From: Oikopleura dioica
Lineage: Eukaryota; Animalia; Chordata
DNA: 64,000 nucleotides
Direction: 5' to 3'
Assembly: GCA_907165135.1 (NCBI GenBank)
Contig: OU015568.1
Location: 6,014,001-6,078,000 of the forward strand
Positions 1-64,000 of the stretch are shown piece after piece. The stretch's first letter is position 1, and each line of letters opens with the position of its first letter. The translations under genes and the position numbers were made by a program. Below the pieces are notes generated by a model. The model was not told the origin of the DNA. It saw only the letters and a list, made by a program, of their open reading frames with translations, and did not search any database.

Positions 1-1200
1 CATCGGCTGCTCGGCGGGAATATTTGGGCTGAAACCGGTGACCTTGAAGGGACAGGGCTTCAGCATCTGGAGAAATTCGTCGGGAACGTAAGCAGCGGAC
101 AGACAGGAGGACTCGGCTCCGCTGTCGACTTCCATCGATACGTCAAAACTTTTAGAGCCCGTAATGATGGTAGCCGAAGCGAAATAAGCCTTTCCTGGTC
201 GCTTCTTCTTCACTGTGTAAAAGTGAACGTCGAATGGTTGGAAATCTTCAACGTTCTTAGTCGTATTTATCTTCTTGGATTCTGGTTGTTTATCGTCTTT
301 CCCATCCTTAGAATCGTTGCTGGCGCGCTTAGCATTCTTCTTCTTTTTGTTCTTATTTCTGTTGAAGTGCTGGGAGACGGTCGCGCTGTCAACTCGATTC
401 TGTCTTGTGGATTGGGCGAGACGGCAGAGTTCGTTGATATCGTAAACTTTTGATAGGCTTGGAAGGATTGCGTTGAAAACGTCTGGTTCTTCTTTCCTAA
501 GATTCAAGTACAGCATCATCGTCGAGAATATGTCAAATATTTCATCGACCCCGGCGTCGGCTGACTTCTCTTGTCGGTAAGAGTTCAAAGTCGCTTGCTT
601 CGCCTCGTTCATCTTTTGCAAGACGTTGGCGGTGTAGTGTGCAAACGGCTTCGAATGGTCGTATTCGACGTCGAAAACTTCGCTTAGCTTCAGTAAGTAG
701 TGACTCTTCGCGGCGAATGATTTCTCTAGCAGCGCCTTGGCCGATTTCCAGTCTTGACAATTCAGAAATTCGGTTCCAAGTGAGCGTTCGATGTTCAAGT
801 CGAAGTGGCTGTACACTGCTGCGATGAAAGGCTGTTCACGTGAAGGTCTGTCGCGGACGTAGGCGCGGTGATAAATGTCGGCTCTGCCCAAGAAGGTGTT
901 GAAAGATGTGTTGCATGCGGCGTCCAGCTTCGGCAAGTCTTGGACGTGACGAGACCAGGTAGTGGCCACCCATGCTTCTTCTCTCATTGTCGCATTCGTA
1001 GAGTCTTTTCCTTGATCGAGCTCGCAGGTAAGAAGCGTTGTACTGAGCTGTTCTAATTTTACTCTGCTTTCTGTGATCAAGGGCTCTAGGCTTGGCTTTA
1101 GTGATTCGTCATTTCGCACTTGTTCTTCGAGGTAGTTTACTCGATCGTTTATGCTTCTTATTTCGGTGACGGTTTCTAGCAGTGATTTGTTCGCCGCCAT
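1..1200 (-). CDS. Gag-Pol polyprotein (partial), gag in frame with the aspartic protease
   Basis: ATG at 1200 (MAANKSLLE...). The protease DSG codon starts at 126, offset 1074 nt = 358 codons, so it is in frame. Reads ...HFNRNKNKKKKNAKR...SFDVSMEVDSGAESS. Confidence 0.88.
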   Translation of the reverse strand, partial: MAANKSLLETVTEIRSINDRVNYLEEQVRNDESLKPSLEPLITESRVKLEQLSTTLLTCELDQGKDSTNATMREEAWVATTWSRHVQDLPKLDAACNTSFNTFLGRADIYHRAYVRDRPSREQPFIAAVYSHFDLNIERSLGTEFLNCQDWKSAKALLEKSFAAKSHYLLKLSEVFDVEYDHSKPFAHYTANVLQKMNEAKQATLNSYRQEKSADAGVDEIFDIFSTMMLYLNLRKEEPDVFNAILPSLSKVYDINELCRLAQSTRQNRVDSATVSQHFNRNKNKKKKNAKRASNDSKDGKDDKQPESKKINTTKNVEDFQPFDVHFYTVKKKRPGKAYFASATIITGSKSFDVSMEVDSGAESSCLSAAYVPDEFLQMLKPCPFKVTGFSPNIPAEQPM

Positions 1201-1704
1201 AGCTCGAAATATATCGGCAGTAAGGGTTTATGGGCCTTGGATTACCTTTCAGGCCCTCAGAAAATACTGCGACTAAAAGTCGCAATATGATGAGCTGAGG
1301 TGCCTTTTGCGCAAACGCCCGACGATTTCTCTGTCCAGCGATTGTCGAAATTTCAAGGTCTGGTCCAAGGGTCGATTCTTCGTAAACTTCTCTCGATTTT
1401 TGGTGAAAAGTGGCGAAAGAATTATGTTTTTCTCAGTATTTTAGGTTTTCCCCGGCGTGCGTGCGTGGTTGCGTGGGCGCGACTTTGGGCGCGTGGGTCG
1501 TGGTGGCGCTCGTGCGGTGGCGCTCGCTCGGGGTGGTGTTGGTGTGGTGCGGCGCGGAAAATTCTCTGAGTGGAGTTTCTCCGGCGGCGCGGTGGCGGTT
1601 GGTGATTCGGTTCCCCTCGACTCCGCTGACGGCCAATCAGCGTCCAAGTTGCGAAACTTCGGTTGTCGATGGCGGAAAAATTTATCTTTTCTCCAACGGG
1701 ACTA

Positions 1705-1715
1705 CTCTGACACCA
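1705..1715 (-). promoter_or_regulatory. Primer binding site of copy A (TGGTGTCAGAG), tRNA-Leu-like
   Basis: Begins 1 nt after the LTR end (...CCCTTCA G TGGTGTCAGAG). TGGTGTCAGA is complementary to the 3' end of typical eukaryotic tRNA-Leu(CAA). Confidence 0.75.
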
Positions 1716-1716
1716 C

Positions 1717-1972
1717 TGAAGGGATCCTAGCTTCTGCTGAATCTCCCACTTCTAGCGTAGTTTGCCTGCTCTCTATATCTGGACGAAGGAAGAAAACGAG
1801 TAAAGTATCTTTGACGTCTGTATTTCGAGCTGGAGTAAAATAGAGGTTAATTCACGAACTGCGAGAATTACCGAATGAAGAGAAATACACGGCGGCGACC
1901 GAGCAAAGCTCGATCTAGATAAGCAAGTGACCTTAGGGGACGAGGGAGTCTAACGAATCTAAGATCCCAATA
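1717..1972 (-). repeat. 5' LTR of copy A (256 bp, TA...CA)
   Basis: Same length and termini as the LTRs at 51677-51932 and 57930-58185, with a few substitutions. Confidence 0.93.
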
Positions 1973-1994
1973 ATTGCAAGAAAGACGTGCATAC

Positions 1995-2893
1995 CCTTAG
2001 CTTTCCTGACTCGACGGAGTTTGCGTATATCGACAAACTGGGCAAGTGGAGTCTTCCTATTTTTTCAAACATTGAGAGTGGAAGGAATGATTGCAAAGAA
2101 CGGTTGAAACGGACTTCACCGACTCGTCCATTCGCTCCAAACAAATCGTACAAGCAGGCAGCTCGGTGAGATTCGGTAATGGCCAGCCTGCGCTTTCTCC
2201 AGCGTGAAGCAGTTCCACTTTTCCCACATACGTGATTTACGAAAACCTTTATAACTTTTTATGTGACGGCTTTTCTTTACCTTGGCAAGTTTCTTCTAAG
2301 AGCGAGTTGAATTTCTGCCCAGTAATTGAGTGATAAAAAGTATCGGCACTTTGTTACTCGTCGAATTTTAAGAGAACCATGTACTGATTCAGAGACTGGT
2401 CGCGCACGATCTTGATGTGTTCTATTTTCTTGTCGTAATTTCCGAGTGAACGGAGCAGATCCTGCGTGTCTAGATCCACTGGAACATGTAGGAGCAGGAG
2501 CATGTCGCTAGGCCTTCCTCCGTGATGTTGAAGCCGTAGTTTGTCTTGTACAAGTGAATCAGCCCTTGAACTGATTTAAAAGGAACTTGGGTTGGGAAAA
2601 GTTACCTTGGACAGATTCTATCGCAGCAAGACCGGACATGAACGGTTTTCGGTCGATGAGTTCGTTAGTCACTTTTTGCGATAGGTTCTGAGAGGGAAAA
2701 GATGTTGAAGATGAATTGCTTGAGTTTGAGTTACCTTGAGAGCGTCGGCGAAGGTAGATTCTACCTGAAAATCGACGGATTCGATTGAGTACTCGACGAA
2801 TTGCCGAGATCAACGCATTTCTTGGGATTTTTCTCTGTCATTCGAGGACATGATATTGACTGCTGATTCTTTTCTACCTCGGCGGGCTTTCAT
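1995..2893 (-). pseudogene. BRAP: BRCA1-associated protein (BRAP/BRAP2) RING E3 ligase, disabled and interrupted by LTR copy A
   Basis: Spliced translation GLIHLYKT...IEHIKIVRDQSLNQYMVLLKF...ELPACTICLERMDESV...[27 protein letters not shown]. In-frame TAA at 2354-2356 and TAG at 2057-2059, plus a frameshift. Short GT-AG introns. Confidence 0.85.
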
Positions 2894-3086
2894 AGGACTA
2901 GAAAGAAGCAAATGAAATGTGTGATGTGATAGAAACTTAAGTTGTTAGTTTCAAATCAGAAAATAAGAAAATGCATCTTCAAAACTTAACGGAAACTTAC
3001 TTATCAGAGCATTCTCGGAGACTAAATAATTATGAAACTGATAATTATCTAATAACCTGGAAGATAAATACTTTTTCTAAATAAAT

Positions 3087-3960
3087 TTACCTCAAATCAA
3101 AAGCGTCGTGCTGAAAACTCTCAAAAATAACGGCTCTTTCGATATTCTGCGCATTTTTGATTCCATGAAGAGGGTCGCATTTCACATCGTCCTCCACTTC
3201 TCCCTCCAAGTCTTCCAGATCTCCACGTCCGCCAAGCAACTCGCTCAACAAAATCGCCGTCTGGCCGTTTGTCCCAAAATAAATCGTGTCAGATTCAACT
3301 TCGCCGGAGGAGTCTTCTTCGAAATCATCTTCGCCGTCATCCAAAATTTCTAATTCTCATGGCAAGGTTGGCCTTTCTCTTTCGATGATTCCTTCCACAA
3401 AGCCGACGGAAAGCTCTCTTCTACCATCCTCAAGTTGATCGGCCAAAGGAGGACGCATCCAGTTGATTTCCTTCGAATGGCCGGCGCAGACGAGCGGGAG
3501 GATCCAGTACTCGATCGAGGTTATTTCTATCAACCTTTCTGAGTTTGAAAGGTGCTCCATTGTGAAGTCGATCGGCGCGCTTTTCGATAGTTGTTTCAGC
3601 TTCAGAAGGAGCTCATAGAGTAGCGTAAACCACGTTCCAGAGATCAGGATGCGAGTCTAAGTGGATCATTTGAAGCCTCTTTGCCCCCAATTGACATCGA
3701 CGGCGACATCCGCCGAAAGGGCCGAAACCGGCGCGAACTTCTCAACAAGAAGTGAATCCCAGCCAAGAACCTCTCCATTTCCTCCGCTTAAAATATCTGG
3801 CAGACCAGGAAACCAATTGGTGCATTTGCAATTCTGAAATTCGTACAAACAGCATGCAGCTTTTTCTGTACTGGCAAAGTTTTTACTTTTCAAAGAAATT
3901 TCGGAAAAGCCGCTTTGCGGCTTCTTTTGACTAAGGGGTAGTTCAGCTATAAATTTCAAC
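3087..3960 (-). pseudogene. Importin-9-like C-terminal fragment (tentative)
   Basis: Acidic tail ...GQTAILLSELLGG...EVEDDVKCDPLHGI resembles the importin-9 C-terminus (GQLLSDIL...DPLYQI). Frames are broken. Confidence 0.35.
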
Positions 3961-4208
3961 TGTTTCAGAACCTGACTCAGGAATTCTTGTTTTTTCGGAA
4001 AGGCGAGAGTTTGGAAAAAATATACTTTTACGCCTTGTCCTTTTTCAAGTCTTCAATTTTCTCCTTTTTACGAAAAAAGACTGAGGAGCATTTTAGTCGG
4101 AGCGAAAGAAAAAGCCGCAAAAATAGCCCACAGCTTCAAATAAAACATTTTATCTCGAAATAAAAAGCCAATTCTAGCAGCTGAACATCCCCCTTTTTCT
4201 CCGGAAAG

Positions 4209-4275
4209 TGACAGGAGTGGGATTCGAACCCACGTCCCGGAAAAATCCGCGCTCTGGCCGCTGAGCTACCCTGTT
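4209..4275 (-). tRNA. tRNA-Leu-like pseudogene or tRNA-derived element with a collapsed anticodon/variable arm
   Basis: AACAGGG TA GCTC AGCGGCCA GAGC G CGGATTTTTCCGGGAC GTGGG TTCGAAT CCCAC TCCTGTC A. Acceptor stem, D arm (A box) and T arm (B box) are present; only 16 nt lie between D and T arms. Confidence 0.7.
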
Positions 4276-5439
4276 TTATCACTTCCGGTGACAAAAAGGG
4301 ACTCTCTGCCGCTTGAATTCGGCTTTCTATTTTAGAATAACTGAGTCAGGGTCATTCAAAAGCTTTTTAAAGCTTTTTTCCGAATGATTCCCCCATTTTT
4401 TAAAAGAGCTCGTTCCAAGGATCAGGAATCGTAGTGGATCATTTTTGGATGAAGAAGAAACATTCCGAGTGCACTTCAACGACTCTCAATTCCATCTTTG
4501 GCATTCTAAAAACAATATTTTCAAAAACTTTCTCGAAAGTTCATTCTTCGTTCATTTCCGCTTCTTCTTCAGAACCGTCAGAAATCTCGATAAGGGAGTC
4601 TTCGTCCGAGTCTTGCTCCGACTCCGAGTCTGAGTTTGGAATGATCGCCCGCGAAGAAGACTCTTTTTCGAGGAAGGGCGGCGGACTGTGATTATTTTGG
4701 AATCGGCCTCGCTTTTCGAGCTCTTCTGAAAACTATTTCATAAAAATTTCATAGCAGAATTCGAACCTGTTTCGTGGAAGGAGTCGCGTCTCTTGATCAA
4801 ATTAACTTCCTTCATCAGCATTTTTCTTTCTGTTTTCCGATTTCGTGGCCGACCATGCTCTGCGCCTTGCTGTTGCCGTCGAAAAAGATCGTCGTCCCGA
4901 GCGTTCTTTCGTAGTTTCCTTTGCAAAAAATTATGTTGACTTGCTTTTCTCTGCTTCCTAAAGCTAAAATGTTTCGCTCCGCGCGCGGACCAATCAGCGC
5001 GCGCGGAGATTCCAAAAGCGAGAAAAAAGAGAAAAGCCGAAAAATGGTGCTAAGGGATGAAAATGAAGAAAACAGTGAACTAGAGAACAAGAAATAAAAA
5101 GAAGGGGTTTTCTTCACTGATTATTTTTGATCTGCACTCGATTGAATGTGAAATTACTGTAGCAAGCTAACTGAAGCGATCTTTAGAATAAGGCCCAATC
5201 GGCCATTTGTCTGATGAGCGGCTGAGATGAGCGTGGCTAATCTCGTGAATGACTTCTTCAGGGCTGAAATGGAGGGGATCGCGAGCTAATCGACAACAAC
5301 GACGAGAAAGGAACTCCAAGGAAAGACTCCTCGAAAAATCTAGCGCAACCGTTTCTTCCCCTCTCGCAAGCCAAGAAATACCAACTCGTAAAACAGCTGT
5401 TTCAGTCTTCGCAATCGTCGTCCGTCAAAAACATTCCGC

Positions 5440-7050
5440 TGGAGAAACGATTGTTGTAATTGGAGCTGGACCATCAGGAATTTCTACAGCCAGACAGTTT
5501 CATTATTTTGGATTCAATGTGAAGATTCTAGAGGCGAGGAAGAGGATAGGAGGACGAGTTCATGTTTGGGCACCTTAGGTTCGTTTGAGTGAAAAAGCTC
5601 ACTTATCGTCCATTTTAAGGTAGCTGTAGGAGCAATGGTCATCAACGGCCGCCAAAACAACCCTATCATCACCATGAGTCGTCAAATCTACCACGATGTC
5701 CACATCCTCGGAAGCCAATGCGGCCTTTTGTCAAATCCGAATCGATGGCTCGTGGACCAGACTTGAGAATGGAGCATCATTTCAACACGATTTTGGACAT
5801 TTTATCCGACTGGAGATTAGACAAGAAAAAGGACATTCCACTCATCGTCGCTCACAAAGAATGCGTCAGCCAAAGCGCGGAAAGATACTCAAAAACAGAA
5901 ATGAAACTGCTCGACCTCCACATCAACAACTTGGAATACGCCTGTGGAGCGAGCCTTTCTAGCGTTTCAGCGCTCAATTGGGACCAGAACGAGCGTTTTC
6001 CGCAATTTGGCAGGGATCATGCGATCGTGACATACGGATTTTCTGATGTTTTGGAAGAATTGTCGAAACCGCTGAATACAGAGTTTGAAATTTTTCGGTT
6101 TACCGGTGGCGAGCATTGATCATTCTGGGGAAAAGGTGGTCGTCGAAACGACTCATCGGGAGAAAATTGAGGCGGATAGGATCGGATACAGAATACAATT
6201 TTCTAAAAAGGTTGAAATAAGACTTTTGTATCCATTTCAAAAGTTCTTCGTGTCAATCCCACTCATGCTCGCTCTCATGAAAAAGAAAATCATCAAATTC
6301 ACCCCCGACTTATCTCCGCGAAAATGGCGCGCTGTAGAAAACATCGGCGCCGGCCTGATAGAATAATGCCTCCTCCGCTTCGATTCAAAATGGTGGAGTT
6401 ACATGATCGGTGGCGCTGATTTCTTTGGCTCCATCAGGCGTCGACGCTGATGATGAACACGATACGTCGGGGATTTTTAATGTGTTCTACGATATTCCAT
6501 CGGCTGAGAGTGATCATTTTACGCTCATGTCGATCGCAGCTGGAGCTTCGCTTGATATTTATCATTCGATGAGTGATAAACAGCTCGTTTCCAGTGCGAT
6601 GGCGACGCTTCAAGGCAAGAGTCAATTAACAAGCTCCTTTTTACTTGAATTGTCGCCATTTTGTGACTCTTAAAAAAGAAATCTTCAAAGAAAACACGAG
6701 CCCAGAGCCCCTGAGCTTCCACATTACACGCTGAGGAAAAGAAGAATACTCCCATATGAGTTATTCTTTTATCAAACTCGGTTCAACCGGAAAAGACTAC
6801 GACAAAATGGCGGAACCAGCTTCCGATCGATTATTTTTCGATGGAGAAGCCACCAATCGGTACGTTTAAGCGCATCCCTCTATAAAAAATGTTTGATAGG
6901 TATTTCCCACATACAGTGACAGGAGTGACAGTCCCTACTTGTCCGGAGTTCGCGAAGCAGCGAGAATTTTCAAGCTAGAACACAAGAAACTCAACCCTGA
7001 TTCGAAATTCTACGGCGACTCGATTTTCGAACAAACTTCTCTTCATCCCC
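5440..7050 (+). pseudogene. KDM1B: Lysine-specific demethylase LSD2 amine-oxidase domain, 5'-truncated and disabled
   Basis: VIGAGPSG...LEARKRIGGRV, NLEYACGASLSSVSALNWDQNE, GAGLIE*, GEATNR.YFPHTVTG, LSGVREA. TAA at 6364-6366, TGA at 6732-6734 (conserved W), 8-nt insertion at 6926-6933. No SWIRM/zf-CW region seen upstream. Confidence 0.9.
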
Positions 7051-7342
7051 AGGTAAAGAAATCATCCCTTTTCTTCCCTTATCGTTCTCTAAGAAGCGAA
7101 AGAGCGAGTCAATCAACCAAAAACCGCCTTCAAAGAAGATTAAACGACGAAAATCCGAGCCGATTCCGACCATGTAACCGACCATGTAAAATCTTGTTTC
7201 CTTATTTTTCATATTCACATGTTTTTTCTTCTTCCAAAGCTTTACCTTTTTCTCACTGCCTTCATTGTTCTTCTTTTTGCTGCAATATCTTTAATATATT
7301 TTCTTATGCTTGAATCAATGGTCAAAATATTGGTTAAGGAAT

Positions 7343-7690
7343 TCGAAAATTTCGGCTATGGTCAATTTTTGGAGTTAAGAAGATTTGGAGTAAGCCAAAA
7401 GGAGCAACTTTATTTTCCGGAAAAATTCCAAATCGGAGCAAAATTTCAAAGCCGATTTTAAGGGTGTTGCAGAAATATTTAAGGGTATCTGAATAGCTCA
7501 AAAGAAAGCCCGGGCCCCGAGGCGCGTTTTTGCCGGGGTTTGAAAGGGCCGGGAGGCCCTTAACACTATTAAAATCGGCTTTGAAATTTTGCTCCGATTT
7601 GGAGTATTTCCGGAAAATATAATTGCTCCTTTTAGCTTACTCCAAATCTTCTTAACTCCAAAAATTGTGTCGAGCCGAAAATTTCAATTT
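7343..7690. mobile_element. Foldback/MITE with about 120-bp inverted arms around a TTAA-bounded GC-rich core
   Basis: 7343-7462 is the reverse complement of 7568-7690 (caatttttggagttaagaagatttggagtaagc...tttcaaagccgattttaa). Confidence 0.8.
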
Positions 7691-8039
7691 TCAGATGAAC
7701 TGACAGAGAAAAAGTGAAAGGGGATTAAAATGGCCCGATTTTCACATGTTTCAGGACTGATTATTTTCCTTCTAGCGCTGGTTTTTCTTTTTATAATCGA
7801 CTTGCATATGCAAGGCCTACAGGTACAATGGTGTGTTAACTCTTTGCCCGAAGAGTCTTCAACTGCCAGAAGCCTCAAAGATCGCCTCTCCTTTTCCAAC
7901 TCTCAAGAATCACCAGCTGTACTTCATGAAGAATTTGTCCAGTCGCTAGAAAATCCCATTGTGCGCCTTTCCAGTCTCTCCCGCTCCTCGCTGCAGAATT
8001 TTCCCTCTTTGAAATTCGTCCTCGCTTCACTCACCGCAA

Positions 8040-8480
8040 ACGCTGCTTATAGGCTATGAAGTATAGCGATGTCGGAGAAGCGATGCTAGAGAATTTGATG
8101 GTTTCTATTGGCAGATTCGCAGGCAACTGCTCGAAATGTCTATTTCCGAAGCCTACTGGCTCGTACCACTGCTCCGTCTGTGCCAAATTCGTCATTTAGA
8201 TGGGTAACCATTCTCTCTCAATTCATCCCTTTTGAACCTCTTCGCTTTAGACCACCACTTTCCCTGGATCAACAACTGCGTCTGCCATTTCAACCGGCGC
8301 TTCTTCTTGAACTTCTGCCTCTGGACGACGATCGGCTGCGGCTACTTCTCGCTGGTCGGCTATCCCTATCTTCGGCAAAATAAACCAAGAAGACGACGAC
8401 AAAATCAGCAACCGTCAGCGCGCCAAAACGACCGGTCACTGCTCGTCCCGCTTTTGGATCTTGCGCGAAACCGGCAAAAC
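8040..8480 (+). pseudogene. DHHC palmitoyltransferase (ZDHHC16-like), disabled
   Basis: CSKCLFPKPTGSYHCSVCAKFVI*MDHHFPWINNCVCHFNRRFFLNFC. TAG at 8197-8199; catalytic DHHC changed to DHHF; intron 8204-8250. Confidence 0.8.
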
Positions 8481-8529
8481 CAGTTGTTACTTCTTGACCG
8501 GCGAGTGTGAAACCAATGGTCAATTGGCA

Positions 8530-9147
8530 ATGATTGATCGAGCGAAGAGCACGCTGAATTCTCGACTTGATACTGGATTTGCGCTAAAGCCAAGAACGAT
8601 GAGTGCGAAGAGTTCGATTCCACCGCGGCAAGCTTCAGCCAAACCACGACCTGTTACTACTTCAACTTCTGCGAGTCGATTTGGCGCATTTGCGAAGACT
8701 GGCGTGAGTAAAACTGAGAGAAAGCCTGGTGCAACAAAGAAAGAGGAAGCGAAGAAGGTGGTCCAGCCGACCTCTTCAAAGACGAAACCAGGTGTGATTC
8801 AGCCAAAGGTTGTCTCACGATTCGGCCAAGCTTCATCTTCTAGCAAGAAAGAAGTGCAGAAAGTTAAACCAGCGAGTAGTTCAGTAACTGCACCAGGGAA
8901 GAGCACGGCAGCGACGAATCCGAAGCCAAAGATTCCGACTTCGACGATGGAAAAGCCTGAAAAGTCGAAGCCGCTTACGGCCAAGGCAGCTGAAGTTACT
9001 GAGAGACTTTTGAGTAAGACGCCAAAAACGCCTCGCGATAAACCAGCAGAGTCTAAGACTCCTGCTTCTTCCTCTGCATCTTTGAAAGCGAAAACACCAG
9101 TGCGACCGAAGACTCCAGTGGCGAAAACGCCAGCTAAAACTTCTTGA
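8530..9147 (+). CDS. Basic Lys/Ser/Thr/Pro-rich disordered ORF of unknown family (microtubule-associated-protein-like composition)
   Basis: Open for more than 200 codons, with repeated KTP motifs; no recognisable domain. Confidence 0.45.
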   Translation: MIDRAKSTLNSRLDTGFALKPRTMSAKSSIPPRQASAKPRPVTTSTSASRFGAFAKTGVSKTERKPGATKKEEAKKVVQPTSSKTKPGVIQPKVVSRFGQASSSSKKEVQKVKPASSSVTAPGKSTAATNPKPKIPTSTMEKPEKSKPLTAKAAEVTERLLSKTPKTPRDKPAESKTPASSSASLKAKTPVRPKTPVAKTPAKTS

Positions 9148-9685
9148 TTCAGCTTTTGACGACGAACTAATCAACCCAACGAGTAAAAAAGCAGTCTTCG
9201 TGTTCGAGCAAGTTGTCCCAGGATTAAAGACGAACGACAAATGCCAAGCCACATTTAACGTAACTACAGCTGAATTTAACAAGTCCTAAAAAGCTTTTTA
9301 AGGATGTCGCCTGGGAAGTTGCCGGAAAGGGCTTTGTCACCTCCGCCAATTTGACTAATGTTCAAGTCAAATAAGCGATCTGAAGAAAGACCGTCGATTC
9401 ACTAGGCTGCTACTCAAAATACTTGATAGGGACAATTTGAAATTAATGATAATCACCTTTCTACTTTAAGAATTTTGATGAATCGAATCGTTTTTCGCCG
9501 AATCGTTCCTTTTGCTAGTTTATCCTCGATCCAGGTAAAAAGAACGATTGGATTCGAGGTGATTTTAAAGCGATTGAAAGCTCTTCTGGAACGAGAAGGA
9601 ATCGAGAAATGTGTTGGCGAAAGATAGAAGCTACATAATCGAAGATTCCTCTGGAACGATTGAATATTGAAACTCGTACAAGAAA

Positions 9686-10330
9686 ATGCGATTATTTGGG
9701 TATTTCGGCTGTCCTTACTGCGCCAATGTAAGGGCCTATGTTAAATTTCGGGGAATCGATAACAAAGACGTCGAAGTCAGCATTGGCAAGCCAGAGCTGA
9801 AGGGTGTCATTGAAAACTACTTACAAGGTAAATTGCTTGTTCCTTTTGGCAAAGAATAGTCATTTTTAGTGCCCGTCCTCGCCTTCTACAACAACAGCAG
9901 TAGCGAGCCCGACGCAGTAGTGAAGGACTCCGGAGCGATCGTCTCGACTCTGGAGCAAGTGCTCCGATTAGTGGCCGAGCCGATGAGCGAAATCGCCAAA
10001 TAATACTTCGACGAAAAGGGTAAATTCATCAAGAGCAAGGTGCCGATCCTGACGAAAGATGGACAGATCCAGACAGTAAATTCGTTCAAGACGGAATTCT
10101 ATATATCGAAGCTTTTGCAGTAATCAACTTGACTGAAGGGACGAGCGCTTGGGAGCAGTACGAACAGAGTCCCGAGCTGATGCAGTGGTACTACTCAGTC
10201 CAGCACGCGCTCGACACTCATCAGGGCATGCTCTAAGCACTGGCCCCACTGAATCACTTTTAGACTTGAAAACCGTCCAAACTTCATTCTTCAAAAGATA
10301 ACTAACCAAGGAATCAAGGCCCAAGCTTGT
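9686..10330 (+). pseudogene. Glutaredoxin/GST-N fold protein, PTGES2 (mPGES-2)-like, left copy
   Basis: LFGYFGCPYCANVRAY...VEV...VPVL...VKDSGAIVSTL. In-frame TAA at 10001-10003, shared with the right copy. Confidence 0.7.
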
Positions 10331-10367
10331 GAAATTACTAGATGTTTTCATTCGTCTTCATTTTAGA

Positions 10368-11377
10368 ATGTCAAGCAATGTCACAAAAATCGTTGAAGAA
10401 AACAAGAAAAGCAGACACTACAGTCTTTCTCTCAGCGACAAGAGCATCACCCAACTGACGCAGATTTCTTCCGACTTCAGCCAACTGCAGCACCTCTCCG
10501 AGCTCATTCTCGCGCACAACGGCCTCAAACAGCTCGCTGCTTCGATCACAAACTTAAAGAATCTCAAACTGCTCAACTGCTTCAACAATGAGCTCGTCGA
10601 GCTTCCCGGAAACTTGTCGGAGGTGAATTCAAGAGCGCGATTCTTTTCTAGAAGCCCTTGTTTTAGCTGCAAGAGCTGAGTAATCTCAATTTGGGAATGA
10701 ACAAGCTTCAGCGCCTGCCGAACAGCTTCCACAAACTCGCCAAGCTCGAAATACTCGACTTGACGTAAAACAACTTCAACGAAACAGTTTGCGAGCTCCT
10801 TTCTAAGGTAACTCTCAGTCAGTCGCGTTTTTCCTATTTTTGTAGTCGCTGCGCGCGTTGTACGTTTCCGACAACGACTTCCACAATCTTCCTTCAAAAG
10901 TGGCCCAATTTAAGAGACTTCAAATTCTTTGCGCAAGAGATAACGAGATAACGCTCATTCCGCCGGAAATCGCACTAATGGACAATTTGACAGAGCTTCA
11001 TTTACAGGTACTTGATAACTTCGTTTAGAATCGTATTTCATTTGGATCTTGCAGGGCAATTTGCTGAGTCTACTTCCGCCGCAGCTTCCAGTGCTCGTCG
11101 GGAAGAAGCTCAAAATTCTGAGAGTGGAGAGGAACTAGTTCGTCCGACCGATCGAAGAAAACAGGAAAAAGGCCAACAAGCGCTGTAGATTATCTCCGCT
11201 CCGACCGTAAGACAGCTCTTCTTGATAGGCTTCCTTTGAGGCTCAAAGTTTGAGCGCAATTCAGAGTACTGCATCTTCTACAACCGCGAAGGAGGCGACC
11301 AGAACGCGAAGCCCTCTGCCGAGCGGCGCAAAGAGCGGGAGAAGAAGCGGCAAGTCACCCGCCCAGTCCAGGCTTGA
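10368..11377 (+). pseudogene. RSU1: Ras suppressor protein 1 (LRR), left copy
   Basis: LSELILAHNGL...LNCFNNELVELP...LNLGMNKL...LEILDLT*NN...LRALYVSDNDF...ELHLQGN. TAA at 10766-10768 (shared with the right copy) and TAG at 11136-11138 (left only). Confidence 0.88.
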
Positions 11378-11520
11378 TCTGATTCTGTACCTTTTTTGCA
11401 TGTTCTGTCTGGCAGCACTTCCAATATCCACCAGCGCTACTTTCATCGTCATCAAAAACTCCCTTCAGTGCACTGACCTCTCTCTCTTCTACGCTTGATC
11501 ATTCTAACTGGCCAATTTAA

Positions 11521-12195
11521 GGGGGTAGTCCTCGCTTTTGAAAAATCGGAATTTTCAAATTTTCTTTGCAAATTCTGAAAACTCGTTAGAAGAGCTAAAA
11601 ACTTTGTGTTGATCATTTTTTCAAAATATAAGAGGAAAAAACCCAAAATCGCACTTGAAAAATGAGATTTTGATGTAAAATTTCAAAAACTCGAAATTTT
11701 TTGCCAATTTTATCCATAGATATAGCTTTATTTCGATTTTAAATTACCTCTAGATAATAAAGATAATAAATAAAATGTCTATTATTATGCTAATTTAGTA
11801 TAAATCATCCTTAAAAACTTATTTTTTCAAGATTTTGAGACCCAACCTTTGATTGATGGCATTACATTATGACTTTTCGGAATTTTTTAATTTCCCTGAA
11901 TTCAAACCTAGACGAAGGTATGAACTTTCAAAAAATTAATAAGTTTAAATTTTTGAAACATCCTCTTGATTTTAGGCGCGTTTAGAAAAAGGCCAAAATG
12001 GCGATTTTGCCCGGGCTAGGTTCTATTATCGCCCTCTAACTCCTTAAGCGGGCGAATAAAATTTTTTCCGTGAATTCAAACTTTCATCAGGGTTCGACCT
12101 TTCTACTCATATAGTTTTTATCCCTTAACCCCACCGCAAATTTGTGGGAGCGCTGTTCAAAAAGAGCCGAGATCGCAAAAGCAGGGACTACCTCC
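11521..12195. mobile_element. Non-autonomous TTAA-targeting DNA transposon (675 bp, GG...CC termini, Kolobok-like)
   Basis: TTAA at 11517-11520 and 12196-12199. TIRs gggggtagtcctcgcttttg / caaaagcagggactacctcc. Empty single TTAA at 22193-22196 in the paralogous copy. Confidence 0.9.
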
Positions 12196-12319
12196 TTAAG
12201 GAACTCCCGTTGAAACTGGTCCACTTTTGAAAGGTTGCTGGGAAGTTCCTTAATTGGCAAATGGTTCCTTTTCTTCTAATAAATTCGGTTTCTTCAAAAT
12301 ATTTTTTATTCGTATTTTC

Positions 12320-13140
12320 AGAATTGGCGATTGAAATAAGCCATCCCTTTTGTTTTTACGAATATTGAGAATGATTACTAAAGGAGGAATCAAACGAGGA
12401 ATTTACGGGTGTATGGCGCCCAGGTTATGCGGCCGTCCTTGAGTTCCTGAAAGACATGGCCAGCGCGAAGGAAGACAAAGACTCGGCCTTCCGGTCGGTA
12501 ATGTCGATGGACAAGTCAGCGTTTAGCCGAAACGATCGGAACTATGAGAACCTCTCGCAAAACAGTGTAACAGTTACTTCTATCTCGTCGAGTAGATCGC
12601 GGCCGATCGACGCCGAGAGAATTAACGCAGGCTTCGTTGTCAACTTCAAAAAGAAATACTCTATCTAGGTCACTATTTTCTGCACAAAGAATTATCCAAA
12701 CTTGTTTTCAGTACAACTGCGAAAGCAACGGGCTCTGGCGGCTACTTGAACGTCTCTCAAGCGGGTCTCATTCGAGAAACTCTTTTCGCTATGGAAAACA
12801 TCCCCGGCCTCTTCATTTGCTACGACGACAACGTCAATTCACTTTACAGATACCGACTCAAGGAGAAATGACAGAGTAGACAGTCGCGATCGATCAGATG
12901 TGGAGTCGCTGGGCGCGTTGGGCTTTCACGTTCGCGAAATCAGCGCCTTTATCGCGCAGCACGAGAAGCAGGAAGGATGATTGGAAGCGCTGGTCAGCAG
13001 AATTCGAGCTGGGACTTTTCCAAGTTTATGCGGCGGAGTATGATGGCAAAAAGACCAAAAAAGAGGACTTGCGAAATTGATGCTTCCGAAGCACGAGAAT
13101 AGACAACTTTAACCGCTGCTGTTTAAGATTTCCAGTATGA
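12320..13140 (+). pseudogene. TUBGCP3: Gamma-tubulin complex component 3 (GCP3)-like N-terminal fragment, left copy with internal deletion
   Basis: Same sequence as the right copy (see 20945-22060), lacking a 298-bp segment; ends shortly before the satellite. Confidence 0.6.
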
Positions 13141-13294
13141 CTAAATTATAAACACCATAACAGTGTTTTCGGCTTGGTCTACGGGAGTTTTTCTGAAAAC
13201 GGGTGTGGGTGGGGATGGGGACAGGCAAAGTCCTCATGTCTTATTATTTGGCGGGAGACTCTGTCTGTCTGCGATCAGGCAGGCTCCCTTTAAT

Positions 13295-15612
13295 GTTATG
13301 CTTGTAGGGTTATGCTTGTAGAGGGCTCAAGTTAGTCTTAGAGCGTGGGCGCGACTAGGGTTATGCTTGTAGAGGGCTCAAGTTAGTCTTAGAGCGTGGG
13401 CGCGACTAGGGTTATGCTTGTAGAGGGCTCAAGTTAGTCTTAGAGCGTGGGCGCGACTAGGGTTATGCTTGTAGAGGGCTCAAGTTAGTCTTAGAGCGTG
13501 GGCGCGACTAGGGTTATGCTTGTAGAGGGCTCAAGTTAGTCTTAGAGCGTGGGCGCGACTAGGGTTATGCTTGTAGAGGGCTCAAGTTAGTCTTAGAGCG
13601 TGGGCGCGACTAGGGTTATGCTTGTAGAGGGCTCAAGTTAGTCTTAGAGCGTGGGCGCGACTAGGGTTATGCTTGTAGAGGGCTCAAGTTAGTCTTAGAG
13701 CGTGGGCGCGACTAGGGTTATGCTTGTAGAGGGCTCAAGTTAGTCTTAGAGCGTGGGCGCGACTAGGGTTATGCTTGTAGAGGGCTCAAGTTAGTCTTAG
13801 AGCGTGGGCGCGACTAGGGTTATGCTTGTAGAGGGCTCAAGTTAGTCTTAGAGCGTGGGCGCGACTAGGGTTATGCTTGTAGAGGGCTCAAGTTAGTCTT
13901 AGAGCGTGGGCGCGACTAGGGTTATGCTTGTAGAGGGCTCAAGTTAGTCTTAGAGCGTGGGCGCGACTAGGGTTATGCTTGTAGAGGGCTCAAGTTAGTC
14001 TTAGAGCGTGGGCGCGACTAGGGTTATGCTTGTAGAGGGCTCAAGTTAGTCTTAGAGCGTGGGCGCGACTAGGGTTATGCTTGTAGAGGGCTCAAGTTAG
14101 TCTTAGAGCGTGGGCGCGACTAGGGTTATGCTTGTAGAGGGCTCAAGTTAGTCTTAGAGCGTGGGCGCGACTAGGGTTATGCTTGTAGAGGGCTCAAGTT
14201 AGTCTTAGAGCGTGGGCGCGACTAGGGTTATGCTTGTAGAGGGCTCAAGTTAGTCTTAGAGCGTGGGCGCGACTAGGGTTATGCTTGTAGAGGGCTCAAG
14301 TTAGCGCGACTAGGGTTAGCTTGTAGAGGGCTCAAGTTAGTCTTAGAGCGTGGGCGCGACTAGGGTTAGAGGGCTCAAGTTAGTCTTAGAGCGTGGGCGC
14401 GACTAGGGTTATGCTTGTAGAGGGCTCAAGTTAGTCTTAGAGCGTGGGCGCGACTAGGGTTATGCTTGTAGAGGGCTCAAGTTAGTCTTAGAGCGTGGGC
14501 GCGACTAGGGTTATGCTTGTAGAGGGCTCAAGTTAGTCTTAGAGCGTGGGCGCGACTAGGGTTATGCTTGTAGAGGGCTCAAGTTAGTCTTAGAGCGTGG
14601 GCGCGACTAGGGTTATGCTTGTAGAGGGCTCAAGTTAGTCTTAGAGCGTGGGCGCGACTAGGGTTATGCTTAGGGTTAGTTAGGGTTCAAGTTAGTCTTA
14701 GTTAGGGTTAGGGTTAGGACTAGGGTTAGGGTTAGGGTTAGTTAGGGTTCAAGTTAGTCTTAGAGCGTGGGCGCGACTAGGGTTATGCTTGTAGAGGGCT
14801 CAAGTTAGTCTTAGAGCGTGGGCGCGACTAGGGTTATGCTTGTAGAGGGCTCAAGTTAGTCTTAGAGCGTGGGCGCGACTAGGGTTATGCTTGTAGAGGG
14901 CTCAAGTTAGTCTTAGAGCGTGGGCGCGACTAGGGTTATGCTTGTAGAGGGCTCAAGTTAGTCTTAGAGCGTGGGCGCGACTAGGGTTATGCTTGTAGAG
15001 GGCTCAAGTTAGTCTTAGAGCGTGGGCGCGACTAGGGTTATGCTTGTAGAGGGCTCAAGTTAGTCTTAGAGCGTGGGCGCGACTAGGGTTATGCTTGTAG
15101 AGGGCTCAAGTTAGTCTTAGAGCGTGGGCGCGACTAGGGTTATGCTTGTAGAGGGCTCAAGTTAGTCTTAGAGCGTGGGCGCGACTAGGGTTATGCTTGT
15201 AGAGGGCTCAAGTTAGTCTTAGAGCGTGGGCGCGACTAGGGTTATGCTTGTAGAGGGCTCAAGTTAGTCTTAGAGCGTGGGCGCGACTAGGGTTATGCTT
15301 GTAGAGGGCTCAAGTTAGTCTTAGAGCGTGGGCGCGACTAGGGTTATGCTTGTAGAGGGCTCAAGTTAGTCTTAGAGCGTGGGCGCGACTAGGGTTATGC
15401 TTGTAGAGGGCTCAAGTTAGTCTTAGAGCGTGGGCGCGACTAGGGTTATGCTTGTAGAGGGCTCAAGTTAGTCTTAGAGCGTGGGCGCGACTAGGGTTAT
15501 GCTTGTAGAGGGCTCAAGTTAGTCTTAGAGCGTGGGCGCGACTAGGGTTATGCTTGTAGAGGGCTCAAGTTAGTCTTAGAGCGTGGGCGCGACTAGGGTT
15601 ATGCTTGTAGAG
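13295..15612 (+). repeat. 51-bp telomere-associated satellite, about 45 units: GAGGGCTCAAGTTAGTCTTAGAGCGTGGGCGCGACTAGGGTTATGCTTGTA
   Basis: Period 51 measured (13321 to 13372). Unit count from length/period. Variant units at about 14300-14375 and 14670-14750. Confidence 0.97.
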
Positions 15613-15624
15613 GGTTAGGGTTAG
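15611..15624 (+). repeat. Start of a (TTAGGG)n telomeric tract at the contig end
   Basis: agggttagggttag directly before the gap. Confidence 0.8.
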
Positions 15625-16124
15625 NNNNNNNNNNNNNNNNNNNNNNNNNNNNNNNNNNNNNNNNNNNNNNNNNNNNNNNNNNNNNNNNNNNNNNNNNNNN
15701 NNNNNNNNNNNNNNNNNNNNNNNNNNNNNNNNNNNNNNNNNNNNNNNNNNNNNNNNNNNNNNNNNNNNNNNNNNNNNNNNNNNNNNNNNNNNNNNNNNNN
15801 NNNNNNNNNNNNNNNNNNNNNNNNNNNNNNNNNNNNNNNNNNNNNNNNNNNNNNNNNNNNNNNNNNNNNNNNNNNNNNNNNNNNNNNNNNNNNNNNNNNN
15901 NNNNNNNNNNNNNNNNNNNNNNNNNNNNNNNNNNNNNNNNNNNNNNNNNNNNNNNNNNNNNNNNNNNNNNNNNNNNNNNNNNNNNNNNNNNNNNNNNNNN
16001 NNNNNNNNNNNNNNNNNNNNNNNNNNNNNNNNNNNNNNNNNNNNNNNNNNNNNNNNNNNNNNNNNNNNNNNNNNNNNNNNNNNNNNNNNNNNNNNNNNNN
16101 NNNNNNNNNNNNNNNNNNNNNNNN
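15625..16124. other. Scaffold gap of exactly 500 N
   Basis: Run of N of round-number length. Confidence 1.
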
Positions 16125-16362
16125 TAACCCTAACTCCTAACCCTAACCCTAACCCTAACCCTAACCCTAACCCTAACCCTAACCCTAACCCTAACCCTAA
16201 CCCTAACCCTAACCCTAACAACCTAACCCTAACCTAACCTAACCTAACCCCCTAACCTAACCCTAACCTAACCTAACCCTAACCCTAACCTAACCCTAAC
16301 CCTAACCTAACCCTAACCTAACCCTAACCTAACCCTAACCCTAACCCTAACCCTAACCCTAA
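16125..16362 (-). repeat. Telomeric tract (TTAGGG)n on the minus strand, with TTAGG variants
   Basis: (CCCTAA)n; CCTAA units interspersed at about 16220-16335. Confidence 0.97.
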
Positions 16363-19300
16363 GATTAACTTGGGCCCTCTGATAGCATAACCCTAATCAC
16401 GCGCCCACGCTCTAAGATTAACTTGGGCCCTCTGATAGCATAACCCTAATCACGCGCCCACGCTCTAAGATTAACTTGGGCCCTCTGATAGCATAACCCT
16501 AATCACGCGCCCACGCTCTAAGATTAACTTGGGCCCTCTGATAGCATAACCCTAATCACGCGCCCACGCTCTAAGATTAACTTGGGCCCTCTGATAGCAT
16601 AACCCTAATCACGCGCCCACGCTCTAAGATTAACTTGGGCCCTCTGATAGCATAACCCTAATCACGCGCCCACGCTCTAAGATTAACTTGGGCCCTCTGA
16701 TAGCATAACCCTAATCACGCGCCCACGCTCTAAGATTAACTTGGGCCCTCTGATAGCATAACCCTAATCACGCGCCCACGCTCTAAGATTAACTTGGGCC
16801 CTCTGATAGCATAACCCTAATCACGCGCCCACGCTCTAAGATTAACTTGGGCCCTCTGATAGCATAACCCTAATCACGCGCCCACGCTCTAAGATTAACT
16901 TGGGCCCTCTGATAGCATAACCCTAATCACGCGCCCACGCTCTAAGATTAACTTGGGCCCTCTGATAGCATAACCCTAATCACGCGCCCACGCTCTAAGA
17001 TTAACTTGGGCCCTCTGATAGCATAACCCTAATCACGCGCCCACGCTCTAAGATTAACTTGGGCCCTCTGATAGCATAACCCTAATCACGCGCCCACGCT
17101 CTAAGATTAACTTGGGCCCTCTGATAGCATAACCCTAATCACGCGCCCACGCTCTAAGATTAACTTGGGCCCTCTGATAGCATAACCCTAATCACGCGCC
17201 CACGCTCTAAGATTAACTTGGGCCCTCTGATAGCATAACCCTAATCACGCGCCCACGCTCTAAGATTAACTTGGGCCCTCTGATAGCATAACCCTAATCA
17301 CGCGCCCACGCTCTAAGATTAACTTGGGCCCTCTGATAGCATAACCCTAATCACGCGCCCACGCTCTAAGATTAACTTGGGCCCTCTGATAGCATAACCC
17401 TAATCACGCGCCCACGCTCTAAGATTAACTTGGGCCCTCTGATAGCATAACCCTAATCACGCGCCCACGCTCTAAGATTAACTTGGGCCCTCTGATAGCA
17501 TAACCCTAATCACGCGCCCACGCTCTAAGATTAACTTGGGCCCTCTGATAGCATAACCCTAATCACGCGCCCACGCTCTAAGATTAACTTGGGCCCTCTG
17601 ATAGCATAACCCTAATCACGCGCCCACGCTCTAAGATTAACTTGGGCCCTCTGATAGCATAACCCTAATCACGCGCCCACGCTCTAAGATTAACTTGGGC
17701 CCTCTGATAGCATAACCCTAATCACGCGCCCACGCTCTAAGATTAACTTGGGCCCTCTGATAGCATAACCCTAATCACGCGCCCACGCTCTAAGATTAAC
17801 TTGGGCCCTCTGATAGCATAACCCTAATCACGCGCCCACGCTCTAAGATTAACTTGGGCCCTCTGATAGCATAACCCTAATCACGCGCCCACGCTCTAAG
17901 ATTAACTTGGGCCCTCTGATAGCATAACCCTAATCACGCGCCCACGCTCTAAGATTAACTTGGGCCCTCTGATAGCATAACCCTAATCACGCGCCCACGC
18001 TCTAAGATTAACTTGGGCCCTCTGATAGCATAACCCTAATCACGCGCCCACGCTCTAAGATTAACTTGGGCCCTCTGATAGCATAACCCTAATCACGCGC
18101 CCACGCTCTAAGATTAACTTGGGCCCTCTGATAGCATAACCCTAATCACGCGCCCACGCTCTAAGATTAACTTGGGCCCTCTGATAGCATAACCCTAATC
18201 ACGCGCCCACGCTCTAAGATTAACTTGGGCCCTCTGATAGCATAACCCTAATCACGCGCCCACGCTCTAAGATTAACTTGGGCCCTCTGATAGCATAACC
18301 CTAATCACGCGCCCACGCTCTAAGATTAACTTGGGCCCTCTGATAGCATAACCCTAATCACGCGCCCACGCTCTAAGATTAACTTGGGCCCTCTGATAGC
18401 ATAACCCTAATCACGCGCCCACGCTCTAAGATTAACTTGGGCCCTCTGATAGCATAACCCTAATCACGCGCCCACGCTCTAAGATTAACTTGGGCCCTCT
18501 GATAGCATAACCCTAATCACGCGCCCACGCTCTAAGATTAACTTGGGCCCTCTGATAGCATAACCCTAATCACGCGCCCACGCTCTAAGATTAACTTGGG
18601 CCCTCTGATAGCATAACCCTAATCACGCGCCCACGCTCTAAGATTAACTTGGGCCCTCTGATAGCATAACCCTAATCACGCGCCCACGCTCTAAGATTAA
18701 CTTGGGCCCTCTGATAGCATAACCCTAATCACGCGCCCACGCTCTAAGATTAACTTGGGCCCTCTGATAGCATAACCCTAATCACGCGCCCACGCTCTAA
18801 GATTAACTTGGGCCCTCTGATAGCATAACCCTAATCACGCGCCCACGCTCTAAGATTAACTTGGGCCCTCTGATAGCATAACCCTAATCACGCGCCCACG
18901 CTCTAAGATTAACTTGGGCCCTCTGATAGCATAACCCTAATCACGCGCCCACGCTCTAAGATTAACTTGGGCCCTCTGATAGCATAACCCTAATCACGCG
19001 CCCACGCTCTAAGATTAACTTGGGCCCTCTGATAGCATAACCCTAATCACGCGCCCACGCTCTAAGATTAACTTGGGCCCTCTGATAGCATAACCCTAAT
19101 CACGCGCCCACGCTCTAAGATTAACTTGGGCCCTCTGATAGCATAACCCTAATCACGCGCCCACGCTCTAAGATTAACTTGGGCCCTCTGATAGCATAAC
19201 CCTAATCACGCGCCCACGCTCTAAGATTAACTTGGGCCCTCTGATAGCATAACCCTAATCACGCGCCCACGCTCTAAGATTAACTTGGGCCCTCTGATAG

Positions 19301-20790
19301 CATAACCCTAATCACGCGCCCACGCTCTAAGATTAACTTGGGCCCTCTGATAGCATAACCCTAATCACGCGCCCACGCTCTAAGATTAACTTGGGCCCTC
19401 TGATAGCATAACCCTAATCACGCGCCCACGCTCTAAGATTAACTTGGGCCCTCTGATAGCATAACCCTAATCACGCGCCCACGCTCTAAGATTAACTTGG
19501 GCCCTCTGATAGCATAACCCTAATCACGCGCCCACGCTCTAAGATTAACTTGGGCCCTCTGATAGCATAACCCTAATCACGCGCCCACGCTCTAAGATTA
19601 ACTTGGGCCCTCTGATAGCATAACCCTAATCACGCGCCCACGCTCTAAGATTAACTTGGGCCCTCTGATAGCATAACCCTAATCACGCGCCCACGCTCTA
19701 AGATTAACTTGGGCCCTCTGATAGCATAACCCTAATCACGCGCCCACGCTCTAAGATTAACTTGGGCCCTCTGATAGCATAACCCTAATCACGCGCCCAC
19801 GCTCTAAGATTAACTTGGGCCCTCTGATAGCATAACCCTAATCACGCGCCCACGCTCTAAGATTAACTTGGGCCCTCTGATAGCATAACCCTAATCACGC
19901 GCCCACGCTCTAAGATTAACTTGGGCCCTCTGATAGCATAACCCTAATCACGCGCCCACGCTCTAAGATTAACTTGGGCCCTCTGATAGCATAACCCTAA
20001 TCACGCGCCCACGCTCTAAGATTAACTTGGGCCCTCTGATAGCATAACCCTAATCACGCGCCCACGCTCTAAGATTAACTTGGGCCCTCTGATAGCATAA
20101 CCCTAATCACGCGCCCACGCTCTAAGATTAACTTGGGCCCTCTGATAGCATAACCCTAATCACGCGCCCACGCTCTAAGATTAACTTGGGCCCTCTGATA
20201 GCATAACCCTAATCACGCGCCCACGCTCTAAGATTAACTTGGGCCCTCTGATAGCATAACCCTAATCACGCGCCCACGCTCTAAGATTAACTTGGGCCCT
20301 CTGATAGCATAACCCTAATCACGCGCCCACGCTCTAAGATTAACTTGGGCCCTCTGATAGCATAACCCTAATCACGCGCCCACGCTCTAAGATTAACTTG
20401 GGCCCTCTGATAGCATAACCCTAATCACGCGCCCACGCTCTAAGATTAACTTGGGCCCTCTGATAGCATAACCCTAATCACGCGCCCACGCTCTAAGATT
20501 AACTTGGGCCCTCTGATAGCATAACCCTAATCACGCGCCCACGCTCTAAGATTAACTTGGGCCCTCTGATAGCATAACCCTAATCACGCGCCCACGCTCT
20601 AAGATTAACTTGGGCCCTCTGATAGCATAACCCTAATCACGCGCCCACGCTCTAAGATTAACTTGGGCCCTCTGATAGCATAACCCTAATCACGCGCCCA
20701 CGCTCTAAGATTAACTTGGGCCCTCTGATAGCATAACCCTAATCACGCGCCCACGCTCTAAGATTAACTTGGGCCCTCTGATAGCATAAC
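16362..20790 (-). repeat. 53-bp telomere-associated satellite, about 83 units (plus strand GATAGCATAACCCTAATCACGCGCCCACGCTCTAAGATTAACTTGGGCCCTCT)
   Basis: Period 53 measured (16381, 16434, 16487). Homologous to the 51-bp unit with 6 substitutions and a 2-nt indel. Confidence 0.97.
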
Positions 20791-20944
20791 ATTAAAGGGA
20801 GCCTGCCTGATCGCAGACAGACAGAGTCTCCCGCCAAATAATGAGACATCATGACTTTGCCTGTCCCCATCCCCACCCACACCCGTTTTCAGAAAAACTC
20901 CCGTAGACCAAGCCGAAAACACTGTTATGGTGTTTATAATTTAG

Positions 20945-22060
20945 TCATTCTGGAAATCTTAAACAGCAGCGGTTAAAGTTGTCTATTCTCGTGCTTCGGA
21001 AGCATCGATTTCGCAAGTCTTCTTTCTTGGTCTTTTTGCCATCACACTCCGCCGCATCAACTTGGAAAAGTCCCAGCTCGAATAGTTCATCGCAGAGTGG
21101 ACAAGCCATCGCGTCTGAAAAGGCGATAAGTAAAGGTTTTGTCATTTTTCTACTTACCAGGCTATTCCTTCGGACAAGCTGAATTGCTTGAAACATCCTG
21201 AACTTCTTTCTACACAAAATAGGCTCATTAGTAGGCTTTTTTCTCCTTGCTTTTTTCGTTGACAAGAATTACGTCCTCCGAGTCGCTGTCTTAAAGCAGA
21301 TCGAATTCGCTCTTTAGATAAATCAAAGTGAGCTCCGGCAGGATTCTGAAATTGGAGAGGGCGTGGCGATACTCGTCGAATTCTGCTGACCAGCGCGCTT
21401 CCAATCATCCCAAAGCCTTCCTGCTTCTCGTGCTGCGCGATAAAGGCGCTGATTTCGCGAACGTGAAAGCCCAACGCGCCCAGCGACTCCACATCTGATC
21501 GATCGCGACTGTCTACTCTGTCATTTCTCCTTGAGTCGGTATCTGTAAAGTGAATTGACGTTATCGTCGTAGCATATGAAGGTGCCGGGGATGTTTTCCA
21601 TAGCGAAAAGAGTGTCTCGAATGAGATCCGGTTGAGAGACGTTCAAGTAGCCGCCAGAGCCCGTTGCTTTCGCAGGTGTACTGAAAACAAGTTTGGATAA
21701 TTCTTTGTGCAGAGAAAAGCGACCTTGATAGAGTATTTCTTTTGAAGTTGACAACGAAGCCTGCGTTAATTCTCTCGGCGTCGATCGGCCGCGATCTACT
21801 TGACGAGATAGAAGTAACCGTTACACTGTTTTGCGAGAGGTTCTCTTTGTTCCGATCGTTTCGGCTAAACGCTAACTTGTCCATCGACATGACAGACCGG
21901 AAGGCCGAGTCTTCGTCTTCCTTCGCGCTGTCCATGTCTTTCAGGAACTTAAGGACGGCCGCATAACCTGGGCGCCATACACCCGTTAATTCCTCGTTTG
22001 ATTCCTCCTTTAGTAATCATTCTCAATATTCGTAAAAACAAAAGGGATGGCTTATTTCAA
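20945..22060 (-). pseudogene. TUBGCP3: GCP3-like N-terminal fragment, right copy
   Basis: SQPDLIRDTLFAMENIPGTFI and ESLGALGFHVREISAFIAQHEKQEGFGMIGSALV resemble GCP3 (LVRDILYVFQGIDG; LSELGWLHNKI...FGLVGQSF). Contains stops and frameshifts. Confidence 0.65.
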
Positions 22061-22333
22061 TGGCCAATTCTGAAAATACGAATAAAAGAATATTTTGAAG
22101 AAACCGAATTTATTAAAAGAAAAGGAACCATTTGCCAATTAAGGAACTTCCCAGCAACCTTTCAAAAGTGGACCAGTTTCAACGGGAGTTCCTTAAATTG
22201 GCCAGTTAGAATGATCAAGCGTAGAAGAGAGAGGTCAGTGCACTGAAGGGAGTTTTTGATGACGATGAAAGTAGCGCTGGTGGATATTGGAAGTGCTGCC
22301 AGACAGAACATGCAAAAAAGGTACAGAATCAGA

Positions 22334-23345
22334 TCAAGCCTGGACTGGGCGGGTGACTTGCCGCTTCTTCTCCCGCTCTTTGCGCCGCTCGGCAGAGGGC
22401 TCCGCGTTCTGGTCGCCTCCTTCGCGGTTGTAGAAGATGCAGTACTCTGAATTGCGCTCAAACTTTGAGCCTCAAAGGAAGCCTATCAAGAAGAGCTGTC
22501 TTACGGTCGGAGCGGAGATAATCCATCAGCGCTTGTTGGCCTTTTTTCCTGTTTTCTTGGATCGGTCGGACGAAGTAGTTCCTCTTCACTCTCAGAATTT
22601 TGAGCTTCTTCCCGAATAGCACTGGAAGCTGCGGCGGAAGTAGACTCAGCAAATTGCCCTGCAAGATCCAAATGAAATACGATTCTAAACGATGAAATAA
22701 GGTTCCTGTAAATAAAGCTCTGTCAAATTGTCCATTATTGCGATTTCCGGCGGAATGAGCGTTATCTCGTTATCTCTTGCGAAAAGAATTTGAAGTCTCT
22801 TTAATTGGGCCACTTTTGAAGGAAGATGGTGGAAGTCGTTGTCGGAAACGTACAACGCGCGCAGCGACTACAAAAATAGGAAAAACGCGACTGACTGAGA
22901 GTTACCTTAGAAAGGAGCTCGCAAACTGTTTCGTTGAAGTTGTTTTACGTCAAGTCGAGTATTTCGAGCTTGGCGAGTTTGTGGAAGCTGTTCGGCAGGC
23001 GCTGAAGCTTGTTCATTCCCAAATTGAGATTACTCAGCTCTTGCAGCATAAACAAGGGCTTCTAGAAAAGAATCGCGCTCTTGAATTCACCTCCGACAAG
23101 TTTCCGGGAAGCTCGACGAGCTCATTGTTGAAGCAGTTGAGCAGTTTGAGATTCTTTAAGTTTGTGATCGAAGCAGCGAGCTGTTTGAGGCCGTTGTGCG
23201 CGAGAATGAGCTCGGAGAGGTGCTGCAGTTGGCTGAAGTCGGAAGAAATCTGCGTCAGTTGGGTGATGCTCTTGTCGCTGAGAGAAAGACTGTAGTGTCT
23301 GCTTTTCTTGTTTTCTTCAACGATTTTTGTGACATTGCTTGACAT
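22334..23345 (-). pseudogene. RSU1: RSU1, right copy
   Basis: Same LRR translation; shared TAA at 22945-22947; RNYF is intact where the left copy has RN*F. Confidence 0.88.
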
Positions 23346-23439
23346 TCTAAAATGAAGACGAATGATAACAGCTTCAAAGCTTGTAAAAATCAACCATCAC
23401 AGCATTCAAAACATCTAGTAATTTTACAAGCTTGGGCCT

Positions 23440-24076
23440 TGATTCCTTGGTTAGTTATCTTTTTGAAGAATAAAGTTTGGACGGTTTTTTAAGTCTTAAA
23501 GTGATTCAGTGGGGCCAGTGCTTAGAGCATGCCCTGATGAGTGTCGACCGCGTGCTGGACTGAGTAGTATCACTGCATCAGCTCGGGACTCTGTTCGTAC
23601 TGCTCCCAAGCGCTCGTCCCTTCCGTCAAGTTGATTACTGCAAAAGCTTCGATATATAGAATTCCGTCTTGAACGAATTTACTGTCTGGATCTGTCCATC
23701 TTTCGTCAGGATCGGTGTGCACCTTGCTCTTGATGAATTTGCCCTTTTCGTCGAAGTATTATTTGGCGATATCGCTCATCGGCTCGGCCACTCCTCGGAG
23801 CACTTGCTCCAGAGTCGAGACGATCGCTCCGGAGTCCTTCACTACTGCGTCGGGCTCGCTACTGCTGTTGTTGTAGAAGGCGAGAACGGGCACTAAAAAT
23901 GACTGTTCTTTGCCAAAAGGAACAAGTAATTTACCTTGTAAGTAGTTTTCAATGACACCCTTGAGCTCTGGCTTGCCAATGCTGACTTCGACGTCTTTGT
24001 TATCGATTCCCCGAAATTTAAGATAGGCCCTTACTTTGGCGCAGTAAGGACAGCCGAAATACCCAAATAATCGCAT
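23440..24076 (-). pseudogene. PTGES2-like, right copy
   Basis: MRLFGYFGCPYCAKVRAYLKFRG...; shared TAA at 23759-23761; extra 4-nt insertion near 23715. Confidence 0.7.
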
Positions 24077-24344
24077 TTTCTTGTACGAGTTTCAATATTC
24101 AATCGTTCCAGAGGAATCTTTGATTATGTAGCTTCTATCTTTCGCCAACACTTTTCTCGATTCCTTCTCGTTCCAGAAGACCTTTTAATCGCTTTAAAAT
24201 CACCTCGAATCCAATCGTTCTTTTTACCTGGATCGAGGATAAACTTGCAAAAGGAACGAGTCGGCGAAAAACGATTCGATTCATTGAAATTCTTAAAGTA
24301 GAAAGGTGATTATTATTAATTTCAAATTGTCCCTATCAAGTTCG

Positions 24345-25500
24345 GACTTGATTTCAAGAGAAGGAGGAACGTAATCGTATACAATGAACGACAAATAGGA
24401 ACACTGCGACATTGAATGGCTTGAGCTTCAGTATTTTGACTATCAGTCCTCCGACCAAAAATCGGACACAGAGGGAGCCAATGTAGAAAGCCTTGAATTG
24501 AGCTGCATCAGCTGGAGAAAGACCAAATTGAATTTCGATTTATTTTTGACTGAAAATGAAAAAGGTAAGAAACCCAAATGTAGCATTCGTCCCCATCGCC
24601 CAGCTCTTGACGATTCCGGCTAAAACTTGCATCACAAAAAGCGGGTTTTTGGAAAGCACCTCTGTTTCTGAAATCATAGAGGAGGACGATTCTGGTGTCT
24701 TTTCGACTTCGTTTTCAAAGTGATTCTTGAGCACCAGAGTCTTATCTATTTTTTCTTTTTCTTTCTTCTCATCCTCATTTCAAAGACCTTGGGAAGAAAG
24801 CCAAAGGGGTTGAAAAAACCAACAGTGAAGCAGCATTGAAGCAGCAGGGGTCGACTCACCATGCTCCGATCCAGTCAGAGCCGTTGGGATCAACCCAATC
24901 TGGGGCACATTCATAAGTGAAATTCACCCACAATGAAAGAACATAACTAGCAAAGCTGTAAGCGATCATCAGGCCAAACAAGATGCCAACAAAGCTGACG
25001 CCGAAAAGGACCAACGACTGCCCTTGTTTGCGGCCATTTGAATGATTAGTGTCATTTTGATCAATAAATGGCTGTATCTGAGGAAAAATTCATGACTTTC
25101 ATGGCATAAACAGAAATATTCGTCGAGCTTTCTCCAAAATATCTCTCGATTGTCGTAAAAGCTGCTCTTGTAAAGGAAGTTTCGGCGACGCTTAAACACT
25201 TAGCCAGACATATTGCAAATGTCGTAGTAGTGTCATTGATAAAGCTTGGCATTTTGATTTTTGCGGATGGAAATCAACGTTTGTATACCATCGCTAATAT
25301 TTGATGTTTGTTCGTAACCAAAATGACTGGTAGTTGATCTGGAAGCCTCTCGACGCGACCAAGTTGATGTCGAATTCATAATTTTCAAAAAAGAATTTCG
25401 GGGCACATATCTGAACTTCACAGTGCTAATAATAATCAGCCAACTTTGCCCAGCTCAGAGCTTTTAGAAAGAATAATCCCAGTGCAAAGAACCAAGTTGC
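24345..25500 (-). pseudogene. Organic anion transporting polypeptide (SLCO/OATP) fragment
   Basis: ...GILFGLMIAYSFASYVLSLWVN...DPNGSDWIGAW, LSKNPLFVMQVLAG, EIQFGLSPADAA match OATP TM5-TM8 motifs; frames broken. Confidence 0.7.
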
Positions 25501-26023
25501 CGATGCGATAATTGAAGTCTATAAATGGCCCATTTAAAATGGGCCATTTTCAATCTCCGAAACAACCACAAAAACACAAAAAAACCACTTTAGGCCTGAT
25601 AAAATAAAGAATAATTATCGAAAATTTAATTGACAAAAAATAATAAGATTCGGTATTTCTTTTTTGGTAATTCTTGCACGTCCGCGAAAATCCTTTTCCT
25701 TGATTTCACCTGAAAATCATTGCTAGTAAGGGATTCTCGGATTTTTGGTTACAAAAATCCCGATTCTCGTCGACCCCCCCTTAATATTCTAAAATAATAA
25801 TTATTTATACCAGCGGCTGACTCTGACTGTACTTCTGCGTGTGTGTACGAGCTTTCTTCTGCCAACTGTCTCGATTCCAGTATTCCTCAAAATTTTACAT
25901 CCCAGATATTTTAATACAAATTGTATTCGTATTATTCGACTTTAGTTAATATTAAATCAGCGAAATAAAATTCTTCGTTTTTTATTTTTATTTTGCTCAA
26001 AAAAAAAAACAAAAGAGAGAGAC

Positions 26024-26700
26024 TCAGTCAGGAGCAACAACTTTCAACAAAATCTGCATCTTTTTCGTCAACAAAGCAACAATTTTTATATCCTTCGATT
26101 TTCGCAAAATCACAAACAGCCCAAATGCAATCCAGCAGACAACGAAGAGATAACTAAAGTTCAAGCTCTGACCAGTTTGCAAAATGTTAATGAAAGGAGC
26201 GAGAACCAAATATGAGCCAATGACAGCGATGATGGCAGGGATGAAGAGGGGCACGGCGAATGAGCGACCAACTTTGTCGATCGGATGGGTTTTGCGGAAA
26301 ATAAAAATTTTTGTATACTTTTTGTTTACCGAGGTATGAAAAATCCACATGCAAAAGCTAAAATAATTGATGAGCGAGTTAATATCTCCAGACAACAAAA
26401 GCAAGTTTCAACTTGCACGATTTGCGTAAAATCTGCTGTGTATAACTGGGTCGCGACGGCCGGCGAAGTCAAAATATTTTCCACTCCCAAGATCGAAATG
26501 TATAAAAAATTGATCAGCAAGTAAAACCCAGTAATTGAACACAAACTGATCACAATCGCTTTCTAAAATTCCTCTGCGGTTGCTTGATTTCTTCAACAAC
26601 ATATTTGATGAAGAGCAACAAAATTTCGTCTTTATCAGTATTTTCAAACGGACGGTGCCGATACCTAATTAGTACCCGGTTTAAAAGTCAAACATTTTTT
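26024..26700 (-). pseudogene. SLC7 light-chain amino acid transporter (SLC7A9-like) C-terminal fragment with internal deletion
   Basis: YVVEEIKQPQRN..., SPAVAT, GDINSLINYFSFCMWIF...VPLFIP...LVLAP...MQILLKVVAPD. Confidence 0.75.
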
Positions 26701-27308
26701 CTGAAGTGTAAGAAAACTCCATTTACTGTCCGAATACAATCAATTTCGAGCAGTGCACGGTGCTGTGCTCAGAAAGAGTTCCCGAGTGCGGCGCCTGGAC
26801 ACTAAAGAAACAGCAACCTTTGGCCGGCTACTGCTATTTGAAGCAGACTCTTGATATTGGTCAGCGAGACCGGGTCGAAAACGACCAGTACGTTCTCCAA
26901 AACAGCGATTTCAAGGACCACTCTCCAGAGTAAGTTCCAAAATTTATCAAACTCAAGCTTGCCTCGTTCAGTTCTTCGCATTCCACTTAAAAGTCCATAC
27001 TACGCTTCTCCCGAATACATCTTTAATCTGGTCAACCAAAGCGAGTGCAACGTTTACGAAGACGACGAAATCAAACTCACTCTCCTCAACGAGTTTTTAC
27101 AAACTATGGACGAAAACACCTGGTATCTTCTTCCTACTGCTTACACCATCCAGCTCATTCCAGAATAAAAACTTTATGAAACACAAAAGCATTTTAAAAT
27201 CAAGAAAAACGATTCTTCTGTCTTCCATGATTTCAATTCTTTATTTTCGAAAATAGAGATATATTAAAAAATAGAAAACAGAGTTAAAGGGGAAAATGAT
27301 GCTTGAAA

Positions 27309-28260
27309 TTATTTTTCTTGAGAAAAATTGATGAGCTCCAAGATAACGTAGATAACGTCCTCTGAAAGAGTCGCTGAAACATGTAAAAGAACATGGCGCT
27401 TACTTGATTTCTCGCGGCGAAGAGTCCAATCAGTCTCGTTGATCATGTTGTTCACCGCGAAGAGGCAGCGGATCTGTACCTCTTTTCCTCCTTGTTTTTC
27501 TTCGAGAAGCCGCTCAGTCCATTCCAGCGTAGTTTCCGATTTCTGGAGCAGCTCTTGGCCGAGGTTTTGTTCGCTCAAGCTGACGACCACTTTCATCAAG
27601 CTCGCGCCAAAGAATTCGTCTCCGTCTGTCAGACTCGATCGGGAAGCTGTGTCGAAGAGGGAGAGGTAGGCAGACTCTTGCTCGGGATAGTAGTTTCGCG
27701 AGAAATTGGCAATACAGTCAGTCACGATTTCGAGTGTTCCGCTTGACTTGGACGACTGGATCAGCTGGCTGTTTGCCGCTTGGATCAAGACGGGCACCTG
27801 AGAAGAAATTTTTAGACTTTTTATTGGGAGAGGAATTTTACAGAGTTTTGCCCTTTTCGCTCAAGGAGATTTTCTCGATAATCTGGCAAGCAACGAGAAT
27901 GACTCTTTCGCTGGCATGGGTGATGCACTGCAGGATTAAACCGATTTAATTGTGGTCCGCGATTTCGAGCTAAAGACGACTTGAATTTCGAAGCTTTGAA
28001 ATAAACTTACCAGCTGTTCTTCAATCCGAGCGCGGAAGAGGATTTCCTCAAGACACGAAATGATTTCCTGGAATTTCTCGGCAATCTAAACTTGTTCCAA
28101 CAAATTGAAGAGTCCGTTCAAAGATGATTTTTCACGACGTCGTCTTCACAGTCCAAAGTCGATGGCGCTGCCAAGTCGCAGAATTCGAGCTCCTCGTCGA
28201 CGCTTTTTGTTGAATTGCTTATGGCGGAATCAAAGCTATCTTCGTCGTAGAAGTCTTGAT
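27309..28260 (-). pseudogene. HEAT/ARM-repeat protein fragment (HEATR3-like, tentative)
   Basis: Helical amphipathic ORF 27309-27797 (…VQIRCLFAVNNMI…) with upstream acidic exons. Confidence 0.35.
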
Positions 28261-28586
28261 CAATGATCATCTGGTACGACTTCAGTGTCGATTTCGCTCG
28301 TTGGATAAGTTCTGGTGGCGCTTGCTCTCCGGATCGTATTTTCTTCTGGACAGAATTTGAACTCTCTTTTCTGGTTCGGCTCCGTCTTTTCCAGCGTGTC
28401 TAGAAGCTCTGAATATTCGTTGTAGAAGAAAATTCGAGCCCTTAACTTACCTTTGCTCATTTTCTTTCTCAGTTCCTTGTCCCTTTTCTTTCTTAGATGC
28501 TCATCAAAGAAGAGCTTGCCGACGAGACCAGCGCAAATCGTGGCAAGGGAGAAGAAGACAGTGATGACTTTGCGGATTGAGGGCAT
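28260..28586 (-). CDS. Small single-pass membrane protein of unknown function
   Basis: N-terminal hydrophobic stretch followed by a basic run; probable short intron after KMSK. Confidence 0.35.
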   Translation of the reverse strand: MPSIRKVITVFFSLATICAGLVGKLFFDEHLRKKRDKELRKKMSKGKLRARIFFYNEYSELLDTLEKTEPNQKREFKFCPEENTIRRASATRTYPTSEIDTEVVPDDH

Positions 28587-29319
28587 TTTGCACTGATACA
28601 GCTAACCGTTAAAAACGCTTGGGAATAAGGACTTGTTTGCTTGAAGCCCGGTACCTATTCTATCAAATCTGGGAAACTGATAAATCAAAGCTGCAGTTCG
28701 AAAGACGGGTTCGACAAGAAGAATAAAGTTTGTTTTGTATTCTTTAAAAATTCTTCCCCGCCACCCCGAAAAACGACTCCGATCGGCGACGGAAAAAGCA
28801 GTCAAGGCGTCCGCGGAGTTGCAGAATGAGCGCTCGATGACTCGTAGCATGGTCGAGACGAAAACCGCGCAGGATAAAAAAATTAAATCCTTGGAGGAAG
28901 AAAACGCCTCAAAATCAGCTACAATTTGAGATCTAATGCTCCACTTCGAGGCGCTGCAAACGATCAACAACGAAAACGAACTCAAGGTAGCAAAAAGTGC
29001 CAAAGTCTTCGATTCTTATCGATTCGGCGATAGATTTGAATTGTTTTATTTTTAAAAGCTGGAGTGAACCGCTTACAATTATTTTTCAGGATGGAAGTGT
29101 CATTCTTGGCCAAAAAGAGCTCGTAAAAATCGACGCAAATAACCTAGAGAGAAGAGAAATCTTCACTGTACCTACGTGTGACATGTCATAGATCACCTTA
29201 TTTCTTCTAACAAACTCACGGATAGGTTTTATCCAATGAATAATGTTTCTTGTTAAGAACTGAACAGTCTCAAATAGACCTCGTTTCGATCGGGATAAAA
29301 AAGAAAGCGGCGAGCAAGA

Positions 29320-29600
29320 AAGACCTTGCTAGTGTGCCGCGCTGCTTTCAAGGGCGATATCGATATACTGAGATCGACCTTGAATTTCCAGCCTGACTTC
29401 AGCGCTCGTTCTCACCAGCTTCATAGCGGCTCGGCTTCGGACGAGCTCGAATGCAACATGAGCATTCTCGACCTTGCTGTCATCGGAAGAAAACCGTTTT
29501 CAAGTTCAAAGTTAATTTTCTAACGATAGAAAGATGACCAAGAAATGCTAGAGAAGCTTTTCCAAACAAAAGGAAAGCACAGTTCTCTTCATTTAGGTAC
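29320..29600 (+). pseudogene. Ankyrin-repeat fragment
   Basis: LVCRAAFKGDIDILRSTL...SILDLAVIG fits the ankyrin consensus. Confidence 0.4.
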
Positions 29601-29788
29601 GATTTTCGTTTTTACTTATTTGGTTATAATTTTTATCTTAAAAATCTGGAGTCTATTCAAAGTTCAGTGATAGCAGTTCTGAAAGAAATATTCAAAGAGT
29701 TCTTCGTCTTAAAAATAACTCATTAACGAAGCTTTCAAATCTGAGACTAAATTCATCTTTCTGCAAATAAAACAAAAGTCGATTCTCG

Positions 29789-30560
29789 TTATGATGGTGG
29801 CTTGCACTTCGGAAACTCGCTGGATCGGCCGGTCCGAAGGCAGCTTGCTTTCCCATTCGCGTATTCGTGTAGCATTGCTCGCATTAAGTCGAACATGAAG
29901 TTGCAGAAGTCCTCGTCGACGCCGATTGAGCGGTAGAACTCGGATCGCCCCATAAAAAGATATGGCAAGGTGCAGGTTATTTCTTGCTTTAGCTGTAGAA
30001 GGAATTCGAGACCCTGCACTGCTTGGTTAAAGTACCTTCGATTGAAAATTTGCGTTATCCGCTGGTTCTATTTCCTCCCGCAAGTGAATGTTCAAGAACT
30101 CCTCGTAATATCTTTTTTGAATTTTTCGTAGAAGCGAATAATGTTATCGGCGACGTCGAAGGCTCTAGTGCCGAATTATGAGTTATCGTTGTCAACCAGC
30201 AGAAGTCTTTCCTCCATCGATGTGAAAATTTTTCCGTCTTTTGCGTCGTTGTGGCACCAAACGTCGGGGAGGTTGTGCCCACCTGGACATCGTTCATGAA
30301 CTCGATGAGGCCATCGGCTGAACTGATGTTGAGGAACTCGCCCTGAACTGGAAACTGTCCGATTCGCTCCTCGACCCATTCCTTTTAAAGATTATAGAAA
30401 AAATTATAGAAGAGAATCAATTTTGATCAAACCTTTTCGGGATAAGTAGCTGTTTCGTAGTACGATCTGATCGCTCTCGTGTTCCAGGGCCAAGCGTGGC
30501 AGCAGTTCGTGATCGGCCTTGGACTCTCTTCTTCGCTGATGATGTGCATTGAATTTTCCT
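29789..30560 (-). pseudogene. Choline/ethanolamine kinase-like fragment
   Basis: VWCHNDAKDGK...LLLVDNDNS*FGTRAFDVADN resembles CHND...LIDFEY...RGFDIGN; in-frame stops and frameshifts. Confidence 0.5.
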
Positions 30561-32649
30561 GACGACCGGTACGTCTGTTGAAAGGTTGCTTATGGCTTAT
30601 CAACTGTTAAATCAAAAATCAATTCTGGATCAGGGAATAAGGCTTCGAAAAGACGATAGAGCGGCTGAAAGACATTTTCTTCCCGAAAGTCATTGCCCTT
30701 CCGCAGTCAAAACGGTTGGAATTCGAAAGGGTGAATCTGGAGAATCGAGGCTTGAACAGTATTTAAGTTTTCTGTTCATCCATTTTGATTTCGAAAGACA
30801 TTTCTTGATTTGTCTGGTTAGACTTTCCTTGTCGTTTTTTTTTGTTTTTTGAAATAAATCATTTTTAGACTGATTTATAGATCAGCCGGAGATATTGACT
30901 GAGGTCTTGAAAAAGAGCATTAGCGGAAAAGAAATCAAGGAGGAAAATAACCATCAAGAAGAAAGCGCAAGATCCGAGCATGAAAAGCCAATTTTTTCAT
31001 TTGATCAAATAAAGGAATTCGAAAAATGATTAAAAAGATAAAACCGTCTTTGATCGATTAAATTTTCCCCAGCGCAGTGCTGAAATTCGCGCGCTGATCC
31101 TTTTTCTAGCGATCAATTCTCGTCATTTGTGCCCCTTTCCCCGTCAATAAATCTCCGCAGCGTATATAATCTTTGAATAAAGAAGCACTCGCCATGGATC
31201 CAGGTAAAAAAAGAGCTTCTAAAGCGCGAGGGATCGCAAGAACTCATTCTAGAGAACTTGGATGGACAAGTTTGCCTTCGAGAGCCAGTTGTCAAGACCA
31301 TGCTGGATCCGAGATTCGAGGTATGCGGGAATTTTTATAGTGGTCGGATTGTTGAATTAGTTTTGGGTTGTCGATTTTTGTGAAACCGCTTTGCGGCTTG
31401 GATTTTAAAAGAGCTGCTACGCGGCTTTTCTTCGAATTCCTATAGCAACACAGGTTGGCGAGCCCGGCTGGTCACCTCTTCAAAGTTGAAAATGTGATTT
31501 TAAGCAAGCAGATCGGCGAATCAGAGCGAAAATGCTGTTTGAGAAAACGACACTGATCAAGCCAGACGGCCGCTGCTTCGAGGAGCTCAAAAGAGAAGTC
31601 ATCGAAGAAGGAAGGAAAATTATCGAAATGGAGATGAACCTGCTCAACATGAAAAGACTCAAGATCTCGGAAGCGGTCGGGCAGATTATGACTTTTTGCA
31701 TCGACAATGAGCGTGAGTCTCTTTTCTTTCGATGGAAAACCTGTGACGAAAACCTTACTTAAAGTCCTAAAACAACTGGATCCTGACTCAGGTTCCCTGA
31801 CTTTCTACAGAAGCAATTGATTTTTTATTCTTTTATTTTTCAGAAGAAGATCCGCTCATTAATCGAAGCCGGAACAGCTCGAATCCCTGGATGAGTACGC
31901 ATCTCTCTGTTCTCTCAATTTTAAAAACTCTTTTTCAGCCCGGCGAGAGAGATTTTCCGAATATCTTCAAGCGCTGATGATGTGCAAGAGCCAACAGGAA
32001 GACGCTGAAGGAAAAATTGAAAAAGCGCGAATTAGAAGCTCAATTCCGAGGCGATCGGGGTTGAGGGCCTAACCATTCATGACTTTATCATGGATCATAA
32101 AATGTTCATGGACCCGAAGTTTATCTTCAAATATATTCCTTAGATGAATACTTATTCATTCCTTCCATTTTCTGTCGTTTTTCAATTTCAATTCGAAGAG
32201 CCCATTCCGTCGAAAAAGAGCGTGGAAACTCCAGCAATGTCCTTGCCAACTGTTTAAATTTTTTCATTTCTGAAATAAAAAAATACTTGTTCCGAAAATA
32301 GTGTTAAAAAAGTTGAGTCAGAGTGTCAGTTGACGAGGGCTCAGGTTGTTTATTGTTTGTTCGAGTGAGGACTACAAAAGGAGAAAAAAGAGAATGAAAA
32401 TGACAAACATCGGTAATTGTTATTTCTTAAACGAGGATTTTTTGTGGCGCAAGTTCATAGTCAAAGAATATCTTTTAATTTTAGATATTTTCGGGTCAGA
32501 AACCTGTGTCGTGAACCTGACTCTAGATCCGTTAATAAGCATCTTTCATTAAAGCTTTTATGTTTCAGAGCCCTGACTCAGGTTTTTTACACAGGTCTCC
32601 GACCCCTTTTGAAATCAAGGAAGAGACTTTCTCATGTGTTCAATTTCTA

Positions 32650-33850
32650 GCGCTTTCTTTTCCATTCAAAATCCTGGCCCGAGGAACCAGTCATCTTCAA
32701 ACACCCACAAATGATCCTGCCAGCGAATCCTTTAACTCCCACGTCGACGGAATCCTCGACCAAAACCAATCGCGAGAGTTTCAAAAAATGACGCAGGAAG
32801 AAAAACTCTTCAGTTTGGAAGAAATCTTCAAGAAAATGGACGCCGATGAAAATGAGGAAGTTGACGAGGACGAGCTGCAGCAGTGGATGAGATATGTCGA
32901 AAACAGATTTGTGTTTGAGGACACGGATGCGAAGATGGAACAAATGGACTTGGACGAAGACGGGATGGTCTCGATGGAGGAGTTCAAGGAGGCAAAGTAC
33001 AACCCAGGAATGGTTTTATCGACTCTTTGTTGCTGAAAACGAGTGAAAAATGAAAAGCTAAATTTTTATCAAAATCAAAACAGAGCGAATTTACAAAGAT
33101 CCCTCAATCAATGCAGCCACAGCTATGTACCAGAAAAAGAAGGATTTACGAAGATTCGCTGCTGACACGTACGTTGCGTTTTTAGCTGATTCAAAAGATA
33201 ACTCTTCGGGAAAAAGAATCATTCTAGTTGTTCGAAAATAAGAGTATTGATCATCGTCCTTTTGTTCAGAAACGAAGATCGCCATCTCTCCCGAAACGAG
33301 TTCACCCATTATCTCCATCCTACGGGGCATGTGGAGATGATGGAAGTGATCGCTTTGGAAACCTTGGAAGATCTTGATAAAAACAGCGATGGGTACATCG
33401 ATCTTGCAGAATATCTTGGCGACATTGGAGCGAGATCGTTCTCTGACAAACCAGATCAAGAAGAAGAGACGATTCTTCCGATGGGCGATGACGAGTTCGA
33501 CGAAGAACCAAATACTTGGAAAGCGCCGGGAATCGACGATGATTGGATCGAAAATGAAAAGCGCATTTTCAACAAAGAAAGAGACATTGATGGCGACGGC
33601 TTTTTGAACATGGCCGAAGTGATGCTTTGGATGAATCCGCCGGTAGAAATTCTCGAGGAGCCATAATTTGTAGCTTTAGGACTTAGGACTTCGATGTGAT
33701 ACAATCTGAGGCAGATTATCTGATCGCAACTGCCGACCGTGACGGATCTAGCACGCTTTCCAAACAAGAAGTTTTAAAAGGAACCGTATTTCTTCAATTT
33801 CATCTCGTCTCGTTCATCACTGATGAATTATCAGTTAGAGATGATAGTTA
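32650..33850 (+). pseudogene. Calumenin/reticulocalbin (CREC) EF-hand protein; 5' end and ER-retention tail not found
   Basis: Multiple EF hands: DADENEEVDEDE, DLDEDGMVSMEE, DKNSDGYIDLAE, DIDGDGFLNMAE, DRDGSSTLSKQE; YLHP and WMNP motifs; short introns. Confidence 0.75.
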
Positions 33851-34112
33851 ACCGCGGTTAACGACGGTTACGCATGAGAAAGAATAAAATCGTGGTTAAC
33901 AACCGTCAAACAGAAGAAAAACTGTAAAAATCGGTTTATCAGAGTGAAAATTAACCGTGGTTAACCGCGGTTTATATAAAATGCAGCCGTTAAATCGCGG
34001 TGAGCCGCGGTTTTCTGATAAAAGGATATAATTTTGGTAAACAAGGAATAAATTAAAGATATCTTATAACGCTGAGAACAATGAAAAACCACGGTAAACC
34101 GCGGTTAACCTG
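33845..34112. mobile_element. Small repeat or MITE built from GTTAACCGCGGTTAAC-type palindromes
   Basis: At least five (t/a)aaccg(c/t)ggtt palindromic units within 270 bp. Confidence 0.55.
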
Positions 34113-34669
34113 AGTTTTTTTGAAGAAAAACGGACAAAAGCTTATGATGCCTTCATTGAATCGCCAGCTACTCACTGGGGAAGCTCCCTTCTTCATCATG
34201 ATTCATGACGAGCTCTAGAATCATTTTCAAACTCTTCTTTTTTTCAACAATCGTGCCATTAAAATTCTTCAAAATAAACAAGCGTAGTTTTAAAAATGTT
34301 TGTTTTTTAATCCTGTCCGAAAATTTATTAATTTATTTATAATTCAGCTTACGTTGATGGTACTTTTGACAGGGGAGAATTGACAAGACGCCGCGAAATC
34401 TGTCAAAACTGTCGATCAGAAAATGAAAAATTGAAAATGTCAAGTCGAGTTTACATCCAGTAATGATGACAGTACACATCCGCTGGCCCGGGTAAAATCG
34501 CTGCGAGGAGATTTTTGTTTATATTTTTTTATTTATGGCTCGTGAATGCAGTGAACAGTTTCGAAAAAGAAATGAGGATCAGGAAGCACCAAGGTCATTT
34601 TTAAATTAATTTCTTTGTTTGAGGAGTGGTCGAGTTGAAGGTGAAGATGAAGGTGGTGGCGTTTTTTTT

Positions 34670-37433
34670 TACTCGCTTATTTCAATGTGGAAGAAAAGAG
34701 TGGCTGGGTAGAGACTGCCGCCTTCTTTGTCGAAAAGCGGGATTTGCCGGTAGCCGGGGACGATGCTGTCCATTGGAAGGTACGAATTTGCCAGTTTGTC
34801 GTCCTAAGTTTGGTTGAAAGAGGAACTCTAGAGATGTCTCACCTTTGTTCCGACATCTTTGTCCTAGACCAGAATTTCAAGCATCGATAGCTCGGGGAAC
34901 CAAGTTGTCAAGGTGAATTCTTCATTCCAGCAAGGACTTAAAAATCGTCAAAAGGGAATGATGGATTCGTTTTCACCTGAAGCCGTTGTTGTCGATGAAT
35001 TTGGTCGTCCTTGAGTTCTTCGGACTGTCGTCGACTGGAGGACCAACTACGCGGATTTTAACGTAAGGATCGACCACCTCTCCTTTGTTGTACTGCTTCG
35101 GCTTTGGCAACTGGCAGCCTGAGATGATCTTGAAGACGGATTTAGAGGGAATTTGACAGAATAAACGACCTTGATTTTGTATGAAAAGGGCTGGGAGCGG
35201 GGGAAAGTTGAGTTATCGTTGATGTCAAAATTATTGTTGTGGAGAGCATCTTCTCGCAAGAACTCGGGCTTGAGGACATAGCCGGCGCCCTGGTTTTGTT
35301 TGAAGCGAGCTTGGTTGATCAGCATTTCTTCACAGGCAGTTTGGTAGTTCAGCGCCACTAGAGTAGCCGTTATTGGGAATCAAGGAAGAGAACGCTTACC
35401 GATTTGGCATCCGTAAGCCCAGACAGGGATCGGATTGTAATTTGAAGAGTCTATTTTCTTTTTGTTGGGGTAAATTCGGATCAGCTGTCGGGAAGTGTGG
35501 TTCAGAAGTGCTTTCTAGAAGAGCAGGGATGGAGAAAAAGAGTGAAAAAGTGGCTTACTGATTGGTTCTTTGCATAGGAAGAGCAGACTTTGTCGTCGAT
35601 GGAACTGATGTGGCGGTAGTCCGAGTTTTGCTGGGCATCGTCGAAGTCTGTTAAATGACGGGATTGAGTGTAGATCACCAAGTCTGATAGATCTTTATGC
35701 AGCTTGATCTTTTTCTACAGAAAATTAGTTCAGAAAACGCCAAAACAGATAGAAACCAAAAACACACAAACACAAACGCGCGCAATATTGAAAAAAAAAC
35801 AAGAAAACGGTACTGTAAATTTACGACATTTACAAAATAAAAAGTCAGTCCCGCTTTTCGCGAGGGCCCCGGAAAACGAGAGCTTCGGAAGCGAAAGCTA
35901 CTCGTTTTTGAAGAAGGGCGCAATTCGGGCGACGAAAACAAGGAAGAGATTTCCTCGTCTGTCGAAGTCGACTGAAAAGAGACTGATTCTAGAGCCGAGG
36001 AATAAGGGGTTAAAAATGTTGCTTACAGGGGCGGTAATGGATTTACTAGTGGCGAGAAGCAACAAACTCGTCTTTCTAACCTGGTCCTTGAACTAAATCA
36101 AAGTTTACTTTTCTTGCGGTTAATAAGTGATTCTTCCCGAAAACATTCCTCAGGGAAAAAACAAACAGTGACGTTCGAAAAAAGCAAAGTTCAAAAAAAA
36201 ACTCTCTTTGTGTAATTATCGATTTGTGCTTCCTTTGTTAGTTCAGAAAAAAGTGAGACAAATTCAAAGTGCAAGAAGAGCAAATATTTTTAACCTTGGA
36301 GCTTTTTAAGCTCACTCTTCGGGAAGAAGAGTGTTTTCGCCGATTTTTACGGTTTTTACGAAAGCCAAAGCTTTGTAAAATCCTAACGCGGATGGCTTTT
36401 CTTCTGAAGTACCACTGTACTTTAGTTAGTGTTTTTCAACCATTCGGGGAACGACTATTGTTGATTCGAAATTATAAAAAAAACAGGTCGGGCCTAAAGT
36501 TAAACTTACGGTCTTTTTCTGTTTCTTTTGGTTTCCAGCTTCTTCTGCTGCTGGAACACTTCCATTTCCAACTGGGCTGTCTCGATCCTTCCCTTGTGCG
36601 TATCCTTCTCCCTCGTCTTCTTCTGAAACTTCATCGTCGACGACGAAATCGTCATTCTCCGCCTTGTTCCTCGTCGAATCTCCCGCTGCTTCCTTCAATT
36701 TCTTTCCCTTGATCCAGATTTTTCCCTTCATCGCCTCGGGAGATGGAAGACAATCTTCATCAGGATCGACTGGAGCTCGAAGCAGAAGGTCTCCAAGGAT
36801 TTCGACCATGTATTTGGCCATCTTTTGCTGCTGGGGAATGTGGCAGTGGTTTTCGAGCGAAAGGCAGACTGGATACTCCGATTTTTTGAAGGCGTATTGG
36901 CGGACAGTTGTGATCACGTCCTAAAAAAAGATTAAGAGTTAAAAAAAAAGGTTGAGACTTTACCTTGAAGCTTATTTTCGAGGTCCTGGTCCAACCGTGG
37001 TAAATAATCGGCTGTCCATTAGCTCCGTCCCAGCAGTCAAGTTCGACGCAGCGGCAACCTTTTAACAGGGCACTTTTGTACGCTTCTGTGCTGCTCGGCC
37101 CTGTCAGCTGGTCGTCTAACAGATACGTATTGTGACTGGAAGCGATCCAGTAGTCCGTCATCGGTCGGCTCATGTCCTGCATCTTTTCGTAAGAAGAATC
37201 GTCGATCACTTTTGCCGAACGAATGTACATGGCGAATCCGTAGAGAACGATTTCAAAGTTTGGGTCTTCAAGATTACTCTCCGTCGCTAGAATTGATACT
37301 GGAGCTTCAGTAAAAAAGAAAAACTTACCTGTCGGTTCAAAAACGCGGACCATTTCCTTGAGTTTCTCATCCGTCAAATTTTTGTAAAACTGGTATTTCT
37401 CCGAAAACTCCCGGAACTCGCAGACAGCACACA
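34670..37433 (-). pseudogene. Phosphoinositide phospholipase C (EF-X-Y-C2), 5'-truncated with no PH domain
   Basis: [36 protein letters not shown]...IDSSNYNP...GCQIVALNYQT, GYVLKP, C2 DPYV. In-frame TAG at 34864-34866 in C2. Confidence 0.9.
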
Positions 37434-37990
37434 TGTGTGCTGTCCAGGTCGTTCTTCAACTTTCGAAGCTCTCGTTGGGCACTGAAAAGATTGATAAACT
37501 ACGGTAGATAATTTAAAGACAAACTTTTGTAGGCGCTCCTCTAAATTGTCATATTCAGCTTCCTTCATCATCTTGTACTCTTCAAGACCCTTGGCGTGAG
37601 TCTGAGCCTGTTGCTTTTCGCCTTTGATGCTCTCGACGGCCTATGTGAGCATTTTAAGATGCTGCTCTGTCTGCTTTGCTGAGGTGATCTTCTCTGCGAG
37701 GACGATCTCGAGGACGTTGCATCGCTCCTTCAAGTCGAACTTTTTGACTCCTTTGACGATGATTTTTCCTTCAGAAGTCAGTTTGACTCGACTATAGATA
37801 CAATTTACGCGACGTAATCACCTATAAGCATTACCTTGAAGGGCCAGCATCTTCATCTTCCTCGGGGACTTTCTCAACAGGAGATTTTGTCGCCTTGACT
37901 GGTCCTCTTGCAGTTCCAGCGCGCGCTCCGACTCTAGAAGATGTAGCCGCGGTGAGGGTTTTTGTCGTCAGCGTAAGGTGCGGGAATGGG
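37434..37990 (-). pseudogene. Kinesin-14 (KIFC1/Ncd-like) tail and stalk fragment, no motor domain, fused to PLC
   Basis: KKFDLKERCNVLE (compare KIFC1 WDLKGQL) followed by coiled coil ...[32 protein letters not shown] at 37641-37643; two short introns. Confidence 0.55.
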
Positions 37991-38072
37991 AAGGTGAAGA
38001 GTCTTCTCTAAAAATTGAAAATTGCGTCTTTCTCTTTCACTCTGTTCCAGTTTTTGGGATAATCAATTTGAT

Positions 38073-38088
38073 TTTCGCGCGCGCCAAT
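38073..38088. promoter_or_regulatory. Adjacent E2F-type (TTTCGCGC) and CCAAT motifs upstream of the kinesin-14 fragment
   Basis: attttcgcgcgcgccaatca; a similar gcgcggaccaatcagcgcgcg occurs at 4983-5003. Confidence 0.35.
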
Positions 38089-39604
38089 CAGAGCAAAAAG
38101 AGCGCACCAAATTTTCTTCTTATGAAGAAGATATGAAAATTTGACAAAAATGGAGGTGAAAAGATAAGTTTGCTTGGAAAAAAAAACATGAAAATCCAAT
38201 TAAAAAAGCCGTTCAAAAGTAAAAACGAAGATGAGCTATGCATTATATAGCCTTCTCGCGGGGCTTCAAGAGCGAACAAGGGATAACACGGAGAAAGGCG
38301 GGCGAGCAAAGGTGCGCCGTTGAAGCCATGGAGGGCGAACAAGGGGGCGTAGAAAGCAAAAGAAGGAAAGCGACCAACGGATCTTGGTTACAAAAAGCGA
38401 GTGACCAAGGGAGGTCTTGTTGGAGTTTAACTCAGCGAGCAAGGGAAAAATGTTCACAAAATGTGGGCGAGCAAGGGGTTTGGGTACGTTAGGTGCAGTT
38501 ATATAAGGTCACTAATGGTGTCGCCATCTACCACAGTCCACCCAATTTCTCTTGGAGCTGGCTCGTTTTCTCGCTAAAAGAGGCGATTAACTTAGTTGGC
38601 AGAGAAAATATTGAAAAATTTTGAATTGCCAGGTAAAAATACTACAATTTCTTCAAGATAAAAATTTACCTGATCATCAGTCGAAGCATTCCGCTTCTTA
38701 GCAGTCGAGGATTGAGCTTCATCTTGGAAACGAACTCGTCGGGCACTTTTTTCAGGATCATGTCGAGGTCTTCCTGCAGCTTGGAGCTCATGTTTGCGAA
38801 GTATAGAAGGCGGAACTGAATAATAATTATTGGTTTTCATTCAAAGTTATCATATTAAGGGGGAGGTGGTCGAAAAATTTTTTATCGACTAACTAAGAAT
38901 GAGGAAAGAAAGTGAATAAAAAACTATACAAGAAATTTTCATCAACTTTGAAAATCTACAACCCTTATTCGAAAAGGCGCGCGAGCCAGCTCGGCCTGGT
39001 CCCTTAAGCCTATTTCCGAACCCTACCCCTAACACAGGGTAGCCGAAAGGTAACCTTAGGGTAGCCAATCGATAAATAGCCCTTCAGTTTCTTCCGTTTT
39101 TCGAAACTCAAAATCACTTCGGTAAGAGACCTTATTCTTTGACCCCTGTTCCATAGATGGTGCACCCTGGCCGGCTAAGAAGGGGCGACAGATTCATTCA
39201 TGATTTACGGCCGAATTTCGATCGTAAGCCCCTTTGATATCTCTATTTTTAACCTTAAGGATATAAGCTATGAATTTGAACTTTCGTAGCGCCTAAATGC
39301 GAAGTAGTATCATTTTCACTTCAAAAGTAATCCTACCTAAAAATGCACGCAAAACTCAAATATGGTACTCTAAAAAAAAATTTTATTGAAAAATTTCCTT
39401 TTAGAGCGATTTCAAATCTTACTCTCTCGATTCCTGGAATTTTTTCCACTAAATCGGTCCAGTTTTTTCGATAAATAACTTCTCTTAACCCTTATCTACA
39501 AAATTGACGGATCAGTTTTCCCTAATTCTGACCGAAACCGATTTTAGAGCCATTTCCATGAGGCTTACCAAGCGCGCGAATAGTGTAAAACTAGACTTTT
39601 ACTG

Positions 39605-39785
39605 TACCTGTTGTTGTTGTGAGTTGGCAAATTGCTGAAGAAGGAGCTGTTGCTGGAGGAGTTGGATTTGCTGGACGCTGAGTTGCGGAAGCTGGAGACT
39701 TTGGGGAATAGCTCGGGCGAGATTGGCGGCTTGCTGCAAGTTGTGCGCGTTCATGATTTGGCTCTGCTGGTGGAAGGGTTAAATG
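39605..39785 (-). CDS. Isolated Gln-rich exon of an unidentified gene
   Basis: PFHQQSQIMNAHNLQQAANLARAIPQSLQLPQLSVQQIQLLQQQLLLQQFANSQQQQ followed by a GT donor; embedded in TE-like DNA. Confidence 0.4.
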
Positions 39786-40660
39786 GTTAACAACATAAAT
39801 ATGAGTAAATATGCATTTTTGTTAATGTGTCGATTTTCATGTCAATAAAAAAAATTTTCAATATGGAAAAATTACCGAGTTAAAAATTTCGTTCAATAGC
39901 TAAAATCAACCATTTTCGAAAAAATTTTTAAACCGAAGTCAAATTCCTTGATCAAAAATAGTTCCATAAGTTCATATTTTTCTTAGATGAATTTAAAAAA
40001 CTTTTCGCAGCCAAAATCCTGACTTTGCCTGTTTATAGATTCAGCTGAAAGCCCGTAAAATTATGAGGCGACTCCAAAACCGTCAGACGATGACGTCATC
40101 AATAACGCTAGAAGTTGGCAAAAATGACCATTTCGGGAAAATTTTGAGTCAGTTTTTGGGGTGCAGGGCGGCCACGTTCTGCACTCAAAATTTTCGGAAA
40201 TCGATTCTTTGAGTTTTGAGGATCATTTTCTCTATTGTCGTAAAATTCTATTTCGACTCCTTGACCCTCAAAATCGACTTTTAAAAGCTTGATTTTCGGG
40301 CTTTTTAGCTAAATTTGCCCATTTTTCGGTCGATCACCAATCTTCAAACCCTTTTTCTTAGTGAAACCCTTAACATATCACCATACACTTGTCGGTGCCC
40401 TTGACAAGGGTCTCAGCTAAATTTTCAACATAAAAAATTTTGATCAGTTAAGGTCATCATAATGATATCCATGTTTGAAAAATATTTTCACTTTAACCTA
40501 TCGTTGCGACACCCTTAAGAGGCCTATGAGCTTGTTTTCCTTCTGATGCCCTAGAGCAACTATCGAGCTACAGAATTATCAAAAAATGTTTCAAAAATCT
40601 TAAGGGGATCAATCCGATATCCGTGTTTGAAAAAGTCATTATCACATGACGGAGGGGTCC

Positions 40661-41102
40661 TTAACTTCTCAATACACGGGCGGGCGACTAAGCGCTCAAA
40701 ACACGGGGTCGGGAAAACCGACCACCAAGCATTATTCAGCCCGCGCGGCGCGCCAAATTCGGAGTGTGAAAAACAGCGCCGACTATTTTGATCTCTCATT
40801 CATATTTCCGTCGAGATAATAAGTTTAAAACTATACTGTTAGAAAGCCCGAACACTCAGCTATTTATTCATGTTATTATCAAGGAGAAAAAACCCTTCAA
40901 TTTTTCAATAATGAGCTCGAAAGAGGTCGTGTGCAAAGCGCCATCCCTCTTGACAATCTTCACGAAACTTCGCAGAGTGGTTCGGTTTGTTCATATAAGT
41001 GCACATTGCAAAAATTAGCTCAAACGGATTACAACCTTTGAAGTAATTGAGGGCCAAAGTCGCCGTGGTCGGTTTTACCGACCACGTGTATTGAGAAGTT
41101 AA
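40661..41102. mobile_element. piggyBac-like MITE (TTAA target, 14-bp TIR CTTCTCAATACACG)
   Basis: TTAA at 40661-40664 and 41099-41102; sub-terminal ggtcgggaaaaccgaccac / gtggtcggttttaccgacc. Confidence 0.8.
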
Positions 41103-42719
41103 GCTTAGCTGAAAGCGTTAAAACTGATATGAATCAAGTAACATCGTAAAAAAATTCTCATGCAGAACGCCATTCTGCATTTGCAGAACGCCGTTCTGGC
41201 AGAACGTGGCCGCCCGTCACCCGTTTTTTGGGCTTTATTGACGGAATTTTCTCATGTTCTATAGCTCAAATTGATCCATATGAAAAACTCTACTAAGGTT
41301 TTTGATAAGTTTTCATTTCCTCGAAATTTTTTTCGGGAAATTCTAGAGCCAAATTCTTCGATTTTTTCCTAATCCGTAAAAACCTTTGTATAGTTTTTAA
41401 TAAGCTTTCATTTGCGCTATCAAACACCGAAAAATTCAAGCAGGAACACTGTTAAAATAGGACTCAAAGTTTGGGTTTTGGAATTTCTGACGTCATTTGT
41501 GACGTTATTCTTTGGAAAATTTCGAAAACGACTTGGTCGAATCTACCCAAAATTTGACGGGCTTTCTGTAGGGCTGAAAATCTGACAATGTCAGAATTTT
41601 GCGAAAAACCTGAAAATGGCAACATGGGCAACAAGGGCAACATAGGGCAACAAGGGCATCTGAAAAAAACAGCTTCAAGTCTCCAAAACCTGAAAATGGC
41701 AAGTTGGCTGAAAAGGCTTGAAAATGGCTGAAAACATGTTTGTTGCACTTGTTGCCTTTGTTGCCATTTTCAGGTTTTACCGAATTTCGCCTGCAAAAAG
41801 TTTTTTATAATCATCTTACGTCAACTAAAAGTTTAGTTACCTATAACTTAGGCTATAAGTTATAAGTTATAAATAATTTTTACATAACTGATAAGCCATT
41901 TAAGGGCCTTGTTATAATTAATTGGTCGCTTTGCGTTTCGGCGTTAACAGAACCGACATGATAAGATCTTTTCAAGTTTCCTTTAGCAAAGTTCTCTTCC
42001 TTGATTCCAGAGTATATTCTTTTGAATACAAATCAATCTATTTTTAAAATTTGAAAAATTTCATTCTCGGAAAAATGTAAAACTTAATGCTTTCAAAAAC
42101 AAAAACTTCATTCAAAATATAATTTTTACCTTGGGAATGTGAATCATCTTCTGATTCTTCATAGCCCAGAGTCGCAACATCCGAAGCAAATCCAGCGTCC
42201 ATTGACTCTTCTTCTTGAGGAGCAGGAGTGTTGTCTTCTTCAGCGGCTGGGCTAAAATTTCTGAGTTAAATTTAGGGATCACCCCCCCGTTTTGGCCATC
42301 TTTGACTGGGAATTCAGCCGATTTGCGTTCATGAAACCAGACGTACAAAAGCACTTCTAAAAGCTCAAGTACTATCCGCTATTCTCTTGCTCAGAGCAAT
42401 CATTTGCTCAGGGCAAACCAACTGAGTGGTCGATCTTGGGTGAAAGACGATCTGTAATTGAATTTTTATTTGAAAAAAGCTTTTCTGTGTTTCACAGGAA
42501 CGGACTTATCACTGTCCAAGTCCGGAAGTCCGGTCCATATATTTTAATAGCAAAGACTTACTCGACTTGCCTCGATTTTCTTAAAAATATCCTGATATTC
42601 AGAGTATTATACTCTCCCATACTTGGAACTAGCTTCCGGAGGAGATTCATAACTTTTCTCTACTTTTCAAAAGTAATTACTCAAGTTCAAATGTGAACCG
42701 AGACCAGTGTTTGAAAAAA

Positions 42720-43150
42720 TGATGAGCGCGAGCCGCGAGCGAGCGTAAGCGAGCGAGGGTGTAGGGCGGCCACGTTCTGCAGCAGTACGGCGTTCTGCAA
42801 ATGCAGAATGGCGTTCTGTAAGTACAGAACGGCGTTCTGCACTCAAAAAATATATTCGCTTCGCGCCTGTTTTGAAGGAAATCTCAGAATTTCTTAAGTC
42901 AGGAGTTACTCTTTAAGCTTCGCTGGATGCTGATCAGAATCAAGTTACATCGTAAAAAAAAATCCTTATGCAGAACGCCATTCTGCATTTGCAGAACGCC
43001 GTTCTGGCAGAACGTGGCCGCCCGTCACCCGCGAGCGAGCAAGCGCTCATTCTCACTCACTCACGTAAAATTTCAAGGCCACTGCTCACGCTCACTCGCT
43101 CAACTTAAAATTGCGAGATCTCTGCTCGCGCTCACTCGCGCTCGCTCACG
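42720..43150. mobile_element. Foldback element with GCAGAACG multimers and GAGC/GCTC-rich ends; further partial copies at about 41150-41225 and 40165-40190
   Basis: 42765-42845 is the reverse complement of 42970-43030. Confidence 0.7.
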
Positions 43151-43838
43151 ACCTTTTTTTGTAAAAATAACGTCCGATTTGCGAAATCTTTCCTGATTTC
43201 ATTTTAAGGGCACTACCGTCGATTCCCCCAAGTTGAGCCTTGAATAACTCAGGACTTAGTTATCTAGGCGGTCCCTTTATCGGCGTATTGAATAGATCAA
43301 TCCTAGATCTTAACCTTAACAGAGAGGTTTCTCAATTGATTAACAAAAAACAGCTAAGTTTCGGCTTGAAGTCAATATCTTTGCCAAAATGGCCTAAATA
43401 AAGGCTTGAATAATCTCAATAGTTGTATCCGATTTTCGAATAAATTCTTGAGCATAAACACATAAATAAGAGACGAAATGAAAAATTCAGTATCGTGGAC
43501 TCTACGGAAGCTTTCCGAATTATGACATCGTTTACATTGATAACGAAGAGCCTTCGTAATGGATGGTCTAATTATGAGAGTCGCTAAATTCTCAATCAAA
43601 GTCCTAATAAACTATTCCCGGAAAAGTTAATCAAGAAGAAAAAAGGCTCCGGTTTACTGAGCGCTGCTGAATTCGTCGGTTTGCTGAAAACGTCGGTTGC
43701 TGAAAACGTCGGTATGCTGAAAACGTCGTGTAACCGAATTAATTTCTTTAAATTGAATTATGATTATATTTTCAATTTGATCGCCGTCTGCCCAAGATCG
43801 CCGTTTGCCTAAGATCTCCGTCTGCCCAAGTTGGTTTC

Positions 43839-44039
43839 TTACCTGTTACAGAGAGGGTGTTCCCTATTGAAATGGTCGAAAATATCTGATTTTCGACCTG
43901 GTTCGATCGCTCCTCGTGGTATCGGCTCGTCAGCGCGGCCCGGCTTCCACTGACAAATCATGCAGCGTCTCCAGGGATTATGAGTGTTGTACACTCGTCT
44001 TAGCCAGGAAGCTAATTCCTCCTGGGACGAGAAGGTCAT
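43839..44039 (-). CDS. Short exon encoding a C2H2/BED-like zinc finger
   Basis: CMIC-x25-HFNREH; ends at an AG|GTAAG donor. Confidence 0.35.
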   Translation of the reverse strand: MTFSSQEELASWLRRVYNTHNPWRRCMICQWKPGRADEPIPRGAIEPGRKSDIFDHFNREHPLCNR

Positions 44040-44097
44040 TTTGACTCTAAATATACAAGAAAAACGATATATTTTCGAAAATTGATATATTTAAGAA

Positions 44098-44343
44098 GGG
44101 GGTCGACGAGAATCGGGATTTCTGATTCCATTTTCGCGAAGATGCACCAAAAATGGTCAATTTTTTTACAATTTTGTTCATTTCGACCCCTAAATCTAAT
44201 TAAATTAGACTAATTTTTATCAAATGATTTTATGCTCAACAGATTCGGGAGAATCAGTAGATTCCAAAAATATAAGATTCATATCCTGACTATGTGTATA
44301 AGCGAAATTACGATCATTCCTGGAAAAATTCTCGTCGACCCCC
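44098..44343. mobile_element. MITE with 16-bp TIR GGGGGTCGACGAGAAT; another terminus of this family at 25760-25784 ends in TTAA
   Basis: gggggtcgacgagaat ... attctcgtcgaccccc; gattctcgtcgacccccccTTAA at 25762-25784. Confidence 0.75.
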
Positions 44344-44399
44344 ATAAATAAAACGGAAAACATATTTTGTGCGGCGATTTTACAGATAAATAAATTGAC

Positions 44400-46680
44400 T
44401 AGTACAGTCATAGTTAAGAAGGCGACGCGGCGGCGAACGAGTTTGGCAAGAGATCTTTTTGGGTTGGGGCAGGTATAAATACACGGCGCAGATTACCAGC
44501 GCCGCGCCTGTCACAAACGAACTCTGTCGATTCAGTTCAGCACATTTTCAAAAGATGGATTCATTAAGACGAGAAGCCGTGTCGTTGCGGCTTTGGAAAG
44601 CAAATTATGAAACTGTATTGAACCGTGCCTGTATTTGGAAGCCGAAGTAGATGACGGAAAGGATGGTGGAGACGATGATGGCGATGCTGGATGCGAAGCC
44701 CTTGAAAATGTTGTCCGCGTACTTGATGACGACGGCGATCAACAGGCCCCCAAAAGCCTGGTTGAAGACCACAGCCAGGGCGATGCCGTTGAAGCCAAAG
44801 AAGATTCCCTGAAACAGTTTTAGCACGAGAAAGAAAAACCGAGAAAGATGAATTCGGCTTTTTAAAATCTCAACTTTTCTCAAAAGAAGAGTCGCTTACT
44901 TTTTGGCAATTTGTTCTCCGTCTTTGGCGATCATTCCAATTCCGGCGAGAACGGCGGCAAAAGGCCGAGCTGTATGTTCCTCAGCCAAATGGAGACTTGT
45001 CCTGTCTTGAGGATTTTCTCAAAAAGACGCCGGCGAAGCCAGAAAAGAGGCAGGAAATGAGGACTGCGGAGAAGCTGTTTCTTCAGCAGGGCGACGGAGA
45101 AAAAGCAGTCGTCAGGATTTTCAGCTGGTAGGAAACTGAAAACATCGATTTGACTTTTTCCTTGATTTAAAAACGGGTGACACTATTTATTAGGATCAAG
45201 GAAACGCTCGCGGAGCCAGTTGGGCTCGGCAACCTTAGTGGAAACTCTGAGTCAGGGTTCTAAAACAGTAAAATAAAAAGCCGCGTAGCGGCTTTTTTTA
45301 AAAACGAAGCCGCAAAGCGTCTTCGCTAGTGAAAGTAAATCATTTAATGATTTAATCATTTAATGATCCCTTAATAAGGGATCCCCCTGATTTCGCCAAC
45401 TTTGACCTCTATCTACTTTTTTGAGCTTACGTAGGAAGCTGGTTTTGGGCGCATTAGAAAGCCCGCGTTAGAAGGAGCAAATTCTGGTAGAATCAGCTTG
45501 CCAGCATAACATTCGCTTATGCATTACAGGCCGTCAAAGTGATTAAAGTTGGCGAAAATGGCTATTTTTGACCATTTTCAAATCGTATCTACTTTTTTTG
45601 GGGCTTTTTAATCACCAATATTTTTGCTTCTATAGATAGCTCAGAGCCTAAACTTAATATTCTGGTAGAACCAGCATAATTGGATGAGTGAAAAAAATTT
45701 TCCTAGTTGTAGAACTTTTTGGAGCCATTTTCGGCATTTTTTGGTGGTTAAATGCTCTCTAGCGCCAACAAATGGCCGAAGATTCTAGTGCGGATATCAT
45801 ATTCGTAATCAGCGCATTCTAAGCTTTCGATCAACCCCTTACTTGTCCTCTTTTGATAACGATGAAAAATTGAAAAAATCGCGATTTTCACGCTAAGTAC
45901 AAATTACATGCATTTTCTCAAACCTTGAAGGCCAAAATTTTTGGGATGCATTTATGTAGAGGGTACTATAATATATCAAAATGATCCTCAGAACACGAGG
46001 CATCTAATGATAGGCGAAAATGAGCTGCGCCAAAGTTTTGAAAAATCGGGGGTGATCCCCTTGGAAACTTTGGCGAAGCCGCTTTGCGGCTTTTTATTAA
46101 ATAAAGCCGCTAAGCGGCTTTTCATTTACTGTTTTAGAACTCTGACTCAGGTTTTCTACTCAGGTTGTCGAGCCCAGCCAGTCAGACAGCAATGAACTTG
46201 CTCAAACAAATGCCCAGAAATCAAGTAGTTTAAAAATGAGTACCTTGAAAAGTAACTGCTGGAAGATTGGAAACCGCCAGATAAAACAAGTTGTTCTGGA
46301 CGGTGTAGATGAAGCTGGGAACGGCGACTTTGAGCGTGTCCCAGGGCCGGTTGATGATCTCGCTGCTGATCTCGCCGTAGAAAGAGAGCACATTGCACTG
46401 GAACGGTTTGAAGGCTGGAAAGGTACCTTGTGGCTGCCGACGAGGAAATCAAAGAAGAAGCGACGATTTTTAAGATTTCGCAAAAGAACACTGCTGCGGT
46501 ATTGAAGAACTTGTCTCCCTAAAAACTTTGCTTAGGAGTTGTTTTTAAATAAAGAATCACCTCGTCTGTTCGTGCTTTGCGCATTGCGAGCACCAGGGAG
46601 GCATTTTGAGCGACTAGAAGGACGAGGGCGAGCGTCTTGACCCATTCCACCCCGCTCGAGTCTGAAAACAAAATTCTCGT
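44400..46680 (-). pseudogene. SLC35A2: UDP-galactose transporter, disabled with an internal deletion
   Basis: [48 protein letters not shown] joined directly to FSAVL...FSGFAGVF, FGGLLIAVVIKYADNIFKGFA; frameshifts; TE-filled intron. Confidence 0.8.
45242..46157. mobile_element. Element with about 85-bp TIRs ending in CTGACTCAG, with a nested AAGGGGATC-TIR element (45376-46062)
   Basis: 45242-45326 is the reverse complement of 46073-46157; inner TIRs aaggggatccccctgatt / aatcgggggtgatcccctt. Confidence 0.75.
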
Positions 46681-47114
46681 TTTTTGAAAAAAGCTTGCGG
46701 CGATTATCAGGTTTTAAAAGCGTAAAAATAAAATCTTTTTACGGTACAAATTTTGAGGGATGAGAGTACAAAATATGCTAGCGCGCGAGAAAAATATAAC
46801 TGACTTCTTTATTTTCTCTAATTTACGCATTGTTCTCTTTTCTTTTTTTGATTTCTTTTTGAATCTTGTAATCCCTCATTTGATTCGCCAATGAATGAGG
46901 CGACGAATCACCAAAATCAGCGATTCTTTTCAAGAAAAACTGATTTTTATAGATAAGCGAAAAGGAGTAAATGAAAGCGTTATGTTCAGGCTTATTTTTG
47001 ATACAAAAAATGATTCATAGAAGCAAAGTTACGCGAAGAATTATTATTATTTAATATTTGATGTTGAAAATAGTTCCCACGGAAGATTTTTTAGAATTCA
47101 TAATTACTAAATTA

Positions 47115-47255
47115 CTTGAGTTCTCTGTCCTCATCATTTTGTAATTCATTTTCCTCTGGAATTCCCGACTCTGGCTTGTCCTTTTTATTATCTGCAAGTT
47201 GCAGTGCAACTTTATCATTTGCCTTCTTATCAGCTGCAGTTCCCTTTGGAGCCAT
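47115..47255 (-). pseudogene. Orphan first exon resembling the Rpn1/PSMD2 N-terminus (tentative)
   Basis: MAPKGTAADKK...KKDKPESGIPEENELQNDEDRELK; no downstream exons seen. Confidence 0.3.
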
Positions 47256-47509
47256 TTTTAATCCACTTAGTAAGTTTTCCGGTCTTTTTCAGTCTCTTAC
47301 TTATTTAATTTTTATTCAATAAAAATTTTCATGTCTCAGCGCATCAAAAGCAAAGAATTTGTCATTTTTTCGTTGTTTAGCAGATGTTGCAGAATGGGAA
47401 ACAGTGAGAAACAAGAGTGTGTTTGTGCGATAAGTGGCAGTGTAGAATAAATGTTTCTAAAATGGATTTGTCAGGTGGGATTAAGGCGAGTGAGTTGAAT
47501 TCGTTGAAC

Positions 47510-48545
47510 TAGTTAATTGTGATTGACGCGGATAGTGTATCCGTGTCGGGCGACGACATCCTCGGATTCTAGAGCCTTTTCATGGTTCAAAAGATATTTC
47601 AGAAATTTTCAGCTACAGTTAAGTCCTGAACAGCAAGATCAAACTGTTGGGTCGTAATTGCTTTATCAGTAAATCGTCTCCAAATGCTAAGAAGTACGAT
47701 TGCCTTGATAGTCTGTCCTTGAACCTCTCTTTCGATCACAACATTGAGCGCGTTCTTGTGCTCTTCTTGCTGGGCACGCGCGTGGGCGGAAATTCCAGTG
47801 GTCTGAAATGCAATTTTTAGGTTTTGAAATCAAGGAAGACTTTCTTACCAAATGGAGATATCGATTGCGCCAGTTTTTGGATCCATGATGGACTGCTTCA
47901 GTGCCTCTCGGTAGAGCCGAACAGCTTCTTCTACGTCCATTTTGTCGACGACATCCGAAAGACGAGCCTTCGCATGGGCCTCGGAAAGTCGAATGAGTGA
48001 TTCTAGTTGACGCGGGTAAGCGCAAATTGCTTTTCTATTCGCTCCGACTTGTCGCATTTTGATGTAAGAATTGACAAGCTCTGTTTTTGCCTCTACATTA
48101 AGCACTGGTTTGACCATGGCTCGGGCGTAACCGAGGTAGTCTCTCAGCAACTTTTGGTCGAGATGTTGTTGATCATCGTTCATCACATCTTTTCTGTCGG
48201 TATGATACAGTGAGACCAAATATGCGGCGAGTTTTCGATCGTAAGCTTCGTCCTTTGGATCGAGCACCAAAAAGATTAGATCGAAACGCGACATGAGCGT
48301 GTGCGGCAATTGGATGTCTTCCACGATTGTTTTGTTTGCGTTCCAAGCTGATTCGACGGGATTGGCAGCGGCGAGGACAGATGTACGAGCGTTGGGGCGA
48401 CAAATGATGCCTGCTTTGGCGACGGATAAAGTGCAGAATTCCATTACTTCGTGGAGGACGGAGCGAGTAGACTCAGTCATCTTGTCAAACTCGTTAATGC
48501 AGCAGATACCGTTGTCGGAAAGAACAAGAGCTCCAGGGCCTGGAG
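47510..48545 (-). pseudogene. MCM4: MCM4 C-terminal half (AAA+ core from pre-Walker B onward), 5'-truncated
   Basis: [19 protein letters not shown]...SVAKAGIIC...[12 protein letters not shown]...[13 protein letters not shown]...[17 protein letters not shown]...[11 protein letters not shown]. Walker B reads INE rather than IDE. Confidence 0.92.
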
Positions 48546-48559
48546 TCCAGGCTATTAAA

Positions 48560-50170
48560 GGGATATTCGTCTCTGGATCGTTTTTGGCAGTCGCAGGGTT
48601 TCTCACTGAAGTACTTTTGTCACTGATTGTTGAGATCTGGGTCAGATTCTTGCGTCAGATGTTCATGGTTTTCTGTCACTTTTACAGGCCTCGACTGCTT
48701 CTTACTGAAATAGAAAGCTTCAAAATATGCTTCAGAGAAAGATAAACCTGTAAAGCTCTATTGTCTTTGCGTAGTAGCGGTACATAAATTCTGGATTCAT
48801 CCATTGAGCAGCAAGAGCATTGGCATTAAAAGCAATTTGGCGAGGTTTATCGTTATTGTTTCTCGCCCATTCGATTTTCTCTCGAAGGTCGGATAGATCT
48901 TCTTTAATTGGAATGAAGTGCTAGAAATAATCAAACGAGAGAAATTTGCTTCAAGCGCTTACCACCCATGGCTTCATATATCTATACCACCACTCGTAAT
49001 TCATCGACTTTTGCTTAAGAATCACCGAGTCCATTTGCATCAACAATGCTGTTCGATAAGGCGCAACAGTGCCATCCACAAGGACTTGATACTTAAACTT
49101 CCCCATGTCAGGATAGGACACGTGTTTCACTTGCTCGCCATATTTCTTCGGGTCTTGACCTTTTTTATTGTGCAGATTCCTCGTCAGTCTGGCGTCGACG
49201 TCCTCAGGATGTTTCATCGAAAGTTCACAAAGTGTTAGGCGGGAAGGATTCGAATCTCGTCCGCGGAAGTAGCCCCGTTCTATCTCATCCTCCCAAGGAA
49301 CAACTTCCCCTACGAAAGAAGAAAAGATTAGAATGTTTCATGGATGATTTGATCTCCGAAATTTTAGACGCGATTCAGAAACCTGAATTTTCACCTGATA
49401 TCTGTTCAACGTATTGAATGTCTTTCCTCTCTCGAAACAAGGCATGCCTCGTGTTCTTGGTCTGATCCCATGTCGGAAGCGCAATGTCTGTCGTGTTATC
49501 GGATCCGCACCATGTCAAAATCGGCTCAAAAGTTCTTGATCTTTGATGACAACATGAGCAGTCGCTTCACCGTGTCCTCCCGCTGCCCATTTCCTTTCCT
49601 TCTTTTCTTCCTTTTTCCATCTTTGTAAAGTCGGTCTAGATCAATTTCGCCAAACTGGGCCAAATCTTCATCCAGCTCCTCGAAGTTCGAAGGACAATCG
49701 AATTCTTTGCAGAACTGCTCCAAGGTTGAGGGGCAGTAACAAGACTCGTCGTAGATTGGCTCGGGAAGAATTTCTGAAAAGAAAAAGATAATTTTATTTG
49801 AAGTCACGTTTTATGATCGTACTTCTCAAAACTAGCTGTTTGTTGTACCGCACATTTATTATAAATTTAATTATAAATTTATTATAATGCCATTTGGAGC
49901 GGATCCGCGCATCCGATATCTGAAGAAGATCGACCCGTCAAACTTGAAGCCAATCTCCTTCTCGACTTTCACGTCGGCGTTTTTTTTGCCAGCATCTCCC
50001 ACTTAATGTCATCTTTCTTCTTTCTCTGTTCTTCGTCTTTTTGTTGTCTGAAAATTTTTCTTTTTCTCAAGTCAAATACAATTTTTCATCGCGAGAAAGA
50101 CTTTCCAAAAAACAAACTATAATCGGAAGATACCTCGATTGATAGTATGAACCCATCCCGCTTCTTGGAC
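48560..50170 (-). pseudogene. CAP10-domain protein O-glucosyltransferase (POGLUT2/3, KDELC-like) with internal deletion
   Basis: YDESCYCP, WCGSD...DIALPTWD, YFRGRDSNPSR, KFKYQVLVDGTVAPYR, HFIPIKEDLSDL, C-terminal [11 protein letters not shown]. Confidence 0.85.
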
Positions 50171-51676
50171 GGTTCTGCTCGTAACGTTTTTACCAGTTAG
50201 AAAGATACAGTAATAACGAACGCTTATCATGTTATATTTTTTCCGCGGCAGTGACGCTTCGAAAAACTATAATTTACAAACTTATTCTTCGATACCGTAG
50301 TTTCGTTTTTATTCAATATCCACAAGGGCATTTCGCACAGTGACTTGTTGAAATATTACCAAATTGCCAAAAAACTTGCATCATTCCAGAAAGGGTTGAT
50401 TTTTTCCTAAAAGCTTCATCTTCTCACTCCTTGTTTTTCCACAGCTGTATTTTTCCTGTACCTCTTTTTCCACGAAGTAATCCAGCAAAAACAGGCCGTA
50501 TAACATCTTACTCAAAATAAAAAACACAAAATAAAAAATTCTCTATGCAAAGAAGACTACCTCTACAAACGTTTCCACATTTTTTTGACCAACAGAAATC
50601 AGAAATTTCAGCAAAATTGGGACTTTTTCGTCATTTTTCGTTAAAAAGTCCGATTTTCAAACGCGATTTTGAGGGTGTTAGAGTCGAGATAGACCCCCAA
50701 AAAAAGAAGCCTCAAAATCGTCTTTTGACCTATAGAATCCATTTCCGGGGTCAAAATTATGAGATTCCGAAAATAGATTTTTCGAAAATTGTTGACGGGG
50801 AGGTCCTTAATTGACGTCTAATCAACTTATTGAAAATAATTACGAAAAGAAACGGGAGTATGTCTTAATTGAAGCCATTTCCTAGAGCGAGTAAAAACCA
50901 AAAATCGTTTTTAGGAGGTATTACCTTAAAGCTCACCGCTGGTTAGCCATAATGACGTTGTGTAATTCGAACATTGCAGTTTTTTGAAGGTACTTAAAAA
51001 TGAGCTGGAGCTTACCTCACCTGTTTCCGGGCTGACCAGTTTAGAGGGACACACATTTTTAGACAAAAATCTTTTCCGACATAATGACAAAAAATTTGAA
51101 GATTTTAAATATTATCAGCCCCCTCCTATTTCCAGATACGTCGTTGAAATCATAGCCTCTATTTCTTTTTCTTCTTATTCTTCGGATCTTTGACGATGAT
51201 GAATCTATGTATTCTAATTTATTAAAATATGCAATGGCCTTAAAAAAAGTGTGTATGAAAAGATATGCTGCGTTTCTATCGTCACTTCCAATATCAATCA
51301 GAATAGCTGATTAGACTGTGGATTAGATTAAGCCACGGACGGCTTAACTCCTTTACCAGGAAAATAATTGCACAAGAACGAAAAATCACTGGCCGTCAAC
51401 AATAAGCCGTTCTATTGAAAATAAAGGGTCTGGAATTTGACTCTGGAAATGAACGATCCGCGCTCCGCAAGAACCTATTTCTCACGAGGCCGTAAAATCT
51501 GAACGGATCGAGATTTTTTCGAGATTTAAACAGATTCGGAAACCTCAAAGTCTCTTCTATAAACTGATCGAAAATTAAAACAATTTTCAAACAGGAACAA
51601 TGTGAAAAGTGCCAGTTTCTTTCAAATGACATTTTCTCCATAATTTCTCATCCAAATTTTTTGAAAATTAGACTGT

Positions 51677-51932
51677 TATTGGGATCTTAGATTCGTTAGA
51701 CTCCCTCGTCCCCTAAGGTCACTTGCTTATCTAGATCGAGCTTTGCTCGGTCGCCGCCGTGTATTTCTCTCCATTCGGTAATTCACGCAGTTCGTGAATT
51801 AACCTCTATTTTACTCCAGCTCGAAATACAGACGTCAAAGATACTTTACTCGTTTTCTTCACTCGTCCAGATATAGAGAGCAGGCAAACTACGCTAGAAG
51901 TGGGAGATTCAGCAGAAGCTAGGATCCCTTCA
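51677..51932 (+). repeat. 5' LTR of copy B (TATTGGG...CCCTTCA)
   Basis: Matches 57930-58185. Confidence 0.96.
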
Positions 51933-51933
51933 G

Positions 51934-51971
51934 TGGTGTCAGAAGCTAGGATCCCTTCAGTGGTATCAGAG
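51934..51971 (+). promoter_or_regulatory. Duplicated primer binding site (TGGTGTCAGAAG...TGGTATCAGAG)
   Basis: 27-nt tandem duplication of the PBS start plus LTR end (51933-51959), absent in copy A. Confidence 0.8.
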
Positions 51972-52475
51972 TAGTCCCGTTGGAGAAAAGGTAAATTTTC
52001 CGCCATCGACAACCGAAGTTTCGCAACTTGGACGCTGATTGGCCGTCAGCGGAGTCGAGGGGAACCGAATCACCAACCGCCACCGCGCCGCCGGAGAAAC
52101 TCCACTCAGAGAATTTTCCGCGCCGCACCACACCAACACCACCCCGAGCGAGCGCCACCACACGAGCGCCACCACGACCCACGCGCCGAAAGTCGCGCCC
52201 ACGCAACCACGCACGCACGCCGGGGAAAACCTAAAATACTGAGAAAAACATAATTCTTTCGCCACTTTTCACCAAAAATCGAGAGAAGTTTACGAAGAAT
52301 CGACCCTTGGACCAGACCTTGAAATTTCGACAATCGCTGGACAGAGAAATCGTCGGGCGTTTGCGCAAAAAGGCACCTCAGCTCATCATATTGCGACTTT
52401 TAGTCGCAGTATTTTCTGAGGGCCTGAAAGGTAATCCAAGGCCCATAAACCCTTACTGCCGATATATTTCGAGCT

Positions 52476-53461
52476 ATGGCGGCGAACAAATCACTGCTAG
52501 AAACCGTCACCGAAATAAGAAGCATAAACGATCGAGTAAACTACCTCGAAGAACAAGTGCGAAATGACGAATCACTAAAGCCAAGCCTAGAGCCCTTGAT
52601 CACAGAAAGCAGAGTAAAATTAGAACAGCTCAGTACAACGCTTCTTACCTGCGAGCTCGATCAAGGAAAAGACTCTACGAATGCGACAATGAGAGAAGAA
52701 GCATGGGTGGCCACTACCTGGTCTCGTCACGTCCAAGACTTGCCGAAGCTGGACGCCGCATGCAACACATCTTTCAACACCTTCTTGGGCAGAGCCGACA
52801 TTTATCACCGCGCCTACGTCCGCGACAGACCTTCACGTGAACAGCCTTTCATCGCAGCAGTGTACAGCCACTTCGACTTGAACATCGAACGCTCACTTGG
52901 AACCGAATTTCTGAATTGTCAAGACTGGAAATCGGCCAAGGCGCTGCTAGAGAAATCATTCGCCGCGAAGAGTCACTACTTACTGAAGCTAAGCGAAGTT
53001 TTCGACGTCGAATACGACCATTCGAAGCCGTTTGCACACTACACCGCCAACGTCTTGCAAAAGATGAACGAGGCGAAGCAAGCGACTTTGAACTCTTACC
53101 GACAAGAGAAGTCAGCCGACGCCGGGGTCGATGAAATATTTGACATATTCTCGACGATGATGCTGTACTTGAATCTTAGGAAAGAAGAACCAGACGTTTT
53201 CAACGCAATCCTTCCAAGCCTATCAAAAGTTTACGATATCAACGAACTCTGCCGTCTCGCCCAATCCACAAGACAGAATCGAGTTGACAGCGCGACCGTC
53301 TCCCAGCACTTCAACAGAAATAAGAACAAAAGAAGAAGAATGCTAAGCGCGCCAGCAACGATTCTAAGGATGGGAAAGACGATAAACAACCAGAATCCAA
53401 GAAGATAAATACGACTAAGAACGTTGAAGATTTCCAACCATTCGACGTTCACTTTTACACA
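52476..53461 (+). CDS. gag: Gag; 1-nt deletion in an A-run near 53330 relative to copy A
   Basis: 310-aa ORF; copy A has acaaaaagaag where copy B has acaaaagaag. Confidence 0.88.
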
Positions 53462-55963
53462 GTGAAGAAGAAGCGACCAGGAAAGGCTTATTTCGCTTCG
53501 GCTACCATCATTACGGGCTCTAAAAGTTTTGACGTATCGATGGAAGTCGACAGCGGAGCCGAGTCCTCCTGTCTGTCCGCTGCTTACGTTCCCGACGAAT
53601 TTCTCCAGATGCTGAAGCCCTGTCCCTTCAAGGTCACCGGTTTCAGCCCAAATATTCCCGCCGAGCAGCCGATGGGTATCCTTCCCTGCCGCTTATCATT
53701 CAATGGTGGCCCTGCATTCTCCCTGAATCTCACCATTATGCCAGGCAGTAAATACCCAAGTCTACTGGGCCGCGATATACTAGAGAATGCGATGACGGAC
53801 AGCTTCACAGTCGACAATAAGAATCGTACTCTCTCATTTTGCTACAACGAAGCCTTCACACAAACTGAGACTCAAGTGGTGAAGCTGGACGGAGTGAAGC
53901 GGACCAAAATCAAGAAATACTTGACTACTAGATCAGCGGTCAAGGATAGCGATCGATCCCGCACTCAACCGCCACCAAAAGTCCCAAAGCTGGACGCACC
54001 TAACAAGAACGCAGCCAGGTGCCCCATTCAGCTAGCGAAGCAAAAACTCGGAATTACCCTACCAGCAAACGCCGACCCGGGGCAAAAGAAGGTGGTCGCC
54101 GAGCTGTGTTTGGATTTCGACGACAGATTCGGCTGCGACGGTCAAAAAATGGGTGAATTCCCATTCGAGATCGAAATCCCGACTGATGGTACGAGTCGAA
54201 ACATCAGTCAACACCCTATTCCGCAAGCTTTTCATGGCCAGGTCACTGATCACATCTCCGAACTGCTCGATACGAAAATAATAGAAGAGATCAAGGACCA
54301 GAAAGGGTTTAATAGCCCCGTTCTGCCAATCCCTAAGAAATCTGGGGAAATGCGCTTCTGCATCAACTACAAGAACAGCTTGAACAAATGCCTCTCCGAC
54401 AAATCCGACCCATATCATCTTCCGAGCATGGAGGATACGATCGCGAACATTGGACCGGGCAACAAGTATTTCGCCACAGTTGATTTGCGGAGCGGATATT
54501 GGCAGTGCCCTATTAAGAAAAGCGATAGGTATAAGACTTCCTTCCAGTGGGGTGGGAAATCTTACGCCTTCTGCAGATTACCTTTCGGTTATCGATGCTC
54601 GGGGAATATATTCTCGCGCGTCGTAAACACGATTCTCGACTCAAGCCCCACCAGGAAGAAGATGCTTTCTTATATCGATGACATAGTATGTTTTGGGAAG
54701 TCTTTCAGCTGCTATTACAACACTCTCCGAAACCTATTCATCGCGCTCCGCAAGTTTAACGCTAAACTCAAGGGCGAAAAGTGCTCTTTCCTACAATCAG
54801 AAGCTCACTTTTTGGGCCGAATCATCAACGAAGAAGGAATCAAACCGGACCCTGCGCAAGTCTCCGCCCTTCGTCAGATGAAACCCCCACGCTCCCAAAA
54901 GGAGTTAGCTTCATTAATCGGGTCATTGAATTGGATCCGAGGTTTTCTAGAAACAAAAATGGGCGAAGCTATTTCATCCGGTTGCTTCTCGAGCAGAATG
55001 AAACCCATAAACGATGTTCGAAATTCGGCGAACGAAACAAATTGTTTCAAGTGGACCAAAGAAGCGGATTTGGCGCTCAAGGAAATTCAACGACGACTCT
55101 CCGAGACTCCTGTCATAAGCTTTCCTAACTTTGACGAGTCTTTTCACCTCTACACAGACGCGAGCCTGTACGCAGCGGGTGGTGTTCTGCTACAAGAGTA
55201 TGGCGGGAGAGTGCACCTAGTAAGCGCGATTTCCCACACCTTCAACAAAGCTGAAAGAAAATGGAACACTTCAGAAAAGGAAATGTTTAGCATTGTCTGG
55301 TGCTGCGAGCGACTGGAAAAGCTCCTGAAAGGTAGATTCTTTCAGATTCACACAGACCACAGATCTTTGATCTTCCTACACAAAAAGAAGTTCAAGAATT
55401 CTAAAATAAGCCGATGGCAAAGCCGATTGGAAGAATTCGATTTTCACATTGTCTACATCAAGGGATCAGAAAATCAATTCGCCGATTTTATGAGCCGCAG
55501 ACCTGGCGAGGACGACAAATCACTTGGATACGACTCTGAGTTTCCCGTTGGTCGCGAGTACGAAATCGACAAGAATTCACCAGTACGTGTCTTCGTCCCT
55601 TTCTGGAACGAAAATCAGTTTCCGGAGAAAATCACTTTATCAGAGGTGAAGATACATAAGGTAAACGTCAAGGCTATCGCGGCGCCAATGGAGATTCCGT
55701 TGGTGTCAGCGAATTATAATAACATTCTGGACTATCAAAGGGAGGACTCTGCTCTGAGTGCAATCATCACTTTTCTGGAATCTGGTAAGGAGCCACTGGA
55801 CATAAAATCGCTGGTGAAGGACTCCGACCACCGACAATCGTCTCTACTCAAGATGGAAAAAGCTCTGTTCCTGGATAACACTACCGGGTGCTTGATGTGT
55901 CAATTCAAATCTGGCGCGCGGGCGGTGGTACCGGAAGCGGTAAAAGTCACTTTCTCTTTCTAG
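53462..55963 (+). CDS. pol: Pol: aspartic protease, reverse transcriptase, RNase H
   Basis: VDSGA; FNSP...MRFCINY; TVDLRSGYWQ; LPFG; YIDDIV; LYTDAS; HTDH; ADFMSR. Confidence 0.97.
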   Translation: MKKKRPGKAYFASATIITGSKSFDVSMEVDSGAESSCLSAAYVPDEFLQMLKPCPFKVTGFSPNIPAEQPMGILPCRLSFNGGPAFSLNLTIMPGSKYPSLLGRDILENAMTDSFTVDNKNRTLSFCYNEAFTQTETQVVKLDGVKRTKIKKYLTTRSAVKDSDRSRTQPPPKVPKLDAPNKNAARCPIQLAKQKLGITLPANADPGQKKVVAELCLDFDDRFGCDGQKMGEFPFEIEIPTDGTSRNISQHPIPQAFHGQVTDHISELLDTKIIEEIKDQKGFNSPVLPIPKKSGEMRFCINYKNSLNKCLSDKSDPYHLPSMEDTIANIGPGNKYFATVDLRSGYWQCPIKKSDRYKTSFQWGGKSYAFCRLPFGYRCSGNIFSRVVNTILDSSPTRKKMLSYIDDIVCFGKSFSCYYNTLRNLFIALRKFNAKLKGEKCSFLQSEAHFLGRIINEEGIKPDPAQVSALRQMKPPRSQKELASLIGSLNWIRGFLETKMGEAISSGCFSSRMKPINDVRNSANETNCFKWTKEADLALKEIQRRLSETPVISFPNFDESFHLYTDASLYAAGGVLLQEYGGRVHLVSAISHTFNKAERKWNTSEKEMFSIVWCCERLEKLLKGRFFQIHTDHRSLIFLHKKKFKNSKISRWQSRLEEFDFHIVYIKGSENQFADFMSRRPGEDDKSLGYDSEFPVGREYEIDKNSPVRVFVPFWNENQFPEKITLSEVKIHKVNVKAIAAPMEIPLVSANYNNILDYQREDSALSAIITFLESGKEPLDIKSLVKDSDHRQSSLLKMEKALFLDNTTGCLMCQFKSGARAVVPEAVKVTFSF

Positions 55964-57075
55964 CTCACGACTTGTCCGGTCATCTGGGCGAGCCGCGGAC
56001 TTTAGAGCGATTAGAGGACGTTTGGTGGCCTTCATTTCAAGACGATGTTTCTAACTACGTCCACAGCTGCGTCCCTTGCCTACGCAGAAAAGGATCTGCT
56101 GGAACTCGTACCAAACCGCCACTTGGAACCCTTCGTCGTGGAAAAACAGCTGGCGAATCGATTCAGATCGATTTCGCTTGTATGCCTCCCGCTGGCGGAT
56201 TCAAGTATTATTTGGTGGTGGCGGACACTTTCTCTCGCTACACTTGGTGCATTCCGACGCGGTCCGACACTGCTATCTGCGCTGCAAAAGCGCTCATCTA
56301 CAAGGTCTTCCTTCCCATGGATTTCTTGCCGAAACATCTACACAGTGACAGAGGTACCCACTTCTGCGCAAGCGTGATTGACGAAATGTGTAAGCTTAAC
56401 CAGATAAAACATACAATAAGTACCGCATTTCACCCTCAATCAAACGCTTTCGCAGAAAGAGCGAATCGGACTATCAAAAACAGTCTATTCTGCATGGTCA
56501 ACTCATCTTCCGGTCGAAAAACTTGGGCCGACTGCGTTCCCCACGTGATGCGCGCGCTCAATAGTGTGAAAAACAAAAGCACGAAAATTTCACCGCGAGA
56601 AGTTTGGTTTGGCCGAAAAAGTACTTTCACCCACTCTACTGGCGCAGAAATGACAGCGGAAACACCTCAGGTGTTTGGTCTCAATGTTGGAGCTTTAGCG
56701 AAATCGGCGGAAGCCATTGTGAAAACTGCGATGGAAGCTGCTGACCGAGCCATGGAGCACAGGCTGAAAAACGAGCCTAAGCCGAGACCAATCCCGCTGG
56801 CGCTGTCGTGTACATTAAGCGAGAAAACCTGACCGACGCTAAAAGCAAGAAGGAACGCTGGGTAGGTCCCCTGAAAGCCGTTTCGAGCAACGACTGGGTC
56901 GTCATGGTCGAAGATAAAGGACAACGTGATTTCATCCATCGAGAACACGTGGTTCACGCCGCAGAACGAAATCACGACTTACGCTGGATTGATTACTACG
57001 AGGCCGAGTACGTATTCCCACATTTAACCGAAATCGTTAAGTCGAAAGTCCCACAAAAATCGCCTGTTCCTACTT
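55930..57075 (+). CDS. Integrase (HHCC, DDE, GPY/F-like), broken by -1 frameshifts near 55945 and 56795
   Basis: AHDLSGHLG...CVPC; QIDF; HSDRGTHF; AERANRTIK; VVYIKR...RWVGPLK. Confidence 0.93.
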
Positions 57076-57622
57076 CCAAACCGATGGAAAAGTCCGGGTC
57101 GAAGTCGCATGGGGGAGGAAATCTTCTCAGGTCGCGTCGACTCCGATGGTTGCTATGGAAAAACCGCCAAGATCATCTCTATCACCTATTTTGGAAAGTA
57201 GACGCCGATTGGACATGGAAAATCTGGGAGATACAACCGCTACATCTATTTTGGACTCGTCGGTAGCTCCAGCCGAGCCGTCAGATCGCTGGTACTCTGG
57301 TGGTACTCTTTATGAAACTGCCGAGGACATGTCAGCTGATGCTACAGCGATTTCGGAGGTTGCTGCGCCCGACAATAGCCATATGTCAGTCGATAAACAA
57401 AATTCAACAGTAGTTGAGGGCTCAGCAACTGAAAACAGCAAGAAAAGAACCCGTCCAAAGTCTTCACCAGATCGTCAATACTCAGCCGGCGCCGATCCGA
57501 ATGCGACTTTAACCGAAGTTGGAGCAGCTCATCTCCCGAAACATACAAAACGAGCACACCGTGAAACGAGGCCCGTCGAACCTCTAAACATCGGCACAAA
57601 CTCGGGTCAGTCATACGACTAA
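57075..57622 (+). CDS. Low-complexity C-terminal extension of the integrase (after a further -1 shift)
   Basis: Ser/Thr/Pro/acidic ORF ending 300 bp before the PPT; no chromodomain or env motifs seen. Confidence 0.55.
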
Positions 57623-57923
57623 GCGCAAGTACTGCCCCACTCAGGTCCCCTATTCATCGACCGGGGCCTGAAAAGGTACGGAAATTATCACAGTTTACCG
57701 TCGCCGACGTATTTTGAGTTCTTCTACATGTGCAGCTACTCCTTCATGTCATCACCGCTCGGACATCACGAAAACTTCGCATCTGATTCAAGCTTTTTCC
57801 CAAAAAGGGTTTTTAACGCGAATCAGACTGCCTCGACGTTTCGAACCTGCCATGTTACTCATCTTACGCTTATACTCCTGCAAAAATCACACACTTTGGC
57901 CTTAGAGGACGTTTCAGTCTCAT

Positions 57924-57929
57924 GGGGGG
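57924..57929 (+). promoter_or_regulatory. Polypurine tract (GGGGGG) abutting the 3' LTR
   Basis: catGGGGGG|TATTGGG. Confidence 0.75.
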
Positions 57930-58185
57930 TATTGGGATCTTAGATTCGTTAGACTCCCTCGTCCCCTAAGGTCACTTGCTTATCTAGATCGAGCTTTGCT
58001 CGGTCGCCGCCGTGTATTTCTCTCCATTCGGTAATTCACGCAGTTCGTGAATTAACCTCTATTTTACTCCAGCTCGAAATACAGACGTCAAAGATACTTT
58101 ACTCGTTTTCTTCACTCGTCCAGATATAGAGAGCAGGCAAACTACGCTAGAAGTGGGAGATTCAGCAGAAGCTAGGATCCCTTCA
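57930..58185 (+). repeat. 3' LTR of copy B
   Basis: Matches the 5' LTR. Confidence 0.96.
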
Positions 58186-60081
58186 CTGTCTTGTAGAAAA
58201 TCGTCAGCTCTACAATTCCTGTGTTTCAGATTTTTCATTTGGGCTTTCAAAAATTATGTGCGCTCTTTTGAAAAGAGAGTTATTCTCGCCCGCACCAAGA
58301 GCAGCGAGAGAAATATTCAGCGGAGAGGCGCGAGAAGAAGTAGCGCTCTTTACAAATTGCGATGTAAAATTAATGAAAGCTTAAAACAAAAATCTGAAAC
58401 ACAGGAATTGTAGAGCTGACGATTCTCTACAAGACAGTCTAATTTTCAAAAAATTTGGATGAAAAATTATGGAGAAAATGTCATTTGAAAGAAACTGGCA
58501 TTTTTCACATTGTTCCTCTTTGAAAATTGATTTAATTTTCGATCAGTTTATAGAAGAGACTTTGAGGTTTCCGAATCTGTTTAAATCTCGAAAAGTCTCG
58601 ATCCGTTCAGATTTTACGGCCTCGTGAGAAATAGGTTCTTGCGGAGCGCGGATCGAGCGAGCGGCGCTGCGCCGATGTATACCATTACCCTTAAAAACAA
58701 CTTAACGAGTTAACAGTTAGACGATGCTTGATGCGCTCAGAGACGAGTAAATCGATGTGAAAGCAAGTCATTTTGATAAGAATCATGGGATGTTTACCTT
58801 TCTTGATCGCGGCTGAGTTGTCAACTTCTCAAGATCGACTGGCTTCAAATCTGTATCTACGCAAATATAACGGCCAGCTCCGATCTGCAAATTATCAGCT
58901 CTTTGGAAAAATAAGAATCAAACATAAATTAACAATTTTCTTGAACAATCTAAAGAAGCAAAAAAAAGCAGTAGTATTCTCATTTTAAAACTCTTCGATG
59001 GCTATTTCTAAAGTGTTTATTTATCAAATTTCGATACTGTCATATCTCCAGGCAGTTATGAATATGAGTGTTTGAAAGCCGCGCTAGAATCATCAAAGTA
59101 TCAAGGTCATATCGAGTTCGCATTAAAAAATCGTTACCAACGCGTCGGAGACCTCGACGCGATGCTAGGTGAAATGAGTTTGGTTTTCATTACATTCGTA
59201 GTCGACAAAAGCGCGATCTTTTGCAATAAAAGATCAAAAGACGAGGGTTCTTGAAAATAGAAATGTAGGTAGAAATAACAACGGTAATCGCCGGGGCAAA
59301 GGTAGAAGTCGCGAAAAAACGATGGTGATTACTATGAAAATATTGCGCGTAAAATAAAGTTTTTATAGGGTTGTTTAAACTTTTTTAAAATTGCTCTTTC
59401 GTAACTTTAAAATGAACCTTTTTCTTAGTTTAGAAGATTTTGAGAACAGCTAGTCTTCAAAAAAGAAAACAAGCTGAGAAAGGAAGAATATTTCGCAACA
59501 CGTTCTACCCCCGGTAAAAAAAAGCATAATAGTGGCTCGTCAAAAATTTGGTTAATGTTGCACAGGCTGACGACTCGTTAGAAGGAATGGCGTTCGCTGT
59601 AAGAATGCGGTAAACGTTTGTCTCAGCCTAATAGAGTTACTGTCACGGACAATCGTCATGATCTGATTCCTCAAATGCTCGTGTACAGATGGACAAATTT
59701 CATTTCGACATCATGAAATTTACAAAAAAAAGTTCATGTTCAATATTTTGTGATAACGAACATCTGTAATCCCGAAGCAAAAAAATGTTGACGTTTATAG
59801 AATCATTTCGGCATGAAGACCGTTACGTATCATGAAATCGTGGATCTATATTTGAATTAGCCGATCTGAGTGTACTTTGAAATGACACGTTCGATTAGAA
59901 TCTTGAAAAAGATGAACATATATTATTTCCAACTTCACGGTTTAGAAGGAACATCTCGGTTTCGTTCAAATAATTCAGCGTCCATATCAAAATGTTACCA
60001 GCGACAATTCCGATCAAAACCAACGTCATTGCCAATATAAAAGTCAAAGTGTCTGGATAAGAAAGAAGACCAAATATAAAC

Positions 60082-61162
60082 ATGAAAATCTTAAGTGTTT
60101 TGTTGATTTCTTCAAGTGCACAGGACTACGATTCATTGGCTGGCGCACTTGGCGCGATATCCCTTGAAGAGTTCGCATTGCCAGACGAATTTGTTGCTGA
60201 AACTGACCTTGAGGAAGCAATTAATAAAGCTCTCGATGCCCTCGTTGTCGAAGCTACTGAAAATGAGGTCGACGCAGAGGTAAGATATTTCGGGCTAGCT
60301 TCCGCGACGACGACCACTACAACGCCAGGAACAAATACAACAACTCAATCTCCGGGAAGCGGTTGCTTTAAATGCGATGCTATGTCGATGACTTTATGTG
60401 CCGTTTCTGGAGTGTTCGAAACTTGTGAAGGAGAAAGCAGCAGCTGCTTCATCGAAGCCCGAGAGGTTAATCAACAGCTGACCCAGCTCTGCACTGGCTG
60501 CAAAAATCCACAGGCATGCTATAATTTACAACAAAGTAATTTTATAGGAACGTACCTACACCACCAATGCAAACCTCACTATGCTCAGCAGCAGGTTGGG
60601 CGGTGGAACTCCTGGTTATTCAATTTTCGGGAAAAACTCTCAACAACGAATATATCTTAGGTAACAATTCGATTCAGTACGATTTCGCCGCTCAGAAAAC
60701 GAATCTTGTTGCTCGTGGTCACTTTGATAATCCCATCTCTTCGTATTCTGGTTCAGAAGCAAACCCTATCGGACTCGGGAACCCAACTTGGGCGGTCCAT
60801 GATGAAACAAGTTCTATCAACATGAGGATGGATCCGTCTTTTCTGGACATAACTCAATGGAATCTCTACTTTGCGTCTTCGAATGCATCACCAAACGATT
60901 GTGTTCAACGAGGAAAAGATCACCCAAAAGCTCTGCCATTCGTGACCATGAATTCTGACAATGAGAGCGTCGCGATTTCTCCAACAACTACTGGAAGAGA
61001 TCAAAGACGTAAGTTGCATTTATTCCTACATAAAACTAAAGTCTGCTCTTAGATATGGTATACTGGGGTGTTCTTGGAGCCCCAAAGTCATGGTGTAAGT
61101 CTGATTTGAGGCAAATTCAAGCTGAAATACGATCGGGTGGAGCTTCGAAAGTTATGCAGTAA
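60082..61162 (+). CDS. Secreted Cys-rich oikosin-like protein (probably incomplete)
   Basis: Signal-like N-terminus, acidic region, Thr run, then CFKCDA...C...CFIEAR...LTQLCTGCK...AC...NF...QCKP; short introns; stop at 61160-61162. Confidence 0.55.
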
Positions 61163-61297
61163 AGACATGCGTAGTAGTTGCTTGCTTTTATAATGTTTCT
61201 ATATGTCAAATAAATTCACTCCGAAAATTTTCCTTTTTTTTCGGATTTTATTGCGGAGAACTTTGGCGAGTGAAAAGCGTAGAAGACAGATTGATGC

Positions 61298-61756
61298 TTA
61301 AAAGTTGAATATATTTTTCTTTTTTGCTTCTGGTTCTGCCGCCATCTGGTTGAGTTCGCGGACGCCTTCAAGCACGTACCTGACTTCCGCTTTTGCCCCG
61401 CAGATTTCTTCAGTGAGCGCGCTGACTTTTGCCTCGAGCAGTTCTTCTTTCTTTTTACAGTGGTCCCGTGCTTCAACTTGGGTCAGCTCAAGAAACACTC
61501 CGTGTCCAAAATTCACAGCAACTAGCTCACAGTTATCGATTTCGGCATCGCAGTAGAAGTTATTTCCCAAATCAGCCTTTGTTCTTATATTTCCTTTACG
61601 CCCACTGGAGATGAATTTTTCCATCGTCTCGAATAACCGCCGATATTCAGATTGCTCTTTAATCACTTTGTCACGGTAGATCTACAGCTCTCTGATCTTC
61701 GGACGGAGATTAAAGTTGACATGCTTTTCGAAGGAGGTGATCTTTTCACTGCTCAT
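61298..61756 (-). pseudogene. UXT: UXT prefoldin-like protein with a premature stop
   Basis: MSSEKITSFEKHV...REL*IYRDKV...ADLGNNFYCDAEI...VNFGHGVFLELT...VLEGVREL; TAG at 61682-61684. Confidence 0.85.
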
Positions 61757-61890
61757 GATCTAAAAGAAATACTTGAAATCAACAAAGAGAATTCTTAGTT
61801 TCTAAATGTATTTGAACCGAGGATACAGTTCTAAGGGACAGGGCAGTAAACAAAGCTGAGCTGACATCAATTGCAAGTCTATAAATTTGT

Positions 61891-64000
61891 CTAGAATTTG
61901 AAGTCTTTATACTTCTTGGATTTCTGGTCGGAGTTGTTTTCCGGTTTTTTTTTTCTCTTTCGATCGCGAGCGGTTTTGTTCAAGTGCTCGGCCATTATAT
62001 CACTCAAAAATGTTCAGGCAAAGGCCTTTCTCCTAAATTTTCCTCATATCCAGTGCCTCCACCACCGCCTCCAGAGGTCGCCGAGCGACTCTGGTACTTG
62101 GAGGCGAGCGCCGCAGGATCCAAGTCAAGATCTTTGGGGTTGATGGCGACTTCTCTGCCTTTAGCGGCCTTGAGATTGTAGAGATGATCGGTACCCATCA
62201 TGCCCTTGCCGACAGCCGCCTTCTTCTCCTCGAGAACTTGATAGAGTGGAGGAGGGTTGGACATATCGACAGCCTTTTGAGGCTTTCGTAGTTCCATCGG
62301 GGTGTCACTTCCGGCAGGAGGAGCCTCTGACGTGATTCCTTCAAGTTTTTATTATGCTGATAATTTTGACAAAAAGGCTTACCGCTGGGAGTCATGAGAC
62401 CATCAGCGATCTGAGAAGCAGGATTAGCTTGAGTAGGGACACGAGTTCCATCCTGGTCTCCCTCATCTTCAGATTCTTCCTCAGAGCCTTCGTCTGAGTC
62501 GGACTCGTCAGAATCGCTCTCCATCTCGCCCCAAAGAGCTTCAGAAAGCTTCTAAGCTTCGTATCGAGTGTCATCAATATCAACGCCGAAGACATCACCA
62601 TACAAAGGTCTTCCTCGCTCGTCGACTAATGCTCGCTAGCCGAACGAGCAGCCTGAAGGAATGGGTGCGTTGAGACCGGAGTTTTAAGATTGGGGTAGCT
62701 AGGGGGAGGTCCGTATCGCTGCATGGCAATAAGCTATGGTGGGGGGGACCTTGTGCGCGTTATTGCCTGTTTGCGATCGATAATTGAGCATAAAATTATC
62801 TTTTAGATGTGATTATTATCGACCGTTTCCTAGAGGCATTCCTAAAGCGGTTCGTAAATCATCCGTCAGCTCTCCGGGTTTCAACTCCCTCAAGCGCGTC
62901 TCATACTCTTTTCCCTTAATTGCACCGTTTATCATGCCACACTATGCGCTGAGTACCTCGTAGTAGAAATCTCCATGGCGGGTCATCTTCAGTTTAGTCT
63001 GATACCTGAAGAAGGCATCGCGAAGCTTTTGGTAATCGAGGTCGATTTTTCCGAGCTTTAGTCGAACTCGCTGTCGCACTTTTTTCTTCGTCGATTGTTC
63101 GGCTTCTTTTTGTTGAAGCGCCTCTCGCATTTCCATGATTCCAGAAACTCGGGGAGCTCGAATGGGGGCTCTTCAATACCACGCTTTGCGGAGAGATATT
63201 TTCGCTGAATCAAGTTGGGTGAACTTGTTCTAAATCATATCTAGTTCACCTTGTAAGACCAATGACGTGGTACAGGGACGCTATTACGGCCAGATTTTAG
63301 GAGGACAGGAAGCTTTGGATCCATGGCTAAATGAAAAAGTTTAAAATGTTTGGGGATAATATCTTACAAGTAACATCGTGCATTTCAATAAGATCAGGTC
63401 GTTCGACAATCTGCTTCAACTCGGCAACAGTCAGCCTTGATTGTTTTTTGAGCTTCTTCTTTGAGAGTTTTTCCTTATCATCACCCTTTTTGTCGTCATC
63501 ATCCGAGTCTTCCATCATGTTATCATTCTCGTGGTCGACTGTTTGATAGCCTGAATATTAATTAGCTTCAAAAGAAGTCGTACTGAACTACCTGATTTCT
63601 TTTGCACTTCAGGCATCACCATCTCCGCTGCCCTAAACGCCTCGAAGACTCTTTTGAACTAGATGGATCCAAATCCGGCTCCTCGGCAATGTAGTCAATT
63701 TCAAAGCCCTTATCTGTCTTCTTTTTCGCGTTATTCTTGTCATTTCCAGAGTCGTTACCAGTCTCATGACCTGAGTCATTTTCACTGCGCTTTTCCTCTT
63801 TTCTTCGCTTTTTCTTGAGCTTTTTACGTTGAGCTTTCGTAAGTTGCTTGCCGTTTTCATCGATAAGAGCTACTTTTGGCTTTTCAGGAGCTAGGGCAGT
63901 CAGTTGAACTCCGATTTGACCTCTGGAGCTTCTTGCGTCCATCTAGCTTCTTCCCTCGTTCTTTCTTCGCCGCGCGTTCGCCTTCGCCTTCGCCGTCAAC
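61891..64000 (-). pseudogene. SF3B2: Splicing factor SF3B2 (SAP145), heavily disabled
   Basis: SRLTVAELKQ...HDVT, KIDLDYQKLRDAFFRYQTK...HGDFYYE, PPP*LIAMQRYGPPPSYP, PLYGDVFG, PLYQVLEEK, KYKDFKF. TAG at 62734-62736 for a conserved W, several frameshifts, loss of the YHAGGWGKPP segment. Confidence 0.92.

Follow-up and report, generated by a model that had tools for sequence, protein, structure and literature searches.

The two satellite arrays that stand on either side of a placeholder gap on the PAR scaffold of the Oikopleura dioica OKI2018_I69 assembly are best explained as telomere-associated (subterminal) arrays on a duplicated end module, with one unit variant fixed in each array; we put the probability of this reading at about 0.75. 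The window, a stretch of 64,000 nucleotides (6.014-6.078 Mb of the scaffold), was analysed by TRF and by direct reading of the letters, and 64,281,565 bases of the genome, in 19 pieces, were searched for related sequences. Four assembled arrays were identified: one on each side of the gap, one at the chr1 short-arm end (contig C4) and one on contig C16. The arrays stand at contig ends, and the assembly places those ends at presumed centromere gaps.

In this reading, the end module combines a spacer-like flank, at least 3.3 kb long, with a satellite array that starts from a fixed junction and is followed by TTAGGG repeats. It was duplicated to the chr1 short-arm end and to the two PAR arm ends that border the gap; remnants without an array lie near the start of XSR and on the long-arm side of chr2. 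Local tandem turnover, through unequal sister-chromatid exchange, slippage or break-induced copying, could then have fixed one variant per array, which would account for arrays that are uniform inside and different between ends.

Satellite arrays and their shared flank

To the left of the gap, a 51-bp satellite array of variant V1 was found at positions 13296 to 15614, with its G strand on the plus strand (45.4 copies by TRF, approximately 46 units); it was collinear with the first satellite block of C16. To the right, a 53-bp array of variant V3 extended from 16364 to 20789 with the C strand on the plus strand (83.6 copies, 100% matches). These arrays had been described in a first-pass annotation, which counted six substitutions and one 2-nt indel between their units and a single perfect TTAGGG in the right unit; all of this was confirmed, the TTAGGG lying inside TTAGGGTTA. 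A third variant, the 51-bp V2, is one substitution away from V1. In all four arrays, the unit strand richer in G (19 G versus 8 C) was the one that corresponded to the telomere G strand, in agreement with the first-pass view of tandem arrays beside telomere repeats.

The left copy of the shared end block, a spacer-like flank located by BLAST and by the inverted repeats I2, I3, I6-I9, I12 and I15, occupied positions 9421 to 13295 on the plus strand and ended in the anchor CCCTTTAATG (13286-13295, plus strand, by direct reading), directly before the array. The right copy was inverted, lying on the minus strand at 20790 to 24341, and started with CATTAAAGGG (20790-20799 as read on the plus strand), the reverse complement of the left anchor. 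The two flanks were inverted copies of each other over approximately 3.3 kb, with 2.45% substitutions. A dispersed-repeat insertion of about 690 bp was present at 11516-12205 in the left copy and absent from the other copies.

In the genome search, the left flank was matched by C16 (100%), by the sequence to the right of the gap (95-97%), by C4 (96-99%), and by further copies at C5:5,724,026-5,727,508 (80-96%) and C2:54,592-58,492 (90-91%). The flanks of the arrays were 95-99% alike over 3.3-6.5 kb. The shared block was found only at ends that face centromere gaps and at the XSR start. Pfam analysis of the open reading frames in the shared flank yielded nothing beyond a sub-threshold LRR match. 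No substitution was observed between C16 and the left side of the gap in 9,529 nt of flank; these two contigs are the same end assembled twice. The satellite family is carried by three physical ends.

All four arrays shared the proximal junction, ...CCCTTTAATG followed directly by TTATGC, with the flank ending in ...GGCTCCCTTTAATG before TTATGC. Both window arrays do start immediately after CCCTTTAATG, as the earlier suggestion of a shared anchor base had it, but this agreement is not an independent coincidence, since one duplicated flank of at least 3.3 kb underlies every array of the family and the common anchor base was inherited with it.

Array ends at presumed centromere gaps

The gap itself (500 N, 15625 to 16124) marks the presumed PAR centromere. 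Gaps in this assembly are "gaps of arbitrary size of 500 bp", the two arms show few mutual Hi-C contacts, and they were paired only through synteny to another strain, OdB3 (PMC8008620). What the window shows as a head-to-head arrangement is a product of scaffolding, in which a placeholder gap separates two contig ends. The two sides of the gap were not treated as continuous, as the 500-bp gap is arbitrary and C16 prolongs the left side but does not arrive at the right. The left contig ended in a TTAGGGTTAG stub (15615 to 15624, plus strand, by direct reading), which likely continues as in C16, with approximately 290 bp of TTAGGG, 13 V2 units and then TTAGGG up to the contig end. The right contig began with a telomere tract on the minus strand (16125 to 16363; about 40 TAACCC repeats as read on the plus strand, many of them 5-nt variants), the G strand of which runs towards the gap.

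It is an unusual point that these satellite-bearing ends face a presumed centromere; no centromere sequence has yet been described for O. dioica, and the pairing of its arms is provisional (PMC8008620, PMC7941098).

Of the six arm ends at "centromere" gaps, five carried end-oriented TTAGGG repeats. The repeats were present on the short-arm side of all three gaps and on the long-arm side at PAR and chr2. Match rates were 90-95% for gap-facing tracts and 93-98% for terminal tracts, a difference that may be sequencing noise. The wider count of telomere-bearing ends is a minimum, as the PAR end, the XSR end, the YSR end and several small scaffolds lie outside it. The identification of contig C13 as the missing chr1 long-arm telomere was not supported, its end matching the PAR-start subtelomere at 98.3%.

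This distribution of repeats, together with the confinement of the shared block to gap-facing ends and the XSR start, is compatible with a real internal structure, namely a head-to-head join at the PAR centromere that represents the scar of two fused telocentric chromosomes and has pericentromeric satellites beside it. The published karyotype of n = 3 and the three centromere clusters seen in Hi-C also agree with a fusion. We regard this explanation as possible but doubtful: no gap was crossed by a read or contig, and tracts of 0.06-1.2 kb should not halt contigs at a long-read coverage of approximately 250x. Furthermore, the regularity of the tracts was close to that of terminal ones, which would be surprising in an old scar, and C16 extended the left side and ended in TTAGGG without any CCCTAA.

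It is unlikely, but worth retaining, that the ends facing the three gaps are genuine capped ends, so that the arms would be separate telocentric chromosomes, each with telomere repeats at its two ends, or that the centromeres are bracketed by maintained inverted telomere arrays. These readings were kept because five of the six ends carry TTAGGG, because the arms have few Hi-C contacts with one another and were matched by synteny alone, and because the karyotype paper, which reported about six signals in metaphase cells and oocytes, also has a class of 12-14 signals without explanation. Under both of them, the 51/53-bp satellite and the shared block would constitute an end module of the centromere side, passed between ends that lie clustered in the nucleus.

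Uniformity and divergence of the unit variants

Each array was fixed for one unit variant, as had been noted earlier. The full units were identical in 39 of 42 cases in the left array, in 82 of 82 in the right array and in 68 of 68 in the chr1 array, and C16 was uniform as two blocks of 45 and 13 units; uniformity and unit counts were taken from the Nanopore assembly consensus, polished with Racon and Pilon. The description of both window arrays as nearly uniform was upheld, except that the left array had three irregular places. Two of these were units of 87 nt and 43 nt with internal deletions (14267 to 14391, plus strand), recognised in the unit catalogue and by comparison with C16; the third was a mosaic of satellite pieces and TTAGGG repeats (14659 to 14749, plus strand) within a 119-nt piece that replaced three regular units. 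All three were missing from the twin contig C16, and for this reason the units at 14267-14391 may be consensus errors.

The same discrepancy, in a pair of contigs with identical flanks, would be expected if the arrays were real but their uniformity, unit counts and sharp blocks had been made by assembly and polishing of heterogeneous molecules. Polishing by Racon and Pilon and the merging of haplotypes were reported for this assembly (PMC8008620), and the arrays were perfect next to noisy telomere tracts (90-97% matches). An origin of this kind is nonetheless improbable, as V1 and V2, only one base apart, stayed separate, even as two blocks within C16, three variants were kept in three arrays despite the expected cross-mapping of reads, and Nanopore coverage of the assembly was approximately 250x.

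The variants had also been called end-specific. This was true of V3, which occurred nowhere else in the genome, but V1 and V2 were each located in two assembled arrays: V1 in the left array and C16, and V2 in the outer block of C16 and in the array at the chr1 short-arm end. The GGGCCC sequence was counted 84 times in the right array, with an ApaI site in each unit, and was not found in the left array. Digestion with ApaI, which had been put forward as cutting only the 53-bp array, does not separate the arrays in this way, because V2 carries the site as well.

V3 differed from V1 at 6 of 51 unit sites, which was above the flank rate (binomial P = 0.0015), and its divergence from the chr1 array also exceeded that of the flanks (P = 0.006). 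In contrast, V1 and V2 differed at 1 of 51 sites compared with 1.8% in the flanks, which was no excess (P = 0.6). The claim that the arrays diverge faster than the flanking DNA can thus be kept for V3 and not for the two 51-bp variants. The V3 result is in keeping with turnover across the whole array, through copying or unequal exchange. The differing fixed variants could also represent the sorting of old variants and not fast change; a homologue embedded in the chr2 satellite has some states in common with V1 and others with V3. Related units were present in a 254-bp satellite at the chr2 gap and in a 72-bp satellite at the chr1 end. A metagenome scan with a degenerate 49-nt unit pattern returned 0 matches. 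Single-strand folding of unit dimers revealed no strong structure (z between -0.8 and -2.1), and a hairpin-driven mechanism was dropped on that basis.

Telomere junctions and comparison with known systems

All four arrays passed straight into TTAGGG repeats, with nothing between. The distal exit of all 51-bp arrays was GTAGAGGG followed directly by TTAGGG, and the 53-bp array met its telomere tract where AATCTTAG abuts GGTTAGGG; the matches between array and telomere at these points were AGGG and TTAG, respectively. In C16, the satellite was re-entered at GTTAG followed by TCTTAGAGCG. Short matches at the junctions are what extension of a broken array by telomerase, or by telomere-primed copying, would be expected to leave, and the arrays may have acquired their caps in this way. 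A search of the genome for the telomerase RBD family gave no match, and its controls gave none either.

The unit had been interpreted as telomere-derived, for which there was weak support when k-mer coverage and longest match were compared with shuffled sequences (p = 0.003-0.19 overall). Telomere 4-mers covered 21 of the 51-53 unit bases (p = 0.005-0.012 against mononucleotide and 0.017-0.057 against dinucleotide shuffles), coverage by telomere 5-mers gave p = 0.013-0.19, and the longest exact match between unit and telomere was 8-9 nt (p = 0.003-0.047). The perfect TTAGGG of V3 is unpolarised, as the chr2 homologue has CTAGGG and another subunit has GATTAGGG.

The first-pass annotation had further argued that the arrays are far longer than the TTAGGG tracts and suggest a recombination-based end-buffering layer alongside telomerase, which would amount to ALT-like copying of satellite blocks to ends. 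As an argument for a general layer this fails, because the short tracts that it invoked are cut at contig ends and because the outer telomeres of this assembly comprise 2.4-4.8 kb of TTAGGG and are free of the satellite. Although the order of blocks in C16, with junction microhomologies of 4-5 nt and 13 V2 units identical to the chr1 array unit, is the trace expected if a shortened telomere had been extended by copying another end, and the chr1 telomere tract contains satellite fragments, such buffering is very doubtful, given that the C16 order is a single instance and at most one event, possibly an assembly join, that the satellite is present at three physical ends only, and that the internal TTAGGG patch of the window was not reproduced in C16.

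TALT-type templates are known from C. elegans and mouse cells that survive without telomerase. The Oikopleura satellite resembles them in that a satellite block bounded by telomere repeats would, as the C16 order suggests, have been copied to another end. It differs in that only one event can be proposed, in a wild-type animal whose canonical telomeres are long, and there is no evidence of amplification at all ends. Vertebrate Robertsonian-type fusions leave pericentromeric interstitial telomere sequences. The window is similar to such remnants in having telomere repeats head to head, with satellites next to them, where a centromere is presumed; it differs in that the tracts do not look clearly degenerate and a placeholder gap lies between them.

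The potato satellites CL14 and CL34 are also joined to telomere repeats at some ends, and are lineage-specific and fast-evolving (Torres et al. 2011, PMC3276127). Their monomers are 182 and 339 bp and their arrays reach 1-3 Mb, whereas the arrays described here are 2.3-4.4 kb long, with much shorter units and a shared flank.

The closest likeness, under the preferred reading of subterminal arrays on a duplicated end module, is to the Sultan arrays of Chlamydomonas reinhardtii, which have a shared Spacer (Chaux-Jukic et al. 2021, PMC8287924). In both systems the array adjoins the telomere, the spacer is common to several ends, the junction is conserved, a telomere-like motif in the unit gives a seamless transition to the telomere, and copies are more alike within than between arrays; non-terminal telomere tracts embedded in arrays, with possible counterparts here, are known from related algae (PMC8287924). 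The O. dioica units, at 51-53 bp, are unrelated in sequence to Sultan, their host is an animal, the family is found at 3 physical ends compared with 27 of 34 in Chlamydomonas, and its ends have been placed at presumed centromeres. In practical terms, scaffold ends that were put at the presumed centromeres of O. dioica resemble chromosome ends in the reference assembly. With its per-array fixation of units and its telomere junctions at microhomologies, the satellite would provide an animal example, from the smallest free-living chordate genome, of the array-on-shared-spacer ends known in green algae and plants.

Satellite arrays on either side of the gap

Repeat finding, direct reading and a unit catalogue bore out the first-pass annotation's observation of two arrays. 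The left anchor, the short sequence CCCTTTAATG at 13286-13295, directly preceded a 51-bp array (13296-15614) in which 39 of 42 full units were identical. On the right side, a telomere tract of about 40 TAACCC repeats (16125-16363) was followed by a 53-bp array that ended at 20789, directly before CATTAAAGGG, and whose full units were all identical (82/82). The near uniformity of both arrays was thus confirmed, as was the difference of six substitutions and a 2-nt indel between the two units. ApaI, which had been proposed to cut only the 53-bp array, had 84 sites in that array and none in the left array, but a 51-bp variant found elsewhere, V2, also has an ApaI site.

The N run at 15625-16124 was exactly 500 long, and telomere repeats aimed into it from either side. 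Genome-wide analysis covered the 64,281,565 bases and 19 pieces of OKI2018_I69, of which five are large scaffolds: PAR (17,092,476 bases), XSR (12,959,145), YSR (2,916,375), chr1 (14,533,022) and chr2 (16,158,756) (cf. Table S1, Bliznina et al. 2021, PMC8008620). Assembly gaps are arbitrary 500-bp placeholders, and the pairing of megabase scaffolds as chromosome arms relied solely on synteny to the Bergen physical map (PMC8008620); therefore, neither continuity nor register across 15625-16124 can be assumed. Hi-C contacts between arms are few (PMC8008620).

Judged by its sequence, the small scaffold C16 is the end on the left of the gap assembled a second time, since it differed from the left flank by 0 substitutions and 19 indels over 9.5 kb, shared its 690-bp insertion and carried a collinear array. 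Beyond the point at which the PAR contig stopped, C16 continued with approximately 290 bp of TTAGGG, 13 further satellite units and then TTAGGG up to the contig end; CCCTAA and the 53-bp unit were never reached. A TTAGGG mosaic (14659-14749) and two deleted units (14267-14391) in the window were not trusted as biology because C16 had neither.

The window also contained pieces of eukaryotic genes (MCM and PI-PLC) and a Ty3/gypsy element (51516-58594). The element is bordered by repeats on both sides, and its ORFs for RT, RNase H and integrase lie at 53462-56832. An inverted partial second copy at 1-1973 was 99-100% identical to 51676-53674, which indicates that the insertion or duplication was very recent.

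Unit variants and the shared flank

The satellite family was found in only four assembled places genome-wide: the left and right sides of the window gap, chr1 (C4) 5,187,591-5,191,134, and C16. Three unit variants were catalogued. V1 (51 bp) made up the left array of the window and, in C16, the first 45 full units. V2 (51 bp) differs from V1 in having GGGCCC, and hence the ApaI site, in place of GGGCTC; all 68 full units at the chr1 short-arm end were V2, as were the 13 outer ones in C16. V3 (53 bp) occurred in the right array of the window only. Contrary to what had been suggested, the variants were therefore not strictly end-specific; V3 alone was confined to one place.

All four arrays began at the identical base after a common flank, in agreement with the proposed common anchor. 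The flanks were copies of one block, with 2.45% substitutions between PAR-left and PAR-right (3.3 kb aligned), 2.26% between PAR-right and chr1 (3.2 kb) and 1.76% between PAR-left and chr1 (4.7 kb); since every array adjoins such a copy, the anchor was inherited as part of an end module that had been duplicated. Partial copies that lacked an array were located on the right of the chr2 gap, 16.5 kb from it and oriented towards it, and at 54-58 kb of XSR.

Within the shared block, an ORF at 10329-10679 (+) gave sub-threshold leucine-rich-repeat matches (best E 6e-5, under Pfam cut-offs) and could belong, as an exon, to a gene that was duplicated together with the block; Pfam analysis of the shared-flank ORFs yielded nothing else. 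Among the shared end blocks, a dispersed repeat of approximately 690 bp (11516-12205) was inserted only in the PAR-left/C16 copy. It had more than 25 copies on chr1, chr2, PAR and XSR (68-94% identity) and is probably a non-autonomous mobile element.

Divergence of arrays beyond that of their flanks, which had been suggested as faster change, was seen for V3, with 6 of 51 sites different from V1 (P = 0.0015) and 5 of 51 from V2 (P = 0.006), above the flank-rate prediction, but not for V1 and V2, which differed at the flank rate (1 of 51; P = 0.6). The excess fits per-array fixation of different variants and need not imply faster mutation. A 53-nt homologue inside the 254-bp satellite unit at the chr2 gap shared its length and TCAG with V3, and GTTAGT and CTAGGG with V1; thus, both variant lineages may be old.

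Telomere repeats, junctions and ancestry of the unit

End-oriented telomere repeats flanked all three placeholder gaps at the presumed centromeres. The PAR gap had TTAGGG on its short-arm side and CCCTAA on its long-arm side; the chr2 gap had the 254-bp satellite followed by ten TTAGGG repeats on the short-arm side, and 212 CCCTAA repeats followed by an unrelated 53-bp satellite on the long-arm side. At the chr1 gap the short-arm side had the V2 array and then 560 bp of TTAGGG, and the long-arm side was without telomere repeat. These repeats may mark true chromosome ends or telomeres that became fused at the centromeres. For most of the megabase scaffolds, a single telomeric region is reported (PMC8008620); n = 3 is reported as the most parsimonious karyotype, although one class of nuclei showed 12-14 signals, for which no explanation was given (PMC7941098).

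The chr2 gap region (C5 5,702,000-5,711,999; gap at 5010-5509 of that stretch) showed the same head-to-head telomere arrangement as PAR, with at least 25 copies of the 254-bp satellite on the left and at least 61 of the unrelated satellite on the right (99% matches in each). In the chr1 gap region (C4 5,186,000-5,195,999; gap at 5658-6157 of that stretch), the 560-bp tract included satellite fragments and the long-arm side opened with a 166-bp repeat in three copies; elsewhere, this repeat lies next to the outer telomeres of both PAR and chr1, and on the small scaffolds C13 and C14. At the chr1 outer end (last 10 kb of C4), a 500-N gap preceded a 72-bp satellite (54.7 copies, 97%), after which the telomere repeat ran for only about 0.5 kb. 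The 72-bp unit and one half of the 254-bp unit at chr2 were homologous, so the G-rich end satellites form a wider family. C13 (110.6 kb) started with 5.2 kb of CCCTAA, and its other end matched the PAR-start subtelomere in inverse orientation (98.3% identity). Both of its ends thus resemble chromosome ends; the scaffold is possibly a haplotig chimera or, alternatively, a small end fragment that remained unplaced.

A recombination-based end-buffering layer had been proposed because the arrays exceeded the assembled telomere tracts in length. This argument fails, since the tracts in the window (10 and 239 bp) were stumps at contig ends and the outer telomeres on PAR, chr1 and chr2, which had no copy of this satellite, measured 2.4-4.8 kb except at the chr1 outer end (0.5 kb). 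The sole hint of recombinational copying was the order V1, TTAGGG, V2, TTAGGG in C16, which may have arisen by a single copying event or through a join made in assembly.

Every 51-bp array left the unit at GTAGAGGG|TTAGGG and the 53-bp array at AATCTTAG|GGTTAGGG; in C16 the satellite was re-entered at GTTAG|TCTTAGAGCG. These junctions were 4-5-nt matches to the telomere repeat, as would be expected if telomerase had primed on a broken array or if a telomere had primed copying from another end. A telomerase family search of the genome gave no match, and the controls were likewise silent.

On the telomere G strand the unit was G-rich (19 G vs 8 C), with one exact telomere match of 8-9 nt and three TTAG motifs. 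Comparison with shuffled sequences gave p values of 0.005-0.012 (mononucleotide) and 0.017-0.057 (dinucleotide) for telomere 4-mer coverage, 0.013-0.19 for the 5-mer measure and 0.003-0.047 for the longest exact match. The telomere-derived origin previously assigned to the unit is plausible but only weakly supported (p 0.003-0.19). Single-strand folding of unit dimers revealed no strong structure.

Comparison with known systems

No paper describing the O. dioica units was found in a literature search, and a metagenome scan for the satellite unit gave no match. Satellites abutting the telomere are likewise known in potato (PMC3276127). The closest published match to these end arrays is the Chlamydomonas subtelomere, where Sultan arrays adjoin the telomere and are anchored, with a conserved junction, on a Spacer common to several ends; a telomere-like border gives a seamless transition, similarity is higher within than between arrays, and in related algae telomere tracts are embedded inside arrays (PMC8287924).
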